From Nitrososphaeria archaeon (lineage in GTDB: Archaea; Thermoproteota; Nitrososphaeria; Geothermarchaeales; JDFR-13): a DNA stretch of 64,000 bases. This document shows positions 1-64,000 of the stretch, in pieces. Both the position numbers and the translations under genes were made by a program. The DNA is taken from NCBI GenBank assembly GCA_027078545.1, contig JALWXN010000004.1:704001-768000 (forward strand). Direction: 5' to 3'. The notes beneath the pieces were generated by a model. That model worked only from the letters and a program-made list of their open reading frames with translations. It was not told where the DNA came from and ran no database searches. Position 1 is the first letter of the stretch. Each line of letters begins with the position of its first letter.

Positions 1-309
1 AGAGTATCAGGAATCTAATTCCCATCCCTCATCCTTTTTACCATCTTTGGATGAGCGGTTAGCCGTAGTTCAATGCTAGAGACGGCCTGTTCAGCAAATA
101 TGACAATATATGGATAGATATCGTCAATACCATGCTTTCCAAATTAGGAGATCGAGGATAAGATTGCTTAGGGGTAAATACATAGATTGGTCTTTTGGGG
201 TAATGTCTCCCATAGTGTTTATAAATAAAACATGCTTATTGATACATCCTAACATGTAGTAACAAGGTGTTAAAACTTATTAGGTCTTAATAGAGATATT
301 ATTTTTGAA

Positions 310-1110
310 ATGGTAGTTAAAGGGCACAATAGGAATATCAAGCTGAAAATATTGTCACTGGTGACGATCCCAATGCTGTTACAGGTGCAGCTGATCCCGT
401 TGGTATGGCCGCCCGCTTGGTACCCCCGTAGCGATATCATTGGAGGATTGGCGATTGGAATCTACCTGTACTATGATAGAACAATGGAAGAGTATCCGAC
501 TTCTATATGTACAGTAGGATATGCGGCTATAAAGGACGGAGTTGAAGGATATGTAACCGCGGGACATTGTTTCGACGGTGTTACGGGCTATTTCAATCCA
601 CCAAATATGTGGTGGTGGAAAGTCTACCAACCACCTAATGGATCAAACATCCGCTACGTCGGTTCACCATCCCATGTATATGGGGACGCAGACTATATCG
701 ATACAGGGTTCGTCCCCTATAGCAATGTAAAGCCATTAGTGCTAACCCTAGATGCTCTTGGTAATCCGTTTATGGCACCAGTGAAGAGAATGATCCCATG
801 GTTTGAGATCACTAGGGGTATGGAAGTCTATAAGACTGGATCCATCTCGGGGGTTACCTACGGCGAAGTTGATAACAAATACATCACCTTCTTAAGGGTT
901 AAATGGGTTGTAAAGATAGTAGGTGAACCGTCGACTGGTGGCGATAGTGGCGGTCCAGTATATGTTAAGAAACCAGTAAGAATCGATTGGTTCTGGACAT
1001 ATGAGATCCACTTAGTCTCAATCGTCTCTGGTGGCACTCCATTTTCGACATACACAATATCAGTCCATGGAATTTTCCTTGAAACTAACATTCAGCCCAT
1101 TAGGTGGTGA
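310..1110 (+). CDS. Secreted chymotrypsin-like (S1, alpha-lytic/streptogrisin-like) serine protease
   Basis: TAGHC (catalytic His), DYIDTG (Asp) and GGDSGGP (catalytic Ser); IIGG mature-type N-terminus after a hydrophobic leader. Confidence 0.85.
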   Translation: MVVKGHNRNIKLKILSLVTIPMLLQVQLIPLVWPPAWYPRSDIIGGLAIGIYLYYDRTMEEYPTSICTVGYAAIKDGVEGYVTAGHCFDGVTGYFNPPNMWWWKVYQPPNGSNIRYVGSPSHVYGDADYIDTGFVPYSNVKPLVLTLDALGNPFMAPVKRMIPWFEITRGMEVYKTGSISGVTYGEVDNKYITFLRVKWVVKIVGEPSTGGDSGGPVYVKKPVRIDWFWTYEIHLVSIVSGGTPFSTYTISVHGIFLETNIQPIRW

Positions 1111-2138
1111 GGTGTATGATCGCGGCGAGGGTGGGCATAATAGTGTTATGTCTAATTCTAGTAGGGTCTCTGGTGGTTACTGACGCTAAGCCCAGCGGTG
1201 TCAGCTATCAAACAATAATTATCAACTCGCGTTATGAGGTGACTAGGGTTCATATGCCCTTCGAGTACGTGGATGATATGCTTGTTTACAATGAGCTGAT
1301 GTTAGATGCATATGTATTGGTCAATGCCAGTATAGCTAATAAAAGTCAGCATAAGCCTTTCCTAAGGTTGATCGAGGAGGATCCGATTTTCTATGGGTTA
1401 CTAAAGGACAAATTCATGCAGGAGAGAATAGTCTTGTTCCCTAACATGAATGTGTTCTGGGTAACTCTTGACAGCTTCTACGCTGAAGTGATGAATGCGG
1501 ATGAGGATGAGGCTCTGGAAGAGGTTTTGAGGCTAGCTGGCTATCTATGGTCTCTGCTCCGCTCTAATAAGATTCATGTAGATAGGGTTAGGGTGTACTA
1601 TCTTCAGATACCGTTGGATCCGTACATACCTAGTGAGATGGAGATGTACTATGCGGATAAGTACTTCGGGTTGATGGACAACGGCTCTATACCCGAGTAC
1701 GTCTTTATGTTCGGCTTCCTATATGGGCGTGATGCCATGATACCTCAGTTCGGTGGCTGGCTTAGCTGTAAGTTTGACGACACCAAGGTGTTGTATACCC
1801 GTCAGGAGGTCCTGTCGGGTATCCGCTCCCTGGCGGATAGGATGTTTGGTGAGGGATCCCCAATAGTTGTGATCATCACATCAGAGTGCCCCGAGATAGC
1901 GCCATTACCAGCTAGATTAAATGACGTTCAGGGGATGGATACTCAGGTCACCCCCAATACCACTCCTGGTGATGGTAATACCGAGCCTATAGCCAGGGAT
2001 GGTAGGGATGTTGAGCGTGTGGATACGGGTCTTGAGGTTGGCGGGGTCGATGAGAGCTATCTACTATCCTTCCTGGCCGCTGTGGCTATAGTGTTGCTAA
2101 CCACTTTCGTGCTCCTGGGTAAGAGGCTTGGTGGCTAG
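1104..2138 (+). CDS. Hypothetical cell-surface protein with signal peptide and C-terminal TM anchor
   Basis: Hydrophobic N-terminus, T/P/D/G linker, C-terminal TM followed by KR; overlaps the protease stop codon. Confidence 0.6.
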   Translation: MVRCMIAARVGIIVLCLILVGSLVVTDAKPSGVSYQTIIINSRYEVTRVHMPFEYVDDMLVYNELMLDAYVLVNASIANKSQHKPFLRLIEEDPIFYGLLKDKFMQERIVLFPNMNVFWVTLDSFYAEVMNADEDEALEEVLRLAGYLWSLLRSNKIHVDRVRVYYLQIPLDPYIPSEMEMYYADKYFGLMDNGSIPEYVFMFGFLYGRDAMIPQFGGWLSCKFDDTKVLYTRQEVLSGIRSLADRMFGEGSPIVVIITSECPEIAPLPARLNDVQGMDTQVTPNTTPGDGNTEPIARDGRDVERVDTGLEVGGVDESYLLSFLAAVAIVLLTTFVLLGKRLGG

Positions 2139-2560
2139 GGTTTCTGTACTACCCCCTCCCCCTCTTTATCTCCTCCCCTCTCGGTGAATAGGTTCTTAGC
2201 CTCCTCGGTGGATAGTAGATAGATTATCCCCAGGTTTATCACTATGAGTATGAAGCCTTGGGGGAGGAAGAGGGTAGCGACTATCCCAGCAGTTGCCGCC
2301 AGGGCGATGGCTATGTATCTCCCCCACCACCTCCTGAGTATTAGCCCTACCCCCGCGGCAACGGAGAGGCTGTTTATGAAGAGGATTATTATGATGTCGA
2401 GTAGGTAGAGGAGGGGCTGGTCCCTCTCCACTGGGAGGCCGGGCATCCTAGAGCCGGTTATGAGTGAGTATGCCAGGACACCTAGGTTTGCGGCTCCCCA
2501 TACTAGGTAGACCACGCCTAGACCCTGTATAACCGTCTTCAACGCCATGCTACTCCCCAC
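2135..2560 (-). CDS. Small 4-TM membrane protein
   Basis: Four hydrophobic segments, GLILRRWWG; resembles the adjacent gene. Confidence 0.65.
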   Translation of the reverse strand: MGSSMALKTVIQGLGVVYLVWGAANLGVLAYSLITGSRMPGLPVERDQPLLYLLDIIIILFINSLSVAAGVGLILRRWWGRYIAIALAATAGIVATLFLPQGFILIVINLGIIYLLSTEEAKNLFTERGGDKEGEGVVQKP

Positions 2561-2975
2561 CCATCGTCACATCCTCACCAGGCTCCTCCAGGAGGTTGAA
2601 GAACCTCTTCACCCCTGGGCTGGCGAGGTATGCAAGGGGTATTAGGAGGAGGCCTGCAAATACTATGTTGCCTATACTGAATATACTTGTGAAGAGTATG
2701 TTGAGTATCCCCGTGAGTATGAGTAGGACCTCCCCATACCAGGACCATATCCTCCCGTGGTAGAGGCCATAGCTCATCATGAATCCCAGGCCCGAGAGGA
2801 TCATGATCGTGGTGGATATGTATAGGACCTGTACAAGCCCAACTTCACCGTTATCTACCATCGTTATGGGGAGGAGTAGGGTTGTTATGGCGGTGAAGAA
2901 TAGTAGGGTGGAGAAGGCTATCTGTATGAGTGACAGGACCACTATGCCTGTTGGCCTCTCGACGCCCCTGTCCAT
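2550..2975 (-). CDS. Small 4-TM membrane protein (RPTG N-terminal type)
   Basis: RPTGIVVL start, GLYHGRIWSW, YL..PGVKRFF; overlaps the downstream paralog. Confidence 0.65.
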   Translation of the reverse strand: MDRGVERPTGIVVLSLIQIAFSTLLFFTAITTLLLPITMVDNGEVGLVQVLYISTTIMILSGLGFMMSYGLYHGRIWSWYGEVLLILTGILNILFTSIFSIGNIVFAGLLLIPLAYLASPGVKRFFNLLEEPGEDVTMGGE

Positions 2976-3016
2976 GACAAGATGTATATCATGGCGAGTA
3001 GGTATAATAGTGTGGC

Positions 3017-3487
3017 ATGGAGGGGCTGGGGGATAGGTACGACGCCTCTGTCGAGGCCTATGAGAAGCTCTACTCGGGTATAAACACTAGGAAGTATATG
3101 GTCCTCCTAGACAGGCTGGGTGATGGCGACCTACTCGAGATAGGTATTGGGACTGGCTACCACTGCGGACTTATCGGGGGCTACGGGGTAGGCGTGGATA
3201 TAAGCCTCGAGAGTCTTAGGAGGGCGTCGGGGAGATGTGGAAACCTTGATCTTATCTATGGCGATGTTAGGCATGGCTTCCTCAGGCCCGGATTCAGGAG
3301 GGGCTTAGCAGTGTCGACATGCCACCACATCGGGCTAGATAAATGTATCGAGATACTGGGCAGGCTTACCGAGAGATGGGCGGCTGGGCTCCTAGCAAAA
3401 CTGGTTAGTGATGACCTCCTCCAGATGCTTAGCGAGGACTATGAGGTTGTGAGGCTCTGGGACGAGGTATTCATACTAGGGCCCTAG
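3017..3487 (+). CDS. Class I SAM-dependent methyltransferase (short)
   Basis: Motif I LLEIGIGTG, then VGVDIS and LIYGD. Confidence 0.75.
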   Translation: MEGLGDRYDASVEAYEKLYSGINTRKYMVLLDRLGDGDLLEIGIGTGYHCGLIGGYGVGVDISLESLRRASGRCGNLDLIYGDVRHGFLRPGFRRGLAVSTCHHIGLDKCIEILGRLTERWAAGLLAKLVSDDLLQMLSEDYEVVRLWDEVFILGP

Positions 3488-3555
3488 TGGGATCCCAATT
3501 GGAGTCACTCCTCATCCCATGAAGGGTCAGAACCCTTTAGCGGTCATCTCCCACT
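3486..3555 (-). ncRNA. C/D-box methylation guide sRNA (16S 958-region guide)
   Basis: Minus strand: box C GAGATGA, guide CCGCTAAAGGGTT, D' CTGA, small hairpin, C' ATGAGGA, guide GTGACTCCAATT, degenerate D GGGA; 7-bp terminal stem AGTGGGA/TCCCACT. TGACTCCAATT is complementary to archaeal 16S AAUUGGAGUCA. Confidence 0.65.
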
Positions 3556-3618
3556 CAAATAGGATTGGCTAGAGAGAAAATTATCCCGTTTTAACCCTGG
3601 AGGGTGGAATGTATTCTT

Positions 3619-3683
3619 GGCGATGATATAGGATCAACCGGCTGACCCCCAAGGGGGATGAAGAGTTTTACCCATGTTGAGCC
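3619..3683 (+). ncRNA. C/D-box methylation guide sRNA (16S 5'-end guide)
   Basis: Box C GCGATGA (3620-3626), guide AGGATCAACCGG (3630-3641) complementary to 16S CCGGUUGAUCCU, D' CTGA (3642-3645), CCCCC-AA-GGGGG hairpin, C' ATGAAGA, guide GTTTTACCCATG, D TTGA (3677-3680); TTTTAA TATA-like box about 30 nt upstream. Confidence 0.75.
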
Positions 3684-3738
3684 TTCAAGCAGATGGGATG
3701 AACCCTTTATTCCCGACCCCGGCTAATCACCTATATAC

Positions 3739-6210
3739 ATGGTCGTAGAGGCCTATCGAAAGGTGGGTAGGGGGTTCACCTTCCCCGGCTATGAAGCGAG
3801 GTTCACCCCTAGGCCCGGCTACCTACTCACACATGCATCGATAGAGGTGTGGATCAAGCCTGTGGAGAAGACCCTTGAGGGCGTGGTGGAGTATAAGATC
3901 TCCTCGGGTGAGAGGGCTAGGAGGATCGAGCTCGACGCCTCGGAGATGGAGATCCTGGAGGTCCTGGTTGATGGGGAGCCGGTAGAGTTTAGATATACCG
4001 GTGAGAAGCTGGTAATACCCTTTACACCCCCTCTTACAAGGAGGATTAGGAGCCTCGTCGTCAGGTATCGGGTTGTGGATCCCAGGTATGGCCTCTACTT
4101 CATAGAGGACCCGCCTATGGTATATACCCAGGGGGAGACGATATGGACTAGCTACTGGCTCCCCACCTATAGGGAGCCTAACATGAGGATCTCCTTCGAC
4201 ATGACTATCCACGCACCAGCCGAGTGGAGGGCCTTCTCAAACGGCGTCCTAGTCTCGGCCGAGAGGGTTGGGGGCGAGTCTATATGGAGATACAGCTTCA
4301 GCTACCCAGTCCCGACCTACCTCATAGCCTTCGCGGCGGGCCGCTTCACCGTTGAGAGGGAGGATTATAGGGGTATCCAGCTCGAGTATATAGTGGCTGA
4401 GGGTGAGGAGGCCAAGATAGAGCCTACCTTCAGGATGACCCGGGACATGATGAGGTTCTTCGAGGAGTGGCTCGGGGTACAGTATCCCTACCCGGTCTAT
4501 AGACAGGTCATGGTTAGGGACTTCGTCGTGGGTGGTATGGAGAACGTATCGATAACTATCCTTAATGACGCCACACTCATGGATGAGCATTCCAAGAAGG
4601 ACTTCAGGGTCGAGGATCTCCTGAGCCATGAGCTTGCCCACCAGTGGTTCGGAGACCTAGTCACGTGTAGGGACTGGAGCCATATATGGATAAACGAGGG
4701 CTTCGCCACCTTCCTCAACCTACTGTATATCAGGCACTGGCTCGGGATGGATGAATACATATATAGCCTCTTAGGAGTCATGGATAGGTACCTCGAGGAG
4801 ACGAGGAGGTATACAAGGCCGACTGTATATAGGGTGTATAGATATCCCGAGGAGCTCTTCGACAGGCACGTCTATGAACGGGGAGCCCTGATCCTAAACA
4901 TGCTGATGAACCTACTGGGGGAGGAGGTCTTCAGGAAGGCTGTTAAGAAGTTCCTCAACCGTTACCGCTTCCAGAACGTGGATACTGAGGATCTCAGGAA
5001 GACTTTTGAGGAGGTCTCCGGCGAGGATCTCGACTGGTTCTTCGAGACATTCGTCTACAACGCGGGGCATATGGAGCTGGAGGTCTCTGTGGAGCCCCTG
5101 GAGGATCAGCAGGCTGTCAGGATAGACATATCACAGAGGCAGGGTGTGGATATGCCGGAGGTCTATAAAGTGCCTATCGAGGTGGAGGTTGTCGGGGATG
5201 GCTGGAGCATAAGGAGGACATACAGGCTTGAGAAGAGGGATGAGCGGATAATAATGCCTGTTAGGAAGGGCTTCAAATATGTACTGGTGGATCCGGACTT
5301 CAAGTTGATGGCTAGGATCAGGCCTAAGTATCCCCTCGACATGCTGGGTGAGATACTCCTCGGCTCCAAGAGCACTTATTGGAGGCTCCTAGCCGCGAGG
5401 GCACTAGGGGAGAAGAAGGGGAAGAGGGTGGTCGACCTACTCGTAGAGGCGATAAGGAGGAGCGGCTTCTATGGTGTAGCCAAGGAGGCGGCGGTATCAC
5501 TCGGCCTCGAAGGCTCGGACTATGCGAAGAAGATGCTTAGGGAGCTGCTTGGGGAGGATCTACACCCCAGGGTGAGGGCCGCCCTAGTAAGATCCCTAGG
5601 AGGCTATAGGGACGAGGGTGATGCCCAGCTATTCATTGACATCCTTAGGGATCCCGGTGAGCCCTACGGGGTCAGGGCGGAGGCTGCCCAGGCCCTCGGC
5701 AAGACAAGGTATAGAGGGGGTATAGATGTGCTTAGATCCATACTTAATGAGTGGAGCTATGCATATGTTGTCCAGAGATATGCACTCAGAGGCCTAGCGG
5801 AGTATGACGATGACGAGGCCTTCCAGGAGATACTTAGGAGATCGAGGCCCGGGAACCCCCTACCGATAAGGGTGGAGGCTATTACACAGCTGGGCAGGTA
5901 TCCGGAGAGGAAGGAGGTCTACAGGGCTCTTGACGAGTATGCCTCGGACAGGCATGAGCGGGTCAGGAGGGCCGTGGTAGCCGCGGCTAGGCAGCTGATG
6001 AATAGGCGGGCATTACCCATTATTGAGAAGATACTTAGGGACGAGGCCAACGGGTTCATAGCCAAGGCATGCCTCCTGGCAAGGAGAGAGGTTGAGGAGG
6101 CCCTGGAGAAGGGTGAGGAGTATAAGAGGCTTATAAAGAAGCTGGAGGAGATCGAGAGCCGCTGGAGAGACATATACAGTAGGATCGAGGTGCTCGACAT
6201 CCATGGATAG
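3739..6210 (+). CDS. M1 family aminopeptidase with C-terminal HEAT repeats
   Basis: GGMEN exopeptidase motif, HELAHQWFG...WINEG (HExxH-x18-E), HEAT-like helical repeats and coiled-coil tail. Confidence 0.93.
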   Translation: MVVEAYRKVGRGFTFPGYEARFTPRPGYLLTHASIEVWIKPVEKTLEGVVEYKISSGERARRIELDASEMEILEVLVDGEPVEFRYTGEKLVIPFTPPLTRRIRSLVVRYRVVDPRYGLYFIEDPPMVYTQGETIWTSYWLPTYREPNMRISFDMTIHAPAEWRAFSNGVLVSAERVGGESIWRYSFSYPVPTYLIAFAAGRFTVEREDYRGIQLEYIVAEGEEAKIEPTFRMTRDMMRFFEEWLGVQYPYPVYRQVMVRDFVVGGMENVSITILNDATLMDEHSKKDFRVEDLLSHELAHQWFGDLVTCRDWSHIWINEGFATFLNLLYIRHWLGMDEYIYSLLGVMDRYLEETRRYTRPTVYRVYRYPEELFDRHVYERGALILNMLMNLLGEEVFRKAVKKFLNRYRFQNVDTEDLRKTFEEVSGEDLDWFFETFVYNAGHMELEVSVEPLEDQQAVRIDISQRQGVDMPEVYKVPIEVEVVGDGWSIRRTYRLEKRDERIIMPVRKGFKYVLVDPDFKLMARIRPKYPLDMLGEILLGSKSTYWRLLAARALGEKKGKRVVDLLVEAIRRSGFYGVAKEAAVSLGLEGSDYAKKMLRELLGEDLHPRVRAALVRSLGGYRDEGDAQLFIDILRDPGEPYGVRAEAAQALGKTRYRGGIDVLRSILNEWSYAYVVQRYALRGLAEYDDDEAFQEILRRSRPGNPLPIRVEAITQLGRYPERKEVYRALDEYASDRHERVRRAVVAAARQLMNRRALPIIEKILRDEANGFIAKACLLARREVEEALEKGEEYKRLIKKLEEIESRWRDIYSRIEVLDIHG

Positions 6211-6230
6211 CATAGAGAAGCGCTATATCG

Positions 6231-6275
6231 CCGATTTCAATACTTAATTATAAGTAGGTCGTATATACGAATCGG
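6231..6275. promoter_or_regulatory. Nested palindromes upstream of the surface-fibre operon
   Basis: TACTTAATTATAAGTA (6241-6256, near-palindrome) and TCGTATATACGA (6259-6270, perfect), flanked by CCGATT/AATCGG. Confidence 0.4.
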
Positions 6276-6309
6276 TATATTGGCCTAATAACATAATTTA
6301 TATTTTTCA

Positions 6310-6870
6310 ATGAGGACGAGTAGAGCCATCATACTTTTGGCGCTGTTGACGCTCTTAGCACTGGTAGGTACTGCGGTCTTCGTCTACCTACCAGTGAACG
6401 TCACCATCAATTCCGTAGGCCCACCAGTGATATTCCAGGCCGGTTCCAACGCTGGTGGAACTGATCTGGGCGGCAACACAATTCAAGTGACACTTGGGCC
6501 AAACTCGTCTAGTGCAACGATAGTTCTCCACCCAACGTATCAGAAGACATATTACCACGATATACTCCAGGTCTCTAACCCATCTCCCCCGGCTGGTGAC
6601 AACTACTACATAGGTATAAAGGTAGTATCACCCCTCACTGGAGCCGCCTTCTCATCAGCCGTTGCTAGGGTCTACGACTCTGCGAACAACCTCTTATTCA
6701 CAGCGGACCTGAAGACAGCTGGTACATATGGCTGGGCCACGCTTCTCCCAGATGGCCAGACATTCAGGATAGATATAGAGATAGTTATTACTGAGGGTGT
6801 CCCACTACCCAGCGGGTCGGTGACGTTCGAGCTAGTCTACAGCCCGCAGAGCGTGACGCCGCCACCGTAG
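6310..6870 (+). CDS. Secreted beta-rich protein, candidate major subunit of a SipW-processed fibre (TasA/bundling-pilin-like)
   Basis: Signal peptide ending VGTA, beta-strand-rich, no TM anchor, N-glycosylation sequons, clustered with a signal peptidase. Confidence 0.6.
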   Translation: MRTSRAIILLALLTLLALVGTAVFVYLPVNVTINSVGPPVIFQAGSNAGGTDLGGNTIQVTLGPNSSSATIVLHPTYQKTYYHDILQVSNPSPPAGDNYYIGIKVVSPLTGAAFSSAVARVYDSANNLLFTADLKTAGTYGWATLLPDGQTFRIDIEIVITEGVPLPSGSVTFELVYSPQSVTPPP

Positions 6871-6875
6871 TAGCG

Positions 6876-8084
6876 ATGCTCTCCAGGATAGTGGCTATAC
6901 CCCTCATACCAATACTTTTTTTCATACCATATGTCCTGGGTGCAGAGTTTAGCTACTATCCTACATCCCTCACCCTTAATTCCGTCTCTCCCCCCATATC
7001 ACTGTATGATCCTGGGGTGTCGGGGGTAACGGTCTCCCTAGGGCCTAACTCGACTAGTGCCTCTATAACTGTTAAGGCTAGCGCACAGCCCTTCGATATA
7101 GTGGCTAATAGCGACTTTATAGGGCCTAGCCCCTGGCTATTCATCCCAGGCACGGACCTGATTAGTGCCACGGTTCTCCCGAGCTACTTAGGTAGGGTGG
7201 GTGTTGCTAATGTCTCTGGATCAGGTTCTCTCTTCACGGGATATACGGACTCGGCGTTCCTCTATCAGCAGATTACTTGGCCGACGACGCCTATCCTATT
7301 CGCCAATGTATATCTCGAGGCCTGTGTAGAGTATGCAGTGACCTCGGGCTTCTCAATACTTCTCCTCGACGCCACCGTATTCGTGGTTGATGCCAATACG
7401 TTGGCCGTGGTAGACTCGATAACCTTCATCCTAGACGTAGGATCATCATCCACCTGTACATGGAACACCTATACTGGTGGCCTGAACGTGGGTGCTTATA
7501 CCCCTGGTGGGACGTACTACTTCCTTATCAGGTATAGGGTGCAGAGCCTCTTTACACTCTTCGGTGGCTCGTACTATGCCAGGTTCTATACCGATCTGGC
7601 GAACATCACGGTTGCACCGGCTAACCCCACCTTCCTAGGTATATTCCTACTTGCCAATGCGTCTACAGGTATTTATAACGCCTCGCTGAGCCTCGTATCA
7701 GCCAGCTTCACCGGCACCGTGGATGCCAATATATGGCTGAGGAACAATACGGTCCAGGTCCAGTCCAGCTCGATCACTATATCGGCCTCCACGATAGTCA
7801 CCAGCCAGACATCAGAGCTCATCGTTACAACGGTTCCACCTGGATATTATAGTCTCGAGATGTGGCTGGACACCACGATCTCGCCTGGTGCCTCGGCCAC
7901 CCTAAACCTGGTCCTCAAGTATAGGATTCAGGACGGTGTTTATGTCGAGTACCCCATCCTGCTCAATATTGTTGACCCTCCCGATAGGGGTGGCCAGCCT
8001 AGTGAACCCCCTGATAAGATCTTCAAGATCTTATCTATTGATCCGCCCCCATATATTGAGTTCTTGAGGAGCTATGATCCGTAG
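6876..8084 (+). CDS. Secreted beta-rich protein, candidate minor or adhesin subunit of the same fibre
   Basis: Signal peptide; mature N-terminus FSYYPTSLTLNSVSPP...VSLGPNSTSASI matches the preceding gene; many N-x-S/T sequons. Confidence 0.6.
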   Translation: MLSRIVAIPLIPILFFIPYVLGAEFSYYPTSLTLNSVSPPISLYDPGVSGVTVSLGPNSTSASITVKASAQPFDIVANSDFIGPSPWLFIPGTDLISATVLPSYLGRVGVANVSGSGSLFTGYTDSAFLYQQITWPTTPILFANVYLEACVEYAVTSGFSILLLDATVFVVDANTLAVVDSITFILDVGSSSTCTWNTYTGGLNVGAYTPGGTYYFLIRYRVQSLFTLFGGSYYARFYTDLANITVAPANPTFLGIFLLANASTGIYNASLSLVSASFTGTVDANIWLRNNTVQVQSSSITISASTIVTSQTSELIVTTVPPGYYSLEMWLDTTISPGASATLNLVLKYRIQDGVYVEYPILLNIVDPPDRGGQPSEPPDKIFKILSIDPPPYIEFLRSYDP

Positions 8085-8487
8085 GCCGGGGCCCACGACA
8101 CTTATCGTACTAGTATTCGCCATACTGGTTCTCGGACGCTTCGTGGGTAGCCCGGTTGCAGCTGTGGTGATTGTTGGGCCCTCTATGGAGCCTACCCTGA
8201 ACGTGGGTGACCTGGTCATTCTCCGCTGGGCCGATCCGGAGGTTGGGGATATAGTCCTCTGGTGTAACACCCTGATGAACTGTGTTCTACACCGTGTTGT
8301 TGAGGTGGGCAAGGACTATATAGTTACGAGGGGAGACGCCAACGACATCAATGACCCTCCCGTCCTGAGGGAGCAGGTTAGATATGAGGCCCTACTATCG
8401 ATACCCAGGTATCTATGGATACCCGGCCTAGCCATACTGGTTATAGGTGCACATCTATATGAGAAGAGGAAGGAGGGGGGCGATTAA
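8074..8487 (+). CDS. Signal peptidase I, archaeal/SipW (Ser-His) type
   Basis: GPSMEPTLNVGDLVI, VLHRVV and TRGDAN..D motifs; N- and C-terminal TMs. Confidence 0.9.
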   Translation: MIRRPGPTTLIVLVFAILVLGRFVGSPVAAVVIVGPSMEPTLNVGDLVILRWADPEVGDIVLWCNTLMNCVLHRVVEVGKDYIVTRGDANDINDPPVLREQVRYEALLSIPRYLWIPGLAILVIGAHLYEKRKEGGD

Positions 8488-9226
8488 GGGGCTCGTAGCT
8501 GGCGGCCTAGGCCTATGGCTCTACAGCTTTTACGAGCCAGTCCTAAGGATAGAGTTAGTGAGGCATAGGATTGACCTTGACCTGGGGCTGGAGATCCTCT
8601 TCGTGACTGACACCCATCTCCACGGTGTCCCGGGTAGGGAGGATAGCGTCATAAAGCTTGTTGAGGATCTCTCTAGGGAGGTAGACCTCACGATACTGGG
8701 GGGAGACATGTATGACGAGTTCTCGGAGAGCCTGGAGAGCTTCTCATCCCTCCTAGATGCGATAAGTGGCGAGGCTATCATGGTTCTCGGTAACCATGAA
8801 CACTGGGCTGCCGATAGGTATCCCCTCGAAGAGACTATAGAGATGGCTGAGTCGAGAGGCGTGACTGTGCTTAGGAACGGGGTGGTGGAGTATAAAGGTC
8901 TCCATATCGGAGGGGTAGACTGGTATGGTGATAACCCGCAGCTGGCGAGGAGGTACTACAGGGACGTTGGGAGTGTAGATATCCTGGTATCCCACACACC
9001 CGACATACTTGGTGATGCGGAGGTCGATGCACGCCTCGTATTGGCTGGCCATACGCATGGTGGCCAGATACTGGGTCCACTTGGGCTGATAACGAATAGT
9101 AGGCATGGCTATGTAAGCGGCTTCTATAGGAGGGGTGAGGCCCTGATGTATGTCTCTAGGGGGGCTGGGGAGATTATTCCCTTCCGCCTATTGACGCCCC
9201 GGGAGGTCACATTACTAAGCGTCTAG
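8447..9226 (+). CDS. Metallophosphoesterase (YkuE-like)
   Basis: DTH, GGD..D, GNHE, SHTPD, GHTHGGQ and VSRG motifs. Confidence 0.9.
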   Translation: MHIYMRRGRRGAIKGLVAGGLGLWLYSFYEPVLRIELVRHRIDLDLGLEILFVTDTHLHGVPGREDSVIKLVEDLSREVDLTILGGDMYDEFSESLESFSSLLDAISGEAIMVLGNHEHWAADRYPLEETIEMAESRGVTVLRNGVVEYKGLHIGGVDWYGDNPQLARRYYRDVGSVDILVSHTPDILGDAEVDARLVLAGHTHGGQILGPLGLITNSRHGYVSGFYRRGEALMYVSRGAGEIIPFRLLTPREVTLLSV

Positions 9227-10218
9227 CCAGACATCCTTATCAATATCTTCCCGTCACGCTCCCTGCTGAATAGGCTGTTTAGCGCCTCACCAGCCTGGTC
9301 TAGGCTATATATCCTCCATATCCTAGGCTTTACCACACCCCTCTCTAAATCCCTAAGCACATCCTTGAACTCTTGGATGGTTCCCCCGGTCACCCCTATT
9401 AGGCTGGTCTCTCTACGGTAGATCGGGGCTACCCCGCCTGGAATGTCCATCGAGGTTAGGCCGCCGAATGTCATTACATATCCATGTCTCTTGACGATGA
9501 TTAGCGACTCTGCCAATAATTTTCCGCCCAATGGGTTGATGATGAGGTCTGGCTCTCCCCACTCATCTATAAGCTGCTTAACATCCCCGGGAGGGACTAC
9601 CCTGGAGGCCCCGAGCCCTGAGACCCAGTCCTTCCTCGTTACGGCTGCGACGTCTATCCCTGCTTTTGCTAGGTACTGGACTATATACATCCCGACGTTG
9701 CCCGATGCCCCATATACCAGGGCCTTCTCAATACATAGCTCCAAAGCCCTATTCACCGCATGCTTGGCCGTTAGGGCTGATACACCGGCCGTGGCCTGTA
9801 TCTCAGGCTCTCCACCAGCCTCATAAACGTTCTTCTCCGGTAGCTTGACATACTCCGCGTATGTCCCATCCACTACACCACCTACGATACCGCCCCGTAG
9901 GCAGAGGTTCTCATGCCCCTCCCTACACTCCTCACACTCTCCACAGTGTATCCAGGGATAGATACTGACCTGCATCCCCTTCTTGAGGCGGTTTACACCA
10001 TCGCCCACATCGACGACTATCCCTGAGGCCTCGCTCCCCACGATCCTTTTAGGCGGGTCCAATGGGTATCTACCACTGGCTATCCAGTAGTCTATAGGAT
10101 TCACACCTGTATAGAGAATCTTCACCAGGACCTCTCCCGGGCCAGGCTCCGGCGTCCCTACCTCCCCAACCACTAGTCTGGGCGGGTCAACCTTCCCACT
10201 ATATGTTGCTGCCCTCAT
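9223..10218 (-). CDS. Zinc-containing medium-chain dehydrogenase/reductase
   Basis: GVNPID, GSEASG, structural Zn CGECEEC...C, GASGNVG Rossmann motif. Confidence 0.9.
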   Translation of the reverse strand: MRAATYSGKVDPPRLVVGEVGTPEPGPGEVLVKILYTGVNPIDYWIASGRYPLDPPKRIVGSEASGIVVDVGDGVNRLKKGMQVSIYPWIHCGECEECREGHENLCLRGGIVGGVVDGTYAEYVKLPEKNVYEAGGEPEIQATAGVSALTAKHAVNRALELCIEKALVYGASGNVGMYIVQYLAKAGIDVAAVTRKDWVSGLGASRVVPPGDVKQLIDEWGEPDLIINPLGGKLLAESLIIVKRHGYVMTFGGLTSMDIPGGVAPIYRRETSLIGVTGGTIQEFKDVLRDLERGVVKPRIWRIYSLDQAGEALNSLFSRERDGKILIRMSG

Positions 10219-10287
10219 CCCATATCCACATCATTATCTATAGCCTCCGACCGATTATGTATCATCTACATTGCCTGGTGGTGGGGC

Positions 10288-11028
10288 TTGAGGATACGCG
10301 GCGTATCTATAGACCTATGGTTCACACTCGTGTATGACGATGCTGAGAGGTATAGGCTGTTCCAGAGGTCTAGGATAGACTATATCTATGGAGTCCTGAA
10401 GATGTATCGTGACGATGTGGCGAGGGAGGACTTAGAAGGCCTATTCGAGGAGTTCAAGACCTTCATGATGGAGGTTCATCCCTATAGGCTGATGCAGATG
10501 GTCGCCGCGGCTCTTGGAGTCGACTCCGAGGCTGTGGACGAGATGTATAGCAGGTATATAGACGCCGCCTGGAATGCGAGGCCCTATGTAAACAGAGACG
10601 CCCTCAAATTCCTCGAGTGGTGTGAGGAGCGTGGCCTACCAGTAGTTATAACAACGAACACGACCTACTCTAGGGAGATGATAGAGCGGATGTTCAGCAA
10701 CATCGGGCTGGAGAAGTATTCCGAGAACGTGGTCTCGTCGGCGGAGGTGGGTGCTGCCAAGCCTAAGCCCGAGATCTTCAGGGCAGCGGTCGATAAGCTT
10801 GGACTTAATCCCAAGGAGGTTCTACACGTGGGGGACAAGTATGTCCATGACGCGTTAGGGGCGTATCTAGCAGGGCTTAGGCCTGCCCTCTACAGGGGGC
10901 TCTGGGACAGGTATGGACGGTTCATGGGCTTTGGTGAGGAGTTCGAGGTCAGGAGTTATCCACCGTATATCTGGGTCGTGGATAGCTTCGAGGAGCTTAT
11001 CGAGAGGCTGGAGAGGATAACAGGCTAG
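10288..11028 (+). CDS. HAD-superfamily hydrolase
   Basis: DLWFTL, TTN, KPKPEIF, HVGD...D. Confidence 0.88.
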   Translation: MRIRGVSIDLWFTLVYDDAERYRLFQRSRIDYIYGVLKMYRDDVAREDLEGLFEEFKTFMMEVHPYRLMQMVAAALGVDSEAVDEMYSRYIDAAWNARPYVNRDALKFLEWCEERGLPVVITTNTTYSREMIERMFSNIGLEKYSENVVSSAEVGAAKPKPEIFRAAVDKLGLNPKEVLHVGDKYVHDALGAYLAGLRPALYRGLWDRYGRFMGFGEEFEVRSYPPYIWVVDSFEELIERLERITG

Positions 11029-11111
11029 CCTAATACCCCTATTTAAATCGGCGTGGGGGCAATACAATACTTGACACTTATTTGAACACCCCATTGGATG
11101 AGGTGTCGCCG

Positions 11112-12254
11112 GTGGCCGATGTCGGTATAATAGGGGTTGGGACGACCCAGTTCCGTCCCGAGACCCGTGAGAAGCTGTTCAAGGAGCTTATGTACGAGGC
11201 TGCCTACCGAGCCTATCTCGAGGCGGGTGTCGATCCTAGGCGTGACATAGATGCCTTCATAACGGCCTCTGAAGACCTCTGGGAGGGCCTGGCAATATTC
11301 GATGAGTATGTCCCAGACCAGCTGGGCGGAGTATTGAAACCGGTCTTCACTGTGGGTGGGGACGGTATACATGGGCTTATCCATGGATACATGCTCATAA
11401 AGACAGGTAGGTTCGACGTCGTGGCCGTGGAGGCGCATAGTAAGGCCAGCGAGATAGAGAATATCAAGAAGGTGGTTAGGTTCGCCCTCGACCCGATATA
11501 TCTACGCCCAGTCATCGAGGATGTCGACGTCCTAGCGGGGCTGGAGATGGCTGCCTCCCTAGGCTGCTACGGCATAGACATGGATACTGTGAACGAGGTG
11601 ATACTGAAGAACCACTTCAACGGATCCTTCAACTCGGCTCCCTATGCCCAGAACCTCGACGAGAACAGCTTCGAGACCCCTGAATACCTTGCCGAGCCGC
11701 TGAGGGCACTGGACGTGGCTCAATACGTCGATGGAGGAGTGGTCATCGTCCTAGCCTCCAAGGAGTACATCTCGAGGGAGGGATTGGAGCCCGTATGGAT
11801 AGAGGGTGTAGGCTGGGCTACACAGGGTGGACGCTTCGAACGCTTCCTAGACATGCCCGGCGAGGGCTTGGCTGCAGCTGCTAGGATGGCCTACGACATG
11901 GCTGGCGTCTCGAGGCCTAGGAGGTATTTCGACCTGGCAGAGGTGGACGACAGGTTCAGCTTTAGGGAGCCTGTATCACTGATAGCCCTCGGCCTAGCCA
12001 GTGGAGACGTCAACCTGGACTATGCGGACAGGATTTTCGATATGGATGGGGAGCTCCCAGTGAACGTCTCCGGCGGGTTCCTCGCAAATGGGTATCCACT
12101 AGAGGCGGGAGGCCTTATGAAGCTTGTCTACGCAGCTAGGCAGATATGGGGCGAGGCCGGGCCCAACCAGCTCGACGATGTGGAGAAGGCGTTGGTGGCG
12201 ACTAGGAGGGAGATACCCTCAACCACATATGGGGTAGTAGTCCTATCGGGGTGA
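11112..12254 (+). CDS. Thiolase-fold protein (SCP2/Ltp2-like, lacks catalytic Cys), subunit 1
   Basis: IIGVGTT, DGGVVIVL, AEVDDRF, VNVSGGFLANGYP; GTG start at 11112 after GAGGTG. Confidence 0.85.
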   Translation: MADVGIIGVGTTQFRPETREKLFKELMYEAAYRAYLEAGVDPRRDIDAFITASEDLWEGLAIFDEYVPDQLGGVLKPVFTVGGDGIHGLIHGYMLIKTGRFDVVAVEAHSKASEIENIKKVVRFALDPIYLRPVIEDVDVLAGLEMAASLGCYGIDMDTVNEVILKNHFNGSFNSAPYAQNLDENSFETPEYLAEPLRALDVAQYVDGGVVIVLASKEYISREGLEPVWIEGVGWATQGGRFERFLDMPGEGLAAAARMAYDMAGVSRPRRYFDLAEVDDRFSFREPVSLIALGLASGDVNLDYADRIFDMDGELPVNVSGGFLANGYPLEAGGLMKLVYAARQIWGEAGPNQLDDVEKALVATRREIPSTTYGVVVLSG

Positions 12255-13438
12255 TCAATATGAAGATGAATATCTATAGGAAGAACCGTGTCGCGTGTGT
12301 TGGGGCCGGGCTAACCCTCTTCAGGCGTAGGCTGATGGAGACGAGCGACGAGCTCATGTGGCTAGCCGCTAGACAGGCGCTCGACGAGGCAGGCCTAACC
12401 ATAGAGGATATAGACTGCATAATATTCGGGACAGCCCCGGACAACTTCGACGGCATCCATATGCAGAGCGAGGCCCTTGCTGATGGGGCAGGAGCCGTGA
12501 ATAAGCCCTATACAAGGGTCTATGTAGGTGGTGGTACAGGGGTCTTCAGCGTTATAGCCGGGTGGTGGCACGTGGCCTCTGGACTGTGTGACAGGGTGCT
12601 CGTCATAGCGGAGGAGAAGATGAGCCATGTACAGCCCCATCCCCAGTACCTCTTCCACCACATCTTCGACCCCGTGACTGAGAAGCCCCTGGGCGTCAAC
12701 CTGATATGGATCTTCGCCCTGGAGATGCATCGATACATGTATAAATACGGCATCAAGAAGGAGGACATCGCCCTCGTCTCGGTGAAGAATAAGAGGAACG
12801 CGTTGGACCATCCATCCGCCCAGGTGGCTGCGAAGATAACTGTGGAGGACGTCCTCAACAGCGAGGTACTGGTATGGCCCGTCCAGAGGCTCGACATCTC
12901 ACCCGTCTCAGACGGTGCTGGGGCCCTCGTGCTTGTCAGTGAGTCGGAGGCTAAGAAGCTTACCGACGAGCCTATATGGATCGACGGCGTAGGGTGGAGC
13001 CTCGACACGATGTACTGGACAAATAGGGACCTGGCATTCCCCGTCTACCTATACTACGCAGGTAAGATGGCCTATGAGATGGCGGGGATCGAGAACCCGA
13101 GGAAGGAGATAGACTTCGCAGAGGTCTACGACCCCTTCGACTATAAGGAGCTCCACCACATGGAGGGTCTACAGCTTGCTAGGAAGGGTGAGGCGCCTAT
13201 ACTAACTAGGGAGGGAGTCACCGAGCGGGATGGAGACCTCCCGATAAACCCGAGCGGAGGCCTACTAGGCGTGGGGAACCCGATCGCTGCAGCCGGGATA
13301 ATGAAGGTGGCCGAGGTCTACTGGCAGCTGAGAGGAATGGCGGGTAAGAGGCAGGTCAAGAAGGATGTGGTCACCGGCCTGGCCCAGGCCTGGGGAGACC
13401 TTATGCAGGTGGGCACAGTCGTGGTTATGAGGAGGTGA
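12251..13438 (+). CDS. Thiolase-fold protein (SCP2/Ltp2-like, lacks catalytic Cys), subunit 2
   Basis: SPVSDGAGA, AEVYDPF, INPSGGLLGVGNP. Confidence 0.88.
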   Translation: MINMKMNIYRKNRVACVGAGLTLFRRRLMETSDELMWLAARQALDEAGLTIEDIDCIIFGTAPDNFDGIHMQSEALADGAGAVNKPYTRVYVGGGTGVFSVIAGWWHVASGLCDRVLVIAEEKMSHVQPHPQYLFHHIFDPVTEKPLGVNLIWIFALEMHRYMYKYGIKKEDIALVSVKNKRNALDHPSAQVAAKITVEDVLNSEVLVWPVQRLDISPVSDGAGALVLVSESEAKKLTDEPIWIDGVGWSLDTMYWTNRDLAFPVYLYYAGKMAYEMAGIENPRKEIDFAEVYDPFDYKELHHMEGLQLARKGEAPILTREGVTERDGDLPINPSGGLLGVGNPIAAAGIMKVAEVYWQLRGMAGKRQVKKDVVTGLAQAWGDLMQVGTVVVMRR

Positions 13439-13971
13439 GCCGGATGGATACTAGGCCTAAGAACCCGGAGGGAACCCCATATAGGATGGAGGATCTGAGG
13501 AGTGGGGCCATACCATATACCGAGGATAGTCTAGAGGCATGGTACCGCTGGAGCCTGGGGAAATATCTAGGCAAGTATCTAGAGGGGCTTAGGGAGGGTA
13601 AGATCTATGGTAGGAGGTGTAACAACTGTGAGAGGATCTATGTCCCGCCTAGAGAGGTGTGCCACCACTGCTTCCGCACCACCGATGAGTGGGTGGAGGT
13701 CGGTGATACTGGGAGGGTTAACACAGCCGTGGTTAGCTATATATCCGCTGATAGGGGTAGGGTGGAGGAGCCCATAATAATTGCGGTTATAGAGCTGGAG
13801 GGAGCCTCGCCAGGGATCGGCATCCTACATAGGCTTGGAAACGTGTCCCCCGAGGACGTGAAGAGTATGAAGATATTCGGTAAGAGGGTAAGAGCAGTTT
13901 GGAAGCCTCCTGAGGAGAGGACTGGCTCGGTAAACGATATCCTATACTTCGAGCCTATCGAGGAGGTGTAG
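13435..13971 (+). CDS. DUF35 Zn-ribbon/OB-fold protein
   Basis: CNNC..YVPPREVCHHC followed by an OB fold; adjacent to thiolases. Confidence 0.9.
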   Translation: MSRMDTRPKNPEGTPYRMEDLRSGAIPYTEDSLEAWYRWSLGKYLGKYLEGLREGKIYGRRCNNCERIYVPPREVCHHCFRTTDEWVEVGDTGRVNTAVVSYISADRGRVEEPIIIAVIELEGASPGIGILHRLGNVSPEDVKSMKIFGKRVRAVWKPPEERTGSVNDILYFEPIEEV

Positions 13972-13975
13972 GGGT

Positions 13976-14392
13976 ATGGAGTATAGGTTTAAGGTGGATG
14001 TCCCCGGCTATATCTACCCCACGGGGAGGGCTGGAAAGATATTCGCCGAGAACATTAAGAAGGGCGTAGTAGTAGCGTCTCGCTGTGACGAGTGTAGGGT
14101 GTACTTCCTACCCCCAACAGCCTACTGCCCACACTGCTTCAACGAGCTCAGGAACTATACCCCGGTGGAGACATTCATACTGGTCGCCAAGACGGTCCTG
14201 GAAAAGGGTGTTGAGAAGGTCGCCTATGGATATGTCAAGGGGATTATAGGTGGTGAGGAGACCCAGGGAGGCTTCATACACAGGGTCGACCCCGACGCCG
14301 AGCCGGGAGAGGTTTTGAAACCCGTTCTGAAGCCCGAGGAGGAGCGCCGGGGGATCATTACAGATATAGAGTTCTTCGCCAAGGCGGACTAG
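13976..14392 (+). CDS. DUF35 Zn-ribbon/OB-fold protein
   Basis: CDEC..FLPPTAYCPHC; C-terminus similar to the preceding gene. Confidence 0.85.
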   Translation: MEYRFKVDVPGYIYPTGRAGKIFAENIKKGVVVASRCDECRVYFLPPTAYCPHCFNELRNYTPVETFILVAKTVLEKGVEKVAYGYVKGIIGGEETQGGFIHRVDPDAEPGEVLKPVLKPEEERRGIITDIEFFAKAD

Positions 14393-14411
14393 CCCCCCTC
14401 CCCCAATTTTT
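14393..14411 (+). terminator. C-rich plus oligo-T terminator
   Basis: C-rich run then AATTTTT directly after the last gene of the operon. Confidence 0.5.
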
Positions 14412-14514
14412 ACACCAGTCGTAAATACTCTTATCCTAAGTAATTAGGGGGATTGATTAAATCTGCCCTGATTGATATGAGATTGTGGATAACTAAGACC
14501 GGAGGTGAAGCGAT

Positions 14515-15111
14515 ATGGATCAGAAGGTTATTGCCGGTGTAGCGATCGTCATACTCATAGCTGCCATCGCGGGATACTTCATGATGAGTAGCCCCGCCGG
14601 TGAAACAGGCGGGGGTGAGGCTGGTGAGGAGACATACATAGTTATCGGCTACTACTGGGGCTTCAAGATATACGACTCCAACTACAACCCTGTGGACAAG
14701 ATCATGGTTAAGAAGGGAACGACCCTAAAGATAATATTCCTCAACGCCAGATCCTTCGCCGAGGACTTCTATGGCCCACTGGAGGAGGAGAGTAAGCAGA
14801 AAGGCGTAGGTGGCCTCGACAACGGGCCATTGGAGCAGAAGATCATGGAGGCTTTGGAGACTAACTTGGTTGACCATGGCCTACAGATAATTGGATATGG
14901 CGTGAGTGTAGCTACGAACTATAAGGCTTTCAGCGGAACTGCCAAGACACTCCAGGAGTTCTTCCAGAACGAGCCTCAGGACGCTATTAACCAGCACACA
15001 GTAGTCTTCAAGGCCGATAAGACGGGTGTATTCGACTTCGTCTGCTACGTCGTCTGTGGCTATGGCCACTCCTTCATGAGCCTAAAGGGCGCTCTCCAGG
15101 TGTACGAGTAG
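14515..15111 (+). CDS. Membrane-anchored cupredoxin with a complete CuA motif (COX2-like, stand-alone)
   Basis: N-terminal TM, DHGL, and CYVVCGYGHSFM (C-x3-C-x3-H-x2-M). Confidence 0.8.
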   Translation: MDQKVIAGVAIVILIAAIAGYFMMSSPAGETGGGEAGEETYIVIGYYWGFKIYDSNYNPVDKIMVKKGTTLKIIFLNARSFAEDFYGPLEEESKQKGVGGLDNGPLEQKIMEALETNLVDHGLQIIGYGVSVATNYKAFSGTAKTLQEFFQNEPQDAINQHTVVFKADKTGVFDFVCYVVCGYGHSFMSLKGALQVYE

Positions 15112-15122
15112 GCGCCCAACAC

Positions 15123-15707
15123 CTAATCCTTTTTACCCAGCTTGTCAAACTCTCCTCTGAGGGCTAGCTCCAGGTTCCTGAGGTACCATCTAGTATCCTC
15201 GTCCACCCACTTCTCAACTTCATAGTATCTAATCTTCCCGTCACTACCCATCGTGACGACGAGGGAGATCCCGCTGTTTATTATGGCCCTCCTACATCTC
15301 TCACAGGGCTTTGCGTCTAGGACCTTGCCTGTCTTCGGGTCTATGCCGTAGAGGTATAGTGTCCCTCCATACACCGAGGCGCCGTTCCTGGCGGCGTTGA
15401 TTATACAGTTCTCCTCGGCATGTACCGCTGGGCATAGGTCGTAGGCCGTGCCATGTGGAAGGTTGAGTATATCCTTTATACACCCACCGACCTCGTAGCA
15501 GTTTACACCTCCCCTTACAGGGCCGTTGTAGCCGGTAGATACGATTGCGTCCTTAACCACGACTATGGCTCCGTAGTGTGCCCTTGTACATGGGCTCCTC
15601 ATCGAGACTGCCTTGGCTATCTCGAGGTAGTATAGGTCCTTCTCTATCCGCCCACCGCTCTGGCCAGACATAATATCAATAACTCTCCCTGGGCGGGGAT
15701 AAACCAT
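15123..15707 (-). CDS. dCMP deaminase-family protein
   Basis: TGYNG, HAEENC and PCERC zinc motifs. Confidence 0.9.
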   Translation of the reverse strand: MVYPRPGRVIDIMSGQSGGRIEKDLYYLEIAKAVSMRSPCTRAHYGAIVVVKDAIVSTGYNGPVRGGVNCYEVGGCIKDILNLPHGTAYDLCPAVHAEENCIINAARNGASVYGGTLYLYGIDPKTGKVLDAKPCERCRRAIINSGISLVVTMGSDGKIRYYEVEKWVDEDTRWYLRNLELALRGEFDKLGKKD

Positions 15708-15719
15708 TCCAACCTATTA

Positions 15720-17099
15720 ATGGGAAGCCTGATTGAAATATCTCCTAGCCAGAACACCACCTACATGGATAGCCTCAAGAGGGGGATAGAGTCCTTCCTC
15801 CTCGAGAAGCTGGGTGGTAGGCCTCCAAGCGCCAGCTACACAGTCGTATGGAGGGATGGAGAGACTCTACGAGGGGCTGTTGGCTATAGGGATGTGGAGG
15901 AGGGGCTCCCGGCGACGCCTGAGACGCTATACGGGGTGGGTAGTATAACGAAGACCTTCACCGCCTTAACAGTACTCATGCTCCAGAGGGAGGGCCTACT
16001 ATCGCTCGACGACCCCATATCACGATACGTACCCATCGATATGGAGATCGGGGGTGAGGAGGTTAGGATATGGCACCTCCTAAGCCACACCTCTGGGGTA
16101 GCCGCACTGGCCTATGCGGAGAGCCTGCTGAGGGGCTATGTAGGTGAGTCGCCCAGCTACCTACCCATCTCGGGGCCGGAGGACATACTCTCCTTTATGG
16201 AGGGGTGGAGGGACTGGGCCATCGCATGGCCTGGTGAGAAGTACTTCTACCTTAACGAGGGGTTCGTCCTCGTGGGTATGGCCATCGAGAAGGCGACTGG
16301 GATGAAGTATGAGGATGCCCTCAGGAAGTATGTCCTGGAAAGGCTGGGCATGAGTAGCACAACTGTTGGTAGGCCTATAGACATGGGTATGATGGCGACG
16401 CCCTACGTGGTCGGTAAAGAGGGTTTGAGGAGGGCTAGGGTCCCACCCCTAGGGGCAGATGGAGGGATGATAACAAATGCAGTTGACATGTCACGCTTCC
16501 TAATGGCTATGCTCAACAGGGGTGGCGACGCCCTTCCCAGAGAGGTTGTCGATGAGCTTGAGAAGCCAAGGATAAGGACCTCCCTACTCAATAGGGAGGA
16601 GTATTACTGCCTAGGCCTATCAAAGACCGTCGTGGGTGGGCTGGAGCTGTATGGGCATAGCGGCTCAGTCCTGGTCTACACGGCCTACATGGCCTACAAC
16701 AGGGAGGAGGGCGTCGGCGTCGCCGTCATGTCGAACGGGACTGGCTACCCAATGTCTAGCGCCGGGCTATACATACTGGCCAGGGCCCTAGGCAGGAACC
16801 CGCTAGAGTTCGAGCCACTCCTCATCGACGAGGCTCTGAACAGCCTGGTAGGCACCTATGAGAGCTTCAAGGGCGGCTTCAGAGCCAGGGTTGAGAGGAT
16901 GGGTGGTATACTCATAATCAAGTATAGTGGGAGGAGCTACGAGGTCTCAATACCCCTGATTCCAAGGGATCTCTCAGGGGACGAGAAGATCTTCGAGGCT
17001 ATAAATGGTGACCGGCGCTACGAGGCGGTCTTCTACAAGCGGGACGGTGAGCTGTATCTACAGGTTGAGAGGTATCTATTCCGGAGAGTCCCTGCTTGA
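15720..17099 (+). CDS. Beta-lactamase-fold serine hydrolase (S12, Pab87/CubicO-like peptidase)
   Basis: SITK, LLSHTSG, YLN, HSG; C-terminal beta domain. Confidence 0.88.
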   Translation: MGSLIEISPSQNTTYMDSLKRGIESFLLEKLGGRPPSASYTVVWRDGETLRGAVGYRDVEEGLPATPETLYGVGSITKTFTALTVLMLQREGLLSLDDPISRYVPIDMEIGGEEVRIWHLLSHTSGVAALAYAESLLRGYVGESPSYLPISGPEDILSFMEGWRDWAIAWPGEKYFYLNEGFVLVGMAIEKATGMKYEDALRKYVLERLGMSSTTVGRPIDMGMMATPYVVGKEGLRRARVPPLGADGGMITNAVDMSRFLMAMLNRGGDALPREVVDELEKPRIRTSLLNREEYYCLGLSKTVVGGLELYGHSGSVLVYTAYMAYNREEGVGVAVMSNGTGYPMSSAGLYILARALGRNPLEFEPLLIDEALNSLVGTYESFKGGFRARVERMGGILIIKYSGRSYEVSIPLIPRDLSGDEKIFEAINGDRRYEAVFYKRDGELYLQVERYLFRRVPA

Positions 17100-17167
17100 T
17101 ACCCATAGACGGGTCGCCCGGCATATATAGTATATCGCCCCATTAGGGCGGGAGAGGTGTTCAGACA

Positions 17168-18025
17168 CTGAGTAATAGGAGGCTACTAGTCCTACTCCTA
17201 ATCCCCATCCTAATCATGCCTGGGGTCTCGGCCGAGACCTACAGCTTCATGGATGGCTCGGGAGTAGACTACTTGGCGGATAACCTGGGAGAGTTTAGCG
17301 ACTTGATGGATAAGGTTGATGTTATACGTGGCTCATTCACACTGGAGGGTAACAGCTTCAGCATAGAGGTAGAGATGGCTGATAAGCCCCTAGTGGGGGC
17401 CGAGGCGAGCAGCTATGCAAGCAACGCCTCAGGCCTACTGATGCGCATACTGATGATGTTCAGGATGGATGGACCCGGCGGCGAGGCTGTTGACCTAAGC
17501 GTCAGAACCCTATATACCTATAGCGAGGCACCCAGTGGGGATGGCTACGTGTTCACAACCTTCTACTGGGAGCTGCTGGTTGACTACTATAGGGTCGACG
17601 AGGGTTATGGCAACTACAGCGTCATGGGCAATACGATGATCTTCGCTGGCGAGGCTACAAACACATCTATACTAGACGGCTCGACACCGAACCTGCTGAA
17701 CGTCACAGCCCTATTCAACTGGCAGGGTATCTACCTAGCTGTGGACTATGCAGGGGAGGGATGGGAAGCTCCCGACACCGCGCCTGTAGACACACCCGTC
17801 GTGGATCCCGACACGACGCCGGGAGTAGTCGATGATACAGACCAGGGAGTACCTAGTGATACTGATGATGCTGTGGAAGATAGTCAGGAGAAAGGTGGAG
17901 AGGAGAAAACTGGTGTGGAGACGGGTGATACGGGTATGTGGATACTCATCGGACTAGTGGCGGTTGGAATTGTAGGTGCCGGTGTAGCGCTTTACATCCT
18001 GAGGAGTGGTGGGCTATCCAAGTAG
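17168..18025 (+). CDS. Hypothetical surface protein with signal peptide, P/T/D linker and C-terminal TM
   Basis: Frame open from CTG 17168 (LSNRRLLVLLLIPILIMPGVSA signal peptide); the ORF track starts at ATG 17216. Confidence 0.65.
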   Translation: MSNRRLLVLLLIPILIMPGVSAETYSFMDGSGVDYLADNLGEFSDLMDKVDVIRGSFTLEGNSFSIEVEMADKPLVGAEASSYASNASGLLMRILMMFRMDGPGGEAVDLSVRTLYTYSEAPSGDGYVFTTFYWELLVDYYRVDEGYGNYSVMGNTMIFAGEATNTSILDGSTPNLLNVTALFNWQGIYLAVDYAGEGWEAPDTAPVDTPVVDPDTTPGVVDDTDQGVPSDTDDAVEDSQEKGGEEKTGVETGDTGMWILIGLVAVGIVGAGVALYILRSGGLSK

Positions 18026-18616
18026 CCTAGCCATATACTCCTCAAGCCCCTTGAAGATCATCTCAGCAGCTATCGAGGCAACTATTATCGACATTAGGCG
18101 GCCGAACGTCTTTATAACTCCTGGCCCCAGTATGCTGTAAAGCTTATCAACATACCTAAGCATCAGGTAGGTAGCCCCCACGACTAAGTAGCCAGCAAGG
18201 AGGACTAGATATACGGGGTAGACCGTTGTTAGGAGGATCAGGGTCGTTATCGTGCCCGGCCCGACTAGCAGGGGTGTGGATATAGGCACCACCGCCATCT
18301 CCTCTGGCGAGATCTTCTTAGCCTTTGGCAGGCCGCCGAGCATATCTATGGCTATCGCCATGAGCAGGACTCCACCGCCTATACGTGTAGCCGCTACACT
18401 CACGCCGAAGAACATCAGGATGTAGGCCCCTCCAATGGTGAATACGGTTATCAATACTGCGCATACAAGGGCTATGCTCCTCACGATCCTCAGGTGCCTA
18501 TCACGGTCGAGGCCGGACATGAAGCTGAGGTATAGGGGTAGGATCCCAGGTGGATCCATGATGGCGAAGATCTGTATGAAGGCCGTGGCCAGCGCTATAA
18601 AAGTCACCGGGTCCAT
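18014..18616 (-). CDS. marC: MarC family integral membrane protein
   Basis: FAIMDPPG, RIGGGVLL, VPISTPLLVGPGTIT; likely start MDPVTF at 18616. Confidence 0.88.
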   Translation of the reverse strand: MDPVTFIALATAFIQIFAIMDPPGILPLYLSFMSGLDRDRHLRIVRSIALVCAVLITVFTIGGAYILMFFGVSVAATRIGGGVLLMAIAIDMLGGLPKAKKISPEEMAVVPISTPLLVGPGTITTLILLTTVYPVYLVLLAGYLVVGATYLMLRYVDKLYSILGPGVIKTFGRLMSIIVASIAAEMIFKGLEEYMARLLG

Positions 18617-18650
18617 GATACACCACTCCCTGGGCCCATGGCGTTGATAC

Positions 18651-18674
18651 GGATGATTAGTAATTAAATCATCC
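18651..18674. promoter_or_regulatory. Inverted repeat in the divergent marC/oxidase promoter region
   Basis: GGATGATT-N8-AATCATCC around an AT-rich core. Confidence 0.45.
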
Positions 18675-18769
18675 CCTGGGCATGGTTTAGAAAACATATA
18701 CTCCAAAGGTCTTAGGGATATACCATATATACAGATAGGGAGGAAGTATATACATGCGGGGGGTTCGAG

Positions 18770-19330
18770 ATGGAGGTCCAATGGGCCGTCGAGATGTTCT
18801 ACTACAGCCTCATAACGACCTACACCATAGTCATCCTACTATTCATCTACAAGACCCGTAAACCCCCCAAGATATCGACCGACGGCGGAGTCCACCAGGG
18901 GATGGATAGGCGGGAGAAGATATGGATGTACAGCCTGATAACAGTGGCAATAATAGGCAACATAATCTTCTTTAGTCCACTCATACCATCGATGCAGTAC
19001 AACATCTACCTTGACGAGGAGCCTGTGAAGACAATCGTGATAAGGATGGAGGACCATAGATTCATCCTGCCTGAGGAGCCTATAGTCATACCCCTGGGCG
19101 AGCCTGTGGAGTTCAAGGTGTATAGCGAGGATCTTACCTATGGCTTCGGGGTCTTCAGGGAGGATGGTATGCTAGTCTTCCAGATGCAGGTCGTGCCCGG
19201 CTATGAGAATAGGCTGGTCTGGATATTCACCGAGCCTGGCAACTACACGATCAGGAGTACTGAGTACAGTGGGCCGGAGCATCCCTACATGTATATCGAG
19301 GACGCGATAGTCGTGGAGGAGGTGGGTTAG
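18770..19330 (+). CDS. Heme-copper oxidase subunit II lacking CuA ligands (gNOR-like)
   Basis: Two TMs, DLTYGF (H to Y), QVVPGY, RSTEYSGPEHPYM (both Cys to Ser). Confidence 0.85.
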   Translation: MEVQWAVEMFYYSLITTYTIVILLFIYKTRKPPKISTDGGVHQGMDRREKIWMYSLITVAIIGNIIFFSPLIPSMQYNIYLDEEPVKTIVIRMEDHRFILPEEPIVIPLGEPVEFKVYSEDLTYGFGVFREDGMLVFQMQVVPGYENRLVWIFTEPGNYTIRSTEYSGPEHPYMYIEDAIVVEEVG

Positions 19331-19331
19331 C

Positions 19332-20864
19332 ATGGGGCCTAGGGAGAAGCTAGCCCTTAAATACGTCTTGGCAGGGGTCTTCTGGCTAGGCGTCGCAGGT
19401 ATAGAGGGCATATTAATGAGGCTCAGGATACTTAACCTCCTCACCGAGATCTATACACCTGAGCATTACTACGCCATGATGACTGTCCACCCCTTTGTAG
19501 GCATATATGGCTGGGCCTACATGGCCGTCATGGGTGCCTTCTACTACCTAGTCCCGGTCGTGCTTAAGAAGGATCTCTATAGTGAGTGGGTCGCCAACCT
19601 GGCCTGGTATGTGATGATGGCCGGTGTATTGATAACCTGGCTCTCAGGCTTCCTATTCAGCTATAGCCCCCTATACACGCTCTACTGGCCCCTACCAGTC
19701 GTTGAGTATAACGGTATCCAGCAGATAGTCTTCGGCTTCGGCAGCGCACTCATCTTCATCTCCGTACTCATGTTCTTCTTCAACATGTTCGCCACGATCT
19801 TCCTCCCCCAGAGGGGCGCGGGTGGAGCTGGCTACGTGGCTAAGGAGCTCCTCACACTCGCCTTCAACCTTGATAAGCTGAAGGCTAAGACGAAGGGTAT
19901 TAAGGAGTATCTACCAAGGGTGAATAACTACCCAGTCTTCGTAGTGGGCGTCTTCAGGGGCTGTGTAGACACCACTCTTAACGCTATTGTCCTACTACTA
20001 GTATCCCTCACGATAGGTGTCTATGGGATAACGGAGGTTCTGGGCAACGAGCTGAGCCCCAGCCTTATAGACCCGCTTATCTATAAGAACGTCTTCTGGT
20101 GGGGCCTCGACCTCATAGCGGATGGCAACGTCCTCATCTTCACAGCGGCAACCTGGTACTTCCTGGTCCCACTACTTACTAACCAGCCACTATTCGGGGA
20201 GAACGTGGTTAGGAGCGTGATCCTGGCCGACCTCGTGATAAGCCTCTTCGTCTGGAACCACCACATGATGAGTGATACTCCACAGCCACTATTCCTACTC
20301 GTCCAGGGCCAGATATTCACATGGGGTGAGTTGATAACCATGGGGCTAACCATGTTCGCCGTGCTGATGACGATCTGGAGGGCTAGGCCGGTAGAGTATA
20401 GCCCAGCCCTACTGGCGATAGTCCTCTCGATCCTCGGCTACGCCATGGGTGGCTCGGCAGGTATGATACAGGCCAACATAGCTATGAACAGGTATTTCCA
20501 CAATACCCAGTGGGTCATAGGTATACATGGCCATATCCAGCTACTGGCTGGTCTTAGCCTAACGATCTTCGCGGCGATCTACGCACTAGCCCCGATCCTC
20601 ACTGGTAAGGAGATGGATAGGAGGCTGTCATACCTACACATTGTCCTCTTCTTCGTGGGGGCTGTGGTGATGGGTCTGAGTCAGGGAGCGGCTGGGGCCG
20701 CTGGTATGCTTAGGAGGACGCTGTACTTCAACGGTGAGTACGCTGGATACATGACTGTTGCCGCCATCGGGTCCTTCCTAATGGCGGTAGGCTTCCTAAT
20801 ATTCCTATACAACTTCGTCAAGACCTACGGCTTCAAGAGTGTGATAGAGGTTCTAAAGCCATAG
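19332..20864 (+). CDS. Heme-copper oxidase superfamily subunit I, divergent active site (putative NO reductase, gNOR-like)
   Basis: About 12 TMs; MTVHP heme His; WWGLDLIAD in place of WxxGHPxVY; VWNHHM; FHNTQWVIGIHGH; GMLRR. Confidence 0.85.
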   Translation: MGPREKLALKYVLAGVFWLGVAGIEGILMRLRILNLLTEIYTPEHYYAMMTVHPFVGIYGWAYMAVMGAFYYLVPVVLKKDLYSEWVANLAWYVMMAGVLITWLSGFLFSYSPLYTLYWPLPVVEYNGIQQIVFGFGSALIFISVLMFFFNMFATIFLPQRGAGGAGYVAKELLTLAFNLDKLKAKTKGIKEYLPRVNNYPVFVVGVFRGCVDTTLNAIVLLLVSLTIGVYGITEVLGNELSPSLIDPLIYKNVFWWGLDLIADGNVLIFTAATWYFLVPLLTNQPLFGENVVRSVILADLVISLFVWNHHMMSDTPQPLFLLVQGQIFTWGELITMGLTMFAVLMTIWRARPVEYSPALLAIVLSILGYAMGGSAGMIQANIAMNRYFHNTQWVIGIHGHIQLLAGLSLTIFAAIYALAPILTGKEMDRRLSYLHIVLFFVGAVVMGLSQGAAGAAGMLRRTLYFNGEYAGYMTVAAIGSFLMAVGFLIFLYNFVKTYGFKSVIEVLKP

Positions 20865-20887
20865 CCTCCCACCCCTACCCATTTTTT
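20865..20887 (+). terminator. C-rich plus oligo-T terminator
   Basis: CCTCCCACCCCTACCCATTTTTT after the stop codon. Confidence 0.55.
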
Positions 20888-20955
20888 ATCACATGTATTA
20901 TCGGGTATCGAGCCCCCTTTATTCCCCACCTCTATAGAGATATGTATATGAGCCT

Positions 20956-21555
20956 GTGATGAGTATATCCGAGGTCTCGATAGATATTGCTAGGAGCAGG
21001 TGTAGGCTCTACAGGAAGTATGGGAGCCGTATAAAGATCCTGTCGATCACGAATAATGGGGAGCGTATCATCCACCTCGTCACATGTCCAAAGGACCTGG
21101 TGGGTAATATCAGGGATGAGGAGGATCTCAAGGTACTGGGTCTAAACCTCGTCGATAACGAGGCGAGTGTATGGTGCCTATCCAGGGGCTGCGATGTATG
21201 TAAGCCGCTTGTGGATGAGGGCTGTATAATCCTGGATGGCTATATAGGGCAGGACGGCTCGATGAACATAACCTTCCTATCCCCCAGCGACAAGACTACT
21301 GAGAAGATCTTCAGGATCTATAGGGAGCTGGGTATCGAGTATGAGGTGAGGTATACGAGGAGGTATGGGAAGAGTAGGATACTGACCGATAGGCAGGAGC
21401 AGGTCCTATACCTGGCGTATAAAATGGGGTTCTTCGACTTCCCCAGGAAGACCTCGCTGAAGGAGCTGAGTGAGATACTGGGTATTAAGGAGGCGACCCT
21501 CAGCGAGATCCTGAGGAGGGGTGTGAAGAAGGTTATCCAGGAATACTTCAAATAG
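20956..21555 (+). CDS. HTH_10 (bacterio-opsin activator-type) transcription regulator
   Basis: LTDRQEQVLYLAYKMGFFDFPRKTSLKELSEILGI...LSEILRRG. Confidence 0.9.
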   Translation: MMSISEVSIDIARSRCRLYRKYGSRIKILSITNNGERIIHLVTCPKDLVGNIRDEEDLKVLGLNLVDNEASVWCLSRGCDVCKPLVDEGCIILDGYIGQDGSMNITFLSPSDKTTEKIFRIYRELGIEYEVRYTRRYGKSRILTDRQEQVLYLAYKMGFFDFPRKTSLKELSEILGIKEATLSEILRRGVKKVIQEYFK

Positions 21556-21653
21556 GCTCTACAGAGAATCTATAAAGTTTTAACTATTGCCACTCCTCCC
21601 CAGGATGTATAAACAGTCTGGTTAAATATTATGGCCCCCACTTATCTCGGCTC

Positions 21654-22211
21654 ATGAGCCGGGGAGATGGGCTTAGGTATGGACTCCTAGCCAGCATAGC
21701 AGCCTTCATAATTATCGAGTACCTCTTGATACAGGTCTTCCTATACGGTGTCTACACCCCCTATGCCTGGCCAAACATAATACTCATCTCGAGCCTCATA
21801 CCCATAGGGCTTGTAGCCTATATAGGCTATCTATCCTGGCTGGTTGAGGGTAGGGATGTGTTTAAATACGCCAGTGCACTGGCCCTCCTGCTTGGCTCGG
21901 CCTCCATCGCCACTGGCTATATGGGGGAGCCGGTATCCCTATACCTCCTCTTCACCGCATACTTCACCGAGGTTGTCGTCGGGCCCTTCCTCATGAGGGG
22001 GTTCGAGACCTATGACTGGCTAGGTGCCAGGCTCTTCCTGGTCGGTATCATGGGCTTCGTCCTCAGCCTCCCACTGGTCTCACTGGCGAACGAGTTTGCC
22101 CTTGTACCCTTCGCCGCCAACCTGTTGAAGGGATATGGACTCATAAGGATCTATCTAAAGGCTGTTGAGAAGCCTATACCTGTTGAGGAGGCGGTCGAGG
22201 CGGTTGCCTAG
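21654..22211 (+). CDS. Hypothetical multi-TM membrane protein
   Basis: About six hydrophobic segments, host-like codon usage. Confidence 0.6.
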   Translation: MSRGDGLRYGLLASIAAFIIIEYLLIQVFLYGVYTPYAWPNIILISSLIPIGLVAYIGYLSWLVEGRDVFKYASALALLLGSASIATGYMGEPVSLYLLFTAYFTEVVVGPFLMRGFETYDWLGARLFLVGIMGFVLSLPLVSLANEFALVPFAANLLKGYGLIRIYLKAVEKPIPVEEAVEAVA

Positions 22212-23053
22212 TGGTGTAGGCTGGCCTCCAACATACCCGTCTTCCTGACCAACCTCTCCACCAGCCTGAAGTATAGGTATGTTATGACTATCGTGGCTAG
22301 GGTCTTGATCACGAGCAGTGTCCATAGACCCCCTATATCCCCGGGTATGTAGCTGGGGTTTAGGTAGTGCCTCATAAGCTCCATCCACTCAACCATTGGG
22401 AAGATGTGTGCCAGGGGCTGTAGCCAGGGCGGGAGTGCAGATACTGGGTATAGCACGGCTCCTAGGAGGAATAGTAGGCCTCCGAAGGACTCGCTTATGA
22501 CTGGACCATACTCGGAGCTGTAGATGCTTAGGCCCGCCACTACTACCCCTATCTGGCTGCTCCAGGCGATGCCTATGAGGAGTAGGATGGCTATGTTGGG
22601 GAGTGTGTCGAGGCTCCCAAGCATTGGGTATCCTATAAGTAGCATTCCCAGCCCCAGCATTGCTAGGGAAGTGGCTAGTCCGACGAGGTAGTGGTATAGC
22701 CCGCGGGAGGTGAGGTATAGCTGTAGGTCTGGGAATGCTAAGTAGGTGTATTTCAGGGTTCTGAAGTGCTCCCTCTCACTATGGATCGTCCATATCACCC
22801 CGTATAGGCCGGAGCCTATATAGTTGAAGAGGGCTATCCCAGAGACCATGTAGAAGGCCGCCTCTGGACTGGTTATCCCTGATAGGTGGGCCACAGCTAT
22901 GTAGATATAGCCGTATAGAGCCACCTGGAACACGGGGTTTATAAAGATGTAGAGGAGGTATACGGGGAGGCTGGTCCAGTTACTCTGCTCCTTAAAGGTC
23001 AGCCATACGACGGCCAACATCCTCCTTATAATCCCCCACATAGCTATAGCCAC
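22208..23053 (-). CDS. ABC-2 type exporter permease
   Basis: Six TMs, YPVSALPPWLQPLAHIFP. Confidence 0.85.
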   Translation of the reverse strand: MAIAMWGIIRRMLAVVWLTFKEQSNWTSLPVYLLYIFINPVFQVALYGYIYIAVAHLSGITSPEAAFYMVSGIALFNYIGSGLYGVIWTIHSEREHFRTLKYTYLAFPDLQLYLTSRGLYHYLVGLATSLAMLGLGMLLIGYPMLGSLDTLPNIAILLLIGIAWSSQIGVVVAGLSIYSSEYGPVISESFGGLLFLLGAVLYPVSALPPWLQPLAHIFPMVEWMELMRHYLNPSYIPGDIGGLWTLLVIKTLATIVITYLYFRLVERLVRKTGMLEASLHH

Positions 23054-23865
23054 CTCATGATAAGCCTCCCATCCCTCCTCCCCTTCTCAACCATCCTATT
23101 CAGTATCCATATGCCGAGTGGGAGGAGGATAAGGGTCATTATCCCCAGGCCGGCTAGATGGATATATAGGTTCTCCATTCCCTCTCCAAGGAGTAGGGCC
23201 CTCCTGACACCGTCTAGACCTATGGTGAGTGGTAGTAGGGATGCCACTGCCTGGAGCAGGGTTGGGAAGACGGATATCGGGTAGTACTGGCCGGATAGAA
23301 AGCTTATGGGGTCGCCCAACACCTCGTTTATCCTTATCCCCTTCCTCCCATATACCAGGTGCAGGCTTGAGAACATTAGGCCGAGGCTGTATAGAGCTGC
23401 TAGAGTGAGCAGGAAGACGAGTGTGGCTGGGAGGAGGCCAGCAGCATTGAACTCGGCTCCGAATACGAGTATCCCGATCAGCAGTATGGCTAGGCTCCTA
23501 ATACCAGTGTTTAGCATACCGCCTAGCGCCATACCCAGTAGGAGCATGTAGATCGGCCTATTGCTAAGTAGATATACCTCTAGGTTACCAGTCTCCTTCT
23601 CCCAGTATAGTACGTTGCCCATACCCCAGAGCACGTTGAACCAGAAGTTCATCATCATCGTGCCGACCACGACGAAGCCGATGAATATTCGGGGTGCGTC
23701 GAGGTTGTGGTACGCGTATATCACGCTGGCCATGAATATCGTTGGTAGGACAACCTCCCACAGGAGCCATGTCTTCACCCTCATGTTCCCCCTGATCCTC
23801 ACCCATGCCCTTGCATAGGCTGGTCTCAGGGCATCAAGTATCCTACTCATCAAGCCCCCTCCCAA
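23044..23865 (-). CDS. ABC-2 type exporter permease
   Basis: WEKETGNLE, SGQYYPISVFP..LQ..ASLLPLT. Confidence 0.85.
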   Translation of the reverse strand: MGGGLMSRILDALRPAYARAWVRIRGNMRVKTWLLWEVVLPTIFMASVIYAYHNLDAPRIFIGFVVVGTMMMNFWFNVLWGMGNVLYWEKETGNLEVYLLSNRPIYMLLLGMALGGMLNTGIRSLAILLIGILVFGAEFNAAGLLPATLVFLLTLAALYSLGLMFSSLHLVYGRKGIRINEVLGDPISFLSGQYYPISVFPTLLQAVASLLPLTIGLDGVRRALLLGEGMENLYIHLAGLGIMTLILLPLGIWILNRMVEKGRRDGRLIMRWL

Positions 23866-24847
23866 CCAGCTTTAGGAAGACGTCCTCCAGACTGATCTCA
23901 TCCCTCACGATCCTCCTAACCCTATACATCTTCCTCTCTAGGAGGCTGATCACCCTGGAGATGTCTTCATAAGCCATTATGATCCTAAGCCTAGCCTCTC
24001 CAGGTACGTTGCTCAGCCTTACCTTGTAGCCGATTACGCTGTCGAGCTCCCTCAGAAAGTCTAGGTTTCCATTACTCCCCTGTAGGGTCAGTTCATATAT
24101 TACGTGGCTACTGACCCTCTCCTTCAACTCCTCGACAGTTCCCTCCTCAATTATTCTGCCCCGATGTATGATCGCTACCCTGTCACACAGCTCCTCCACC
24201 TCGTGCATATAGTGGCTGGTCAGTAGGATAGTCTCTATATACCCCTCGTCCACCAGGCGTCTGATCAGCCTCCTTATAGACCTAGCGTTCTCAACATCGA
24301 GGCCTAGGGTCGGCTCATCTAGGAAGAGTATCCTCGGATTGTTTAGGAGTCCCCTGGCGAGGCTATATTTTTGAACCATCCCCGTGGAGAGCTCGTTGAG
24401 CCTCTTATTCATAAACTCGTCCAGTCCTATCAGCTGGGAGACCTCCTCCACCCTCCTCTCCGCCTCTCTCCGGCTATAGCCGTATAGCATAGCATAGTAG
24501 ATCAGGTTCTCTCTAGTAGTGAGTATCCCGTAGCCCGGCCTCTCACCACCCGAGACAAGGTTTATTATACTCCTGACCTTGGACGCCTCTCTAACTACGT
24601 GGTATCCACCTACATATGCGTCTCCCGAGGTGGGTAGTAGGAGTGTGGATAGGATCCTTATCAACGTTGTCTTCCCCGCCCCGTTGGGGCCGAGTAGGCC
24701 ATATATCATCCCGCTGGGTATCTCCAGGTTGACCCCGTCGAGGGCCCTGAAGACACCCTTACTCGTCTTGAACTCCCTGACGAGGTCTATCGTCTTTATA
24801 GCCGTCTCCAAGGGGCTCCACCAATATATAGTGGCTATGGAGGCCAT
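23843..24847 (-). CDS. ABC exporter ATP-binding protein (true start probably TTG about 24811)
   Basis: Walker A GPNGAGKTT, LSTGM signature, LFLDEPT, TSHYM. Confidence 0.92.
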   Translation of the reverse strand: MASIATIYWWSPLETAIKTIDLVREFKTSKGVFRALDGVNLEIPSGMIYGLLGPNGAGKTTLIRILSTLLLPTSGDAYVGGYHVVREASKVRSIINLVSGGERPGYGILTTRENLIYYAMLYGYSRREAERRVEEVSQLIGLDEFMNKRLNELSTGMVQKYSLARGLLNNPRILFLDEPTLGLDVENARSIRRLIRRLVDEGYIETILLTSHYMHEVEELCDRVAIIHRGRIIEEGTVEELKERVSSHVIYELTLQGSNGNLDFLRELDSVIGYKVRLSNVPGEARLRIIMAYEDISRVISLLERKMYRVRRIVRDEISLEDVFLKLVGRGLDE

Positions 24848-24865
24848 GCTTGATTAATATATGGT

Positions 24866-25630
24866 CTATCCACCCCTCATCTCTGGTGGGTATAGGTCTC
24901 TGTAGAGGCATTTATCAGGCTCTATCACCAGGTCGCGCCATGTCCCCTCTCCCAGTATGTCTAGTCCCCTTACCAGTGCCCCGGGCCTCGACTCGCTCCC
25001 CTCACCCATGACTAGGTGTGCCGCCGAGGCTATCTCATCCGCCAGGTTTAGGACTGTGTACTCTATCCTCCGGCCATACATGTCCTTCTCGCCCCTATAG
25101 TCCCTCAGGGGCTTGATCCCGGCTATATCCACTGCGTATGCCCTGGTACCCATCCTGAGGGGGTATACTACGCTGTCCGTTATAACAACGCCTATCTCGA
25201 CCTCCAGCCTATGCATAACCACATTCCTAATCTCGTTGGCCACCCCCCTTAGTAGGTGTGGCGGTAGGGCGGCCCTCCCATGCCCAATGTTCTTCCTATC
25301 TATCCCCGCGTTGGCCGTCAATACGCCGCCTGTATAGGTCAGTATGACTCCCTCCACGCCTCCTAGTATGGCGTCGGAGTATTCAGTGACTAGCTGGGCC
25401 ATCCTTGGGTCTACACGGTATTCCTCGGCGAGCATTATGGCATATTTACTTAGTAGCACCTTGTTCAGCTCTACATACATCTCCCTAGCCATTAGGAGGG
25501 GTTTCGAGGCCAGTACAAGTATGTCTCCATCCTGTATCATTGTCCTGAGCCTATCCACAAGCTTGTCGAGGAACTCTCTCCACCCAGGCTCTACACGCAT
25601 CTCGATGGGTATGATGCTTATCCCATCCAT
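24866..25630 (-). CDS. cofE: Coenzyme F420:gamma-glutamyl ligase family
   Basis: ASK, ANAGID..N, ITDS..PLRMG, ADEIASAAHLVMGEG..PGALVRG. Confidence 0.85.
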   Translation of the reverse strand: MDGISIIPIEMRVEPGWREFLDKLVDRLRTMIQDGDILVLASKPLLMAREMYVELNKVLLSKYAIMLAEEYRVDPRMAQLVTEYSDAILGGVEGVILTYTGGVLTANAGIDRKNIGHGRAALPPHLLRGVANEIRNVVMHRLEVEIGVVITDSVVYPLRMGTRAYAVDIAGIKPLRDYRGEKDMYGRRIEYTVLNLADEIASAAHLVMGEGSESRPGALVRGLDILGEGTWRDLVIEPDKCLYRDLYPPEMRGG

Positions 25631-25743
25631 CCCATTGCACCGGATACTGGATTGGTCGTCGCCACATTATATGTTATATACGGCGGCCAGAAATCGTATT
25701 ATAAATCTTCTCTTGACTTGGGCATGGATATGGGTGTCTAGGG

Positions 25744-27012
25744 ATGGGGGATAGGTTCGACGTAGTGGTGATCGGGGCGGGGCCGGCTGGCTCCTCAGCA
25801 GCATACAACCTTGCGAAGAGGGGCTTCAAGGTCGCCCTGATAGAGAGGGGGCGGAAGCCCGGCTCCAAGAACATGTTTGGGGGGCGTGTATATGCAAAGC
25901 CCCTGGAGGAGGCCTTCGACGGCCTGGATAAGGCGCCTATCCATAGGTGGGTGGTGAAGGAGCGGCTATCGATAGTGAATGGGGAGGAGTACGTCACCCT
26001 CGAGTATAGTGGTAGTGGGGGGAAGAGCTTCACCACATACCTGACCGACCTCACAGACTGGATGGCCAGCAAGGCGGTCGATGCTGGTGCAACCCTGATC
26101 ACAGAGGTGGTCGTGGATAGGCTCCTGATTAGGGATGGACGCGTCGCAGGGATCGTCTCAGGCAGTGACGAGCTGGAGGCTGATGTGGTGGTCGATGCCG
26201 AGGGGGTTAATAGGCTCGTGCTCGAGAAGAGCGGCCTCGTTGAGAGGCTTACACCTAGGCATGTAGCCCTCGGTGTGAAGGAGGTGATCAAGGTTGAGAA
26301 GGGGGATATCGAGAAATTCTTCGGCCTCGGTGAGGATGAGGGCCTCGCCTGGGTATTCATGGGTAGTGTGAGCGACGGCCTCCCCGGGGGCGGCTTCTTC
26401 TACACGAATAGGGATAGCCTGAGCCTAGGCCTAGTAATCTATCTCGAGAAGGCTGTGGAGGGGATGAAGCGGCATATCTACGACATGGTGGAGGATCTTA
26501 GGATAGGCCCCCTATTCAGCAAGTATGTTGAGAATGGTAGGGTGATGGAGTACTCGGCCCACATGATACCAGCCGATCCAAGGGCTATCAGGCCTCCACG
26601 CCTGGTCTGGGACGGCCTCCTAGTTACCGGTGACGCCGCCGGCCTACTCATAAACATGGGCTATACCTACCGCGGAGTCGATACAGCCGCCTATTCAGGC
26701 ATGTTGGCCGCCAAGGCTATTGAGGAGGCGGAGGGGGATTACAGCGCCTCCAGCCTAAAAAGGTATGAGGAGATGCTTATGAAGAGCTATGTGGGACGTG
26801 ACCTAGAGAAGTTCAAGGGTGTCCACGACCTATACATGAACCCGAGGCTCTTCAAGGAGTACCCCATCCTCCTAACCGGCCTCCTCAGGAGGCTATACGA
26901 GTTCGACTATGGTGGGTATAGGCTATCCGAGGCCTTCTCCGAGGCTAGGAGAGGCCTTGTGAGCCTACCCCGTATAATACTCGACCTCTTGGAGGTGTAT
27001 AGGAAGCTATGA
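25744..27012 (+). CDS. fixC: ETF-quinone oxidoreductase FixC
   Basis: GAGPAG, PGSKNMFGG, GGGFFYTN, EYSAHMIP, GDAAG. Confidence 0.92.
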   Translation: MGDRFDVVVIGAGPAGSSAAYNLAKRGFKVALIERGRKPGSKNMFGGRVYAKPLEEAFDGLDKAPIHRWVVKERLSIVNGEEYVTLEYSGSGGKSFTTYLTDLTDWMASKAVDAGATLITEVVVDRLLIRDGRVAGIVSGSDELEADVVVDAEGVNRLVLEKSGLVERLTPRHVALGVKEVIKVEKGDIEKFFGLGEDEGLAWVFMGSVSDGLPGGGFFYTNRDSLSLGLVIYLEKAVEGMKRHIYDMVEDLRIGPLFSKYVENGRVMEYSAHMIPADPRAIRPPRLVWDGLLVTGDAAGLLINMGYTYRGVDTAAYSGMLAAKAIEEAEGDYSASSLKRYEEMLMKSYVGRDLEKFKGVHDLYMNPRLFKEYPILLTGLLRRLYEFDYGGYRLSEAFSEARRGLVSLPRIILDLLEVYRKL

Positions 27013-27317
27013 GTAGCCAGGCAGCTGGGGAGAGGAAGAGGAGGAAGATCAGGCTTGAGGATCTCCTGAACAATAATATATGGGACGTCGATCCAAGGCC
27101 ACATATTAGGCTGGACACCTCGAAGTGTAGGGACTGTAACTATAAGCCCTGTGTACTCCTATGCCCCACCGGCTGCTACACGACACATGGTGACGACGTC
27201 CTCTTCAGCTATGAGGGGTGTGTGGAGTGTGGAACCTGTAGGGTGGTATGCCCAGAGGAGGCTATCACCTGGGAATACCCCAGGAGTGGGCGTGGGATAC
27301 ACTTCCGCTTCAGCTAG
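27009..27317 (+). CDS. fixX: Ferredoxin-like FixX
   Basis: PHI, C..KPC..LCP..CY, CVECGTCRVVC, WEYPRSGRG. Confidence 0.92.
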   Translation: MSSQAAGERKRRKIRLEDLLNNNIWDVDPRPHIRLDTSKCRDCNYKPCVLLCPTGCYTTHGDDVLFSYEGCVECGTCRVVCPEEAITWEYPRSGRGIHFRFS

Positions 27318-27386
27318 TATATACCAATCCATCAACCGGGTGGAGAGACAATGATATGGATTAGGGTCTGGGGGAGGTAGTCCGAG

Positions 27387-28181
27387 GTGGGGCTGGACAT
27401 CATAGTCGGTATCAAATACGTCCCCAACACGACGAATGTCAACATCGATCCCAAGACGGGTACACTCGTGAGGGAAGGCGTGCCCAGCGTGGTGAATCCC
27501 CATGACCTCGTGGCTGTGGAGCTGGCCCTACGCCTACGCGACCGCTACGGGGGGAGCGTGACAGCCATATCTATGGCTCCTCCCCACGCAGTTGCTGGTC
27601 TTGAGCATGTCCTAGGCATGGGTGTAGACAGGGCTATACTAGTCTCCGACAGGGTATTCGCGGGGGCTGATACACTGGCGACCTCATATGTACTGGCTAA
27701 GACGATCGAGAGGATTGGGAGGTATGACCTGATAGTCATGGGTCAGGAGACCATCGACAGCTCCACAGGCCATATAGGGGCGCAGGTCGCCTCGTGGCTA
27801 GACCTTCCATACGTCTACTACGCGATAGAGGTTGAGTATACCGGGGACGGCTTCATCGTGACCCGTGAGCTGGAGGATAGGATAGAGAAGTATCGGCTCT
27901 CGAAGCCCGCGTTGATCTCGGCTAAGATGTACTCCCTGGAGCCTAGACAGGTGACGCTTAGGGATAAGCTCAGGGCAGTACTCGAGAGGCCTATTGAGAC
28001 GTGGAGCAATAAGGACCTAGGCCTAGACCCCAACTGTGTAGGGCTGAGGGGGAGCCCAACAATAGTCTCGAAGGTGGAGTTCACGCCGAAGGTCCCCAGG
28101 AAGAACATCATCTTCGAGGGGGATCTCCGGGAAGCCGTTAGGAAGCTTGTCCAGGCCCTGGTCGAGGAGGGGGTGATATAG
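27387..28181 (+). CDS. fixA: Electron transfer flavoprotein beta subunit
   Basis: KYVP, GTLVREG, NPHD, FAGADTLATS, GLRGSPT. Confidence 0.92.
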   Translation: MGLDIIVGIKYVPNTTNVNIDPKTGTLVREGVPSVVNPHDLVAVELALRLRDRYGGSVTAISMAPPHAVAGLEHVLGMGVDRAILVSDRVFAGADTLATSYVLAKTIERIGRYDLIVMGQETIDSSTGHIGAQVASWLDLPYVYYAIEVEYTGDGFIVTRELEDRIEKYRLSKPALISAKMYSLEPRQVTLRDKLRAVLERPIETWSNKDLGLDPNCVGLRGSPTIVSKVEFTPKVPRKNIIFEGDLREAVRKLVQALVEEGVI

Positions 28182-29228
28182 ATGTCCGAGCCGAGGTGTA
28201 GCGAATGGTCACCACTCAAGGAGGGTGTCTTCAGGGGTGTCTGGGTCTATCTTGAGGTGGTGGATGGAGAGATTCATGAGGCTAGTCTACAGCTCCTATC
28301 CAAGGCCCGTGAGGTGGCCGATATCCTGGAGACCTATGTAGGTGGGGTACTTATTGGTAGCGGGGTCTCCCACCTCGCCGAGACTGCCTGGGAGTATGGC
28401 GTGGACAAGGTATTCCTCGTCGATGACGAGAGGCTTGAGAAGTATTCCCCACCGCTGTATGGCTATGTCGTCTCGGAGCTCTGTAGGGAGTATAGGCCTG
28501 AGGGCCTACTAGTGGCTGGTACACTGAGGGGTAGGGAGCTCGCCCCAAACATAGCGAACAACCTGAAGACCGGTATAACTGCTGATCTAACCATGGTCTC
28601 GGTGGATAAGGAGACGAGGGACATCATACTGATCAGGCCCCCCTTCGGTGCCTATATGCTAGCCCATATCAAGACGAGGTGGGGGAAGCCGGTGATGGGG
28701 AGTGTCAGGCCCAATGTATTCCCAATGCCTGAGAGAGAACCTGGTAGGAAGGGTGAGCTGGTGGAGTATAGCCTCGGCGAGCTTCCCAGCTATGGTGTCG
28801 AGCTCCTAGAGACTAGGAGGATCGAGAAGGCCGAGGAGATACCTATCGAGAAGGCCCGTGTAATAGTCGCTGGTGGGAAGGGGCTGGGTAGTAAGGAGGG
28901 CTTCAAACTACTGGAGGAGCTGGCGAACCTACTTGGGGGAGTCGTCGGTGGGAGTAGGAAGGCTGTGGACGCTGGGTGGATAAGCCATGATAGGCAGATT
29001 GGGCAGACTGGGAAGACGGTGAAGCCAGACCTCTACATAGCCGTGGGTATAAGCGGGGCTGCCCAGCACATCTTCGGGATTAGGGAGGCGAAGATAATCG
29101 TCGCGATAAATATCGACCGCTACGCCCCGATATTCGAGAACGCGGACTACGGCATTGTGGGCGACTATAGAGAGGTTATACCCCTCCTTATAGAGGAGAT
29201 AAAGAGGGTCAGGATGGAGCTCAGGTAG
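28182..29228 (+). CDS. fixB: Electron transfer flavoprotein alpha subunit
   Basis: GITAD, RPPFG, QIGQTGKTVKP, GISGAAQH. Confidence 0.93.
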   Translation: MSEPRCSEWSPLKEGVFRGVWVYLEVVDGEIHEASLQLLSKAREVADILETYVGGVLIGSGVSHLAETAWEYGVDKVFLVDDERLEKYSPPLYGYVVSELCREYRPEGLLVAGTLRGRELAPNIANNLKTGITADLTMVSVDKETRDIILIRPPFGAYMLAHIKTRWGKPVMGSVRPNVFPMPEREPGRKGELVEYSLGELPSYGVELLETRRIEKAEEIPIEKARVIVAGGKGLGSKEGFKLLEELANLLGGVVGGSRKAVDAGWISHDRQIGQTGKTVKPDLYIAVGISGAAQHIFGIREAKIIVAINIDRYAPIFENADYGIVGDYREVIPLLIEEIKRVRMELR

Positions 29229-29230
29229 GG

Positions 29231-30148
29231 CTAGGAGACGAGCTCCCTAAGCAGGTTCTCAAGCCCCGATCCACAGCTCTCCGCCAGTCTATAGACAGGG
29301 CTCTCCACGTCGTCTATCAATGTTCCTGAGAAGCGGAGTATCCTCGTGGCGAGTAGGAGCTTGGCAAGCTCACCAGTCATTATGGGTAGATCGGCTAGGT
29401 GGTCCACCATGAGGACGTACTCCTCCCTGTCAGAGTTCGTCCCCACGAGGTAGACGCTATTGATCGTCTTGAGGGCATCATCGACTATACGTCCATTCTC
29501 CAGTAGATCCATCATCGTCTTGTAGAGCCCCTGGTTATAGGCTAGGCCGCCCATCCTGAGCCTGGCCACAACATCTATCCCAATATCCTCGAAGGGGTTT
29601 ATAGCCCTCCAGTCCACCGTCCCTGTTGATCCCTGGGGTTCACCATCACCATGTATCACTAGGCGCCACCCACCCCTGATCCTGTTCTCCACCGCGAAGA
29701 GGTCGCGTACAACCCTCTCCAACACCCCTGATGCATAGGTGTTGCTCAGGTATAGCGTCGCCTCCACCTCCTCCTCAACAAGGTCTGAGAGGGGCTTCAC
29801 AAGCTCCATGTAGAGATACTGGTCTAGGGAGACCCTTCCCTTGAACCTCCCGGTGAACCCCGTCTCTGGGCATCTATACTCCCCCGTTACAGGGTATACA
29901 ATCACCCTGTAGTCGAAGCTGTTCTCCAGGCGGTATATAATGTCTTCATAGACGCCCCAGGCCGAGTATATCACGTTCTTATACTCGAACATGTGGAGCT
30001 CAGCCACCGCCACGTTATGTATGGCGGCGTCCTCACCCACGACTAGGATTATATAGTCCGGCTCCAGGCTGGAGAGGACCTCATCCAGCCTATGCCTAAG
30101 CTTGTGTACCTCCTCATCAGTCGCTATGGATCCTATGAAGAGCTTCAT
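29231..30148 (-). CDS. Hypothetical protein, degenerate Csx1-like CARF domain
   Basis: Block order LEPDYIILVV / VIVYPVTGEY / FKG..LDQYLY / VVRDLF recalls the archaeal Csx1 N-terminus; DxTHG and HEPN motifs absent; start MKLFIG at 30148. Confidence 0.5.
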   Translation of the reverse strand: MKLFIGSIATDEEVHKLRHRLDEVLSSLEPDYIILVVGEDAAIHNVAVAELHMFEYKNVIYSAWGVYEDIIYRLENSFDYRVIVYPVTGEYRCPETGFTGRFKGRVSLDQYLYMELVKPLSDLVEEEVEATLYLSNTYASGVLERVVRDLFAVENRIRGGWRLVIHGDGEPQGSTGTVDWRAINPFEDIGIDVVARLRMGGLAYNQGLYKTMMDLLENGRIVDDALKTINSVYLVGTNSDREEYVLMVDHLADLPIMTGELAKLLLATRILRFSGTLIDDVESPVYRLAESCGSGLENLLRELVS

Positions 30149-30219
30149 AGGATTGTGAATCCCAGGATATACGTTATAAATATAGTCGGCGGGAGAAATC
30201 AGTATGCCAGGGATGAGTA

Positions 30220-30930
30220 ATGGTATTATACACAACCCTATCAAGGGGCTCCTCCACATCTATAGGGGGGCAGAGGATAGAGCTTAGGGATGGGGATCCA
30301 CCCAGGTACGTGAGGGATGGTTATGAGGTACTTCTAGCGGGGATAGATAGGCTCCTCATACACCCCGCACCGCCGATCTACCTACCGATACTAGGGCTTT
30401 TCAGGCATGTGATGATACCGATAAAGCCGGCAGTAATAGTGGGGCCTAAGGCGGAGATAGAGGTTGTCAGGAGGGTGGTCACGGATATAGCCGTCTCCAC
30501 CCCTACAGAGGAGGTCGAGTATGTCGACGTCTTCCCCCTCAGGACGCCTAAGATGGCTGTATATGGTAGGACTGCCGACGGCCTACTCTGTAGATACATG
30601 TTCCCCGGCGAGGGGCCGGGCACTGTTGAGGTTAGGCTCAGGATCAGGAGTGACTGTAGACATCCCGTGACGCTCAGCAGGATAGTTGTCCCCACATCAC
30701 TATTCCGAATCTTCTACGCACCTGAGAGTGATAGGGCGGTGACAGCCCCACTAGACGTTACATTGGAGTGTGACGTCGCTGTGATAAGGGCTGGTGATGA
30801 GCCTGAGGACATGGTCCCAATACCGCTGGAGACGGAGAGGATGTTGACGAGGAGGATGCAGGTGGAGCCGAGGATACTGCGTACCGTTTTAGCACATGTC
30901 GAGGAGTTTATTATGGATAGGGGGTATTGA
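30220..30930 (+). CDS. DUF432 family protein
   Basis: HPAPP, K.AVYG..DG..CRY motifs; typical position directly upstream of mscS. Confidence 0.7.
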   Translation: MVLYTTLSRGSSTSIGGQRIELRDGDPPRYVRDGYEVLLAGIDRLLIHPAPPIYLPILGLFRHVMIPIKPAVIVGPKAEIEVVRRVVTDIAVSTPTEEVEYVDVFPLRTPKMAVYGRTADGLLCRYMFPGEGPGTVEVRLRIRSDCRHPVTLSRIVVPTSLFRIFYAPESDRAVTAPLDVTLECDVAVIRAGDEPEDMVPIPLETERMLTRRMQVEPRILRTVLAHVEEFIMDRGY

Positions 30931-30933
30931 GGC

Positions 30934-31746
30934 ATGGCCAACATAGAGATCTTGGGCTTCCAGCTACCCTTCACATATCAACAGCTCTACAGCGGGGTAG
31001 TGACACTGGCATTCTTCGCGGTTCTAGGACTCATACTACGGGTAATCCTCTACAGGTATGGTGTCCGTGTCCTCCCCAAGAAGATCGCCGAGAGCATATC
31101 GAACACCGTATTCTACATACTGATCTTCATAGGCGTCCTGGGCCTACTGGGCAACCTAGGTGTAGACCCAACCAGCCTCGTGGTTGCCGGCGGCATAGCC
31201 GGACTAGCAATCGGCTTCGCCAGTAGGACGGTTGTCTCCAACCTCTTGAGCGGGATCTTCCTATACATCGATAGGCCGATTAAGGAGGGCGACCCAGTCG
31301 AGGTCGAGGGAGTCGGAGGAGTAGTGGAGGATATAAACGTACTCTCCACGAGGATAACCAGCTGGGACGGCGTCTTCCACAGGATACCCAATGAGAAGGT
31401 GTTCACCACCATTATAAAGAACTTCAGCAAGACCACGGCTAGGAGGGTGGAGTATAAGATAGGCATCTCGTATAAGGACGATGTAGACAAGGCGAGGGAG
31501 ATCATCTATAGGGTCATCGATGAGGAGCCCTTGGCACTGGTGGAACCGGGTCCACAGGTCTTCCTAGAGAGCCTGGGAGACTCGGCCCAGATACTGGCCG
31601 TCAGGTTCTGGGCACCCACTCCACAGTGGTTCACGGCGAAGACGAAGGTGTTGCAGAGGATTAAGGAGGCCTTCGACAGGGAGGGTATAGAGATACCGTT
31701 CCCGAGGAGGGTTGTCTATATAAAGGATGAGAGGGATATGGCCTAG
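30934..31746 (+). CDS. mscS: Small-conductance mechanosensitive channel
   Basis: Three TMs, GIAGLAIGFA, DRPIKEGD, RIPN, GIEIPFP. Confidence 0.93.
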   Translation: MANIEILGFQLPFTYQQLYSGVVTLAFFAVLGLILRVILYRYGVRVLPKKIAESISNTVFYILIFIGVLGLLGNLGVDPTSLVVAGGIAGLAIGFASRTVVSNLLSGIFLYIDRPIKEGDPVEVEGVGGVVEDINVLSTRITSWDGVFHRIPNEKVFTTIIKNFSKTTARRVEYKIGISYKDDVDKAREIIYRVIDEEPLALVEPGPQVFLESLGDSAQILAVRFWAPTPQWFTAKTKVLQRIKEAFDREGIEIPFPRRVVYIKDERDMA

Positions 31747-32189
31747 ATAGTCAGCCTCTTAACCGCCTCGACCTCGACCTCGGACCCGTCGTCGAACATT
31801 AGTATTACGCGGAGCCTATCCTCATCGGCTACGCGGGCACCCTTAAACATTATGTGGTAGCCACCCCTCTCAAGCCTGATCTCCCCACCCGGGGAGGCGC
31901 ATACCCTCTCGACAGGCCTCATCATCTCGACTCCTCCGCTACTCACCGTCTCGTGGAGAGTTACCTTCGCCTCGGGATAGTCCGGGAGCCTAGCCCCCAC
32001 CAGGCATATCTCCTTGTCCAGCCCATTCCTAATAATCATGAAGACTCCACCACCGTCGGGGGTGGCCGTGAAATAGGGATCCTCAACTGATATCCCACCA
32101 CCCGTCCCGAGCTCCAACGTTATGTAGACCAGGATTGCGAGGGCCGCGATAAGCGCCACTACTAGGGTGAGCCGCTGCCTCTCAATCAT
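31743..32189 (-). CDS. PCu(A)C copper chaperone
   Basis: N-terminal TM, LHET...MM...GGYHIM copper-ligand motif. Confidence 0.88.
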   Translation of the reverse strand: MIERQRLTLVVALIAALAILVYITLELGTGGGISVEDPYFTATPDGGGVFMIIRNGLDKEICLVGARLPDYPEAKVTLHETVSSGGVEMMRPVERVCASPGGEIRLERGGYHIMFKGARVADEDRLRVILMFDDGSEVEVEAVKRLTI

Positions 32190-32332
32190 AATATTACACC
32201 CTTCACGAACCCATCTAAACCCTATGTCACCGTTATTACTCGTGGGTATAGATAATTATGACGCCTCGGAACTATTGGCCGTGGGTTAATCAATTCTGGG
32301 GCTGGCCTATAATTATGTATTAGTGAGCCGGG

Positions 32333-33703
32333 GTGGATGTATACCAGGATCTACGTAGGATGCTCGGTGGCTCCAAGGTCTCTAGGGATCCCTTCATCCT
32401 AGGCCTCCACACCAGGGACGCCGCTTACCTTAGGGGGGAGGCCGATGCCGTGGTATATCCCGAGTCGGTAGATGATGTTAGGCGTGTAGTTAGGTACTGT
32501 TACGAGACTGGTACACCACTGTATCCACAGGGTGGTAGCAGCGAGTTGACTGGCTCCTCCATACCTGAGGGAGGCGTCGTCATGAGCATGATACGTATGA
32601 GGCGTGTCTTGGAGTCCTCCCCCGGCGATGGATATATATATGTGGAGCCTGGGATCCGGCTGGTCGAGGTTAATATGGAGCTGGCAGGCACAGGGATGTT
32701 CTTCCCCATAGACCCTGCAAGTATAAAGACAGCCACGGTGGGTGGAGCCGTCTCGACCGGCGCGGGTGGGCTGAGAGGCTTTAAATACGGCTTGATGAGG
32801 GACTGGGTACTGGGTCTTGACCTAGTCCTGCCCGACGAGGAGGCGAGCCTACTCAGGCTTAGCTATAAGACCCTGAAGAGCCGTGAGGGATACGACCTGG
32901 TGAGGCTGATAGTTGGTAGTGAGGGGACACTAGCCATAGTTGTGGGCGCCGTCCTGAGGCTGGCACCGGTACAGGGAGACCTCTCCACAGTAGCGGCTCT
33001 ATACGACTCCCTAGAGGATCTAGTCGAGACGGTTATCCGGCTCAGGTCCTCGGGGCTCGACCTAAGTATACTCGAGTTCGTCGATAGGAACACCGTGGCC
33101 AAGGTTAGGAGCTATGGGAGGAGGGCGCCTGAGGGGGATGGAGACATGCTGCTAGTAGCGCTATCCGGAGACGTTGAGAGGGCGATGGAGATTATAAAGA
33201 TGGGTGGGGGCAGGATAGTAGCCTATGCAGAATCGATGGCCGAGGCGGAGGAGATGGGTATCTACGAGGTTAGACGGGGCTTCTACCCGGTCTTGATCGA
33301 CGAGGCTGTAGAGAGGACTGGGGGAGACCCAGCCATATATATTGAGGATGTCTCAGTCCCCCCAACCAGGCTTCCGGAGGCCCTCCCAAGGATAGTCAGG
33401 CTCCTAGAGGATGAGGGGATAAGCTACGGCCTAGCGGGTCATGTGGGTGACGGTAATATACACCCAACTATGTGGGCCAGCCATGAGGATATGGAGCATC
33501 TATACCGTGTAGGCGAGAAGATCATGGATATAGCCCTCGAGTATGACGGTGTCGTCAGTAGTGAGCATGGGATCGGGATCGTGAAGAAGAGGGCGTTGAT
33601 GCGGAGCCTTAGGCGTAGAGGCCCGAAGGCACTTGAGATTATGAGGGGGATCAAACGGCTCTTCGACCCTAGGAACATCCTTAACCCTGGGAAGGTGGTC
33701 TAG
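32333..33703 (+). CDS. FAD-linked 2-hydroxyacid dehydrogenase (GlcD/D-lactate dehydrogenase-like)
   Basis: DPAS..ATVGG, GSEGTL, HVGDGNIH, EHGIG, NPGK. Confidence 0.92.
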   Translation: MDVYQDLRRMLGGSKVSRDPFILGLHTRDAAYLRGEADAVVYPESVDDVRRVVRYCYETGTPLYPQGGSSELTGSSIPEGGVVMSMIRMRRVLESSPGDGYIYVEPGIRLVEVNMELAGTGMFFPIDPASIKTATVGGAVSTGAGGLRGFKYGLMRDWVLGLDLVLPDEEASLLRLSYKTLKSREGYDLVRLIVGSEGTLAIVVGAVLRLAPVQGDLSTVAALYDSLEDLVETVIRLRSSGLDLSILEFVDRNTVAKVRSYGRRAPEGDGDMLLVALSGDVERAMEIIKMGGGRIVAYAESMAEAEEMGIYEVRRGFYPVLIDEAVERTGGDPAIYIEDVSVPPTRLPEALPRIVRLLEDEGISYGLAGHVGDGNIHPTMWASHEDMEHLYRVGEKIMDIALEYDGVVSSEHGIGIVKKRALMRSLRRRGPKALEIMRGIKRLFDPRNILNPGKVV

Positions 33704-33706
33704 AAG

Positions 33707-33982
33707 ATGATTGGCTATGAGAAGTGTAGCTACTGCGGCTTCTGCGAATATGTATGCCCCACCTATCTCGAGACGGGCGACAGATCCCTAGGGCCGAGGG
33801 GGAGGGTATGGGCGGCTAGGGAGGTGCTTATCAAGGGGGTCCTAACCAAGACGATTGAGGTCTCCCTCTACACATGCCTCCTATGCAGGGCCTGTGAACC
33901 AGAGTGTCCAAGCAGCGTCCCAATAGTAGATGTTATCCTCAGGGCGAGGAGAAGGATTGCGGAGGTGTCCCCAGCCAGATGA
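33707..33982 (+). CDS. 4Fe-4S dicluster protein (N-terminal part of GlcF-like subunit)
   Basis: CSYCGFCEYVCPTY, PRGR, CLLCRACEPECP. Confidence 0.85.
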   Translation: MIGYEKCSYCGFCEYVCPTYLETGDRSLGPRGRVWAAREVLIKGVLTKTIEVSLYTCLLCRACEPECPSSVPIVDVILRARRRIAEVSPAR

Positions 33983-35076
33983 GTGTGGAGGGCTTCGAGA
34001 AGTATATCTCTAAGGTAAGGAGGCATCTCAAGAGTCGGCTCGGCTCTGGCCCAAGGGCGGTGTATATACCCCCATCGATAGACCAGTCGGTACTCCTGGG
34101 GATACTGGGCCTACCAGGCATAGACATGAGGGATGCGGTGTATAGATACCCCTCAACCATGATCGACAGGCTGGTAGAGAGGATAACTGGTAGGGACGAC
34201 ATACTGGTGGCCAACCTACACATGCTCTACCGCCTATACCCCCGTGGGAGGGAGGCGTACTACAGGATCCTTGAGAGGAGCGGCTCGATACTCATGATTG
34301 GGGAGTGGGAGCTCTATAGAGAGGCGGTTGAGAAGATGGGTGTCCGTGGAGACATTATCGACGAGGCTGGATTGATGGAGCTGGGGAACCCACTGGGTAG
34401 GGAGGTCTTCCTCTCAGAGGGTAGCCCCACCGCTGCCCTGGCCATCGCAAGGGGGTTGGACGGCTACTCACCAGATCCATACATGCTCAGGGATAGTAAT
34501 GAGCGGTACATCCTATACTACATGACGCTCTATAGGGGTGTAGGTAGGCTGGCCAGGATCCTCGGGCCCGGTGTAGGCATGTATATCAATAGGCTGGTTA
34601 GGAGGGGGCTACTGGTTAAGGTCGGTAGGAGGCGCGGGGTATACATGGTTAGGGATCCCCTGACTAGGCTCTACATATGGAGGAGGTTCATCCGGTCAGG
34701 TGATCCCGAGAAGTATGCCGGCTACACCTACCTCCTCAGGAAGGCGTTGGAGGGAATAGTGGGGGGTATGAGGATACCTGGCTATGAGAGGGACGTCCAC
34801 ATATCTGAGCCTATACGCTTCGCCTATATCGATAGGCTTACAATGGCCGTGGCAGACTCCTCAGGCGGGAAATACCTCTTCCGGATACTCACGGGTGAGA
34901 AGGCTGAGAAGAGGCTGTTCGAGTCCTATCCCTCCATGACAGGTGTAGGGGTTGATATAGGGGTGGCTAGCAATAGGCATATTAGGGAGCTGGCCAGGAT
35001 GGGTGTTAGGATAGTTAAGTATCAGGACCTAGCCCTACTCCTGACGAAGACGGCCGGCTTCCCAAGGAGGCTCTGA
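33979..35076 (+). CDS. Hypothetical protein, possibly an inactivated archaeal ATPase/wHTH protein
   Basis: EGSP..A, YINRLVRRGLL, YMVRDPL resemble the ATPase_2-wHTH region; no Walker A; ATGA overlap with the upstream gene. Confidence 0.5.
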   Translation: MSVEGFEKYISKVRRHLKSRLGSGPRAVYIPPSIDQSVLLGILGLPGIDMRDAVYRYPSTMIDRLVERITGRDDILVANLHMLYRLYPRGREAYYRILERSGSILMIGEWELYREAVEKMGVRGDIIDEAGLMELGNPLGREVFLSEGSPTAALAIARGLDGYSPDPYMLRDSNERYILYYMTLYRGVGRLARILGPGVGMYINRLVRRGLLVKVGRRRGVYMVRDPLTRLYIWRRFIRSGDPEKYAGYTYLLRKALEGIVGGMRIPGYERDVHISEPIRFAYIDRLTMAVADSSGGKYLFRILTGEKAEKRLFESYPSMTGVGVDIGVASNRHIRELARMGVRIVKYQDLALLLTKTAGFPRRL

Positions 35077-35077
35077 G

Positions 35078-35533
35078 ATGAGGGATGTGGCGAAGCCTCT
35101 AGCCATAGGCCTGGTACTAGCCATCGCCCTGGCACTCGTCGTCTCAACCCTCCTCAGGAATGTTGAGCCTAGGCTGGTTGGGAGCATGTATATAAACGAC
35201 GCCGGCATGCCTCCGGGCCTAGCCGGCTTCGAGTGGGTGGGGGAGTACAACGTCAGCACTGAGGATGGATACCTAGTGATCCGGCAGGTCAGGGGGCTCG
35301 GCGACTACCTGGAGAAGCATAGGTATAGGATCATCGACATAAGGATGGATGGTAATAGGCTTGTCCTAGAGATCGAGACTGGGAGGATCGTCATGGTTAG
35401 GAGTGGGGAGATGTATGTAGCGGCATACTCGATAAGTGAGAGGTTCTCTATAGGGGAGATAAGCCCTGAGTACTTCCCCGGCCTACCCAGCCACTTCTAC
35501 GTCGAGCTTAGGCTTAGGCCTGTTGAGGCCTAG
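35078..35533 (+). CDS. Hypothetical membrane-anchored protein
   Basis: N-terminal TM, beta-rich remainder. Confidence 0.55.
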   Translation: MRDVAKPLAIGLVLAIALALVVSTLLRNVEPRLVGSMYINDAGMPPGLAGFEWVGEYNVSTEDGYLVIRQVRGLGDYLEKHRYRIIDIRMDGNRLVLEIETGRIVMVRSGEMYVAAYSISERFSIGEISPEYFPGLPSHFYVELRLRPVEA

Positions 35534-35766
35534 ATATCCGTCAGTAGGATACAGCAACTACAGATCCCCTCGCCCGAGTCGTCTATAAACTTGATCACCA
35601 GGTAGTCGTCCTGCACCTCAGTCCTGACGAGGTGTGGCTTCTTAACCATCTTAGGGATGTCCAGCTCCCTGGTCTTCCCATCCCTAGTTATCCTGACCCT
35701 GACCTTGTAGTGGCCATCCACCTCCTCTATATTGACGATATCCACCGTTATCTCCTGCCTCACCAC
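35530..35766 (-). CDS. Small hypothetical protein with C-terminal CSCC
   Basis: GTG start after GGAGGGG; host-like codons; the longer ORF-track extension is unlikely. Confidence 0.5.
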   Translation of the reverse strand: MVRQEITVDIVNIEEVDGHYKVRVRITRDGKTRELDIPKMVKKPHLVRTEVQDDYLVIKFIDDSGEGICSCCILLTDI

Positions 35767-35931
35767 TCCTGACCACCCCTCCACATAGTCTTGCTTCTGG
35801 CTGGGGTGATAAATATTGTTTTTCCCAGAGCCGCGATACATATACAACATATATCCATGCCTCGGGCTACAGGGGGGAATATACCCCTGCATATAGGGAT
35901 ACGATACGGATATATCCATGGTGCAGATGAG

Positions 35932-37977
35932 ATGCCGAATAGGCTGGCAAGGGAGAAGAGTCCATATCTAAGGATGCATGCTGACAACCCTATCGACTGG
36001 TATCCATGGGGTGAGGAGGCTTTTAGGAAGGCCCGTGAGGAGGATAAGCCCATCTTCCTAAGCATCGGCTACTACACCTGCCACTGGTGCCACGTGATGA
36101 ACCGGGAGAGCTTCATGGATCCCGAGGTCGCCCGTGTGATCAACCGTGTATTCATCCCGATAAAGGTTGATAGGGAGGAGAGGCCCGACATAGACAGTAT
36201 CTATATGAAGTATGCGATGGCCGTTCTTGGGAGTGGGGGCTGGCCATTGACAGTCCTATTGACGCCTGATAAGAAGCCCTTCTTCGTGGCTACCTATCTT
36301 CCTAAGCAGACCCTTATAGAGCTCGCCGAGCGTGTCGAGAAGCTCTGGAGGACTGACCGTGGCCAGATACTTAGGTATGCCGACTCACTGGTTAGCAGTG
36401 CGTTACAGTCCCCACTCTTCAACGTGGGGGGCGTGTATAAGGAGCTTGATAGGGGGATCGTCTACGAGTTGATGAGGAGGCTCTCCCATACATATGACCC
36501 TATCTATGGGGGCTTTGGCCAGGCCCCGAAGTTTCCGAACCCCCATAGACTACTATTCCTACTACGTCTATACTGGCTGGAGGAGGAGCACCACCTCCTC
36601 GAGATGGTTCTCAAGACCATCGATGCGATAAGGTTCGGCGGGATATATGACCAGGTGGGCGGGGGCCTACATAGATACTCCACCGACGCGAAGTGGAAGC
36701 TCCCACACTTCGAGAAGATGCTCTATGACCAGGCATGGATGCTCAGGGTCTATACAGAAGCCTACCAGCTGACTGGTGACTGGATATATAGGGAGACGAT
36801 AGGCGAGATCGTGGACTTCCTGAGGCGTGAATTGTGGAGCGGCGAGGCGTTCCACAGCGCATTGGACGCGGAGTCGGAGGGGATGGAGGGGCGTTTCTAC
36901 GTATGGAGCGCCGATGAGCTGAGGAGTGTCCTAGGTGATCTATATGGCTTCGCCGAGAAGGTCTTCAACATTTCCGAGGAGGGTAACTACCTGGATGAGG
37001 CGACTGGTAGGAGGCTGGGCTACAACATACTATACCCAGGCAGGAGGTGGGAGGAGAAGGCATGGGAGCTGGGGATGGGGCTGGAGGAGTTCCTATCCAC
37101 CCTCGGAGAGGTTAGGCGGCTACTCTTCAAGGCTAGGGAGGAGAGGGTGAGGCCCAACACTGATACTAAGATACTGACGGACTGGAACGGCTACATAGCC
37201 GCGGTCCTCGCCTATGCCGGGAGGGTTCTAGGCAGTGACGATATGGTCTCACTGGCGGTGGATATCGCGGGCTTCATCAGGAGGAGGCTGTGGATAGATG
37301 GTCTTATGCATGTCTATATAGATGGTGAGCCAGGTGTCAAGGCCCTCCTCGACGACTACTCCTCCCTGATCTACATGTTCAACGAGCTCTACATGGCTAC
37401 CTCGGGGGAGGAGTATCTAGGCTATGCATTGGAGGCCGCTGATGAGATGGTGAAGAACTTCTATAGCAGGGATCTAGGGGTCTTCCTACACACCCCTATA
37501 GATGCTGGTGATGTGCCCCACCCGAATATCGAAGTATTCGATGGGCCGTATCCAGGGGGCCTATCACTGGCTATCCATGAGTTGATGAGGCTTGCCCGCC
37601 TCACCGGTGAGGATCATCTATGGGACCTGGCACTGGATGTGCTGAAGACAGCCCTCCCAAACATTGAGAGGAATCCTGAGGCGGCTCCATACCTGGTCCT
37701 AGACGTTGCATATGCACTCACAGGCGGTGGCGAAGTAGTTGTGGATGCCCGGGGCGGCTCAGATGAGCTGAGGGCCTTGCTGAGGAGCTATCTACCATTC
37801 CACGTCGTCCATTACATTGCTGATGAGCCCCCTAGGATCGGCTATGTAAGGGATATGCTCGTGGCTGATCCACCCAAGATCTATGTCTGCCAGGGATACA
37901 CATGTAGGGAGCCTGTCACCAGCCTGGAGGACTTCCACCGGGAGGTCTACCAGCTCAGGAAGAGGTGGTCGCCCTAG
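35932..37977 (+). CDS. Thioredoxin-domain protein YyaL/SSP411 (DUF255)
   Basis: [45 protein letters not shown]. Confidence 0.93.
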
Positions 37978-39133
37978 CCCTACAAGCCATCCTGAGGAGT
38001 ATGTATAGAGCTGTGCTGGCAGTGAAGAGTATAATGGCCATAGCGACATAGCTCGCGTTGAATCCCAGCTCACCCGCTATGTAGGAGAAGCCTATCACAC
38101 CGGCTGTACCCCCTATGTCGAAGCCAGTAGCGTAGAAGGCTGTAGCCGTGTTCCTAGTGTCCTCGGCGACGTTGCTGAGCAGGATGTACTGTCCACTCGG
38201 GACTGTGAGGCCTATCCCCCAGCCGAAGAGGCCCATAGAGATCAGTAGCTGTACTAGGTCGCCGCTCCACGGGACGAGTATAGTCATCCCCACAGCCTCT
38301 AGGAGGACGCCTAGGGATAGCGTGGCTACAGAGCCTATCCTATCTATGAGCTTGACGGCGTATAGCCTTGAGACTAGGCCGGTCAGCCCAGCTACGAACA
38401 GCGCCTTACCAATCGTGATCGAGGGCTGTCCAAGGGTGTATACATGGTCCTGGAGCAGGCTGTTGAGGGCGAAGAAGACGCCTCCATTCACCAGTGGGAG
38501 GATGAGTAGTGTGGCCACCACCCCATTTCTGATCACCTCGAGGATCCTGGGTGCTGATCCGCGTCCACGGTAGAGCTTCTTATCCGGGAGGAGTGCCGAG
38601 GCCACGATTGACGATACACCGAAGACTGCTAGGAGGTAGAAGGCAGCTGCATAGCCATATAGGTCGACGAAGCTAGTGGCTATAAGGGGGCCTATCAACG
38701 CTGATAGTGATATCACCGCCGCCCTATAGGAGAGGAGTTGCCTTAGATACTCTATGTATCCATAGATGGAGACGGCGGCTATCGAGGCTGAGATGAAGAG
38801 GCCCATGGAGAGGCCCTGTAGAGCCCTGACGAGGTAGACCTCACCTGGGCTGGAGACCGTCGAGGCGTAGAGGGCCGAGACGGTCACGGCTAGGCCTCCG
38901 AGCATCATGAAGTATTTACTCCCGTACCTATCCGCTAATACCCCGGTCGGTAGCCTGGTTAGGACGCCTATCATGGGGCCAAGGGAGAATATTAGGCCAG
39001 TCTCGAAGGTGGCTGCACCGAGTTCACGGCTGAAGCGTGATATGACAGAGCCTATCCCGCCAAGCGCTGTGAAGTATAGGAATACCGCGGCGATGATGAG
39101 CGCTACCTCCCTGTTAAGCCCTTTAATCTCCAA
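37955..39133 (-). CDS. MFS transporter
   Basis: About 12 TMs, [10 protein letters not shown] motif A. Confidence 0.9.
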
Positions 39134-39192
39134 TCCCTACACCCGGAATCTTGGGGATTCGCCCTGGAATACTTATAAATCGGTATATCCAG

Positions 39193-40218
39193 CTATGGCT
39201 TGAGCCTATCCAGGATATACTCTGCAATGGCTGGGGCCGCTGTGAAGCCGGGTGTAGATATGCCATATGTCATCGCGAAGCCCTTCCTAATCCTTATTAT
39301 CCAGTCCCCACCAGGATAGTTTATCACCCTGGGTACGCAGTGTACCGAGATGATGTCTGGTCTCATCTTAACCATCTCGGATCCGACATCAAGTGCCTGG
39401 GATATTAGGCTATAGTCGGCGTCGTAATCCTCCTTTGCGGGGGTCCATGAGAAGGTCGCCCCGAATACAGAGCCTATCCCCTTATAGTAGGGGGCGAACC
39501 CATACCCCCTCGTGTATTTCCAGCTGGTGACCCTGAACCTCACCAGTATATAGTCTATCTCGAGGGAGGTCACGGCGTATATTCCCTTTCCAAACCTCTG
39601 CCTAGGTGGCTTCGGATCTATGTTTCGTGAGAGCTCCCTTGTATGTGGCCCGGCTGCCACCACCACGGCGTCATACTCCACACCGTTGATCACCTTGTCA
39701 TGTAGGGGTGGTACGCGGTAGCCGAGGAATACTCCTCCACCCATCTCCACTATCCTCTCCTGGAGCCTGAGTAGTGTGTCTAGAGGATCTATTAGTCCGA
39801 ACCCCTCCATCCTGACCGCCCCTATAAATTCATCACTTATCTCTGGGTACCGCCTCCTAAGCTCCCCATCCCTTACAACCTCTATCTCGAAGCCGAAGTA
39901 CTTCATGTAGAGCTTTGCTATCCACATGAGCCTGTCTAGTAGGCGGGAGTCATATGGGAGGACTAGGTCGATATCCCTGATCTCATATCCTATCTCCCTC
40001 GAAAGCTCCCTGTGTAGCTTCATACCCCTCATTACGAGCCGGTTCTTAAAGCTGTGGAAGGGCCTATCGATAGCCATTAGGAGGCCGGGCATCCTGCCCG
40101 ATGCCGAGTCGCCTATCCTGGTTCTAGCCTCGTAGAGGTCAACCTTATGCCCCTTTTTGAGTGCCATGTATGCCGTGTAGAGCCCTATAGCCCCACCTCC
40201 CACGACGGCTATCCTCAC
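39193..40218 (-). CDS. FAD-dependent oxidoreductase (DAO/LhgO-like)
   Basis: GGGAIG, ASGRMPG, AAGP, GISTPGFTAAPAIA. Confidence 0.85.
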   Translation of the reverse strand: MRIAVVGGGAIGLYTAYMALKKGHKVDLYEARTRIGDSASGRMPGLLMAIDRPFHSFKNRLVMRGMKLHRELSREIGYEIRDIDLVLPYDSRLLDRLMWIAKLYMKYFGFEIEVVRDGELRRRYPEISDEFIGAVRMEGFGLIDPLDTLLRLQERIVEMGGGVFLGYRVPPLHDKVINGVEYDAVVVAAGPHTRELSRNIDPKPPRQRFGKGIYAVTSLEIDYILVRFRVTSWKYTRGYGFAPYYKGIGSVFGATFSWTPAKEDYDADYSLISQALDVGSEMVKMRPDIISVHCVPRVINYPGGDWIIRIRKGFAMTYGISTPGFTAAPAIAEYILDRLKP

Positions 40219-40254
40219 GGAACCGCCTCCGACATTATAATTTATTCCTATGTC

Positions 40255-40722
40255 TCACCCCTTAAGATGAGCCTTCGACCTGTCGTATAGTATGTACCAT
40301 GTCCCAATCGATACTGCTGAGAGTTTCCCCTCTGAGTCGTAGATACGGCCCATCACGACTATGGTTGTCCTGCCGCTTCTAAGTACTTCTCCCTCCAGTG
40401 TATAGGGGCTGTTCCCACTGTGGAGAGGCCTCATGAAGTTTATCTTTAGCTCGATCGTCACCTGCTCCTCCCCAGGGTTTACAGTGGCCGCGGCTACCCC
40501 AGACACCTCGTCTAGCATACCCATTATAGCCCCGCCGTGGAGTATTCCTCCGCTCCTGGCCAGCTCCTCCCTATACTCTGCAACCGCCTTTGCATAGCCT
40601 TTTCTAATCTCCACGTATCTAGTCCCTATCAGCCTGCTGTAGTTGCTGACCTCTTTGAAGAGCTGGTTAAACCTCTCCAGGTCTACCTCTCCCTCGTCGA
40701 TGATGTCTTTGAGTGTCGTCAC
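40255..40722 (-). CDS. PaaI family thioesterase
   Basis: LHGGAI..MLD, TIELKINFMRP. Confidence 0.9.
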   Translation of the reverse strand: MTTLKDIIDEGEVDLERFNQLFKEVSNYSRLIGTRYVEIRKGYAKAVAEYREELARSGGILHGGAIMGMLDEVSGVAAATVNPGEEQVTIELKINFMRPLHSGNSPYTLEGEVLRSGRTTIVVMGRIYDSEGKLSAVSIGTWYILYDRSKAHLKG

Positions 40723-41132
40723 TCCTCCTCCACCCTATACTCCCACTCCAGCTTGGCCCCTGCACGTACAAGTGTTATCGTGGCGCTGCAGTACTTGTTG
40801 AGGCTGAGCTGGATAGCCTTCTCAACATCCTCCGGCTTTATCCCCCTCCCCCTGACTATGTATCGATACTTGATGTACTCCCATATCTTTGGGTGCTCTT
40901 CCCTCCTCCTACCCTCTATCTCCATTATGAGCTCCCTCACCTCGTATCGCTTCTTGGTGAGGATGACCAGCACATCTATCGCTGAGCAGCCGGCCGCCGC
41001 GAATAGCATGGTCTCCATGGGTGAGAGGCCGCTCTTCTCAGGCTTCTCCCTGAGGTCGAGCGTGTTGTACCTCCCATCCTCGGTCTTCACGAGGAATATC
41101 CTGTCCTCCACAGTCCTGAGTATCCCCTTCAT
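40719..41132 (-). CDS. OsmC/YhfA family protein
   Basis: SPME..AAAGCSAID, KYCS. Confidence 0.9.
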   Translation of the reverse strand: MKGILRTVEDRIFLVKTEDGRYNTLDLREKPEKSGLSPMETMLFAAAGCSAIDVLVILTKKRYEVRELIMEIEGRRREEHPKIWEYIKYRYIVRGRGIKPEDVEKAIQLSLNKYCSATITLVRAGAKLEWEYRVEEE

Positions 41133-41251
41133 GTCATATAGCTAAAGTGGGTTGGACGTAAATATAGGTGTCTACCAGTCGTGTGCCGGGCTCGGCGGTT
41201 TAGCAGGCCTATCCCCCGATATATCGCATTGGAGGCATTATTTATACTGGG

Positions 41252-42160
41252 ATGTCCCAGCAAGAGGAGGATATTATAGAGGTCTCGGTATGGTATGGCG
41301 ACGCCGAGATACGGCTGGCCATGGAGTGGGAGCCGGGATACCTGATTAGGAAGGCTATATATAGGAGGGGTGGGGAGGAGCTCGACCTAGGGGATTTCCA
41401 CAGCCTCCTCCGCGACGATAGGCCCGAGGCGAGGAACACCCTTGTCGCCCATGTAGTCTGGCTCCTCCACAACTTCAACCGTGAGATGTCCCTCGTGAAG
41501 AAGGAGGGTATGAACCTCTGCGACAAGATCACGATATGGATCGATATGCTGGAGGAGGCTAAGAGTAAGACCCTCCTAGCCGTCTCGATAAGCCCCCATA
41601 GGACTGATATCATCGTGAACGACCTGGAGCCCTTCATAAAGGGACTATACGAGATCGTGGACTATCTCTACCAGACCGTGGCTAGGCACTGTAAGAGGAT
41701 ATCGAAGTTCCTCAAGGGGCTGAACCATTATAAGAAGCATCCCCGTGGACGTGAGATTGTATATGATGTCTATAGCAGCTGGATAACTAGCGACCTGAGG
41801 AAGAAGAGTCTGGAGGAGTATGAGGACTACGGCCTGGAGAAGGTCAACCGTAGCCTGTTGAAGATTGCTAACCCATTCATCAAGAAGAGGCTTATGGAGA
41901 TCAATGCAGATCCCTTCGCGAAGGTAAACTTCTTGGCAGCGGTGAATCTTAGGATATGTGACGACGTCAACCTATACATCTCTGTCCTCAACACCTCCCT
42001 GAACCTCTTGGAGTATATCAGGGACAACGTGGCTAGGGCGAAGGACATGACCGCGGCTGATATTGAGCATATCTATGAGAAGCTGAGCGATGTGGGGGAT
42101 GATCTATACAAGCTAGTGGTGAATATAAGGAGTCTATACATGAATCTCGAGCCTCTCTAG
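41252..42160 (+). CDS. Hypothetical soluble helical protein
   Basis: 302-aa ORF with host codon usage and no recognised motif. Confidence 0.6.
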   Translation: MSQQEEDIIEVSVWYGDAEIRLAMEWEPGYLIRKAIYRRGGEELDLGDFHSLLRDDRPEARNTLVAHVVWLLHNFNREMSLVKKEGMNLCDKITIWIDMLEEAKSKTLLAVSISPHRTDIIVNDLEPFIKGLYEIVDYLYQTVARHCKRISKFLKGLNHYKKHPRGREIVYDVYSSWITSDLRKKSLEEYEDYGLEKVNRSLLKIANPFIKKRLMEINADPFAKVNFLAAVNLRICDDVNLYISVLNTSLNLLEYIRDNVARAKDMTAADIEHIYEKLSDVGDDLYKLVVNIRSLYMNLEPL

Positions 42161-43632
42161 CCTATACTGAGTGCACCCATACCCTTCCTAGGGTCAGAGA
42201 CGAAGATGTTGTCCGGCGGGTCTATCTCCACGGCCTCGACATCCCCCATCTGTAGGCTCAGCCCCTTCCTATAGGGGCTTGGATACCTTGTCGAGGCGTT
42301 CACTATCGGCTTCCCCATCTCCCTAGCAGCCTCCACCGCCTCCTCCGTATATCTCGACGGCTCGTAGAGGAATGCATCCCTCCTAGCCTCGTAGTGGATA
42401 CGCCTCCACTCAACAGAGGCTGGTAGGTCTAGCCCCCTGAATAGCCTGTTATATATTGTCTGGGCCACAGCAGTCACTATCCTCGTCCCACCCGAGGATC
42501 CAAGGGCGAGTATCGGCGTCGACCCTTGATAGACTATTGTTGGGGACATGCTACTCCTCGGTCTCGCACGGGGTCTAAGCCTATTCCTATCGCCCCTTGT
42601 GGAGAAGTCGTGGAGCTCGTCATTCAGTATGACTCCCAGCTTCTTCGAGACTACTCCGGAGCCCATTACACACTCTATCGTAGTGGTTGATGAGACGATC
42701 ATCTCCCCATCATATACCGTGAACTGGGCCGTCTCATGGGGATACCCAAGGCCTATGTCGGGATCCTCGATCAACTCCCTCTCCCTATGGATCTCCACGA
42801 GTATGCTGGGCTTCGTCCGGGGATCATCACCCGTCCTGACCATCTCCTCTAGGAGCCTAGCCATAGAGTATCCACTACCCGGTGGGGGCGAGGTCGCTAT
42901 GCTATACCCACGTATCGAGGCTCTGTACGGCGTCCTCCACACTGGCCTATAGCTCTCCAGGTCTTCAAGGGTGATCACGCCCCCTAGAGATTCTAGCTCC
43001 GCCACTAGCTCCCTCGCCAAGCTCCCTGTATATAGGGACTCGAGGCCCTCCCTCGATACCCGTCTAAGAGTCTCTATGTATCGTGAGACCCGTAGAGGGC
43101 TACATATCCCGGGCGGCTCAGCCCCTACCCCCAGAATCCTACCCCCATGCCTCGCCAGCTTCTCCAGGTCCCTCCTATATGTCCTGAGGCTACCCTGTAG
43201 CAGTGGTGTCGCCCTTACCCCTCTCTCCAACGCCTCCACAACGGTCTCTATGATCCTGCTTAGTGGGATGGAGCCGTATCTCCTATGTAGCTCCTCCAGG
43301 CCACGCCCCATCCCAGGCACCGCTATGGAGTGGACACCCTCCATTAGTACTTGGTCAGGCTCGACAACCTCCAGGATCCTGGATGGGGCTGTCTCCCGAT
43401 AGTCTAGGAAGCGTGGCCCCGACCCATCATCTATCAGTGTGAAGCCCCCTCCCCCGAGGCCTGTCCAGCCAGGCTCATACGCCTCCATAGCCAGCTGAGC
43501 CGCTATGAAGGCGTCGAGAGCGTTTCCACCCATCCTTAGAATCTCTATCCCGAGCCTGGAGGACTCGTAGGAGAATGTGGATATCCCCATCCCACCGATA
43601 CTCACCATATAGTGCCGAGAGCCATGTACCAT
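42157..43632 (-). CDS. ggt: Gamma-glutamyltransferase family (compact)
   Basis: GGNALDA, GLGGGGF, DYRETAP, HETAQF, LNDELHDF, PRSSMSP, GSSGG. Confidence 0.85.
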   Translation of the reverse strand: MVHGSRHYMVSIGGMGISTFSYESSRLGIEILRMGGNALDAFIAAQLAMEAYEPGWTGLGGGGFTLIDDGSGPRFLDYRETAPSRILEVVEPDQVLMEGVHSIAVPGMGRGLEELHRRYGSIPLSRIIETVVEALERGVRATPLLQGSLRTYRRDLEKLARHGGRILGVGAEPPGICSPLRVSRYIETLRRVSREGLESLYTGSLARELVAELESLGGVITLEDLESYRPVWRTPYRASIRGYSIATSPPPGSGYSMARLLEEMVRTGDDPRTKPSILVEIHRERELIEDPDIGLGYPHETAQFTVYDGEMIVSSTTTIECVMGSGVVSKKLGVILNDELHDFSTRGDRNRLRPRARPRSSMSPTIVYQGSTPILALGSSGGTRIVTAVAQTIYNRLFRGLDLPASVEWRRIHYEARRDAFLYEPSRYTEEAVEAAREMGKPIVNASTRYPSPYRKGLSLQMGDVEAVEIDPPDNIFVSDPRKGMGALSIG

Positions 43633-43705
43633 CGATACCTACCCAGATATCCAGACTAGGACAAACTAGTAGTAAAAAGGGTTTTTGGGTCGAGGGCCTA
43701 CCCAG

Positions 43706-44530
43706 CTACTCTGTCTTAGCCTGTTTATTGACTAGCTCCTCCAGACCCGCGAGTAGGTCTGGCTCGATCTTGGCGTGGGCCATGAAATGCTCATTCGGGT
43801 CCTTGGCCAATGTATAGATCCAGTAGATCGTGAAGATACCAAAGGTGATTATCGAGAGTATCAGGTAGAGTATGGTGCTCCTCTCCTGGACGGGTACATA
43901 GCTCCTGAGATCAATTGTCCTGACCCCCGCCTCCTCGAAGACCTTGTTAACCTCCTCTAGGATGCCCTGCTCATACTTGCTATGCCTGTAGAAGTCCTTG
44001 TTCAGGAAGTGGTAGACGTAGAAGGCTATTAGGCTTATCAGGAATACTAGGACCACCCAGAGTATGGCGCTCTTCTCACCTCCAACCTCGAACTGCATCT
44101 CCCTTACATATCTCCTCACAGCCTCGGCCCTCTCCTTGAAGCCGAGGTCATCAAGTATCTGGGCAACGTCCTCATACATCATCTGTGTCCTCTTAATGTG
44201 CTGGTTCCTCCTATCGATGAACTTGTATAGGACGTATAGCTGGATCACCAGTGCGACTAGGCCGAGCATCATGGCTAGCGTGGTCATTGCGAGGAATGCC
44301 GCGATCGCTGCACCCATCCCTGGGGGTACATCGCCATTGATTGTTGGGCCCATCGTTGCTCCTGGCATAACGACTAGTAGTGAGCCTACGGCTGCTAGGA
44401 ATATGATACCTACCAATGCGCCTAGGATGGCTGGTAGTAGTGCTAGCCAGGTAGGTACTATCGCATCTGTATGTTGAGCCTCCCTGACGGCCCTCCTGAC
44501 GCCCTCAAGCGCTGCAAGTGCCTTGGACAT
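43706..44530 (-). CDS. DUF4234-like membrane protein
   Basis: RRNQH, R..ILYLILSIITFGIFTIYW, NEHF repeats. Confidence 0.7.
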   Translation of the reverse strand: MSKALAALEGVRRAVREAQHTDAIVPTWLALLPAILGALVGIIFLAAVGSLLVVMPGATMGPTINGDVPPGMGAAIAAFLAMTTLAMMLGLVALVIQLYVLYKFIDRRNQHIKRTQMMYEDVAQILDDLGFKERAEAVRRYVREMQFEVGGEKSAILWVVLVFLISLIAFYVYHFLNKDFYRHSKYEQGILEEVNKVFEEAGVRTIDLRSYVPVQERSTILYLILSIITFGIFTIYWIYTLAKDPNEHFMAHAKIEPDLLAGLEELVNKQAKTE

Positions 44531-44605
44531 TGCATATATGTAGATAATATCAATGGCCTTATAAAGACTTGGATATCTTTAAATCGGGCCGTATATACTC
44601 CACAA

Positions 44606-46075
44606 CTATAGGGCCTGTGCAGTCCCGCCTCCCCTGGCGTCGGCGAATACCTCTATGTATCCGTCCCTACTTCTGAGTGCCTGGACTACGCCTACATATG
44701 TCGCTGGGTAGGGAATCCTCTCCTCCCCAACCCCGATCTCGGTCTCAGAGACTATCCTCCTCTCACTCCCCCAGGACATCAGCATGGCCCTAGGCTCCAT
44801 AACGGCTCTCCCAATATCCATACCCCTGTCGACGATGTTGCTGAAGACCTGTGTATGGATCTGGGGCCTCAGGTCACCCCCTGCACAGCCGACTATGCCT
44901 AGGTCATCATCCCCACGGTATAGGAGTATCGAGAGTGTATGTAGCGGCCTCTTAAGTGGGGCTGGGCTGTTGGGATATCCAGGCTCTGGCCTGAAGCCTA
45001 TCAGCCTGTTCTGGAAGGGGATCTCAAGCGCGACCAGTCCGCTCCCGAAGGGGTGGAAGAGGCTCTGTATGAAGCCGAGCCTATTTCCGTATCGATCCGC
45101 CAGGGTGAAGAATGTCGTGTCGCCCCCGCCTAGCTTGAAGCTGGATATATGGCTCGACACATGCCTATCCTCGAGTAGGGTGTATGGGTTTATACTCATG
45201 TGGTCGGAGTCGCCTATATAGTTGTCCCTATCGCTATAGGCATGGGCGGATGCCTCGAAGTATAGTCGCCACCAATCCCTATCCCTCTGCCTATTGTCGA
45301 GCTCGAGGATATCCATGAACCTGAGTATCTCCAGTGTCGTGACTCCCTGTGTGTTGGGTGGCAGCTCATACACCTCGTAGCCGTTGTACTCGATCTTCAT
45401 AGGCTCCATGGGCTCCCCACTATGCTCCTCCAGGTCCTGGGTAGATAGGTGTGCACCCTCCCTACCAAGCTCCTCCACGATCTCCTCGGCAACCCTTCCA
45501 CTGTAGAAGCCTTCCCATCCCTTCCTAGCTATCTGCCTCAAGACCCATGCATGCCTCCTCTGCCTCAGGAGCTGTGCCTCGCCTACCACTCCATATGTCC
45601 TCCTCCAGGACTCGTACTGGGAGAGCTCGTCCCAGAGCCTCTTGACCGCCGCTACGAGCTGTCTAGGCGGGTGGAAACCGTTCTCAGCGAGGGATATCGC
45701 TGGCTGGAGCAGCCTCTTCAGGTCTATGCTTCCATACTCCTCCCATATGTGGATCCATAGGTCTACCAGTCCGGGGACGGATATGGTTAGGCCGCCCCTC
45801 TTCGGTCTCTCCTCCATAAACTTATCCGCCGGGAAGTCTCTGGGGGCCCTCCCAGAGCCGTTATAGGCAACTATCTCCCCATTGGATAGCTGGCCCAGTA
45901 TGAAGCCGTCCCCACCAAGGCCCCCGGTGTGGGGGATCACGAGTGAGAGTACGGCGCTAGTGGCTACTGCCGCGTCGAAGACGTTTCCACCCTCCTTGAG
46001 AACCTCGAGACCGATGTGGGTAGCTATGTGTATCCTAGTGGCTATCCCGTAGCTACCGACGGCTGGGAACCACAT
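44606..46075 (-). CDS. ggt: Gamma-glutamyltransferase (YwrD-like)
   Basis: GGNVFDAA, GLGGDGF, PPNTQG, GDTTFF, IQSLF..FGSG, KRPLHTL. Confidence 0.9.
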   Translation of the reverse strand: MWFPAVGSYGIATRIHIATHIGLEVLKEGGNVFDAAVATSAVLSLVIPHTGGLGGDGFILGQLSNGEIVAYNGSGRAPRDFPADKFMEERPKRGGLTISVPGLVDLWIHIWEEYGSIDLKRLLQPAISLAENGFHPPRQLVAAVKRLWDELSQYESWRRTYGVVGEAQLLRQRRHAWVLRQIARKGWEGFYSGRVAEEIVEELGREGAHLSTQDLEEHSGEPMEPMKIEYNGYEVYELPPNTQGVTTLEILRFMDILELDNRQRDRDWWRLYFEASAHAYSDRDNYIGDSDHMSINPYTLLEDRHVSSHISSFKLGGGDTTFFTLADRYGNRLGFIQSLFHPFGSGLVALEIPFQNRLIGFRPEPGYPNSPAPLKRPLHTLSILLYRGDDDLGIVGCAGGDLRPQIHTQVFSNIVDRGMDIGRAVMEPRAMLMSWGSERRIVSETEIGVGEERIPYPATYVGVVQALRSRDGYIEVFADARGGGTAQAL

Positions 46076-46084
46076 CTCAGATAA

Positions 46085-46315
46085 CTACTCCGAGACAGCT
46101 ACGAATGTGAGTGTACCCCTGACGCCCGGTAGGCCCTGTAGCTTCTGACCAACGATCTCTGCGATCTTCTCAGGCTTCTCAACCTCCATACATGCTATGA
46201 TGTCCCACTCACCGGTTATGGCGTATGCCTCGAGCACGTTTGGGACGTTCTTGACCTCGTTGAGGACGTCGAAGAGCCTACCTACATCCACCTTTAGCAG
46301 GACGAAGGCCTTCAT
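46085..46315 (-). CDS. Stand-alone Lrp/AsnC ligand-binding domain
   Basis: AFVLLKV, ITGEWDII, GVRGTLT. Confidence 0.88.
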   Translation of the reverse strand: MKAFVLLKVDVGRLFDVLNEVKNVPNVLEAYAITGEWDIIACMEVEKPEKIAEIVGQKLQGLPGVRGTLTFVAVSE

Positions 46316-46348
46316 GATAAAAAGTATTGTGGCCCGGGAGTATATATC

Positions 46349-46774
46349 CTACTTGACGACCTCCTTAACAGTCTCTATACTCTCCTCCACCTTCCGGCCA
46401 GGCTCGTCGAAGAGGACTACTACCCCCTCAGACATGAAGAACTGGTAGCTCGTCTGGCATGCTCCTCCACATAGCACTACATCTACGTCGGGCAGGACAT
46501 TCTCCTTCAGCCAGTTATACTTGGGTATCCCGTGTAGGGGTATGTTGAGCTCGTTCAGCATCTCCATAGCCTCGTGTGGATTGTCAAAGTCGGGTAGCTT
46601 GCCCAGGGGGTTCTCCCTCTCCTCCAAGAACTTCACCTCACCCTTCTCAGGGTCGAAGGCGTAGATCCTGAACTTCTTGGCATGTGCGAAGTGTCCACCG
46701 AAGATGGTCTCGCCATCGTTTGTAGCCACCGCTATCTTCAACATACCGGGTTTCACCAAACGTCTATACCTCAT
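46349..46774 (-). CDS. NifB/NifX family (FeMo-co binding-like) protein; start probably 46744
   Basis: KIAVAT, GHFAHA..F.IY, ERENP, DVVLCG. Confidence 0.8.
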   Translation of the reverse strand: MRYRRLVKPGMLKIAVATNDGETIFGGHFAHAKKFRIYAFDPEKGEVKFLEERENPLGKLPDFDNPHEAMEMLNELNIPLHGIPKYNWLKENVLPDVDVVLCGGACQTSYQFFMSEGVVVLFDEPGRKVEESIETVKEVVK

Positions 46775-46856
46775 GGGGGAATTATTGGAGGAGGTATCAA
46801 CTCTTTATATTCTAGACATGGCTGTATATACCTATATAGGCCGTGGATAGGCCCCG

Positions 46857-47756
46857 ATGAGTATGGGCCCAAGGGGCCTTGGAAGTGGTTCGATGACTGG
46901 GCTGGAGAGACATGTATTCATACTTAGGCCCGAGCCGCCCTATGAGGTGAGGAGGTTCTTCGAGAGGCTTGGACGTGGACCGTATCCACATCTATACATG
47001 GAGGATCCCCCACGTGTCACGAGGCTCTTCGACACTGGTGAGGAGCATGTCCCAGTCAGGATTTTCCTTAGGGGTGATAAGTGGCGTCCGGAGCTGAGGA
47101 TAGAGATATATGCTGATGACTTCCCGGTTGTGAGGAGGGTCCTCCCACTCGTGAAGAGGTTCCTCAGCATGGACATCGACTATCGTGGATTCATCAGGGC
47201 CTGTATCGACCATGAGGGTATCCGGGGCCTACTTATGAGGCGTATGGGTGAGAGGCCGGCTGGCCACTACTCAAGGGTCGAAGCATTCATGGAGGCGGTT
47301 ATAATCAGTGGTGGAAGGTTCAGGCCGGATTATAAGGGGCTGAGGAGGTTCATAGAGGCCTTTGGACGGCATCTCGAGGTCGATGGCGAGGAGTACTGGG
47401 GCTATCCCAGTAGGGAGGATATCCGCTCCACCCCGGTGGATGAGCTTAGGAGGGTTCTGCACAGCAGGGTGAGGGCCTGGGCAGTCAAGGAGGTATGCTG
47501 CTCCGAGGAGGGTGGGGAGGATGAGGTGTTTGGAGTGGGTAGCGTGGCTAGGGACTATGCATTCTCCCGGCTTAGCGGTATCGGCTGCACCGATACAGAT
47601 GCGGCTAAGCTCCTAGCCAAGACCGACTGGGCTGGTGAGGCGGGTATAACCCGGGAGGAGCTCGAGTCCTTCCTCCTCCATAGCCGTGAGTACTGTGGCC
47701 TCCTATACTACCTAGTAATGTCTGAGCATATGGATAATCATCCCCCTACCCGTTGA
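46857..47756 (+). CDS. Diverged AlkA/HhH-GPD-like DNA glycosylase
   Basis: PEPPY N-terminal domain, AFG...YWGYPS, GVGSVA HhH-like, GLLYYL C-terminus. Confidence 0.55.
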   Translation: MSMGPRGLGSGSMTGLERHVFILRPEPPYEVRRFFERLGRGPYPHLYMEDPPRVTRLFDTGEEHVPVRIFLRGDKWRPELRIEIYADDFPVVRRVLPLVKRFLSMDIDYRGFIRACIDHEGIRGLLMRRMGERPAGHYSRVEAFMEAVIISGGRFRPDYKGLRRFIEAFGRHLEVDGEEYWGYPSREDIRSTPVDELRRVLHSRVRAWAVKEVCCSEEGGEDEVFGVGSVARDYAFSRLSGIGCTDTDAAKLLAKTDWAGEAGITREELESFLLHSREYCGLLYYLVMSEHMDNHPPTR

Positions 47757-49306
47757 TACATCATCAGCCCGTCGACAAAGGTGGCTACCACCCTGGTATC
47801 GAGGATATCCCTACCGGATAGCCTCTCCACCTCCCTGTCGAGGAGGACTGCGTCGAACCTCTTACCCCTCTCCAGCGTCCCTATCAACTCCTCGTCATGG
47901 GAGAGTTTGGCCGCCTCCTCGGTATAGTATTTGAGGGCCTCAACCGTGCCTAGACACTCGTCAGGCGTGAGTAGCCCTAGTGGGACATTATCGCCACGTC
48001 CCCTCGTCACTGCCGCGTAGACCCCCATGACTGGGTCGGGTATCTCGACTGGGCAGTCGCTCCCGAAGCCCATTAGTACACCCCTCCTGGCCAGAGTGCC
48101 TAGTGGATATGTGTATCTGGCACGCCTCTCGCCGAGCCTATCCACCACCCATGTGTCTGATGTTATGAACTGGGGCTGGGTAGAGACCGCTATACCCAGA
48201 TCCACGATCTTATCAATCAGGTCGGGCCTAAGGACCGATGCGTGCTCGATCCTATCCCTCCTACGCCTAACCTCCTCACCGATCTCCTCCCCATATGCCT
48301 TGATAATGTTCTCGATAGCCGCGTCTCCGATGCCGTGGATAGCGAGTTGAAAACCGTGTGTAAACGATGCCTTTACCACCCTGCGTAGCTCTTCAAAGGG
48401 GACTATCAATACTCCCCTCGTGGACGGGTCGTCGCTATAGGGCTGGCTTAGGTAGGCGGTCCTCCCACCCAGACTGCCATCCGTGATTATCTTGATCCCC
48501 ATGAATCGGAGCCTCTCATCGCCATCACCCCTCCTAAAACCCTTCTCTACAAGCCAGTCCAGGTATCGATAGTCGAAGTAGACCCTAACCCTCATCCTGA
48601 GCCTACCCATCCGATTAAGCTTCTCAAGCACCATCAACTCCTCCGGCGTGGCCGATACGAGGTGGGCAGTAGTGACACCCCTGGAGAGCATGTCCTCAAT
48701 ACCAGCCTCAGCCGCCTTCATCAACATCTCCTCATCGGGCTGGGGGAGTATCTTCTCTATAAGCTCCATCGCCCGCTCCCTAAGTATCCCGGTAGGCTCA
48801 CCAGTCTCGTCCCTATCTATGGCTCCGCCCTCGGGGTCCGGGGTATCCCTATCTATCCCCGCCAGCTCAAGGGCCTTGCTGTTGGCCGCCGCTATGTGGC
48901 CACATACCCTCTTGATGTAGATAGGCACCTCTCTAGATACCTGGTCGAGGACGTCCCTAGTTGGGTACCTCCTCTCCACCATCTTGTCCTGGTCCCACCC
49001 CCTCCCCAGGAGCCAGCCCATGTATAGCCTGTCCAGCCCAGCCCTGAGCCTCTCTACTAGCTCATCTAGGCTCTCCACCCCTCGGAGATCGACGGTGAAT
49101 AGGCTTAGGCCATATCTCACAAGGTGGGTGTGGCAGTCTATGAAGCCTGGGTATAGGTGGCCCCCCTCAATATTGATGTACTCGTCGGCCTCAGGTAGGG
49201 GGCCCACGCCATAGTCCCTAACCACCCCATCCTCAACGAGTATCCACTCTGCCTTCTCGCCTCCAGGCCTGATGTGTATAACGCCTCCGTAGAAGACCCT
49301 CCTCAT
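47738..49306 (-). CDS. Amidohydrolase (YtcJ-like)
   Basis: PGFIDCHTH, DGSLGGRTA, HGIGD, RIEHAS, GSDCP. Confidence 0.92.
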   Translation of the reverse strand: MRRVFYGGVIHIRPGGEKAEWILVEDGVVRDYGVGPLPEADEYINIEGGHLYPGFIDCHTHLVRYGLSLFTVDLRGVESLDELVERLRAGLDRLYMGWLLGRGWDQDKMVERRYPTRDVLDQVSREVPIYIKRVCGHIAAANSKALELAGIDRDTPDPEGGAIDRDETGEPTGILRERAMELIEKILPQPDEEMLMKAAEAGIEDMLSRGVTTAHLVSATPEELMVLEKLNRMGRLRMRVRVYFDYRYLDWLVEKGFRRGDGDERLRFMGIKIITDGSLGGRTAYLSQPYSDDPSTRGVLIVPFEELRRVVKASFTHGFQLAIHGIGDAAIENIIKAYGEEIGEEVRRRRDRIEHASVLRPDLIDKIVDLGIAVSTQPQFITSDTWVVDRLGERRARYTYPLGTLARRGVLMGFGSDCPVEIPDPVMGVYAAVTRGRGDNVPLGLLTPDECLGTVEALKYYTEEAAKLSHDEELIGTLERGKRFDAVLLDREVERLSGRDILDTRVVATFVDGLMMYQRVGG

Positions 49307-49363
49307 GATACAGAGTATTCCCGGGGGAGACTCATATTTCGGAGGTGATGGGATATATTCACT

Positions 49364-50623
49364 ATGCGTTGTGAGCCGAACAACATCGATACAGAGCTCA
49401 GGGTGGTGGATGGGTCACTAGAATTATCGGGGAAGCCTGTAGAGAGCATCGTTGATGAGACTCCTACATACATCTACTCAATGGCTGTCTTGGAGAAGAA
49501 TGTCGAGGCCCTCCGGGAGATATGTATGGAGGCCGATGTAGAGCCTTTCTACGCCGTGAAGGCGATGTCACACCCAGCCATCCTCGAGAGGCTTGTGGAA
49601 CTAGGGATGGGGCTGGAGACCGTATCAATGGGAGAGGTGGAGAAGGCCCTAGCCACGGGAATAGATCCTAAGAGAATAATCTACAACGGGATCGGGAAGA
49701 ACAGATGGGTGGTTAAGAATCTACTCGATATGGGTATCGGGATAGTAAACCTGGACAGTGAGTATGAGTTCAGGGAGGTTGTGGAGCTGGGATCTGTCGA
49801 CTGGAGCAGGATAGGTGTCAGGCTCAACATGGATATTTCTAAGCAGGTCCTCGACACGGCATCGAGGACCTCCAAGTTCGGTGTAGAGCCAAAGATCCTC
49901 TACAGACTCCTAGAGAGGCATGGTGTCAAGGAGATCGGGATACATATCCATCTCGGAAGCCAGATAAGCGAGAGGAGCCTCCTTAGACGCTACATGGAGG
50001 CCATCGAGAGAGTCCTCAAAGGCCTCGAGTCACGGGGGGTCAGGCTAAGCTTCCTAGACATAGGGGGTGGGCTCCCCAAGAACTACCTGTGGAGCCCCGT
50101 CACCCTGCCTCATACCGGGCTGGACACCAAACTATTCTCACCAGAGATCTGTATGCATGCCTATAGAGGATTCCTCATGAGGATAAGGAGGCTGGTTGGG
50201 GAGGCCCCCCTCTACATAGAGCCTGGCAGATACGTGGTTGGTGACGCGGGTATCCTGGCCACGAGGGTGGTCGGGATGAAGGAGCGGCTCGACGGGACTA
50301 GGTGGCTCATACTCGACGCTGGCTTCACCCACCTCCTCAGCGGGGCGCTCTATAAATGGTACTTCCCACTGGTGAACGCCACTAGGATAGGGGATCCTCA
50401 CGACACACCCTATAGGGTCTCCGGGCCGCTATGCGACTCTGACGACGTCTTCCATGACTATGAGGGTGAGAAGATGGGTAGGCCTAGGCTACCAAGGTAT
50501 AGATACCTGCCTGGAGAAACATCGGTGGGCGACCTACTCGTATTCCTCCATGTGGGGGCGTATAACTATGAGGAGGCCTCTGAGTACAACTCCATACCAA
50601 GGCCTAGGGCCGTCTTCGTCTAG
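49364..50623 (+). CDS. lysA: Diaminopimelate decarboxylase-like fold-III PLP decarboxylase
   Basis: YAVKA, SKFG, HIHLGSQ, DIGGG, EPGR, GPLCDSDD, GAY. Confidence 0.8.
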   Translation: MRCEPNNIDTELRVVDGSLELSGKPVESIVDETPTYIYSMAVLEKNVEALREICMEADVEPFYAVKAMSHPAILERLVELGMGLETVSMGEVEKALATGIDPKRIIYNGIGKNRWVVKNLLDMGIGIVNLDSEYEFREVVELGSVDWSRIGVRLNMDISKQVLDTASRTSKFGVEPKILYRLLERHGVKEIGIHIHLGSQISERSLLRRYMEAIERVLKGLESRGVRLSFLDIGGGLPKNYLWSPVTLPHTGLDTKLFSPEICMHAYRGFLMRIRRLVGEAPLYIEPGRYVVGDAGILATRVVGMKERLDGTRWLILDAGFTHLLSGALYKWYFPLVNATRIGDPHDTPYRVSGPLCDSDDVFHDYEGEKMGRPRLPRYRYLPGETSVGDLLVFLHVGAYNYEEASEYNSIPRPRAVFV

Positions 50624-51336
50624 ACTATTCCGAGGTACATCTTACCGAAGTCTGGATGGTTCAACAGCTCCTTGGCGTCACCCTCATACCTGACGCTCCC
50701 AGAGACTAGGAGGTAGGCCTTCTCAGCTATCTCTAGGGCCAGCTTTACGATCTGCTCAACAATCACGATAGTTACACCGAGCTCATCCCTAAGCCTCTTA
50801 ACCTCACTGACCACCTTCCTAGCCAGTATTGGAGCTAGGTTGGCGCTGGGCTCGTCGAAGAGCATGACGTCCGGGTCCCTTATCAGGGCCATCCCCATAG
50901 CGACCATCTGCCTCTCCCCACCGCTTAGCCTACCCACCTTTCTATCGAGGTAGTCCTTCAGGACTGGGAAGAACTCGAGGACCCACTCCATCCTCTCCTC
51001 GATCTCGTCGGGTGGGAGTGTATAGCCCGCCAGCCTAAGGTTCTCCCTCACGGTGAGTGTTGTGAAGACGTTGCCGACCTGTGGGAGGTAGGCTATCCCC
51101 TGCTTAGATACGTAGTGTGGAGGCTTCCCAGTTATGTCGCGGCCCTTGTAGAGGATCTTCCCGTTATAGACATTGGTGAAGCCCATGATCGTCTTGAGCA
51201 GTGTAGACTTCCCACTACCATTGGGGCCGACGATAGCCGTTATACCCTTCTCCTCGAAGGTGGCGTTGACCCCAAAGAGTATCTGGAGCTTCCCATAGCC
51301 AGCATCCACATTCCTGACCTCGAGTATACTGCTCAA
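50620..51336 (-). CDS. livF: Branched-chain amino acid ABC transporter ATPase
   Basis: AGYG, GPNGSGKST, LSGGERQM, DEPSANLAP, VEQ. Confidence 0.9.
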   Translation of the reverse strand: MSSILEVRNVDAGYGKLQILFGVNATFEEKGITAIVGPNGSGKSTLLKTIMGFTNVYNGKILYKGRDITGKPPHYVSKQGIAYLPQVGNVFTTLTVRENLRLAGYTLPPDEIEERMEWVLEFFPVLKDYLDRKVGRLSGGERQMVAMGMALIRDPDVMLFDEPSANLAPILARKVVSEVKRLRDELGVTIVIVEQIVKLALEIAEKAYLLVSGSVRYEGDAKELLNHPDFGKMYLGIV

Positions 51337-51438
51337 GCCGGACCCCTCAAAACAATATGCTTATCCCCCATCAGTATATATTCTCTAGATTGGGGAGATA
51401 CACATAGTTTTTTAGGGGTCTAAATACAATCTATTTTC

Positions 51439-53394
51439 ATGTCCCATGTTAGGCTGTACAGCCTCATACTCCTAATCCTCCTCGCCTCGCCACTGGTATC
51501 AGTCTCAGAGGCCGCGAGGCCAGCCGTCCCCGAGCCCGAGGGCTCACTGATCCTATGGATGGAGACAAATGTCTCTGAGTACCCCCTCGTGATTAGGGAT
51601 CCTGGTTCAACCATCAGGCTTAGGCCGGATGCACACCACAACATCACTGTATACGCATTGGGCTATATCCAGGAGGTTGTGAATCTCTTCCAGCCGGATC
51701 CTGGGGACACGTTGTCGGTTAGCCTATCACCTGCGGAGCTCCTAGTGATAGACGTGTTTGGGAGCAGTGTACCCGACCTCTCCGGAGCCTATGTAGATAT
51801 AAGGGGTGAGGAGGGGAGGATAACGACCATAACATCGAGGTCGGGGAAGGCATATGTATACAACATATTCGAGCCGGGGCAGAGGCTGAGGATACATATT
51901 AACCCACCACTGGAGGGGGAGCTGTTGAAAGCCCTGCTGGAGGCTGGTGAGTATGAACCTAGCCTCAGGTCTAGGTGGATGGAGTACATCTCCTACGAGA
52001 GCCTCTCACCCATATATCCCGAGCCGATCCATACATCGCCTCTGGAGGCCGATAGGGACATCTATATACTGGGTTCTGACCCGGTGCAGACACGCACGGT
52101 ATACCTCTCCAGGTCCCCACTCCTAGCCGGGTATGTCAAGACTGTATCTGGGGATCCGCTTCCCGGTGCGATTGTCGCTGTTAAGCCGGACAGGTTCGGT
52201 AGGTACATATATACGGTGGCGGATGACGAGGGGCGGTACGAGTTCGTGGATATAACTAAGCGTGGCCTAAACAGGTATGGAGTAATATATAGGGGCCTGA
52301 TGTTCCCAACATCCTCGGTATACACCACACTTGATAGGGACAACTTCAACATAACTGTGCCGGACATCTATGAGGTTAGGGGCGTGGTCACGGATCTCAA
52401 TGGTAGGCCGATACCTAACGTCAGGATAATATCATCCGATGTAGACTTCCTAAGCATCACATATAGCAACGAAGATGGGGAGTACGTGATGTACCTACCC
52501 GTTGGGAAGGGTAGCTATATACTCGGCTTCTCACTGGGCGACGTCGCATTCCCAAACATCGTGCTTAACGAGGCCGATATAGCAGACGGCGTGGAGAACC
52601 TAGTCCTAGAAGCGGAGATGATCAGTCTGAGCGGCGTTATACAGGACCCCGACGGATTCGTGGAGACACCCATAGTCAGGCTCTTCGGGAGGGCAGACGT
52701 AGTCAACAGGTTCTACAGGATAGACATAACCGTTGGTGAGGACGGCTCCTTCACGGCCCTGGTCCCCAAGAGGATCAAGATAGCTGGTGAGTATAGAGAT
52801 GTCTACTGGTCGGTTCAGACGGTTAGCTACTACTACGCCGGCCAGCTATCAACGCCTGAGAACTACTACTCGGTGGACACTGATCTAGGTGTCTTCACCG
52901 TCTCCCCGGCGGCCACGGTGGAGGTCTCACTAAGCATAACGACGACGGGTTCGCCGCCCTCTAGGCCGGTTGAGACATATGTGTTGGGGGCGTGGTACAA
53001 CGATACCTTCTTCAGGATCGGTGTTGAGACAGATGCATTCATATTCGGATTCACCGTTGGGAGCTTCGTGGTTGATGGTGGGGAGGGTGTCTTCACAATA
53101 CGTCTAGCAGCCCCCTATGGCGAGACGGCGATAGTCAGGGTCACGATACCCAAGGAGATCATGTCGACCTCGGTCTCGGTCGATGACGATGGCTCCCCAC
53201 TGAGCTTCAACATCGTCTCGGAAAACGCTACACACTATACTGTGGAGTTCACGATAAGTGGTGAGGCGTTGATAAACATACGCTCCGCAGAGGTTATACC
53301 GGAGTTCGGCCTGTCATACCTACTCCCATTGATAGCCGTTCCAACCGTTTTACTTATCCACCTCCTGAGGAGAAGGTATAAAGTGGAAGCCTGA
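51439..53394 (+). CDS. Surface protein with carboxypeptidase-regulatory-like repeats and PEFG-CTERM sorting signal
   Basis: Signal peptide, repeated G.V.D..G.P.P / DG.Y beta-sandwich motifs, C-terminal VIPEFG-TM-RRR. Confidence 0.8.
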   Translation: MSHVRLYSLILLILLASPLVSVSEAARPAVPEPEGSLILWMETNVSEYPLVIRDPGSTIRLRPDAHHNITVYALGYIQEVVNLFQPDPGDTLSVSLSPAELLVIDVFGSSVPDLSGAYVDIRGEEGRITTITSRSGKAYVYNIFEPGQRLRIHINPPLEGELLKALLEAGEYEPSLRSRWMEYISYESLSPIYPEPIHTSPLEADRDIYILGSDPVQTRTVYLSRSPLLAGYVKTVSGDPLPGAIVAVKPDRFGRYIYTVADDEGRYEFVDITKRGLNRYGVIYRGLMFPTSSVYTTLDRDNFNITVPDIYEVRGVVTDLNGRPIPNVRIISSDVDFLSITYSNEDGEYVMYLPVGKGSYILGFSLGDVAFPNIVLNEADIADGVENLVLEAEMISLSGVIQDPDGFVETPIVRLFGRADVVNRFYRIDITVGEDGSFTALVPKRIKIAGEYRDVYWSVQTVSYYYAGQLSTPENYYSVDTDLGVFTVSPAATVEVSLSITTTGSPPSRPVETYVLGAWYNDTFFRIGVETDAFIFGFTVGSFVVDGGEGVFTIRLAAPYGETAIVRVTIPKEIMSTSVSVDDDGSPLSFNIVSENATHYTVEFTISGEALINIRSAEVIPEFGLSYLLPLIAVPTVLLIHLLRRRYKVEA

Positions 53395-54548
53395 TGAGCC
53401 TCTCCATAGCAGTCGTAACCGAGACCTTCCACCCATTCAAGGGGGGCTCTGCAAAGAGGTATCTCGAGGTATTTAGACGCCTCGCGAGGAGGGGCTGGGA
53501 CATAGACATATACACCGTGAGGCTAGACCCGTCCTGGCCGGCGGAGGAGGAGTATGAGGGGCTGAGAATAATAAGGAGCAGCCTACCAATACCCGAGTAC
53601 ATAACTCCAGACGGTTTCAGGAGCATGTCCGGGATCTATAAATACCTCTCATGGCTCATGAGGAGCGTGGATCTACGGGGCTACGACGTAATAGAGGCGA
53701 ACCACTGCCCAATATTCCCAGTATTCGCCTCATGGCTCAAGAGGAGGAGCCGTGCACCACTAGTCTCCACGGTCCACGAGGTCTGGCACAGCGACTGGTA
53801 TAGATACGCCCCCACCACGCTTCACGTCCCACTAGGCATCCTGCTCGAGAAGGCTATGATGCACCTGCCTGATAGGATCATATCGGTGAGCAGCTTCACC
53901 ACGGATAGGCTTACAAGGATACTAGGCGTATCTCCAAGCCTGATAACCACGATACCCAACGGTGTAGACCTGGACCTCTACCGTGGGATAGATGTGGAGA
54001 AGGAGTATGGGAGGATAGTCTATGGCGGGAGGCTAAACCCACATAAGAGGCTGGACATACTGCTCAGGAGCTTCGAGGAGCTCCACCGGAGCCTAGACGT
54101 CAAGCTAGACATCTTTGGAGACGGCCCTATGAAACAGTATGTCAAGAGCTTCATATCGAGGAACGGGTTCTCGAGGAGCGTCACCCTACATGGAAGGGTG
54201 GACGACCATAGATTCGCATACCTGATGAAGAGGGGCTATATATATACCCTCCCATCGATAAGGGAGGGGCAGAGCATAACAACGCTAGAAGCTATGGCCG
54301 CAGGCACTCCACAGGTCACGGTCTACAGCGACAACAACGCAGCCTACAAACTAGTCCTAGAGGCAGGGAGTGGACTAGTCACCAGGCCGGAGCCGAGAGA
54401 ATACGCAAGAGCTATTAAAAAACTTCTTGTTGAGAAGGATGTATGGATGGAGTACTCCTTAAATGGATCCAGTTATGTGAAAAGCTTTGATTGGGACGTC
54501 ATATCTCAAAAGCATAAAATTGTATATGAGAAATTGTCAAAAAGATGA
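53394..54548 (+). CDS. GT4 family glycosyltransferase
   Basis: GGS..R, IPNGVD, GRLNPHK, PSIREG...LEAMAAG. Confidence 0.92.
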   Translation: MSLSIAVVTETFHPFKGGSAKRYLEVFRRLARRGWDIDIYTVRLDPSWPAEEEYEGLRIIRSSLPIPEYITPDGFRSMSGIYKYLSWLMRSVDLRGYDVIEANHCPIFPVFASWLKRRSRAPLVSTVHEVWHSDWYRYAPTTLHVPLGILLEKAMMHLPDRIISVSSFTTDRLTRILGVSPSLITTIPNGVDLDLYRGIDVEKEYGRIVYGGRLNPHKRLDILLRSFEELHRSLDVKLDIFGDGPMKQYVKSFISRNGFSRSVTLHGRVDDHRFAYLMKRGYIYTLPSIREGQSITTLEAMAAGTPQVTVYSDNNAAYKLVLEAGSGLVTRPEPREYARAIKKLLVEKDVWMEYSLNGSSYVKSFDWDVISQKHKIVYEKLSKR

Positions 54549-54652
54549 AGACATTTGTCTAAAAACCTAAATTTTCTTTACCATTAAACTTTTGTTTTTT
54601 CTGAAAATATATATTCCTCAAAATAAGGGTTCAAAACACGGGATTTAGCGAA

Positions 54653-56902
54653 ATGAATTTGAAACTTACTAAAGTTATGTTGCTATTAGTACTGTTGCTT
54701 CTTTTACAGATAGAGACTGACTACACCGCTGCTCAGAGTATCATAGTTCCAATTGATTACCCAGATCTTCAAACTGCCATAAACAATGCGTTACCGGGCA
54801 CATCGATTTATGTCGATACTGATCTGACCATCAGTTCTCCAATCACTATTATCGGTAAGGATAACTTGTACATAGTCCTCAGATACGGTTCCAAAATAAT
54901 TGCAGATTCGGGCTTCGTAGGTCAAGAAATAGTTTTGATCGACAGAAGTAGCAAAATCATTCTTACTGACTTCACTATATCCTATGAAGGGAGTTCCGCC
55001 TTACCGGCACTAGATTTCCTAAGAATAAAATCTTCCAACAACATTGCTGTGAAAAATCTTTCTGTATCCATAGATACAAATACCCATCCTGTTGCCCTGA
55101 GATTTATCAGTATCGATGACGGTTCGATAAATATAACGATAACAAACGTCACTGGTGTTGACATGGCTCTAACATCCTTAAGTGTAGTAGGCGTCTTTGC
55201 CAATATCCAGTTCATGAGTGGTGGCTATATTACAATGGATAGTCTGCTTTTCGAAGATATAGCCCTCGGATCTCCTGGTAGCTTTGAAGGAGTAAAAATA
55301 GAGCTCATGCGGGTCACCGGACTGGACATTAAGGTATCAAACGTGGCTGTTAAAAGGGTGTATTCTACATGGGTTCAAGGAATAAACAGCACGTATCTAA
55401 GGCAAGTGAGAAACATTGAGACACAGTATACCAATGTAACACTAACAAACATTGTCGGCTCAGGAGGGGGTATATCATTCAGAGGATTGACCTTTAGCCG
55501 TTTTACAGTACCTGTCATACTTGACTCCATAGTTACAATTCGAAACTTAATGCTATCTTCATGGATAGAGCCTAACATGCCTATGCCTTACAAGTTTGAT
55601 GGGGTGATCATAGAGGCACCATACTTCTACAACTTGACGGTAAAGATCGATGAAGTAACAATCAAGGATATCAATAGTCCAGATATATTGTCAGGGCTCT
55701 ATACTGGAGAAGCACATGGAATACATATAGACGTTAGCTACTTTATATTGGAAGCATTTGGATTGCCCACTTATGACATTAAAATCGATATTGACAGGGT
55801 ATCGATATCACGTCTATACTCATGGGGAACAATAGGTATATTTAGTGATTTCGAAGGGTTCTACATGTCTAGGATTAGATACACCATCAACAATGTAAAT
55901 ATTACTGACGTAGGGATATATGACTTTGGCATAATCGGATACGGCAAGGTTCTCAGGGCTAACTCTCTTTTCGATTACCGGGTATGGATAGAGGAATTCT
56001 TTTTTAACGACAGGGAGGGCATTGGTGCGGGTATTTGGCTCCGCAGAGCAGATGATATACATCCAATAAATACACCCAGAAATCTAAATGAGTTGAGGCA
56101 GAGTGAGGATCTGTACTTTGCATACAGCATATTATGGCGTGTATATGCGGCCAGCGCATGGACGAATTCCATGACACTTTTCGAGACTGTTGTTGACGAA
56201 CTTAACTCACGTATTGCACTTTTGATGCGCGTTAGAAACGTCTGGACACTGGAAACTTTCGTCTATAGTAGTATAACATCACTACCAATACCAGGCGTCT
56301 ACGTAGAGTATCTCTACCCAACTCCCAGCCAGTACTCCTTCGGATTTACCGATTCATCTGGGCGTTACGCATATATTATGGATTACTACATGACCAACCC
56401 ACCCATCGTCCAGGTGGGCCTGATACAGGTGGCCGTCTCCTCTGGGTACTTCTCATCATCCGTCATGCTACCCAGCTATATAAGTGTGACGGAGGGCCTC
56501 CCACTCTCAGAGTCTTACTATACCCTGCCGGCATGGTTCGGTGAGGTGGTGTTCACCATCCCACTTGTCTCCCTAAGGGCTATGGGCTTCAGCCATGACA
56601 TGGGGACGACATACCTATTCATCGCTGGGACGGTAGGCTGGTTCGCTGGCTACTACAGCTATACTCCTGACGAGCTTTGGAATGGAGACATAGCAACTCC
56701 CGGCACCAACAATACATGGGTGAAGAGCCCCTACAGGAATTATCAGCTCCGAGGTCTGAGGGTCTCATGGACAGGCTCGGTCATCCAGATACGTGGAGAG
56801 ATATTCTACGATGGGTACTGGCAACCAGTAACAATATACGTAGATCCGGAGAGGAGGGTTGTCTGGAGCCCAGGACCTGTGGACTTCAGGGGCTGGTTCT
56901 AG
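54653..56902 (+). CDS. Secreted parallel beta-helix (pectin-lyase/NosD-like) surface protein
   Basis: Signal peptide, IIVPIDYPDLQTAIN cap motif, repeated I.I.NV.I rungs; N-terminal part AT-rich. Confidence 0.65.
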   Translation: MNLKLTKVMLLLVLLLLLQIETDYTAAQSIIVPIDYPDLQTAINNALPGTSIYVDTDLTISSPITIIGKDNLYIVLRYGSKIIADSGFVGQEIVLIDRSSKIILTDFTISYEGSSALPALDFLRIKSSNNIAVKNLSVSIDTNTHPVALRFISIDDGSINITITNVTGVDMALTSLSVVGVFANIQFMSGGYITMDSLLFEDIALGSPGSFEGVKIELMRVTGLDIKVSNVAVKRVYSTWVQGINSTYLRQVRNIETQYTNVTLTNIVGSGGGISFRGLTFSRFTVPVILDSIVTIRNLMLSSWIEPNMPMPYKFDGVIIEAPYFYNLTVKIDEVTIKDINSPDILSGLYTGEAHGIHIDVSYFILEAFGLPTYDIKIDIDRVSISRLYSWGTIGIFSDFEGFYMSRIRYTINNVNITDVGIYDFGIIGYGKVLRANSLFDYRVWIEEFFFNDREGIGAGIWLRRADDIHPINTPRNLNELRQSEDLYFAYSILWRVYAASAWTNSMTLFETVVDELNSRIALLMRVRNVWTLETFVYSSITSLPIPGVYVEYLYPTPSQYSFGFTDSSGRYAYIMDYYMTNPPIVQVGLIQVAVSSGYFSSSVMLPSYISVTEGLPLSESYYTLPAWFGEVVFTIPLVSLRAMGFSHDMGTTYLFIAGTVGWFAGYYSYTPDELWNGDIATPGTNNTWVKSPYRNYQLRGLRVSWTGSVIQIRGEIFYDGYWQPVTIYVDPERRVVWSPGPVDFRGWF

Positions 56903-57004
56903 CCCCATACCCCCACCCTTTATACCGGCCCGGGGCATAGGTATCCCCCCGAGAAGGATGAATAGACCACTGGGTTTGAGATAATCTGCCTGTCCCCTAG
57001 AATC

Positions 57005-57028
57005 TACATACACTTATAAGTGCATGTA
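57005..57028. promoter_or_regulatory. Palindromic operator overlapping the vapBC TATA box
   Basis: TACATACACTTATAAGTGCATGTA with perfect core CACTTATAAGTG, about 25-45 nt upstream of the vapB ATG. Confidence 0.6.
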
Positions 57029-57052
57029 TACATTTACATGTTGGTGTAGTGG

Positions 57053-57280
57053 ATGGGGGTGAAGACGATAACCATATCGCTCGAGGCGTATAAAGCCTTG
57101 CTACGCCTCAAGAAGCCCGGGGAGAGCTTCTCAGACGTGATACTGAAACTTGTTAGGAAGCATCGCAGCATAAAGGAGCTGGCAGGAGCGTGGAGCGATG
57201 TGGATGACGTGGAGATCAATGAGATCATGCTGGGGATTAGGGAGGCCTGGTCTAGGTGGGGTATGAGGGAGGCAAGGTAG
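57053..57280 (+). CDS. vapB: VapB-type antitoxin (DUF217-like)
   Basis: KTITIS.EAY..L...K..GESFSDVI..L; AGAW. Confidence 0.88.
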   Translation: MGVKTITISLEAYKALLRLKKPGESFSDVILKLVRKHRSIKELAGAWSDVDDVEINEIMLGIREAWSRWGMREAR

Positions 57281-57666
57281 TTGTAGACACGGATGTACTG
57301 ATCGATTATCTAAGGGGGAGGAGGCCGGCCGTCGACGAGTTAGTGAGGATGATGGATCAGGGAGTTGTACTGGCTACGACGGTCGTCAACATATTTGAAC
57401 TCTCCTGGGGAGCCTATAGACTCGGCAGGACGAGGGAGGTTGAGGATCTGGTTGAGGCCTTGACAATCCTAGACCTAACAGTAAGGGAGGCTGTAAAGGC
57501 GGGTGAGGAGATAGCCCATCTCACATCGATAGGCCAGATAATAGAGATACGAGACCTACTGATAGGCGTCATGGCGAGGGAGAACGGCTATGCAGTCTAC
57601 ACGGGCAATACAAAGCATTTCGGGATGATAAGGGGCTTAAGAGTGATCCCATATAGACGTGGATAA
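57256..57666 (+). CDS. vapC: VapC PIN-domain toxin
   Basis: VDTDVLIDYL, FEL, RDLLIG, T.N.KHF; overlaps the antitoxin. Confidence 0.9.
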   Translation: MGYEGGKVVVDTDVLIDYLRGRRPAVDELVRMMDQGVVLATTVVNIFELSWGAYRLGRTREVEDLVEALTILDLTVREAVKAGEEIAHLTSIGQIIEIRDLLIGVMARENGYAVYTGNTKHFGMIRGLRVIPYRRG

Positions 57667-57684
57667 CCCCTGTCAGGCAGCCCC

Positions 57685-58680
57685 CTACCTAAGGACCCTC
57701 CTGAACACCCTTTCAGCATTCCTATATGCCAGCCTCTCCAGCCGCTCACGTGTCCATCCAAGCCCCTCCAACGCCCTGTAGAGGTTGGTGATCATCTCGA
57801 TCCTCTTGAGATCGTCCGGGGGATTACATCCGAATAGGTCCGTCCCAACAGCGACGACCTCGTCTCCGAAACGCTCCGCAACTGTGTCTATATGCCTAGC
57901 CAGGCTCTCGGCACTAGGCTTCTCCCCAATTGTCTGCCGGATATATGTGAAGCCTATCACCCCGCCGTTGCTAGCCAGTCTATCCAGGACCTCGTCATCA
58001 ACATTCCTCTGATGCTTAACAAGGCCTGCATAGTTGCTATGGCTTATCAACACCGGGTCGGAATGTGTCTCCAAGACCTCCAACATCGTATTCCTACTGC
58101 TATGGGCGAGGTCGATGACTATTCCCTCCGCCTCCGCCAGGCTGAGGAGTGCCTCCCCACTGCCAGTCAAGCCATAATCCCTCCTAGACATACAAGATGC
58201 AGCATACCTGGTATCGTAGTTCCACGTCAGCCCTATCAGCCTGACACCTAGATCCTTGTAGAGATAGATGTCCCCCGGGTCGTCTAGGTACTCCGTACCC
58301 TCAAGGCCTAGGATGATCCCGATACCCTCGCCGTCAAGGTCTGAGCGGTTCGTTACGAGGCGGAACTCCCCATACCTCCTAACGAGCCATTTATAGATCG
58401 TGATCACGTCGAGGGCCGCGGCCTTGGGGGAGGATGGTCTTATATAGATGTCGCCAGCCCCCTCCCCATAGCCCTTCATAACCTCGCCACCCATCGAGGC
58501 ATATCCCCTCTGGAGGGCGAATACGGCGCCTACCAAGAGCTTCACATTGGCCTCTAGGTAGCCAGGGATGTCTCCATGCCGATCCTTCCTCTTAACCTCC
58601 ATGTCGTGCTTACCGCCTAGGTAGATGTAGTAGCCGATATCCTCGTGGAGATCTATGAGTGGCGGGTTTAGACCTTCCAT
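57685..58680 (-). CDS. Membrane dipeptidase (M19)
   Basis: DLHED, LEG, LTWN, DLAH, SHSN..RN.DD, GTD. Confidence 0.9.
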   Translation of the reverse strand: MEGLNPPLIDLHEDIGYYIYLGGKHDMEVKRKDRHGDIPGYLEANVKLLVGAVFALQRGYASMGGEVMKGYGEGAGDIYIRPSSPKAAALDVITIYKWLVRRYGEFRLVTNRSDLDGEGIGIILGLEGTEYLDDPGDIYLYKDLGVRLIGLTWNYDTRYAASCMSRRDYGLTGSGEALLSLAEAEGIVIDLAHSSRNTMLEVLETHSDPVLISHSNYAGLVKHQRNVDDEVLDRLASNGGVIGFTYIRQTIGEKPSAESLARHIDTVAERFGDEVVAVGTDLFGCNPPDDLKRIEMITNLYRALEGLGWTRERLERLAYRNAERVFRRVLR

Positions 58681-58744
58681 GGTTAATAGGTATTATGGCA
58701 AGGGGCATCGATATAAGTAGTATGTTTGGAACTATTACTATGTT

Positions 58745-59014
58745 GTGCGTACCGCGACACTACTAATCCTACTTCTCCTCCTCGGTATGGTCACAATTGA
58801 TGCATTAGCCACGCCTCTACACCCCGACATCGACGACTCCACTAGACAGGCGCTGGATCTCTACGAGGATGACGATGAGGAGGATGATGATGAGGGCGGT
58901 GTCCTCGGCGGCTCCCTAGATATGATCACCCTAGCCCTATATGCAGCACTCGTGGTGGCAATCGTAGCATCGATAGCCCCATATGTGGTGAAGAGGCTCA
59001 GGGCTAGGAGGTAG
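58745..59014 (+). CDS. Small exported acidic peptide with C-terminal TM anchor
   Basis: Signal peptide, EDDDEEDDDE, TM then KRLRARR. Confidence 0.55.
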   Translation: MRTATLLILLLLLGMVTIDALATPLHPDIDDSTRQALDLYEDDDEEDDDEGGVLGGSLDMITLALYAALVVAIVASIAPYVVKRLRARR

Positions 59015-59062
59015 GATCCATAGACTGTGAGATATTAACGCCCCGCCACACTAACTATTTAT

Positions 59063-60304
59063 ATGACTAGCCTCGAGACACTCCTGGAGAAGGCCAGGCA
59101 GTATGAGGAGGACCTGATCAACTTCCTAAGCGGCTTCGTACAGATCCCCTCCGTCAACCCCCCGGGCGACATGTCAGAGGCAGCTGGATATGTGGAGGAG
59201 TTCCTGGAGAAGTGGGGCCTACCAACCCGTAGGATAGAGCCGGAGAAGGGGGTTATAACGGTCTACAGCAGCGTGGGAGATGGTGATGACTATCTCATGC
59301 TCAACGGACATATGGACGTGGTTCCCGAGGGCGACCATGACAAGTGGAGTATCCCCCCATTCTCGGGAAGGGTGGTGGATGGCTACCTATATGGAAGGGG
59401 GGCGAGCGATATGAAGGGCGGCCTCTCAGCACTCATCTATGCCTACGCAGTCTTCACCCAGTACGTCGATAGCCTAGACAAGAAGCTATCACTAGCCGCC
59501 GTCGGTGATGAGGAGGTTGGGGGGAGGCTCGGTAGCCTATACATGGCGAGGGAGCTAGGTATAAGGCCTCGATACGTACTCCTGGGGGAGCCGTCAACCC
59601 TAGGCTACTACAACATTGGTGAGAAGGGGATCGTATGGTATAGGGTTCACATCAGTGGCGAGCCCGCCCATGCCAGCGTCTCACCCTATGTGGGTAGGAA
59701 CGCGATAAAGGTGGCTACAGAGGTGATCAACAGGATCTATGGCCTGGCAGAGCTAGACTTCGACGTCCCAGAGGAGTTGGTGGAGGTGGCTAGGAAGAGT
59801 GGGGAGAAGGCCAGGAGGATGGTCGGTGCTGAGGGGCTCGAGAAGATATTCTTCCGCCTCTCATGCAACGCCGGCATGATTAATGGTGGGGTAAAGACCA
59901 ACGTGGTGGCTCCGAACTGTACGGTCGAGTTCGATATGAGGATTCCGCATGGATTGACCGTTGATAGGGTCATCGAGATGGTTAGGGAGAGGCTCTCAGA
60001 CATCGATGGCGTCGAGATAGAGAAGGTGGCTGGTGAGGATCCCAACTACACCAGGCCGGACACCTATCTAGGGAAGGTTGTGGAGGAGTCCGCCGTCGCC
60101 GAGGCTGGTATCAGGCCGGAGCCCTCACTAGTCATGGGCGCTACAGATGGTAGGCACTTCAGGGCCTATGGATCGGAGGCCGTCGTCTATGGCCCTGGGG
60201 AGTGGGAGAGGATACATGGATACGACGAGAGGATAAAGGTGGATGACGTTAAGCTGGCATATAGGGTTTATCTCAGGACGCTCTACAAGATGTTTATCGG
60301 CTAG
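59063..60304 (+). CDS. M20 ArgE/DapE family deacylase
   Basis: NGHMDVVP, GRGASDMKGG, DEE, GEP, HAS, IHGYDE. Confidence 0.92.
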   Translation: MTSLETLLEKARQYEEDLINFLSGFVQIPSVNPPGDMSEAAGYVEEFLEKWGLPTRRIEPEKGVITVYSSVGDGDDYLMLNGHMDVVPEGDHDKWSIPPFSGRVVDGYLYGRGASDMKGGLSALIYAYAVFTQYVDSLDKKLSLAAVGDEEVGGRLGSLYMARELGIRPRYVLLGEPSTLGYYNIGEKGIVWYRVHISGEPAHASVSPYVGRNAIKVATEVINRIYGLAELDFDVPEELVEVARKSGEKARRMVGAEGLEKIFFRLSCNAGMINGGVKTNVVAPNCTVEFDMRIPHGLTVDRVIEMVRERLSDIDGVEIEKVAGEDPNYTRPDTYLGKVVEESAVAEAGIRPEPSLVMGATDGRHFRAYGSEAVVYGPGEWERIHGYDERIKVDDVKLAYRVYLRTLYKMFIG

Positions 60305-60704
60305 CCCATATCCCCCTCCACACTTTATATAATGGGCCGAGTAGGACTAGGGAGAGGAACACCCCCAGTAGTTTGAGCGGTATCCTCCCACGCCCAAGGT
60401 AGGGTACTGGATGGAGTCCCCGGCTCCTCAGAGCCATGTATATCCGTGATATCCTATACCCCGCTATCAGGGAGGATAGGAGTATCCTCCTAGGACCCAC
60501 CGCCATCACCAGCGGCGGAACCCATCGATAACCCCTTATGTAGCCGATGCCCGGGACGTAGAGGTAGACGTCGTGGACCAGCCCCTGGCTAGAGGAGTAT
60601 CTCTCTACCGCCTCGGATCTGAGGTCTAGGGTGGCCTCCAAGGTCCTGGCGAACCCCCTACATACGAAGCAGCCCCCGTCGTACAGCAGCTTCTCCCCAG
60701 TCAT
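60294..60704 (-). CDS. DCC1-like (DUF393) thiol-disulfide protein
   Basis: LLYDGGCFVC (DxxCxxC). Confidence 0.6.
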   Translation of the reverse strand: MTGEKLLYDGGCFVCRGFARTLEATLDLRSEAVERYSSSQGLVHDVYLYVPGIGYIRGYRWVPPLVMAVGPRRILLSSLIAGYRISRIYMALRSRGLHPVPYLGRGRIPLKLLGVFLSLVLLGPLYKVWRGIWASR

Positions 60705-60745
60705 CCCTAGTAAGCTATTATGCCTATCCAGGCTTAACAGATGGG

Positions 60746-61888
60746 CTATATCTTGGAGAGCGCCCTATCAAGCTCGGCTATAAGGTCATCCACATCCTCT
60801 ATACCCACTGAGAACCTTATGAGGCCCCGTGTAATCCCGATCCTCCTCTTCTCCTCATCCGACAGCGCCGCATGGGTCATGGTGTAGGGCTGCTGTATCA
60901 ATGACTCAACCCCGCCAAGGCTCACCGCCTTAGTGATTATCTCGAAGCTGTCTAGGAACCTGTCGATCCTATCCTGGTCCTCCGTGGCTAGGCGGAAGCT
61001 TATCATCCCACCACCCATACTCATCTGCCTCTTAGCCAGGCTGTGCTGTGGGAAGCTCTCGAGGAATGGGTATAGTACCTCCTCCACCTTTGGGTGCTGC
61101 TCGAGCCACCTCGCTATCTCATAGGCATTCCTCGAGTGCCTCTCAACCCTTAGGCCCAGGGTCTTGATGCTCCTTATGAGTAGGTAGGAGTCGAAGGGGT
61201 CTAGTGAGCCTCCAAGCCTACTCCTAACCATCTTGGCCTCCCTGTAGTGCTCCTCCTCCCTGAAAACCGCTACGCCCGCTATGATGTCGCTGTGGCCTGA
61301 GAGGTATTTAGTCGCGCTGTGGATACTTATGTCTGCACCCAGCTCCAGAGGCCTCTGTAGATATGGGGAGGCGAAGGTGTTGTCAACCACTAGGATAGCC
61401 CCGTTCTCATGGGCTATACGCCCCATCTCCCTGATATCCGTTATCCACATCAGGGGATTGGTGGGTGTCTCGATATATAGGAGCCTAGCCCCATCCATCG
61501 CCTCCTCCACTTTGGAGGGGTCACGGGTATCCACATATACAGCCTCTATACCGAGGCGGGGCAGTATGTTGTTGAGGAGCTGCTTAGTCCCACCGTATAG
61601 ATCCTCCGTGAAGACTGCCTTGTCACCCTTGGATAGGAATGTTAGGAGCACAGTCGATATCGCTGCCATACCACTGGAGAAGGCTAGTCCATACCTCCCA
61701 CCTTCGAGCTCGGCAACCTTATATTCAAGTATCCTCCTCGTAGGGTTGTCCGTCCTTGTGTAGATATACTCCTGGTCCTCCGACTCTATCCTGAATGTGC
61801 TTGACAGGTGTATAGGCGGGACGACGTCGATACCTATGTCCTCCTCACCAGCATGTATAGCACGTGTGTTGAAGCCCTTAGTAGCCAT
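60746..61888 (-). CDS. Cystathionine gamma-synthase/gamma-lyase family PLP enzyme
   Basis: YTR..NPT, FSSGMAAI, ETPTNP, VDNTF, HSATKYLSGH, SLGGVESL. Confidence 0.93.
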   Translation of the reverse strand: MATKGFNTRAIHAGEEDIGIDVVPPIHLSSTFRIESEDQEYIYTRTDNPTRRILEYKVAELEGGRYGLAFSSGMAAISTVLLTFLSKGDKAVFTEDLYGGTKQLLNNILPRLGIEAVYVDTRDPSKVEEAMDGARLLYIETPTNPLMWITDIREMGRIAHENGAILVVDNTFASPYLQRPLELGADISIHSATKYLSGHSDIIAGVAVFREEEHYREAKMVRSRLGGSLDPFDSYLLIRSIKTLGLRVERHSRNAYEIARWLEQHPKVEEVLYPFLESFPQHSLAKRQMSMGGGMISFRLATEDQDRIDRFLDSFEIITKAVSLGGVESLIQQPYTMTHAALSDEEKRRIGITRGLIRFSVGIEDVDDLIAELDRALSKI

Positions 61889-61956
61889 ACATCAGTATTA
61901 ACCCATCTATCCATGATAAACCCGTTTTAATTCACTCTACATGGCAAGATAGTTGT

Positions 61957-63078
61957 ATGAGGGTCGACGTAGCAATACTGGGTGCCGGTAGGGTTGGACA
62001 GGCAGCTGCCTACGACTTTCTAAGGATGGGCTACCGAGTAGCACTCCTAGACATCTCCAAGGAGAGCCTGGATAAGGCGTCGGAACGGCTTGGAGATGTA
62101 TATACCTATATGATACCCCCAGACACTGGCTGGATATCCAGCCCACCTATCGAGGCCGGGCTCTACGCCATGGCCCTACCCCTGAAATACACCCTAAGAT
62201 ACATGGAGCCACTACTGAAGAATGGATATAGCGTGGTCGACGCCACATCAGTCCCGTCTGAGGAGCTTGGCAGGGTAGAGGGATGGGCAAAAGAAGGGGG
62301 TGGGAAGGCATTCCTATACGCTGGGCTAGCCCCCGGCATGGCCCAGACACTCGCCGGTGCGTTAGAGAGGGAGCTGGGCGGGGCTGAGAAGATAGATATC
62401 TATGTAGGCGGTGTCCCGGAGAAGCCGGAGGGCCTCCCACTACTAAGCGGGATAACCTTTGAGGCTACCGCATTCCTTAGACAGTATAATAGGCCGACAC
62501 GTAAAAGAGTGGGTGGAGAGGTCGTCACTACCGACCCCTTCGACGATATCGGGAGGATAACCCTACCCAATGGGGAGGAGTATGAATACTTCCTAACCGA
62601 CGGACTCAAGAGCCTCCTACATACCCTTGAGACACCAAACCTGGCCGAATACACCCTGAGGATACCTGGGCATATAGAGAAGATGAGGCTGCTTAGGAGC
62701 ATAGGCCTCCTAGACTGGGAGCCGATAGAGGTGGAGGGGTGCAGCATAGTCCCGATAGAATTTACCGCCAAGATCCTGGAGAGGAGTGTCGGCCAGGGAG
62801 GTAGGGATAGGGTGGTACTGGCTGTCTATGGATATAGGGGGGATCGTGTAACCATCCTGTACAGCATAATTGAGTACTCGGAGGAGGGATTCACCGCTAT
62901 GCAGAGGGCCACCGGCTATAACCTTGCTAGATACGCCTCCATGGTGCTTGACGGCCTCGTTGAGTGGAGGGTAGGGCTCCCAGAATACGTTGGGCTAGAT
63001 GGAGATCTATTCAACAAGTATTTGAAGAGAATTGGGGAGGCGGGTATAGAGGTTAGGAGGGTTGTCACTACTCCCTAG
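61957..63078 (+). CDS. Saccharopine dehydrogenase/lysine 6-dehydrogenase family
   Basis: GAGRVG, AGLAPG, VGGVP, TDGL, TLRIPGH, TAMQRATG. Confidence 0.88.
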   Translation: MRVDVAILGAGRVGQAAAYDFLRMGYRVALLDISKESLDKASERLGDVYTYMIPPDTGWISSPPIEAGLYAMALPLKYTLRYMEPLLKNGYSVVDATSVPSEELGRVEGWAKEGGGKAFLYAGLAPGMAQTLAGALERELGGAEKIDIYVGGVPEKPEGLPLLSGITFEATAFLRQYNRPTRKRVGGEVVTTDPFDDIGRITLPNGEEYEYFLTDGLKSLLHTLETPNLAEYTLRIPGHIEKMRLLRSIGLLDWEPIEVEGCSIVPIEFTAKILERSVGQGGRDRVVLAVYGYRGDRVTILYSIIEYSEEGFTAMQRATGYNLARYASMVLDGLVEWRVGLPEYVGLDGDLFNKYLKRIGEAGIEVRRVVTTP

Positions 63079-64000
63079 GCAGCTCATGCACCCCCTTCAG
63101 TCTAAATGGCTTCTCCGGGAATAGGCCGTACGGCTTGAAGATCATGATCACCAGGAATGCCACACCCAACGCTATCCTCTCCAGCCATATAACATCGAAG
63201 GGCAGTAGGCCGGAGAATGAGTGTTTATACACCGATATGACCCTCCTGAGACTCATTATCCCGGCAGCCCCGACCACAGCACCTATCTCGCTACCCCTAC
63301 CGCCGAGGAGTAGCATGAGCCATGGCCAGAAGGTCCAGTCATACCTCGTGTAGCTAGTCGGTACGACGTTGCCGAGATAGAAGCTGTATATCGCCCCAGC
63401 CAGAGCCGCTACAGCCGTACCTATAATCATCGCCTCGATCTTGATCCTATTCACGTCTATACCCACTGCCAGTGCGGCGTCCTCACTCTCCCTCACAGCC
63501 TTCAACAGCCTTCCATAGGGGCTCCTAAGCATGAGGTATATCAGAGCCATAGTCACCACTGTTGCAGACATCACTAGGATAAAGCTCTGGACAGTCCTGG
63601 GGAGACCTAGCATAGGCTCCATCCAACCTAGCAGCGCAGGGACGGTGACGCCAAGCGTCCCACCGGCTAGTGGCTCATAGTTCTCACCAACTATCCTGAC
63701 GCCCTCAGCAATGGCTATCAGGCTCATCATTAGGAAGTCTACCCTAAGCCTGATGGCTGGGACAGATGCTAGGAGGCCCATGAGGGCTCCTGCACCGATA
63801 GCTATTACGAGGGTGAGTAGTAGGAGGGCAGTGCTTAGACCTGGCTCGGCCTTGATTATCTCGTTGAGGGCGTTCCTCACGAATATGTTACACCTTATGT
63901 AGGCCTGGTCAGGATTCTCGAGGATCGCTGGGCACATCGTCTGTATCTTAGCCTTCACCTCCTCGAAGTACATGGAGTATAGTAGCCTCCCCGGTACATA
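63068..64000 (-). CDS. livM: Branched-chain amino acid ABC permease (5' end outside the window)
   Basis: PAIRLRVDFL, SPYGRLLKAVRESE.AA..VG, GGRGS..GA, KPYGLFPE. Confidence 0.9.
   Translation of the reverse strand, partial: YVPGRLLYSMYFEEVKAKIQTMCPAILENPDQAYIRCNIFVRNALNEIIKAEPGLSTALLLLTLVIAIGAGALMGLLASVPAIRLRVDFLMMSLIAIAEGVRIVGENYEPLAGGTLGVTVPALLGWMEPMLGLPRTVQSFILVMSATVVTMALIYLMLRSPYGRLLKAVRESEDAALAVGIDVNRIKIEAMIIGTAVAALAGAIYSFYLGNVVPTSYTRYDWTFWPWLMLLLGGRGSEIGAVVGAAGIMSLRRVISVYKHSFSGLLPFDVIWLERIALGVAFLVIMIFKPYGLFPEKPFRLKGVHELPRE

What the first reader, a model, noticed from the sequence alone, without database searches (positions are those of the whole stretch)
6310..8487. Candidate archaeal donor-strand fibre system: two subunits with a shared N-terminal strand plus a dedicated SipW-type peptidase
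Seen: after their signal peptides the 186-aa and 402-aa proteins begin with matching segments (VFVYLPVNVTINSVGPP...VTLGPNSSSATI versus EFSYYPTSLTLNSVSPP...VSLGPNSTSASI). Both are beta-rich with no membrane anchor, and a Ser/His signal peptidase overlaps the second gene. Known: Bacillus tapA-sipW-tasA and the TasA-like archaeal bundling pili of Pyrobaculum use SipW-type processing and donor-strand polymerisation. Inference: the small protein is the major fibre subunit and the large one a minor or tip subunit that co-polymerises through the same strand, giving a biofilm or adhesion fibre whose subunits would be annotated only as hypothetical.
Basis: partly seen in the sequence, partly recalled or inferred. 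Interest (0 to 1): 0.82.

Follow-up and report, generated by a model that had tools for sequence, protein, structure and literature searches.

The report
Thread-like archaeal pilus operon, minimal form
An uncultured heat-vent archaeon carries a compact three-gene set for a thin surface fibre related to the Sulfolobus "thread": a main subunit, a larger subunit with a sugar-binding-type domain inserted in it, and the set's own signal peptidase. It belongs to a recently recognised kind of system rather than being a new kind.

Summary
ORFs 6310-6870 (186 aa), 6876-8084 (402 aa) and 8074-8487 (137 aa) exist. The two secreted proteins share their mature N-termini: 38% identity over 55 aa (E 3e-7) and profile-profile E 1e-11.

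- **Small protein:** a remote full-length homologue of the Sulfolobus acidocaldarius thread subunit Saci_0406 (profile E 4e-6; VIA Z 15.4, rmsd 3.2 Å over 154 residues). The next best fold match is the Pyrobaculum bundling pilin AbpA (Z 12.6).
- **Large protein:** the same pilin fold, interrupted at residues about 72-248 by a CBM-like jelly roll (Z about 13).
- **Peptidase:** a Ser37/His73 archaeal signal peptidase I. It falls in a clade (99/99 support) found only beside such pilin genes, in 22 of 25 loci across Thermoproteota. It is separate from the genome's housekeeping paralogue.

The donor-strand fibre reading is therefore supported, but polymerisation itself could not be modelled. Relatives usually carry a four-gene kit with a long peptidase and a membrane partner; this genus has a three-gene form. 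This scan has already reported the same operon family in other genomes (e1-3150369, e1-3150354, e1-4946784). Verdict: a new variant of a known kind, of moderate interest.

The parts
6211..6309 (+). AT-rich intergenic region upstream of the operon, with TATA-like elements (TATATT at 6277-6282, TATATA at 6262-6267). Putative archaeal promoter.
   Evidence: Read directly from the sequence. GC falls to about 0.50 here against 0.53-0.56 in the flanks. No promoter test was possible; the sigma-70 scan does not apply to archaea.
6310..6870 (+). Small (major) subunit, 186 aa: a thread-like pilin of the TasA superfamily.
   Evidence: ORF. AF2 pLDDT 86.5. Foldseek 7pnb E 4.7e-8 and 7ueg E 3.5e-6. VIA 7pnb Z 15.4 and 7ueg Z 12.6. 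Family profile hits the Saci_0406 sequence at E 4.1e-6 over its full length.
6310..6375 (+). Sec-type signal peptide of the small subunit (aa 1-22). Predicted cleavage is G-T-A|V, or one residue earlier at V-G-T|A.
   Evidence: Predicted helix at aa 2-19 and a hydrophobic segment. The site aligns with the thread's A23|D24 cleavage site. The -3/-1 rule is applied as inference; SignalP was not available.
6376..6438 (+). Predicted donor strand of the small subunit (aa 23-43, VFVYLP...PPVIFQ).
   Evidence: Invariant or near-invariant V23 F24 V25 Y26 P28 P38 in the family. Not folded onto its own domain in the AF2 monomer (coil, pLDDT 62-69). Aligns with the N-terminal tail that is the donor strand in the thread cryo-EM structure (PMC9715654).
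6876..8084 (+). Large (minor, tip or initiator) subunit, 402 aa.
   Evidence: ORF. AF2 pLDDT 87.4. N-terminal 74 columns are homologous to the small-subunit family. The pilin fold is split by an inserted domain.
6876..7007 (+). Signal peptide (aa 1-23; predicted cleavage L-G-A|E, or V-L-G|A) plus the shared donor-strand module (EFSYYP...PPISL) of the large subunit.
   Evidence: Residues 18-35 have pLDDT below 50 and are not packed on the domain.
7089..7619 (+). CBM-like beta-jelly-roll domain (aa ~72-248) inserted in the pilin domain. Candidate lectin or adhesin head.
   Evidence: VIA search of 48,161 chains: TmCBM61 2xom Z 13.0 (rmsd 2.9, 138 aligned), hyaluronan-binding module 4d0q Z 12.9, CBM16 2zew Z 12.5, CBM4 1gui Z 12.2. 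All map to model residues ~72-248.
7623..7973 (+). C-terminal half of the large subunit's pilin domain (aa ~250-366).
   Evidence: The AbpA 7ueg (Z 11.3, model range 14-352) and thread 7pnb (Z 10.4, range 17-356) alignments bridge the N-terminal strands and this part. This half is the conserved portion of large-subunit homologues of 384-725 aa.
8074..8487 (+). Cassette-dedicated archaeal signal peptidase I, 137 aa, short form. Ser37 at 8182-8184, His73 at 8290-8292; N- and C-terminal membrane segments.
   Evidence: TIGR02228 63.1 bits, PF10502 E 1.2e-6. Catalytic boxes aligned. Clade of pilin-linked peptidases at 99/99 support, apart from the housekeeping paralogues. The second, housekeeping gene lies at G000:C1:38901-39341.
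8447..9226 (+). YaeI-like metallophosphoesterase. Same strand, overlaps the peptidase gene by 41 nt, probably co-transcribed. Not part of the conserved cassette.
   Evidence: PF00149 E 5.8e-13. Linked to the cassette only in the close relatives L009 and L010.

Best explanation
This is an operon for a non-type-IV, donor-strand-complemented surface filament of the thread/TasA superfamily, in a reduced three-gene form.

Proposed mechanism, with the status of each step:
1. Both precursors are exported by Sec. (Inferred from their signal peptides.)
2. The operon's own Ser37/His73 signal peptidase I removes the signal peptides. This exposes a conserved N-terminal strand: (A)VFVYLP in the 186-aa protein and (A)EFSYYP in the 402-aa protein. 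(Substrate pairing is inferred from conserved linkage.)
3. The 186-aa protein is the major subunit. Its beta-sandwich resembles the Sulfolobus thread subunit, and its free N-terminal tail inserts into neighbouring subunits to give a head-to-tail fibre. (Homology is shown; polymerisation is inferred.)
4. The 402-aa protein has the same tail and the same pilin fold, with a CBM-like jelly roll inserted after the first strands. It enters the fibre through the shared strand, most likely as a low-copy initiator or tip subunit. In that position it would display a glycan-binding head, analogous to TapA for TasA or the proposed Saci_0405 cap for threads. (Fold is shown; role is inferred.)
5. The likely function is adhesion, cell-cell contact or biofilm formation. 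(Inferred from the known roles of the relatives.)
For: Small subunit is thread-like:
- The profile of 20 family members hits the Saci_0406 sequence (7pnb) over its full length at E 4.1e-6.
- Foldseek: 7pnb E 4.7e-8, TM 0.64; 7ueg E 3.5e-6, TM 0.61.
- VIA: 7pnb Z 15.4, rmsd 3.2 Å, with 154 of the 165 residues of model range 22-186 aligned. AbpA scores Z 12.6, cannulae/Hyper2 8.0-8.6, Tafi 7.3, type-1 pilins about 6-6.7. Six of the top seven hits are archaeal donor-strand filaments.
- In both AF2 monomers the N-terminal segment is not packed on its own domain.
- The small-subunit alignment to the thread starts at the mature N-terminus. Most of the tail therefore superposes on the thread's extended donor tail.

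Shared strand:
- Searches show the similarity between the two proteins.
- Across 13 genomes, the large subunit's strand is more similar to its own partner's strand than to those of other genomes (0.40 against 0.32 identity; 0 of 10,000 permutations reach this).

Large subunit: a pilin fold bridging residues 14-356 with a CBM-like insert at 72-248. The insert size varies (384-725 aa proteins) while the two pilin halves are conserved.

Peptidase:
- The genome has two signal peptidase I genes.
- This one belongs to a clade, at 99/99 support, made up only of pilin-linked peptidases.
- 22 of 25 strong pilin loci from different families of the phylum carry such a peptidase within a few kb.

Operon structure: a 5-nt gap, then 11-nt and 41-nt overlaps, with no terminator-like site.

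Literature on the mechanism in relatives: PMC9715654 (thread DSC, Saci_0405 cap), PMC10151520 (TapA donates its N-terminus to TasA; tapA/sipW stop-start overlap), 10.64898/2026.01.04.697558 (dedicated SPase I, minor and tip subunits in archaeal AbpX loci).
Against: - No oligomer could be modelled, so neither strand insertion nor an acceptor groove was seen directly.
- The thread hallmarks named in PMC9715654 (N-terminal Asp, YYY) are not present as such.
- Sulfolobales-type thread loci sampled here have no linked peptidase, so the assembly route may differ from that of threads.
- A CBM-like fold does not show sugar binding.
- The organism is an uncultured MAG, and no expression or filament data exist.
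- This genus lacks the long peptidase extension and the membrane partner that most relatives keep. If those are needed for assembly or anchoring, the locus might be impaired.
Confidence: 0.75

Rival explanations
1. Same fibre, but the large protein is a regular minor subunit with its own acceptor groove. It would be incorporated at intervals along the shaft and decorate it with lectin heads, rather than acting as a terminal initiator, tip or cap.
For: The large protein appears to hold a whole pilin fold (7ueg and 7pnb align across residues 14-356) and the same donor strand. Nothing seen here shows a blocked groove. Some genomes carry several pilin paralogues in the cassette (L060, L069).
Against: The best-studied analogues (TapA in PMC10151520; Saci_0405 in PMC9715654) are terminal, because they cannot accept a strand. 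The pilin half of the large protein has more strands than the small subunit (9 against 7 after the split), and these could self-fill the groove. Its gene is second in the operon.
Confidence: 0.25
2. The two proteins do not polymerise. They are secreted or S-layer-associated glycoproteins (a lectin and a small partner). Their shared N-terminal motif is a recognition or sorting signal for the dedicated peptidase, not a donor strand.
For: The conserved motif lies directly at the predicted cleavage site, where peptidase specificity could also conserve it. Polymerisation is untested. The inserted domain looks like a CBM.
Against: The conserved module runs about 50 residues into the mature protein, far beyond a peptidase subsite. 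The small protein is homologous end to end with a subunit whose equivalent N-terminal segment is the donor strand in a cryo-EM structure (PMC9715654). All the best fold matches are filament subunits.
Confidence: 0.1
3. The peptidase is simply a second general signal peptidase that lies next to these genes by chance, and the housekeeping enzyme processes the two proteins.
For: Pyrobaculum ABP and Sulfolobus threads are thought to be processed by the generic enzyme (PMC9245690, PMC9715654). The catalytic boxes here are ordinary.
Against: Linkage is conserved in 22 of 25 loci across many families. The pilin-linked peptidases form a separate clade at 99/99 support. The peptidase start overlaps the stop of the large-subunit gene. 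Fusions of the membrane partner with the large subunit keep an internal cleavage module.
Confidence: 0.05

Closest known systems
Archaeal thread of Sulfolobus acidocaldarius (Saci_0406 major subunit, Saci_0405 putative cap; PDB 7PNB, 8RZL; PMC9715654)
   Same: - Best sequence and fold match of the small subunit (profile E 4.1e-6 over the full length; Z 15.4).
- Both have a Sec signal peptide followed by a conserved aromatic N-terminal strand and a PP motif, and both end in a ...SP...PP C-terminus.
- A second, co-transcribed subunit shares the donor tail.
- Both carry N-glycosylation sequons.
- The thread's isopeptide residue Asn57 aligns with the near-invariant Asn56 here, though this part of the alignment is low-confidence.
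   Different: - The mature N-terminus is (A)VFVYLP, not the DVIYYY motif.
- The second subunit is 402 aa, has a signal peptide and carries an inserted CBM-like domain. Saci_0405 is described as a plain pilin-like fold without a predicted Sec signal.
- A dedicated signal peptidase is present here, whereas the five thread-type loci sampled had none within 7 kb.
- Identity is only about 19%.
[quoted passage not shown]
   Same: - Second-best fold match (Z 12.6; Foldseek E 3.5e-6).
- The same gene order and sizes: a pilin of about 200 aa followed by a secreted protein of about 400 aa that is proposed to start the filament by donating a strand and to act as an adhesin.
   Different: - No sequence-level hit of the family profile to 7ueg at E <= 10.
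- AbpB is described as having a TapA-like beta-sandwich, whereas the large subunit here has a pilin fold with a CBM-like insert.
- The ABP locus has no dedicated peptidase.
Bacillus subtilis tapA-sipW-tasA, and archaeal AbpX and Tafi loci of the TasA superfamily (PMC10151520; 10.64898/2026.01.04.697558; PMC12337348)
   Same: - The same logic: a major subunit, an accessory protein sharing the N-terminal donor strand, and a dedicated Ser/His signal peptidase in one operon.
- The accessory gene and the peptidase gene overlap stop to start, as tapA and sipW do.
- Archaeal AbpX loci are described with SPase I, minor and tip subunits, and a peptidase accessory protein.
   Different: - No match to Pfam PF12389 (TasA/camelysin) in the protein or anywhere in the genome.
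- The peptidase is not a SipW orthologue (22.9 bits against a cut-off of 190).
- The 10-TM AbpX-type peptidase and the DUF5305 accessory protein were not detected here.
- Export is by Sec, not Tat as for Tafi.
Chaperone-usher pili with two-domain adhesins (FimH, PapG, CfaE)
   Same: - Donor-strand principle and Ig-like pilin fold (Z about 6-6.7).
- A lectin-type domain is combined with a pilin domain in the minor subunit.
   Different: - No chaperone or usher is present.
- The lectin-like domain is inserted inside the pilin domain, and the protein keeps its donor strand. In FimH the lectin domain is N-terminal and the pilin domain lacks a donor strand.
- The resemblance is analogous or very distant.

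Membership tests
Thread (Saci_0406) family within the TasA superfamily | Detectable sequence homology to Saci_0406 over the whole subunit | tested here: met
   Profile of alignment A3 against PDB sequences: 7pnb_A at E 4.1e-6, profile positions 2-185 against chain 2-200. 8rzl at E 0.0019.
Thread (Saci_0406) family within the TasA superfamily | Same subunit fold, including the extended N-terminal tail | tested here: met
   VIA Z 15.4, rmsd 3.2 Å, 154 aligned, model 22-186 against chain 24-202. Foldseek E 4.7e-8.
Thread (Saci_0406) family within the TasA superfamily | Conserved N-terminal Asp after the SPI site and a YYY motif (PMC9715654) | tested here: not met
   The family consensus after the cleavage site is (S/A)VFVY(Y/L)P, and the window has (A)VFVYLP. 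There is no Asp and only one or two Tyr. This makes it a sister family rather than a thread orthologue.
Thread (Saci_0406) family within the TasA superfamily | Inter-subunit isopeptide bond (Asn57 to the N-terminal amine of subunit n+2) | tested here: inconclusive
   Asn56 (near-invariant, 18 of 20 sequences, not in a sequon) aligns with thread Asn57, but in a stretch of low posterior probability next to an insertion. A bond cannot be shown by sequence.
Thread (Saci_0406) family within the TasA superfamily | Polymerisation by donor strand complementation | not testable with these tools
The tail is unpacked in both monomers.
TasA/camelysin (Pfam PF12389, Peptidase_M73) | Match to the family model | tested here: not met
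   No PF12389 hit at E <= 1 for either protein. No hit in the whole genome at E <= 1.
Archaeal bundling pilin AbpA | Sequence or fold relationship to AbpA (7UEG) | tested here: inconclusive
   The fold is similar (Z 12.6), but the family profile does not reach 7ueg at E <= 10. It is related at the superfamily level only.
Archaeal signal peptidase I (TIGR02228; MEROPS S26, Ser/His ER type) | Score above the curated cut-off, with the Ser, His and Asp boxes present | tested here: met
   63.1 bits against a cut-off of 51.85. Ser37 in GPSMEPT, His73 in LHRV, and Asp88/Asp94 in TRGDANDIND align with the housekeeping paralogues.
SipW (NF046067, Bacillus equivalog) | Score above the equivalog cut-off | tested here: not met
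   22.9 bits against a cut-off of 190. It works like SipW (a dedicated paralogue) but is not an orthologue.
Dedicated (cassette-linked) signal peptidase | A paralogue distinct from the housekeeping enzyme and co-inherited with the pilin genes | tested here: met
   The genome has two genes. The cassette clade has 99/99 support and includes the window's enzyme. The peptidase is linked in 22 of 25 strong loci.
Type IV pilins / archaellins | Class III signal peptide (short charged leader, cleavage before the hydrophobic helix) and a prepilin peptidase | tested here: not met
   The hydrophobic segment precedes the predicted cleavage site. The mature proteins are all-beta. The linked enzyme is a type I signal peptidase.
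Carbohydrate-binding module (beta-sandwich CBM families such as 4/16/22/61) for the insert of the large subunit | Fold match, and membership of a CBM sequence family or conserved ligand residues | tested here: inconclusive
   The fold matches at Z 12-13 over about 140 residues, but there is no Pfam or NCBIfam hit and the ligand residues were not examined.

The most novel reading that the evidence does not exclude
The window's genus carries a naturally minimised, self-sufficient donor-strand pilus system: one pilin, one lectin-bearing initiator or tip pilin, and a bare 137-aa signal peptidase. It has no membrane partner, chaperone or usher. If so, thread-type fibres need only N-terminal unmasking to assemble, and the fibre is held to the cell or to targets through the inserted glycan-binding domain. 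By contrast, the long peptidase extension and the 'g4' membrane protein of relatives would be candidates for the still unknown thread assembly and anchoring machinery.
Probability: 0.3. Interest if true: 0.6.

Novelty: new variant of a known kind. Interest (0 to 1): 0.45.

Why it matters
Archaeal donor-strand filaments (threads, bundling pili, cannulae, Tafi, AbpX) have only been recognised since 2022, and how threads are assembled and anchored is still stated to be unknown (PMC9715654).

This locus belongs to a thread-related family found in about a tenth of sampled Thermoproteota genomes (45 of 401). In that family the pilin is tied to its own signal peptidase and, in most lineages, to a membrane protein. 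Those are concrete candidates for the missing machinery.

The three-gene form in this genus is a natural experiment on which parts are dispensable. The second subunit shows a new way to build a pilus adhesin: a lectin-like domain inserted inside a pilin domain, so that the donor strand stays at the N-terminus.

In practice, it gives an annotation to proteins now labelled hypothetical. It also offers a small, thermostable, possibly self-assembling fibre system for structural and materials work.

Tried and rejected
Genomic context came from the search for related loci, the genome search and the fetch from genomes instead.
- **Single-sequence PDB searches** with either protein gave only chance hits.
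- **Pfam and NCBIfam** gave nothing credible for the two secreted proteins. They gave nothing for the C-terminal extension of the long peptidases or for the fourth gene of relatives either (no DUF5305).
- **ESM Atlas searches** of the long peptidase's C-terminal part and of the fourth gene gave no usable lead.
- **Whole-chain Foldseek of the large subunit** gave only low-TM multi-domain hits. The domain picture came from the VIA wide search.
- **Profile-profile comparison** could not detect the C-terminal pilin half of the large subunit by sequence. Only the structural alignment does.
- **Secondary truncation of the short peptidase:** the best tree nests it among the long forms. However, an AU test does not reject the long forms being one clade (p 0.24), so this is unresolved.
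- **tblastn of the own genome** found no copy of the peptidase extension or the fourth gene. The genome is about 92% complete.
- **The sigma-70/terminator scan** is uninformative for an archaeon.
- **Readings rejected:** type IV pilin, chaperone-usher system, TasA orthologue, SipW orthologue (see membership tests).
- **Model coordinates** are not exposed to scripts, so the groove geometry could not be inspected.
Full report
**1. What is in the sequence**

The ORF listing finds four co-oriented, tightly packed genes after a 99-nt AT-rich spacer:
- 6310-6870, 186 aa.
- 6876-8084, 402 aa, after a 5-nt gap.
- 8074-8487, 137 aa, with an 11-nt overlap.
- 8447-9226, 259 aa, with a 41-nt overlap.

No terminator-like site lies inside this stretch. 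The window comes from a 1.24-Mb genome, about 92% complete. Its nearest named relatives are deep-sea vent MAGs labelled Candidatus Geothermarchaeota (taxonomy).

**2.

The two secreted proteins align at 36% identity over 91 residues (E 1e-8). After removing the signal peptides they still align at 38% over 55 residues (E 2.8e-7). The local score lies 14 SD above shuffles. Profiles of the two families match only in this N-terminal module, at probability 97.4% and E 1.3e-11.

Residue numbering, taken from the translations:
- Small subunit: signal peptide aa 1-22, then V23-F24-V25-Y26-L27-P28.
- Large subunit: signal peptide aa 1-23, then E24-F25-S26-Y27-Y28-P29.

The cleavage register is uncertain by one residue: G-T-A|V and L-G-A|E, or V-G-T|A and V-L-G|A. 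In most family members a canonical A-x-A|S site coincides with the thread's A23|D24 site. This rests on the -3/-1 rule, not on a predictor.

**3. The small protein is a thread-like pilin**

- **Family size:** the word-indexed search gives 12 close clusters. The exhaustive profile search of 1.84 billion representatives gives 161 clusters at E <= 1e-3 and 109 at E <= 1e-10, nearly all 170-210 aa.
- **Names:** where a name exists it is 'hypothetical protein'.
- **Conserved motifs:** the N-terminal strand, G-x-N-A, D-L-x-G-N-T-I, H-P-T-Y-Q-x-T-Y-Y, and a C-terminal Y-S-P...P-P.
- **AF2 model:** with the family alignment, the model has pLDDT 86.5. It shows a signal helix, an unpacked segment at 20-40, then a beta-sandwich.
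- **Foldseek:** Saci_0406 thread (7pnb, E 4.7e-8) and AbpA (7ueg, E 3.5e-6) rank first, followed by cannula-type tubes and type-1 pilins.
- **VIA re-alignment:** 7pnb Z 15.4 (rmsd 3.2 Å, 154 aligned, model 22-186 against chain 24-202), 7ueg Z 12.6, cannulae 8.0-8.6, Tafi 7.3, FimG about 6.7.
- **Sequence link:** the family profile finds the Saci_0406 sequence end to end at E 4.1e-6. The relationship is therefore homology, not only a shared fold.

Pfam's TasA model does not match the protein or anything else in the genome. The thread hallmarks (N-terminal Asp, YYY) are replaced by (S/A)VFVY(Y/L)P. I therefore read this as a sister family of threads inside the TasA superfamily, as defined in 10.1101/2024.12.30.630787 and 10.64898/2026.01.04.697558. 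Thread Asn57, which forms the isopeptide bond, aligns with the near-invariant Asn56 here. That part of the alignment has low posterior probability, so this is only a lead.

**4. The large protein is a pilin with an inserted lectin-like domain**

AF2 on 13 homologues gives pLDDT 87.4, with residues 18-35 disordered. Whole-chain Foldseek is dominated by multi-domain glycosidases and by pilin-adhesin fusions. The exhaustive VIA search resolves the domains:
- Residues ~72-248 match beta-sandwich carbohydrate-binding modules: CBM61 Z 13.0, hyaluronan-binding module 12.9, CBM16 12.5, CBM4 12.2-12.3.
- AbpA (Z 11.3, range 14-352) and the thread subunit (Z 10.4, range 17-356) align across the N-terminal strands plus the C-terminal ~110 residues.

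The pilin domain is therefore split by the insert. Homologues range from 384 to 725 aa and keep both pilin halves while the middle varies, as expected for an adhesin head. The large protein has six N-x-S/T sequons and the small protein has two.

**5. The peptidase is a dedicated paralogue**

It passes the archaeal signal peptidase I model at 63.1 bits against a cut-off of 51.85. It has the Ser37, His73 and Asp boxes between an N-terminal and a C-terminal membrane segment.

The genome has one other signal peptidase I, scoring 108 bits. In a tree of 39 catalytic domains, all pilin-linked enzymes, including this one, form one group. The housekeeping enzymes (and a third, N-terminally extended type) form the other, with 99/99 support.

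Of 25 strong pilin loci taken from different genera of the phylum, 22 have such a peptidase within a few kb. Five Sulfolobales-type thread loci have none. That agrees with the literature on threads and ABP.

**6. Distribution and cassette forms**

The pilin profile matches 45 of 401 sampled genomes of the phylum, in 27 of 162 genera. Named MAG hits include Desulfurococcales, Acidilobaceae, Methanomethylicia and Nitrososphaeria.

The common form has four genes:
- the pilin;
- the large subunit;
- a long peptidase of 340-398 aa, with an extra membrane segment and a C-terminal part of about 200 aa with no family match;
- 'g4', a protein of 170-215 aa with 3-4 hydrophobic segments.

In several genomes g4 is fused to the large subunit and keeps an internal signal-anchor plus donor-strand module.

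The window's genus has only a 137-141-aa peptidase and no g4 anywhere in the assembly. The best tree nests the short form among the long ones, but the AU test leaves the direction of change open (p 0.24).

A second protein carrying the shared strand module is present in at least 17 of the 25 loci. Across 13 genomes, the strand of the large subunit resembles its own partner's strand more than the strands of other genomes. Mean identity is 0.40 against 0.32, and 0 of 10,000 permutations reach this. This fits co-evolution for one groove, or gene conversion. The loci are related to one another, so the p-value is only indicative.

**7. Mechanism**

Shown:
- Homology of the small subunit to a solved donor-strand filament subunit.
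- A shared, conserved, unpacked N-terminal module in both proteins.
- A pilin fold with a CBM-like insert in the large protein.
- A catalytically complete peptidase paralogue that is co-inherited with the pilin genes.

Inferred:
- Sec export.
- Cleavage by the cassette enzyme.
- Head-to-tail polymerisation through the N-terminal strand.
- The large subunit as a low-copy initiator or tip that presents a glycan-binding head. This is by analogy with TapA (PMC10151520), AbpB (PMC9245690) and Saci_0405 (PMC9715654).
- A role in adhesion or biofilm formation.

**8. Novelty**

The kind of system is known: TasA-superfamily filaments, with dedicated SPase I, minor and tip subunits described for archaeal AbpX loci. 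I did not find the following in the papers read:
- a thread-related pilin family tied to its own peptidase clade;
- a minor pilin built by inserting a lectin-like domain into the pilin fold;
- the reduced three-gene form.

Earlier reports of this scan describe the four-gene version in other genomes. My independent results agree with them. The same stretch of this genome was also flagged by other first readers.

Noticed in passing
L012:9724-11323, L013:9740-11435, L016:9701-11357, L017:4501-6139 and most of L048-L080: In most relatives the cassette peptidase is 340-398 aa: the S26 domain, an extra membrane segment, and a C-terminal part of about 200 aa with no Pfam hit. It is followed by a fourth gene ('g4', 170-215 aa, 3-4 hydrophobic segments, no family match). 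Both are missing from the window's genome.
   Followed up: partly
L061:3828-5888, L065:3741-5837, L068:8628-10892, L078:8727-10904, L079:3818-5881, L080:4848-5870: Natural fusions of g4 with the large subunit (340-754 aa). They keep an internal signal-anchor plus donor-strand module at about residues 222-282, as if the cassette peptidase releases the large subunit from its membrane partner.
   Followed up: partly
L086 (G263:C1:856066-856491), L087 (G281:C1:1195909-1196271), L088 (G227:C1:453722-454072): A third type of signal peptidase I (396-421 aa) with the catalytic domain at the C-terminus after an extension of about 240 aa. It groups near the housekeeping enzymes and perhaps serves another filament locus.
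   Followed up: no
window 8263-8283 (Cys64, Cys70 of the peptidase): Cassette-clade peptidases share two cysteines (W-C ... C just before the His box) that the housekeeping paralogues lack. This may be a disulfide or a metal site.
   Followed up: no
window 8447-9226: A YaeI-like metallophosphoesterase gene overlaps the peptidase gene by 41 nt on the same strand. The linkage is seen only in the close relatives L009 and L010, so it is probably a passenger in the transcript.
   Followed up: partly
L074:6644-7357, L075:6641-7357, L076:6736-7458: A subgroup of pilins of 237-240 aa has an insertion of about 80 residues after the donor strand. They are still followed by a long peptidase and g4.
   Followed up: no
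L069:6953-9644 and L060:5977-8622; G096:C4:40996-41571: Some genomes have two pilin paralogues in the cassette (small-small-large, or small-large-small). One extra pilin copy in G096 contains an in-frame TAG.
   Followed up: no
window 3739-6210: An 823-aa M1 aminopeptidase with four C-terminal HEAT repeats lies directly upstream. It is syntenic in L009, L010 and L011 only.
   Followed up: no

What the first reader, a model, noticed from the sequence alone, without database searches (positions are those of the whole stretch)
18770..20864. Heme-copper oxidase with Asp replacing the helix-VI His and Tyr (gNOR-like) in an archaeon
Seen: subunit I keeps the heme His residues (MTVHP, IHGH) and the HH pair (WNHH), but WxxGHPxVY reads WWGLDLIAD. 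Subunit II has STEYSGPEHPYM and DLTYGF, so all CuA Cys ligands and one His are lost. Known: O2 reductases need the three-His CuB site and the His-Tyr cross-link; an Asp-substituted site matches my recollection of the poorly characterised gNOR family of putative NO reductases. Inference: this is not a canonical cytochrome c oxidase but an NO reductase or an enzyme of unknown chemistry, with no nir/nos genes in the window.
Basis: partly seen in the sequence, partly recalled or inferred. Interest (0 to 1): 0.8.

Follow-up and report, generated by a model that had tools for sequence, protein, structure and literature searches.

The report
gNOR-type nitric oxide reductase operon
These two genes in an uncultured hot-vent archaeon encode one more member of gNOR, a published but never purified branch of the respiratory oxidase superfamily that probably turns nitric oxide into nitrous oxide, and here they are tied by genome context to a nitrous-oxide reductase.

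Summary
ORFs 18770-19330 and 19332-20864 (+) form a subunit II / subunit I heme-copper pair. The three heme His and the HH pair are kept. Asp260 and Asp264 sit where the CuB His and the cross-link Tyr belong. Subunit II has Tyr/Ser/Ser in place of the CuA His/Cys/Cys.

These are not decay: the motifs are invariant in 116 homologs (46-97% identity) and occur in at least 586 species genomes. The family is one sharply separated clade. It includes proteins of Sulfurimonas, Sulfurovum, Persephonella and Methylomirabilota, the groups in which gNOR was named. So this is a new member of a known but biochemically untested family, already reported in Archaea.

The host is a Geothermarchaeota-type genome (1.24 Mb, 92% complete). 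It also has an A-family oxidase and a clade II nosZ cluster 40 kb upstream, and no nirK, nirS or narG was found.

A palindrome lies upstream of nosZ, of a stand-alone CuA cupredoxin and (one mismatch) of this operon. In a sister genus the gNOR and nos operons are adjacent.

NO reduction to N2O is the best reading, but it is inferred. This scan had already reached the same verdict on at least five other genomes, and had noted this same stretch before.

The parts
18703..18716 (.). Operator-like palindrome CCAAA-N4-TTAGG, one mismatch from CCTAA-N4-TTAGG, 67 nt upstream of the subunit II ATG
   Evidence: Genome-wide there are only 2 exact copies (upstream of nosZ and of the CuA cupredoxin) and 30 one-mismatch copies in 1.24 Mb. 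Related palindromes lie upstream of the gNOR operon in L005, L006, L015, and an exact copy in G008.
18770..19330 (+). gNOR subunit II: two N-terminal TM helices plus a cupredoxin domain without CuA (Y124, S163, S167; H171 and M174 kept)
   Evidence: Pfam COX2 25 bits. It lies directly upstream of subunit I in 76 of 81 loci. In 74 homologs, Tyr at the His position and Ser at both Cys positions are each found in 73 of 74.
19332..20864 (+). gNOR subunit I: 12-helix heme-copper fold with heme ligands H53, H399, H401. The non-heme metal site is formed by D260, H310 and H311, with D264 at the Tyr position.
   Evidence: Pfam COX1 221 bits. Motif invariance. Alignment to canonical His/Tyr. AF2 model pLDDT 87.5, TM about 0.8 to A-family subunit I and 0.70 to ba3. 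DD clade with SH-aLRT 100.
20956..21555 (+). HTH_10 (bacterio-opsin-activator/NarO-like) regulator with conserved C ... CxxC; candidate reader of the palindrome
   Evidence: Pfam HTH_10 71.5 bits. A homolog is adjacent to gNOR in 10 other, archaeal, loci (11 counting this window). Cys conservation was seen in the alignment. Two such regulators sit between gNOR and nos in G008. Binding is inferred.
14435..14448 (.). Exact palindrome CCTAAGTAATTAGG, 80 nt upstream of the stand-alone CuA cupredoxin gene
14515..15111 (+). Stand-alone membrane-anchored CuA-type cupredoxin (H121 ... C176-x3-C-x3-H-x2-M); candidate electron carrier for NosZ and/or gNOR
   Evidence: Motif read from the translation. 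Weak CoxB match over the CuA loop. A CuA-type counterpart sits next to nosZ in G008 (E 9e-9). The role is inferred.
21654..22211 (+). 185-aa polytopic membrane protein of no known family, downstream of the regulator; whether it belongs is uncertain
   Evidence: No Pfam or NCBIfam hit. A homolog was found only in the 98%-identical relative L005.

Best explanation
The operon encodes a gNOR-type heme-copper-superfamily enzyme.

Shown: subunit I keeps the low-spin and high-spin heme ligands. Its second metal site is built from Asp260, His310 and His311, with Asp264 where O2 reductases have the cross-linked Tyr. Subunit II is a membrane-anchored cupredoxin that cannot bind CuA.

Inferred: the 2-His/carboxylate site binds non-heme iron (FeB) rather than copper. 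The heme/FeB centre reduces 2 NO + 2 e- + 2 H+ to N2O + H2O. Electrons enter directly from membrane quinol, as in bo3 and qNOR, or from the co-regulated stand-alone CuA cupredoxin. The N2O is then consumed by the organism's clade II NosZ.

Because no nitrite or nitrate reductase was found, the NO probably comes from outside the cell (neighbouring organisms or abiotic chemistry) or from an unrecognised enzyme. Expression is probably controlled by the adjacent Cys-bearing HTH_10 regulator through the CC(T/A)AA-N4-TTAGG site shared with nosZ.
For: Membership: D260 and D264 align with the CuB His and the Tyr. The motifs are invariant in 116 homologs. The family scores fall from 373 bits (43% identity) to 108 bits (27%) for the next full-length relative. 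The DD clade has SH-aLRT 100. The same motif at 40-42% identity occurs in Sulfurimonas, Sulfurovum and Persephonella. A 57%-identical Methylomirabilota homolog exists. The published definition matches (PMC11214002, PMC8756737, PMC6094997).

Function by context:
- nosZ (TIGR04246, 769 bits against a cut-off of 625) plus nosL lie 40 kb upstream.
- The exact palindrome occurs only upstream of nosZ and the CuA protein, and a one-mismatch copy sits at -67 of gNOR against -66 for nosZ.
- In G008, gNOR, two HTH_10 regulators and a nos operon (NosZ, NosL and NosD by Pfam; ABC ATPase and ABC-2 permease genes in the NosF/NosY positions) form one 10-kb cluster with a CuA cupredoxin.
- Among 31 related genomes, gNOR and nosZ occur together in 6, gNOR alone in 2, nosZ alone in 1, and neither in 22.
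- In other loci, mostly bacterial (some Bathyarchaeia and Methanomethylicia), gNOR sits beside hemerythrin proteins that match the RIC/YtfE/DnrN models only weakly and below cut-off (23 loci), Crp/Fnr regulators (13 loci) and heme o synthase (10 loci).

A canonical A-family O2 reductase is present elsewhere in the genome.
Against: No gNOR has ever been purified or assayed, so NO reduction rests on active-site logic and context only. No nirK, nirS or narG was found in this genome (92% complete) or in the 13 sampled genomes of the same family, so there is no internal NO source. The gNOR copy of the palindrome has a mismatch, and 30 such one-mismatch sites exist in the genome. Related genomes are not independent, so the co-occurrence counts overstate support. 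The identity of the metal, the geometry of the site and the electron donor are untested; coordinates of the AF2 model were not available to measure distances. Candidate quinol-site residues are only partly conserved (E25 in 112 of 116, R30 in 109 of 116, H45 in 87 of 116). The tree did not resolve whether the family descends from the B-family, as published.
Confidence: 0.7

Rival explanations
1. It is a gNOR-family enzyme, but its physiological chemistry is not respiratory NO reduction to N2O. Candidates are NO detoxification only, NO dismutation, or reduction of another small oxidant favoured in sulfidic hot fluids.
For: No member has been assayed. The genome lacks nir and nar genes. Ca. Methylomirabilis carries gNOR but has no nosZ, and the role there is called unclear (PMC6094997). 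Hemerythrin proteins weakly similar to RIC/YtfE (below cut-off) beside gNOR, mostly in bacterial loci, fit stress protection as well as respiration. The heme/2-His/2-Asp site has no characterised precedent in the superfamily.
Against: Tight linkage and co-distribution with nosZ in this archaeal family points to N2O as the product, and the operator is shared with nosZ. A synthetic mimic of the gNOR site is reported to reduce NO (cited in PMC11214002).
Confidence: 0.2
2. It is an O2 reductase: a B-family-like oxidase variant that uses another residue in place of the His-Tyr cofactor.
For: It has the overall oxidase fold and heme ligands. Nine Tyr are conserved in the family. PGAP names relatives 'cbb3-type cytochrome c oxidase subunit I'.
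Against: The His that forms the cross-link is replaced by Asp in all 116 members, and no Tyr lies in helix VII before the HH pair, where C-family enzymes have theirs. The family is a separate clade from the ba3-type and A-family rows. The genome already has an intact A-family oxidase with CuA. The PGAP name only reflects a generic model hit far below cut-off.
Confidence: 0.05
3. It is a degenerate, non-catalytic relic of an oxidase.
For: It has lost the canonical CuB His, the Tyr and the CuA ligands.
Against: The replacing residues are invariant across 46-97% identity and at least 586 species genomes in both domains. The frames are intact and the operon structure is conserved in 76 of 81 loci. 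The AF2 model is confident.
Confidence: 0.02

Closest known systems
gNOR family of the heme-copper oxidoreductase superfamily (Sievert et al. 2008; Hemp & Gennis 2008; Murali et al. 2024, PMC11214002)
   Same: Asp for the helix VI metal-binding His, Asp at the Tyr position, a CuA-less cupredoxin subunit II, and the two-gene II-I operon. It shares 40-42% identity and an identical FWWGLDLIAD motif with Sulfurimonas, Sulfurovum and Persephonella proteins, and 57% identity with a Methylomirabilota protein.
   Different: Nothing at the level of the enzyme. The context is specific to this lineage: a Geothermarchaeota host, an HTH_10 regulator instead of Crp/Fnr, no adjacent hemerythrin or heme o synthase, linkage to clade II nosZ, and no nir genes. 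The FIND preprint (10.1101/592808) mentions a His-to-Glu heme-ligand change in gNOR; this is not seen here, where all three heme His are conserved.
sNOR / bNOR (B-family-derived NO reductases; bNOR of Bacillus azotoformans has been characterised)
   Same: Derived from the oxidase side of the superfamily, with a cupredoxin subunit II and loss of the cross-link Tyr.
   Different: They keep all three metal-binding His, have Asn at the Tyr position, and bNOR keeps CuA. In the tree, rows with the His/Asn signature form other clades.
cNOR / qNOR
   Same: The presumed reaction (2 NO to N2O), a heme plus non-heme metal centre with a carboxylate ligand, and (for qNOR) quinol as donor without CuA.
   Different: They belong to the C-family-related lineage, have a three-His-plus-Glu FeB site, and carry a cytochrome c subunit or a fused N-terminal domain. 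No cNOR or qNOR chain appeared among the PDB sequence matches.
ba3-type B-family cytochrome c oxidase (Thermus thermophilus, PDB 1XME)
   Same: The 12-13 helix subunit I fold, the FWW start of the helix VI motif, and a two-TM cupredoxin subunit II.
   Different: It has His233-Tyr237, three-His CuB and CuA, and it reduces O2. It scores only about 50-63 bits and TM 0.70 against this protein.
Escherichia coli cytochrome bo3 (CyoAB)
   Same: Subunit II retains the cupredoxin fold without CuA, and electrons come from quinol bound in subunit I helices I-II. Here E25, R30 and H45 lie in comparable places.
   Different: bo3 is an A-family O2 reductase with an intact His-Tyr/CuB site. The equivalence of the quinol sites is inferred from spacing only.

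Membership tests
gNOR | Heme-copper subunit I fold with the three heme-ligating His | tested here: met
   COX1 221 bits. H53 and H401 are invariant in 116 homologs and H399 is His in 115 of 116. The AF2 model has pLDDT 87.5 and TM about 0.8 to solved subunit I chains.
gNOR | Aspartate in place of one active-site (helix VI) metal-binding His | tested here: met
   D260 aligns with the GH(P) His of 35 or more canonical sequences, including a ba3-type protein and the genome's own A-family oxidase. It is invariant. One pairwise phmmer alignment shifted the register by one residue; the multiple alignment and the shared FWW register argue against that shift.
gNOR | Asp at the position of the cross-link Tyr, and no migrated Tyr | tested here: met
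   D264 aligns with the Tyr. No Tyr occurs at residues 300-309 before the HH pair. Without the helix VI His, no cross-link partner exists.
gNOR | Cupredoxin subunit II lacking the CuA ligands | tested here: met
   Y124, S163 and S167 replace His, Cys and Cys, each in 73 of 74 family members.
gNOR | Groups with the proteins of the organisms in which gNOR was named (Sulfurimonas, Sulfurovum, Persephonella, Ca. Methylomirabilis) | tested here: met
   40-42% identity over the full length, E about 1e-130, with the identical motif, to named Sulfurimonas, Sulfurovum, Persephonella and Nitrosophilus proteins. 57% identity to a Methylomirabilota MAG protein. The DD clade has SH-aLRT 100. The exact locus tags (Damo_1118-1119) could not be fetched.
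gNOR | Match to the authors' curated gNOR HMM and placement in their reference tree | not testable with these tools
   The HMMs (github ranjani-m/HCO) and the paper's supplementary alignments are not held.
gNOR | Conserved residues able to bind quinol | tested here: inconclusive
   E25 (112 of 116), R30 (109 of 116) and H45 (87 of 116) lie in helices I-II. H45 is 8 residues before the heme His, as recalled for bo3 His98 relative to His106.
gNOR | NO reductase activity | not testable with these tools
   It has never been shown for any family member (PMC11214002).
B-family O2 reductase | Three-His CuB site, His-Tyr cross-link and CuA in subunit II | tested here: not met
cNOR / qNOR | Three-His plus Glu FeB site, a cytochrome c subunit or fused N-terminal domain, and C-family affinity | tested here: not met
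   Only two His remain at the site. The partner subunit is a cupredoxin. There was no sequence match to cNOR or qNOR structures, and only partial matches (N-terminal third of the profile, 42-45 bits) to cbb3.

The most novel reading that the evidence does not exclude
In this Geothermarchaeota family, four components form a self-contained, Nir-less NO -> N2O -> N2 respiratory module: gNOR, clade II NosZ, a stand-alone membrane-anchored CuA cupredoxin and a Cys-bearing NarO-like HTH_10 regulator. The module would run on exogenous or abiotically formed NO in hot crustal fluids. gNOR would use a 2-His/2-carboxylate non-heme iron site and receive electrons in trans from the CuA protein rather than, or as well as, from quinol.
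Probability: 0.3. Interest if true: 0.6.

Novelty: new member of a known kind. Interest (0 to 1): 0.35.

Why it matters
gNOR is widespread: at least 586 species genomes here, against 156 GTDB genomes and 913 metagenome hits in the 2024 survey. It is still biochemically untested, so every N2O budget that counts it as a nitric oxide reductase rests on inference.

This instance adds no new enzyme type. It does add unusually clean context for the NO-reductase assignment: gNOR is physically fused to a nos cluster in a sister genus, shares an operator with nosZ, and co-occurs with nosZ in genomes that have no nitrite reductase.

It also offers a small genome (1.24 Mb) in which the electron-entry question (quinol versus a trans-acting CuA protein) and the regulator-operator pair can be tested directly.

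Tried and rejected
- The supplements of PMC11214002 are not held, and Sievert et al. 2008 could not be read. The family definition was therefore taken from the main texts of PMC11214002, PMC8756737 and PMC6094997.
- A literature search for Damo_1118/1119 gave nothing further.
- A pairwise phmmer alignment to the aa3-600 oxidase placed L259 on the His. I rejected this in favour of the multiple alignment with closer relatives.
- NCBIfam and PGAP names ('cbb3-type', CtaD) are generic hits far below cut-off and do not classify the protein.
- The tree did not resolve the published B-family ancestry. The A-family, ba3-type and DD clades meet in open forks, and the nearest rows (P0168 and P0172) are long branches.
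- AF2 coordinates are not exposed, so distances among Asp260, Asp264, His310, His311 and His399 could not be measured.
- The weak Cu-oxidase_3 hit in the genome is a 200-aa blue-copper protein, not NirK.
- P0004, P0005 (MarC) and P0006 are shared only with the 98%-identical relative and are not conserved parts of the system.
- The His-to-Glu heme-ligand change mentioned in preprint 10.1101/592808 is not present.
Full report
**What is there.**
Two co-directional ORFs one base apart, 18770-19330 (P0001, 186 aa) and 19332-20864 (P0002, 510 aa), match Pfam COX2 (25 bits) and COX1 (221 bits).
- MTVHP at 50-54, WWGLDLIAD at 256-264, WNHH at 308-311 and IHGH at 398-401 in subunit I.
- DLTYGF at 121-126 and STEYSGPEHPYM at 163-174 in subunit II.

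NCBIfam models for A-, C- and SoxB-type oxidases match only far below their cut-offs.

**Are the substitutions real and at the right positions?**
I aligned the protein with nine family members, 56 full-length representatives of its nearest non-family relatives and the genome's own A-family oxidase.
- The alignment places D260 on the metal-binding His and D264 on the cross-link Tyr of the W-x-x-G-H-P-x-V-Y motif.
- One outgroup row, P0249, is a genuine ba3-type B-family protein (406 bits to PDB 1XME).
- One pairwise phmmer alignment to an A-family chain shifted the register by one residue. The shared FWW start of the motif and the multiple alignment argue against that shift.
- In 116 homologs of 46-97% identity, positions 253 and 256-260, A263, D264, G265 and V267 are invariant. 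So are H53, H310, H311 and H401; H399 is His in 115 of 116.
- In 74 subunit II homologs, Tyr replaces the first CuA His and Ser replaces each Cys in 73 of 74. The second His and the Met persist.
- No Tyr lies ahead of the HH pair where C-family oxidases carry their migrated Tyr.
- An AlphaFold2 model from the family alignment is confident (pLDDT 87.5, pTM 0.89). It matches solved subunit I chains at TM about 0.8, and ba3 at 0.70.

**Which family.**
The literature defines gNOR by exactly these traits.
- An Asp replaces an active-site His that is otherwise universal in the superfamily, and the tyrosine is missing.
- The cupredoxin subunit lacks the CuA residues, and there are putative quinol-binding residues (PMC11214002).
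- The 'active-site residue' at the Tyr position is D, with Sulfurimonas, Sulfurovum and Persephonella as type hosts (PMC8756737, Table A4).
- Ca. Methylomirabilis oxyfera carries one as Damo_1118-1119 (PMC6094997).

My results fit this definition.
- The window's protein has homologs in Thermoprotei, Nitrososphaerota/Aigarchaeota, Bathyarchaeia, Methanomethylicia, many Anaerolineae, Methylomirabilota (57%) and Terriglobales.
- The Campylobacterales member L084 has 71-77% identical relatives named Sulfurimonas, Sulfurovum, Persephonella and Nitrosophilus.
- Five named ones align with P0002 over the full length at 40-42% identity and carry FWWGLDLIAD.
- In an exhaustive search of 1.84 billion representatives, scores fall from 373 bits (43% identity) to 108 bits (27%) for the next full-length protein.
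- In a quick IQ-TREE (LG+C20) of 68 rows, all 24 Asp/Asp rows form one clade with SH-aLRT 100 on a stem of 0.95.
- That tree does not resolve whether the clade stems from the B-family as published.

Membership in gNOR is therefore well supported. The curated HMMs of the authors could not be run.

**Host and genome context.**
- The window is C4:704001-768000 of a 1.24-Mb, 92% complete genome.
- The closest public locus is a Candidatus Geothermarchaeota MAG at 98% identity.
- The genome has a second heme-copper enzyme, an A-family subunit I+III fusion with a CuA subunit II.
- It has a clade II nosZ (TIGR04246, 769 bits against a cut-off of 625) followed by nosL, starting at C4:681222, about 40 kb upstream of gNOR.
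- No nirS, nirK or narG was found. The only extra copper hit is a 200-aa blue-copper protein.

**Links between gNOR and nosZ.**
- The palindrome CCTAA-N4-TTAGG occurs exactly twice in the whole genome. One copy is 66 nt upstream of nosZ. The other is 80 nt upstream of ORF 14515-15111.
- A one-mismatch copy, CCAAA-N4-TTAGG, lies 67 nt upstream of the gNOR subunit II start. Thirty one-mismatch sites exist genome-wide, so this copy alone is only moderately significant.
- Related palindromes also sit upstream of the gNOR operon in L005, L006 and L015.
- An exact copy sits upstream of the gNOR operon in genome G008, a different genus.
- ORF 14515-15111 is a membrane-anchored cupredoxin with a full CuA-type ligand pattern, H ... 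C-x3-C-x3-H-x2-M.
- In G008 the gNOR operon, two HTH_10 regulators, a nos operon (nosZ, nosL, an unassigned ORF, nosD and ABC ATPase and permease genes in the nosF/nosY positions) and a CuA-type cupredoxin lie in one cluster of about 10 kb.
- Among the genome and 30 relatives, gNOR and nosZ are confined to one family. They occur together in 6 genomes, gNOR alone in 2 and nosZ alone in 1 (those three are 74-75% complete), and neither in 22.
- None of the 14 genomes of that family showed nirK or nirS. Related genomes are not independent, so these counts are suggestive only.

**Wider neighbourhoods.**
- In 81 loci (80 related loci plus this window), subunit II precedes subunit I in 76.
- Recurrent neighbours, mostly in bacterial loci, are hemerythrin-domain proteins with weak, sub-cut-off similarity to RIC/YtfE/DnrN (23 loci), Crp/Fnr regulators (13), heme o synthase (10) and DUF166 (7).
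- Ten other loci, all archaeal, instead carry a homolog of the HTH_10 regulator P0003, as this window does, with a conserved C ... CxxC pattern.
- These partners fit an NO-responsive, heme-o/b-containing enzyme, but they do not prove it.

**How it most likely works.**
- Shown: the ligand set and the absence of CuA.
- Inferred: a heme plus non-heme iron centre, with iron held by Asp260, His310 and His311 and with Asp264 as a fourth ligand or proton relay. This centre reduces NO to N2O. Electrons come from quinol (candidate residues E25, R30, H45) or from the co-regulated CuA cupredoxin. NosZ takes the N2O to N2.
- With no nitrite reductase found, NO would come from outside the cell.
- Rival readings are other NO chemistry or detoxification (about 0.2), an unusual O2 reductase (about 0.05) and a relic (about 0.02).

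**Novelty.**
The family was named in 2008, surveyed in 2024 and explicitly reported in Archaea, so this is a new member of a known kind. This scan had already reached the same verdict for gNOR operons in at least five other genomes, and had noted this same stretch twice. What remains open, and what makes the family worth an experiment, is that no gNOR has been purified.

Noticed in passing
window 14435-15111: A stand-alone, membrane-anchored cupredoxin with a complete CuA-type ligand pattern, behind one of only two exact CCTAA-N4-TTAGG palindromes in the genome. A counterpart lies next to nosZ in G008 (L086:12604-13116).
   Followed up: partly
L086 (G008:C1:193000-211000) 2632-13116: A compact N-oxide island in a sister genus: palindrome, gNOR subunits II and I, two HTH_10 regulators, a nos operon (NosZ, NosL, NosD by Pfam; ABC ATPase and ABC-2 permease genes; one unassigned ORF) and a CuA cupredoxin. 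The nosZ promoter there carries a different palindrome, CCGAA-N4-TTCGG.
   Followed up: partly
tree (P0057, P0086, P0070, P0077 against P0039, P0041, P0060): Bacterial gNORs named Terriglobales (P0057) and Methylomirabilota (P0086), together with two unnamed rows (P0070, P0077), nest inside a clade of Nitrososphaerota/Aigarchaeota archaeal sequences. This suggests transfer between the domains.
   Followed up: no
P0168 and P0172: Two long-branch relatives share the WWGL / TxHP context of gNOR but have His/Asn (P0168) or Arg/Gln (P0172) at the two key positions. They may be undescribed or poorly sampled heme-copper variants next to gNOR.
   Followed up: no
window 18770-19330 (subunit II loop, residues 162-174): The CuA-less loop R-S-T-E-Y-S-G-P-x-H-x-x-M is almost invariant in 74 homologs. 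That is far more conserved than expected for a vestigial site, so it may have a new structural or metal-binding role.
   Followed up: no
window 17216-18025: A 269-aa acidic protein with a C-terminal membrane anchor and no family match. A homolog was seen only in the 98%-identical relative.
   Followed up: no
window 1-2000 and 54001-56000: Two stretches of low G+C (0.44 and 0.41, against about 0.54 for the rest of the window).
   Followed up: no
G001, G005, G007 gNOR matches: Three relatives' gNOR matches are reported with one in-frame stop (TAG or TAA). I did not check whether these are match-edge effects or broken genes.
   Followed up: no
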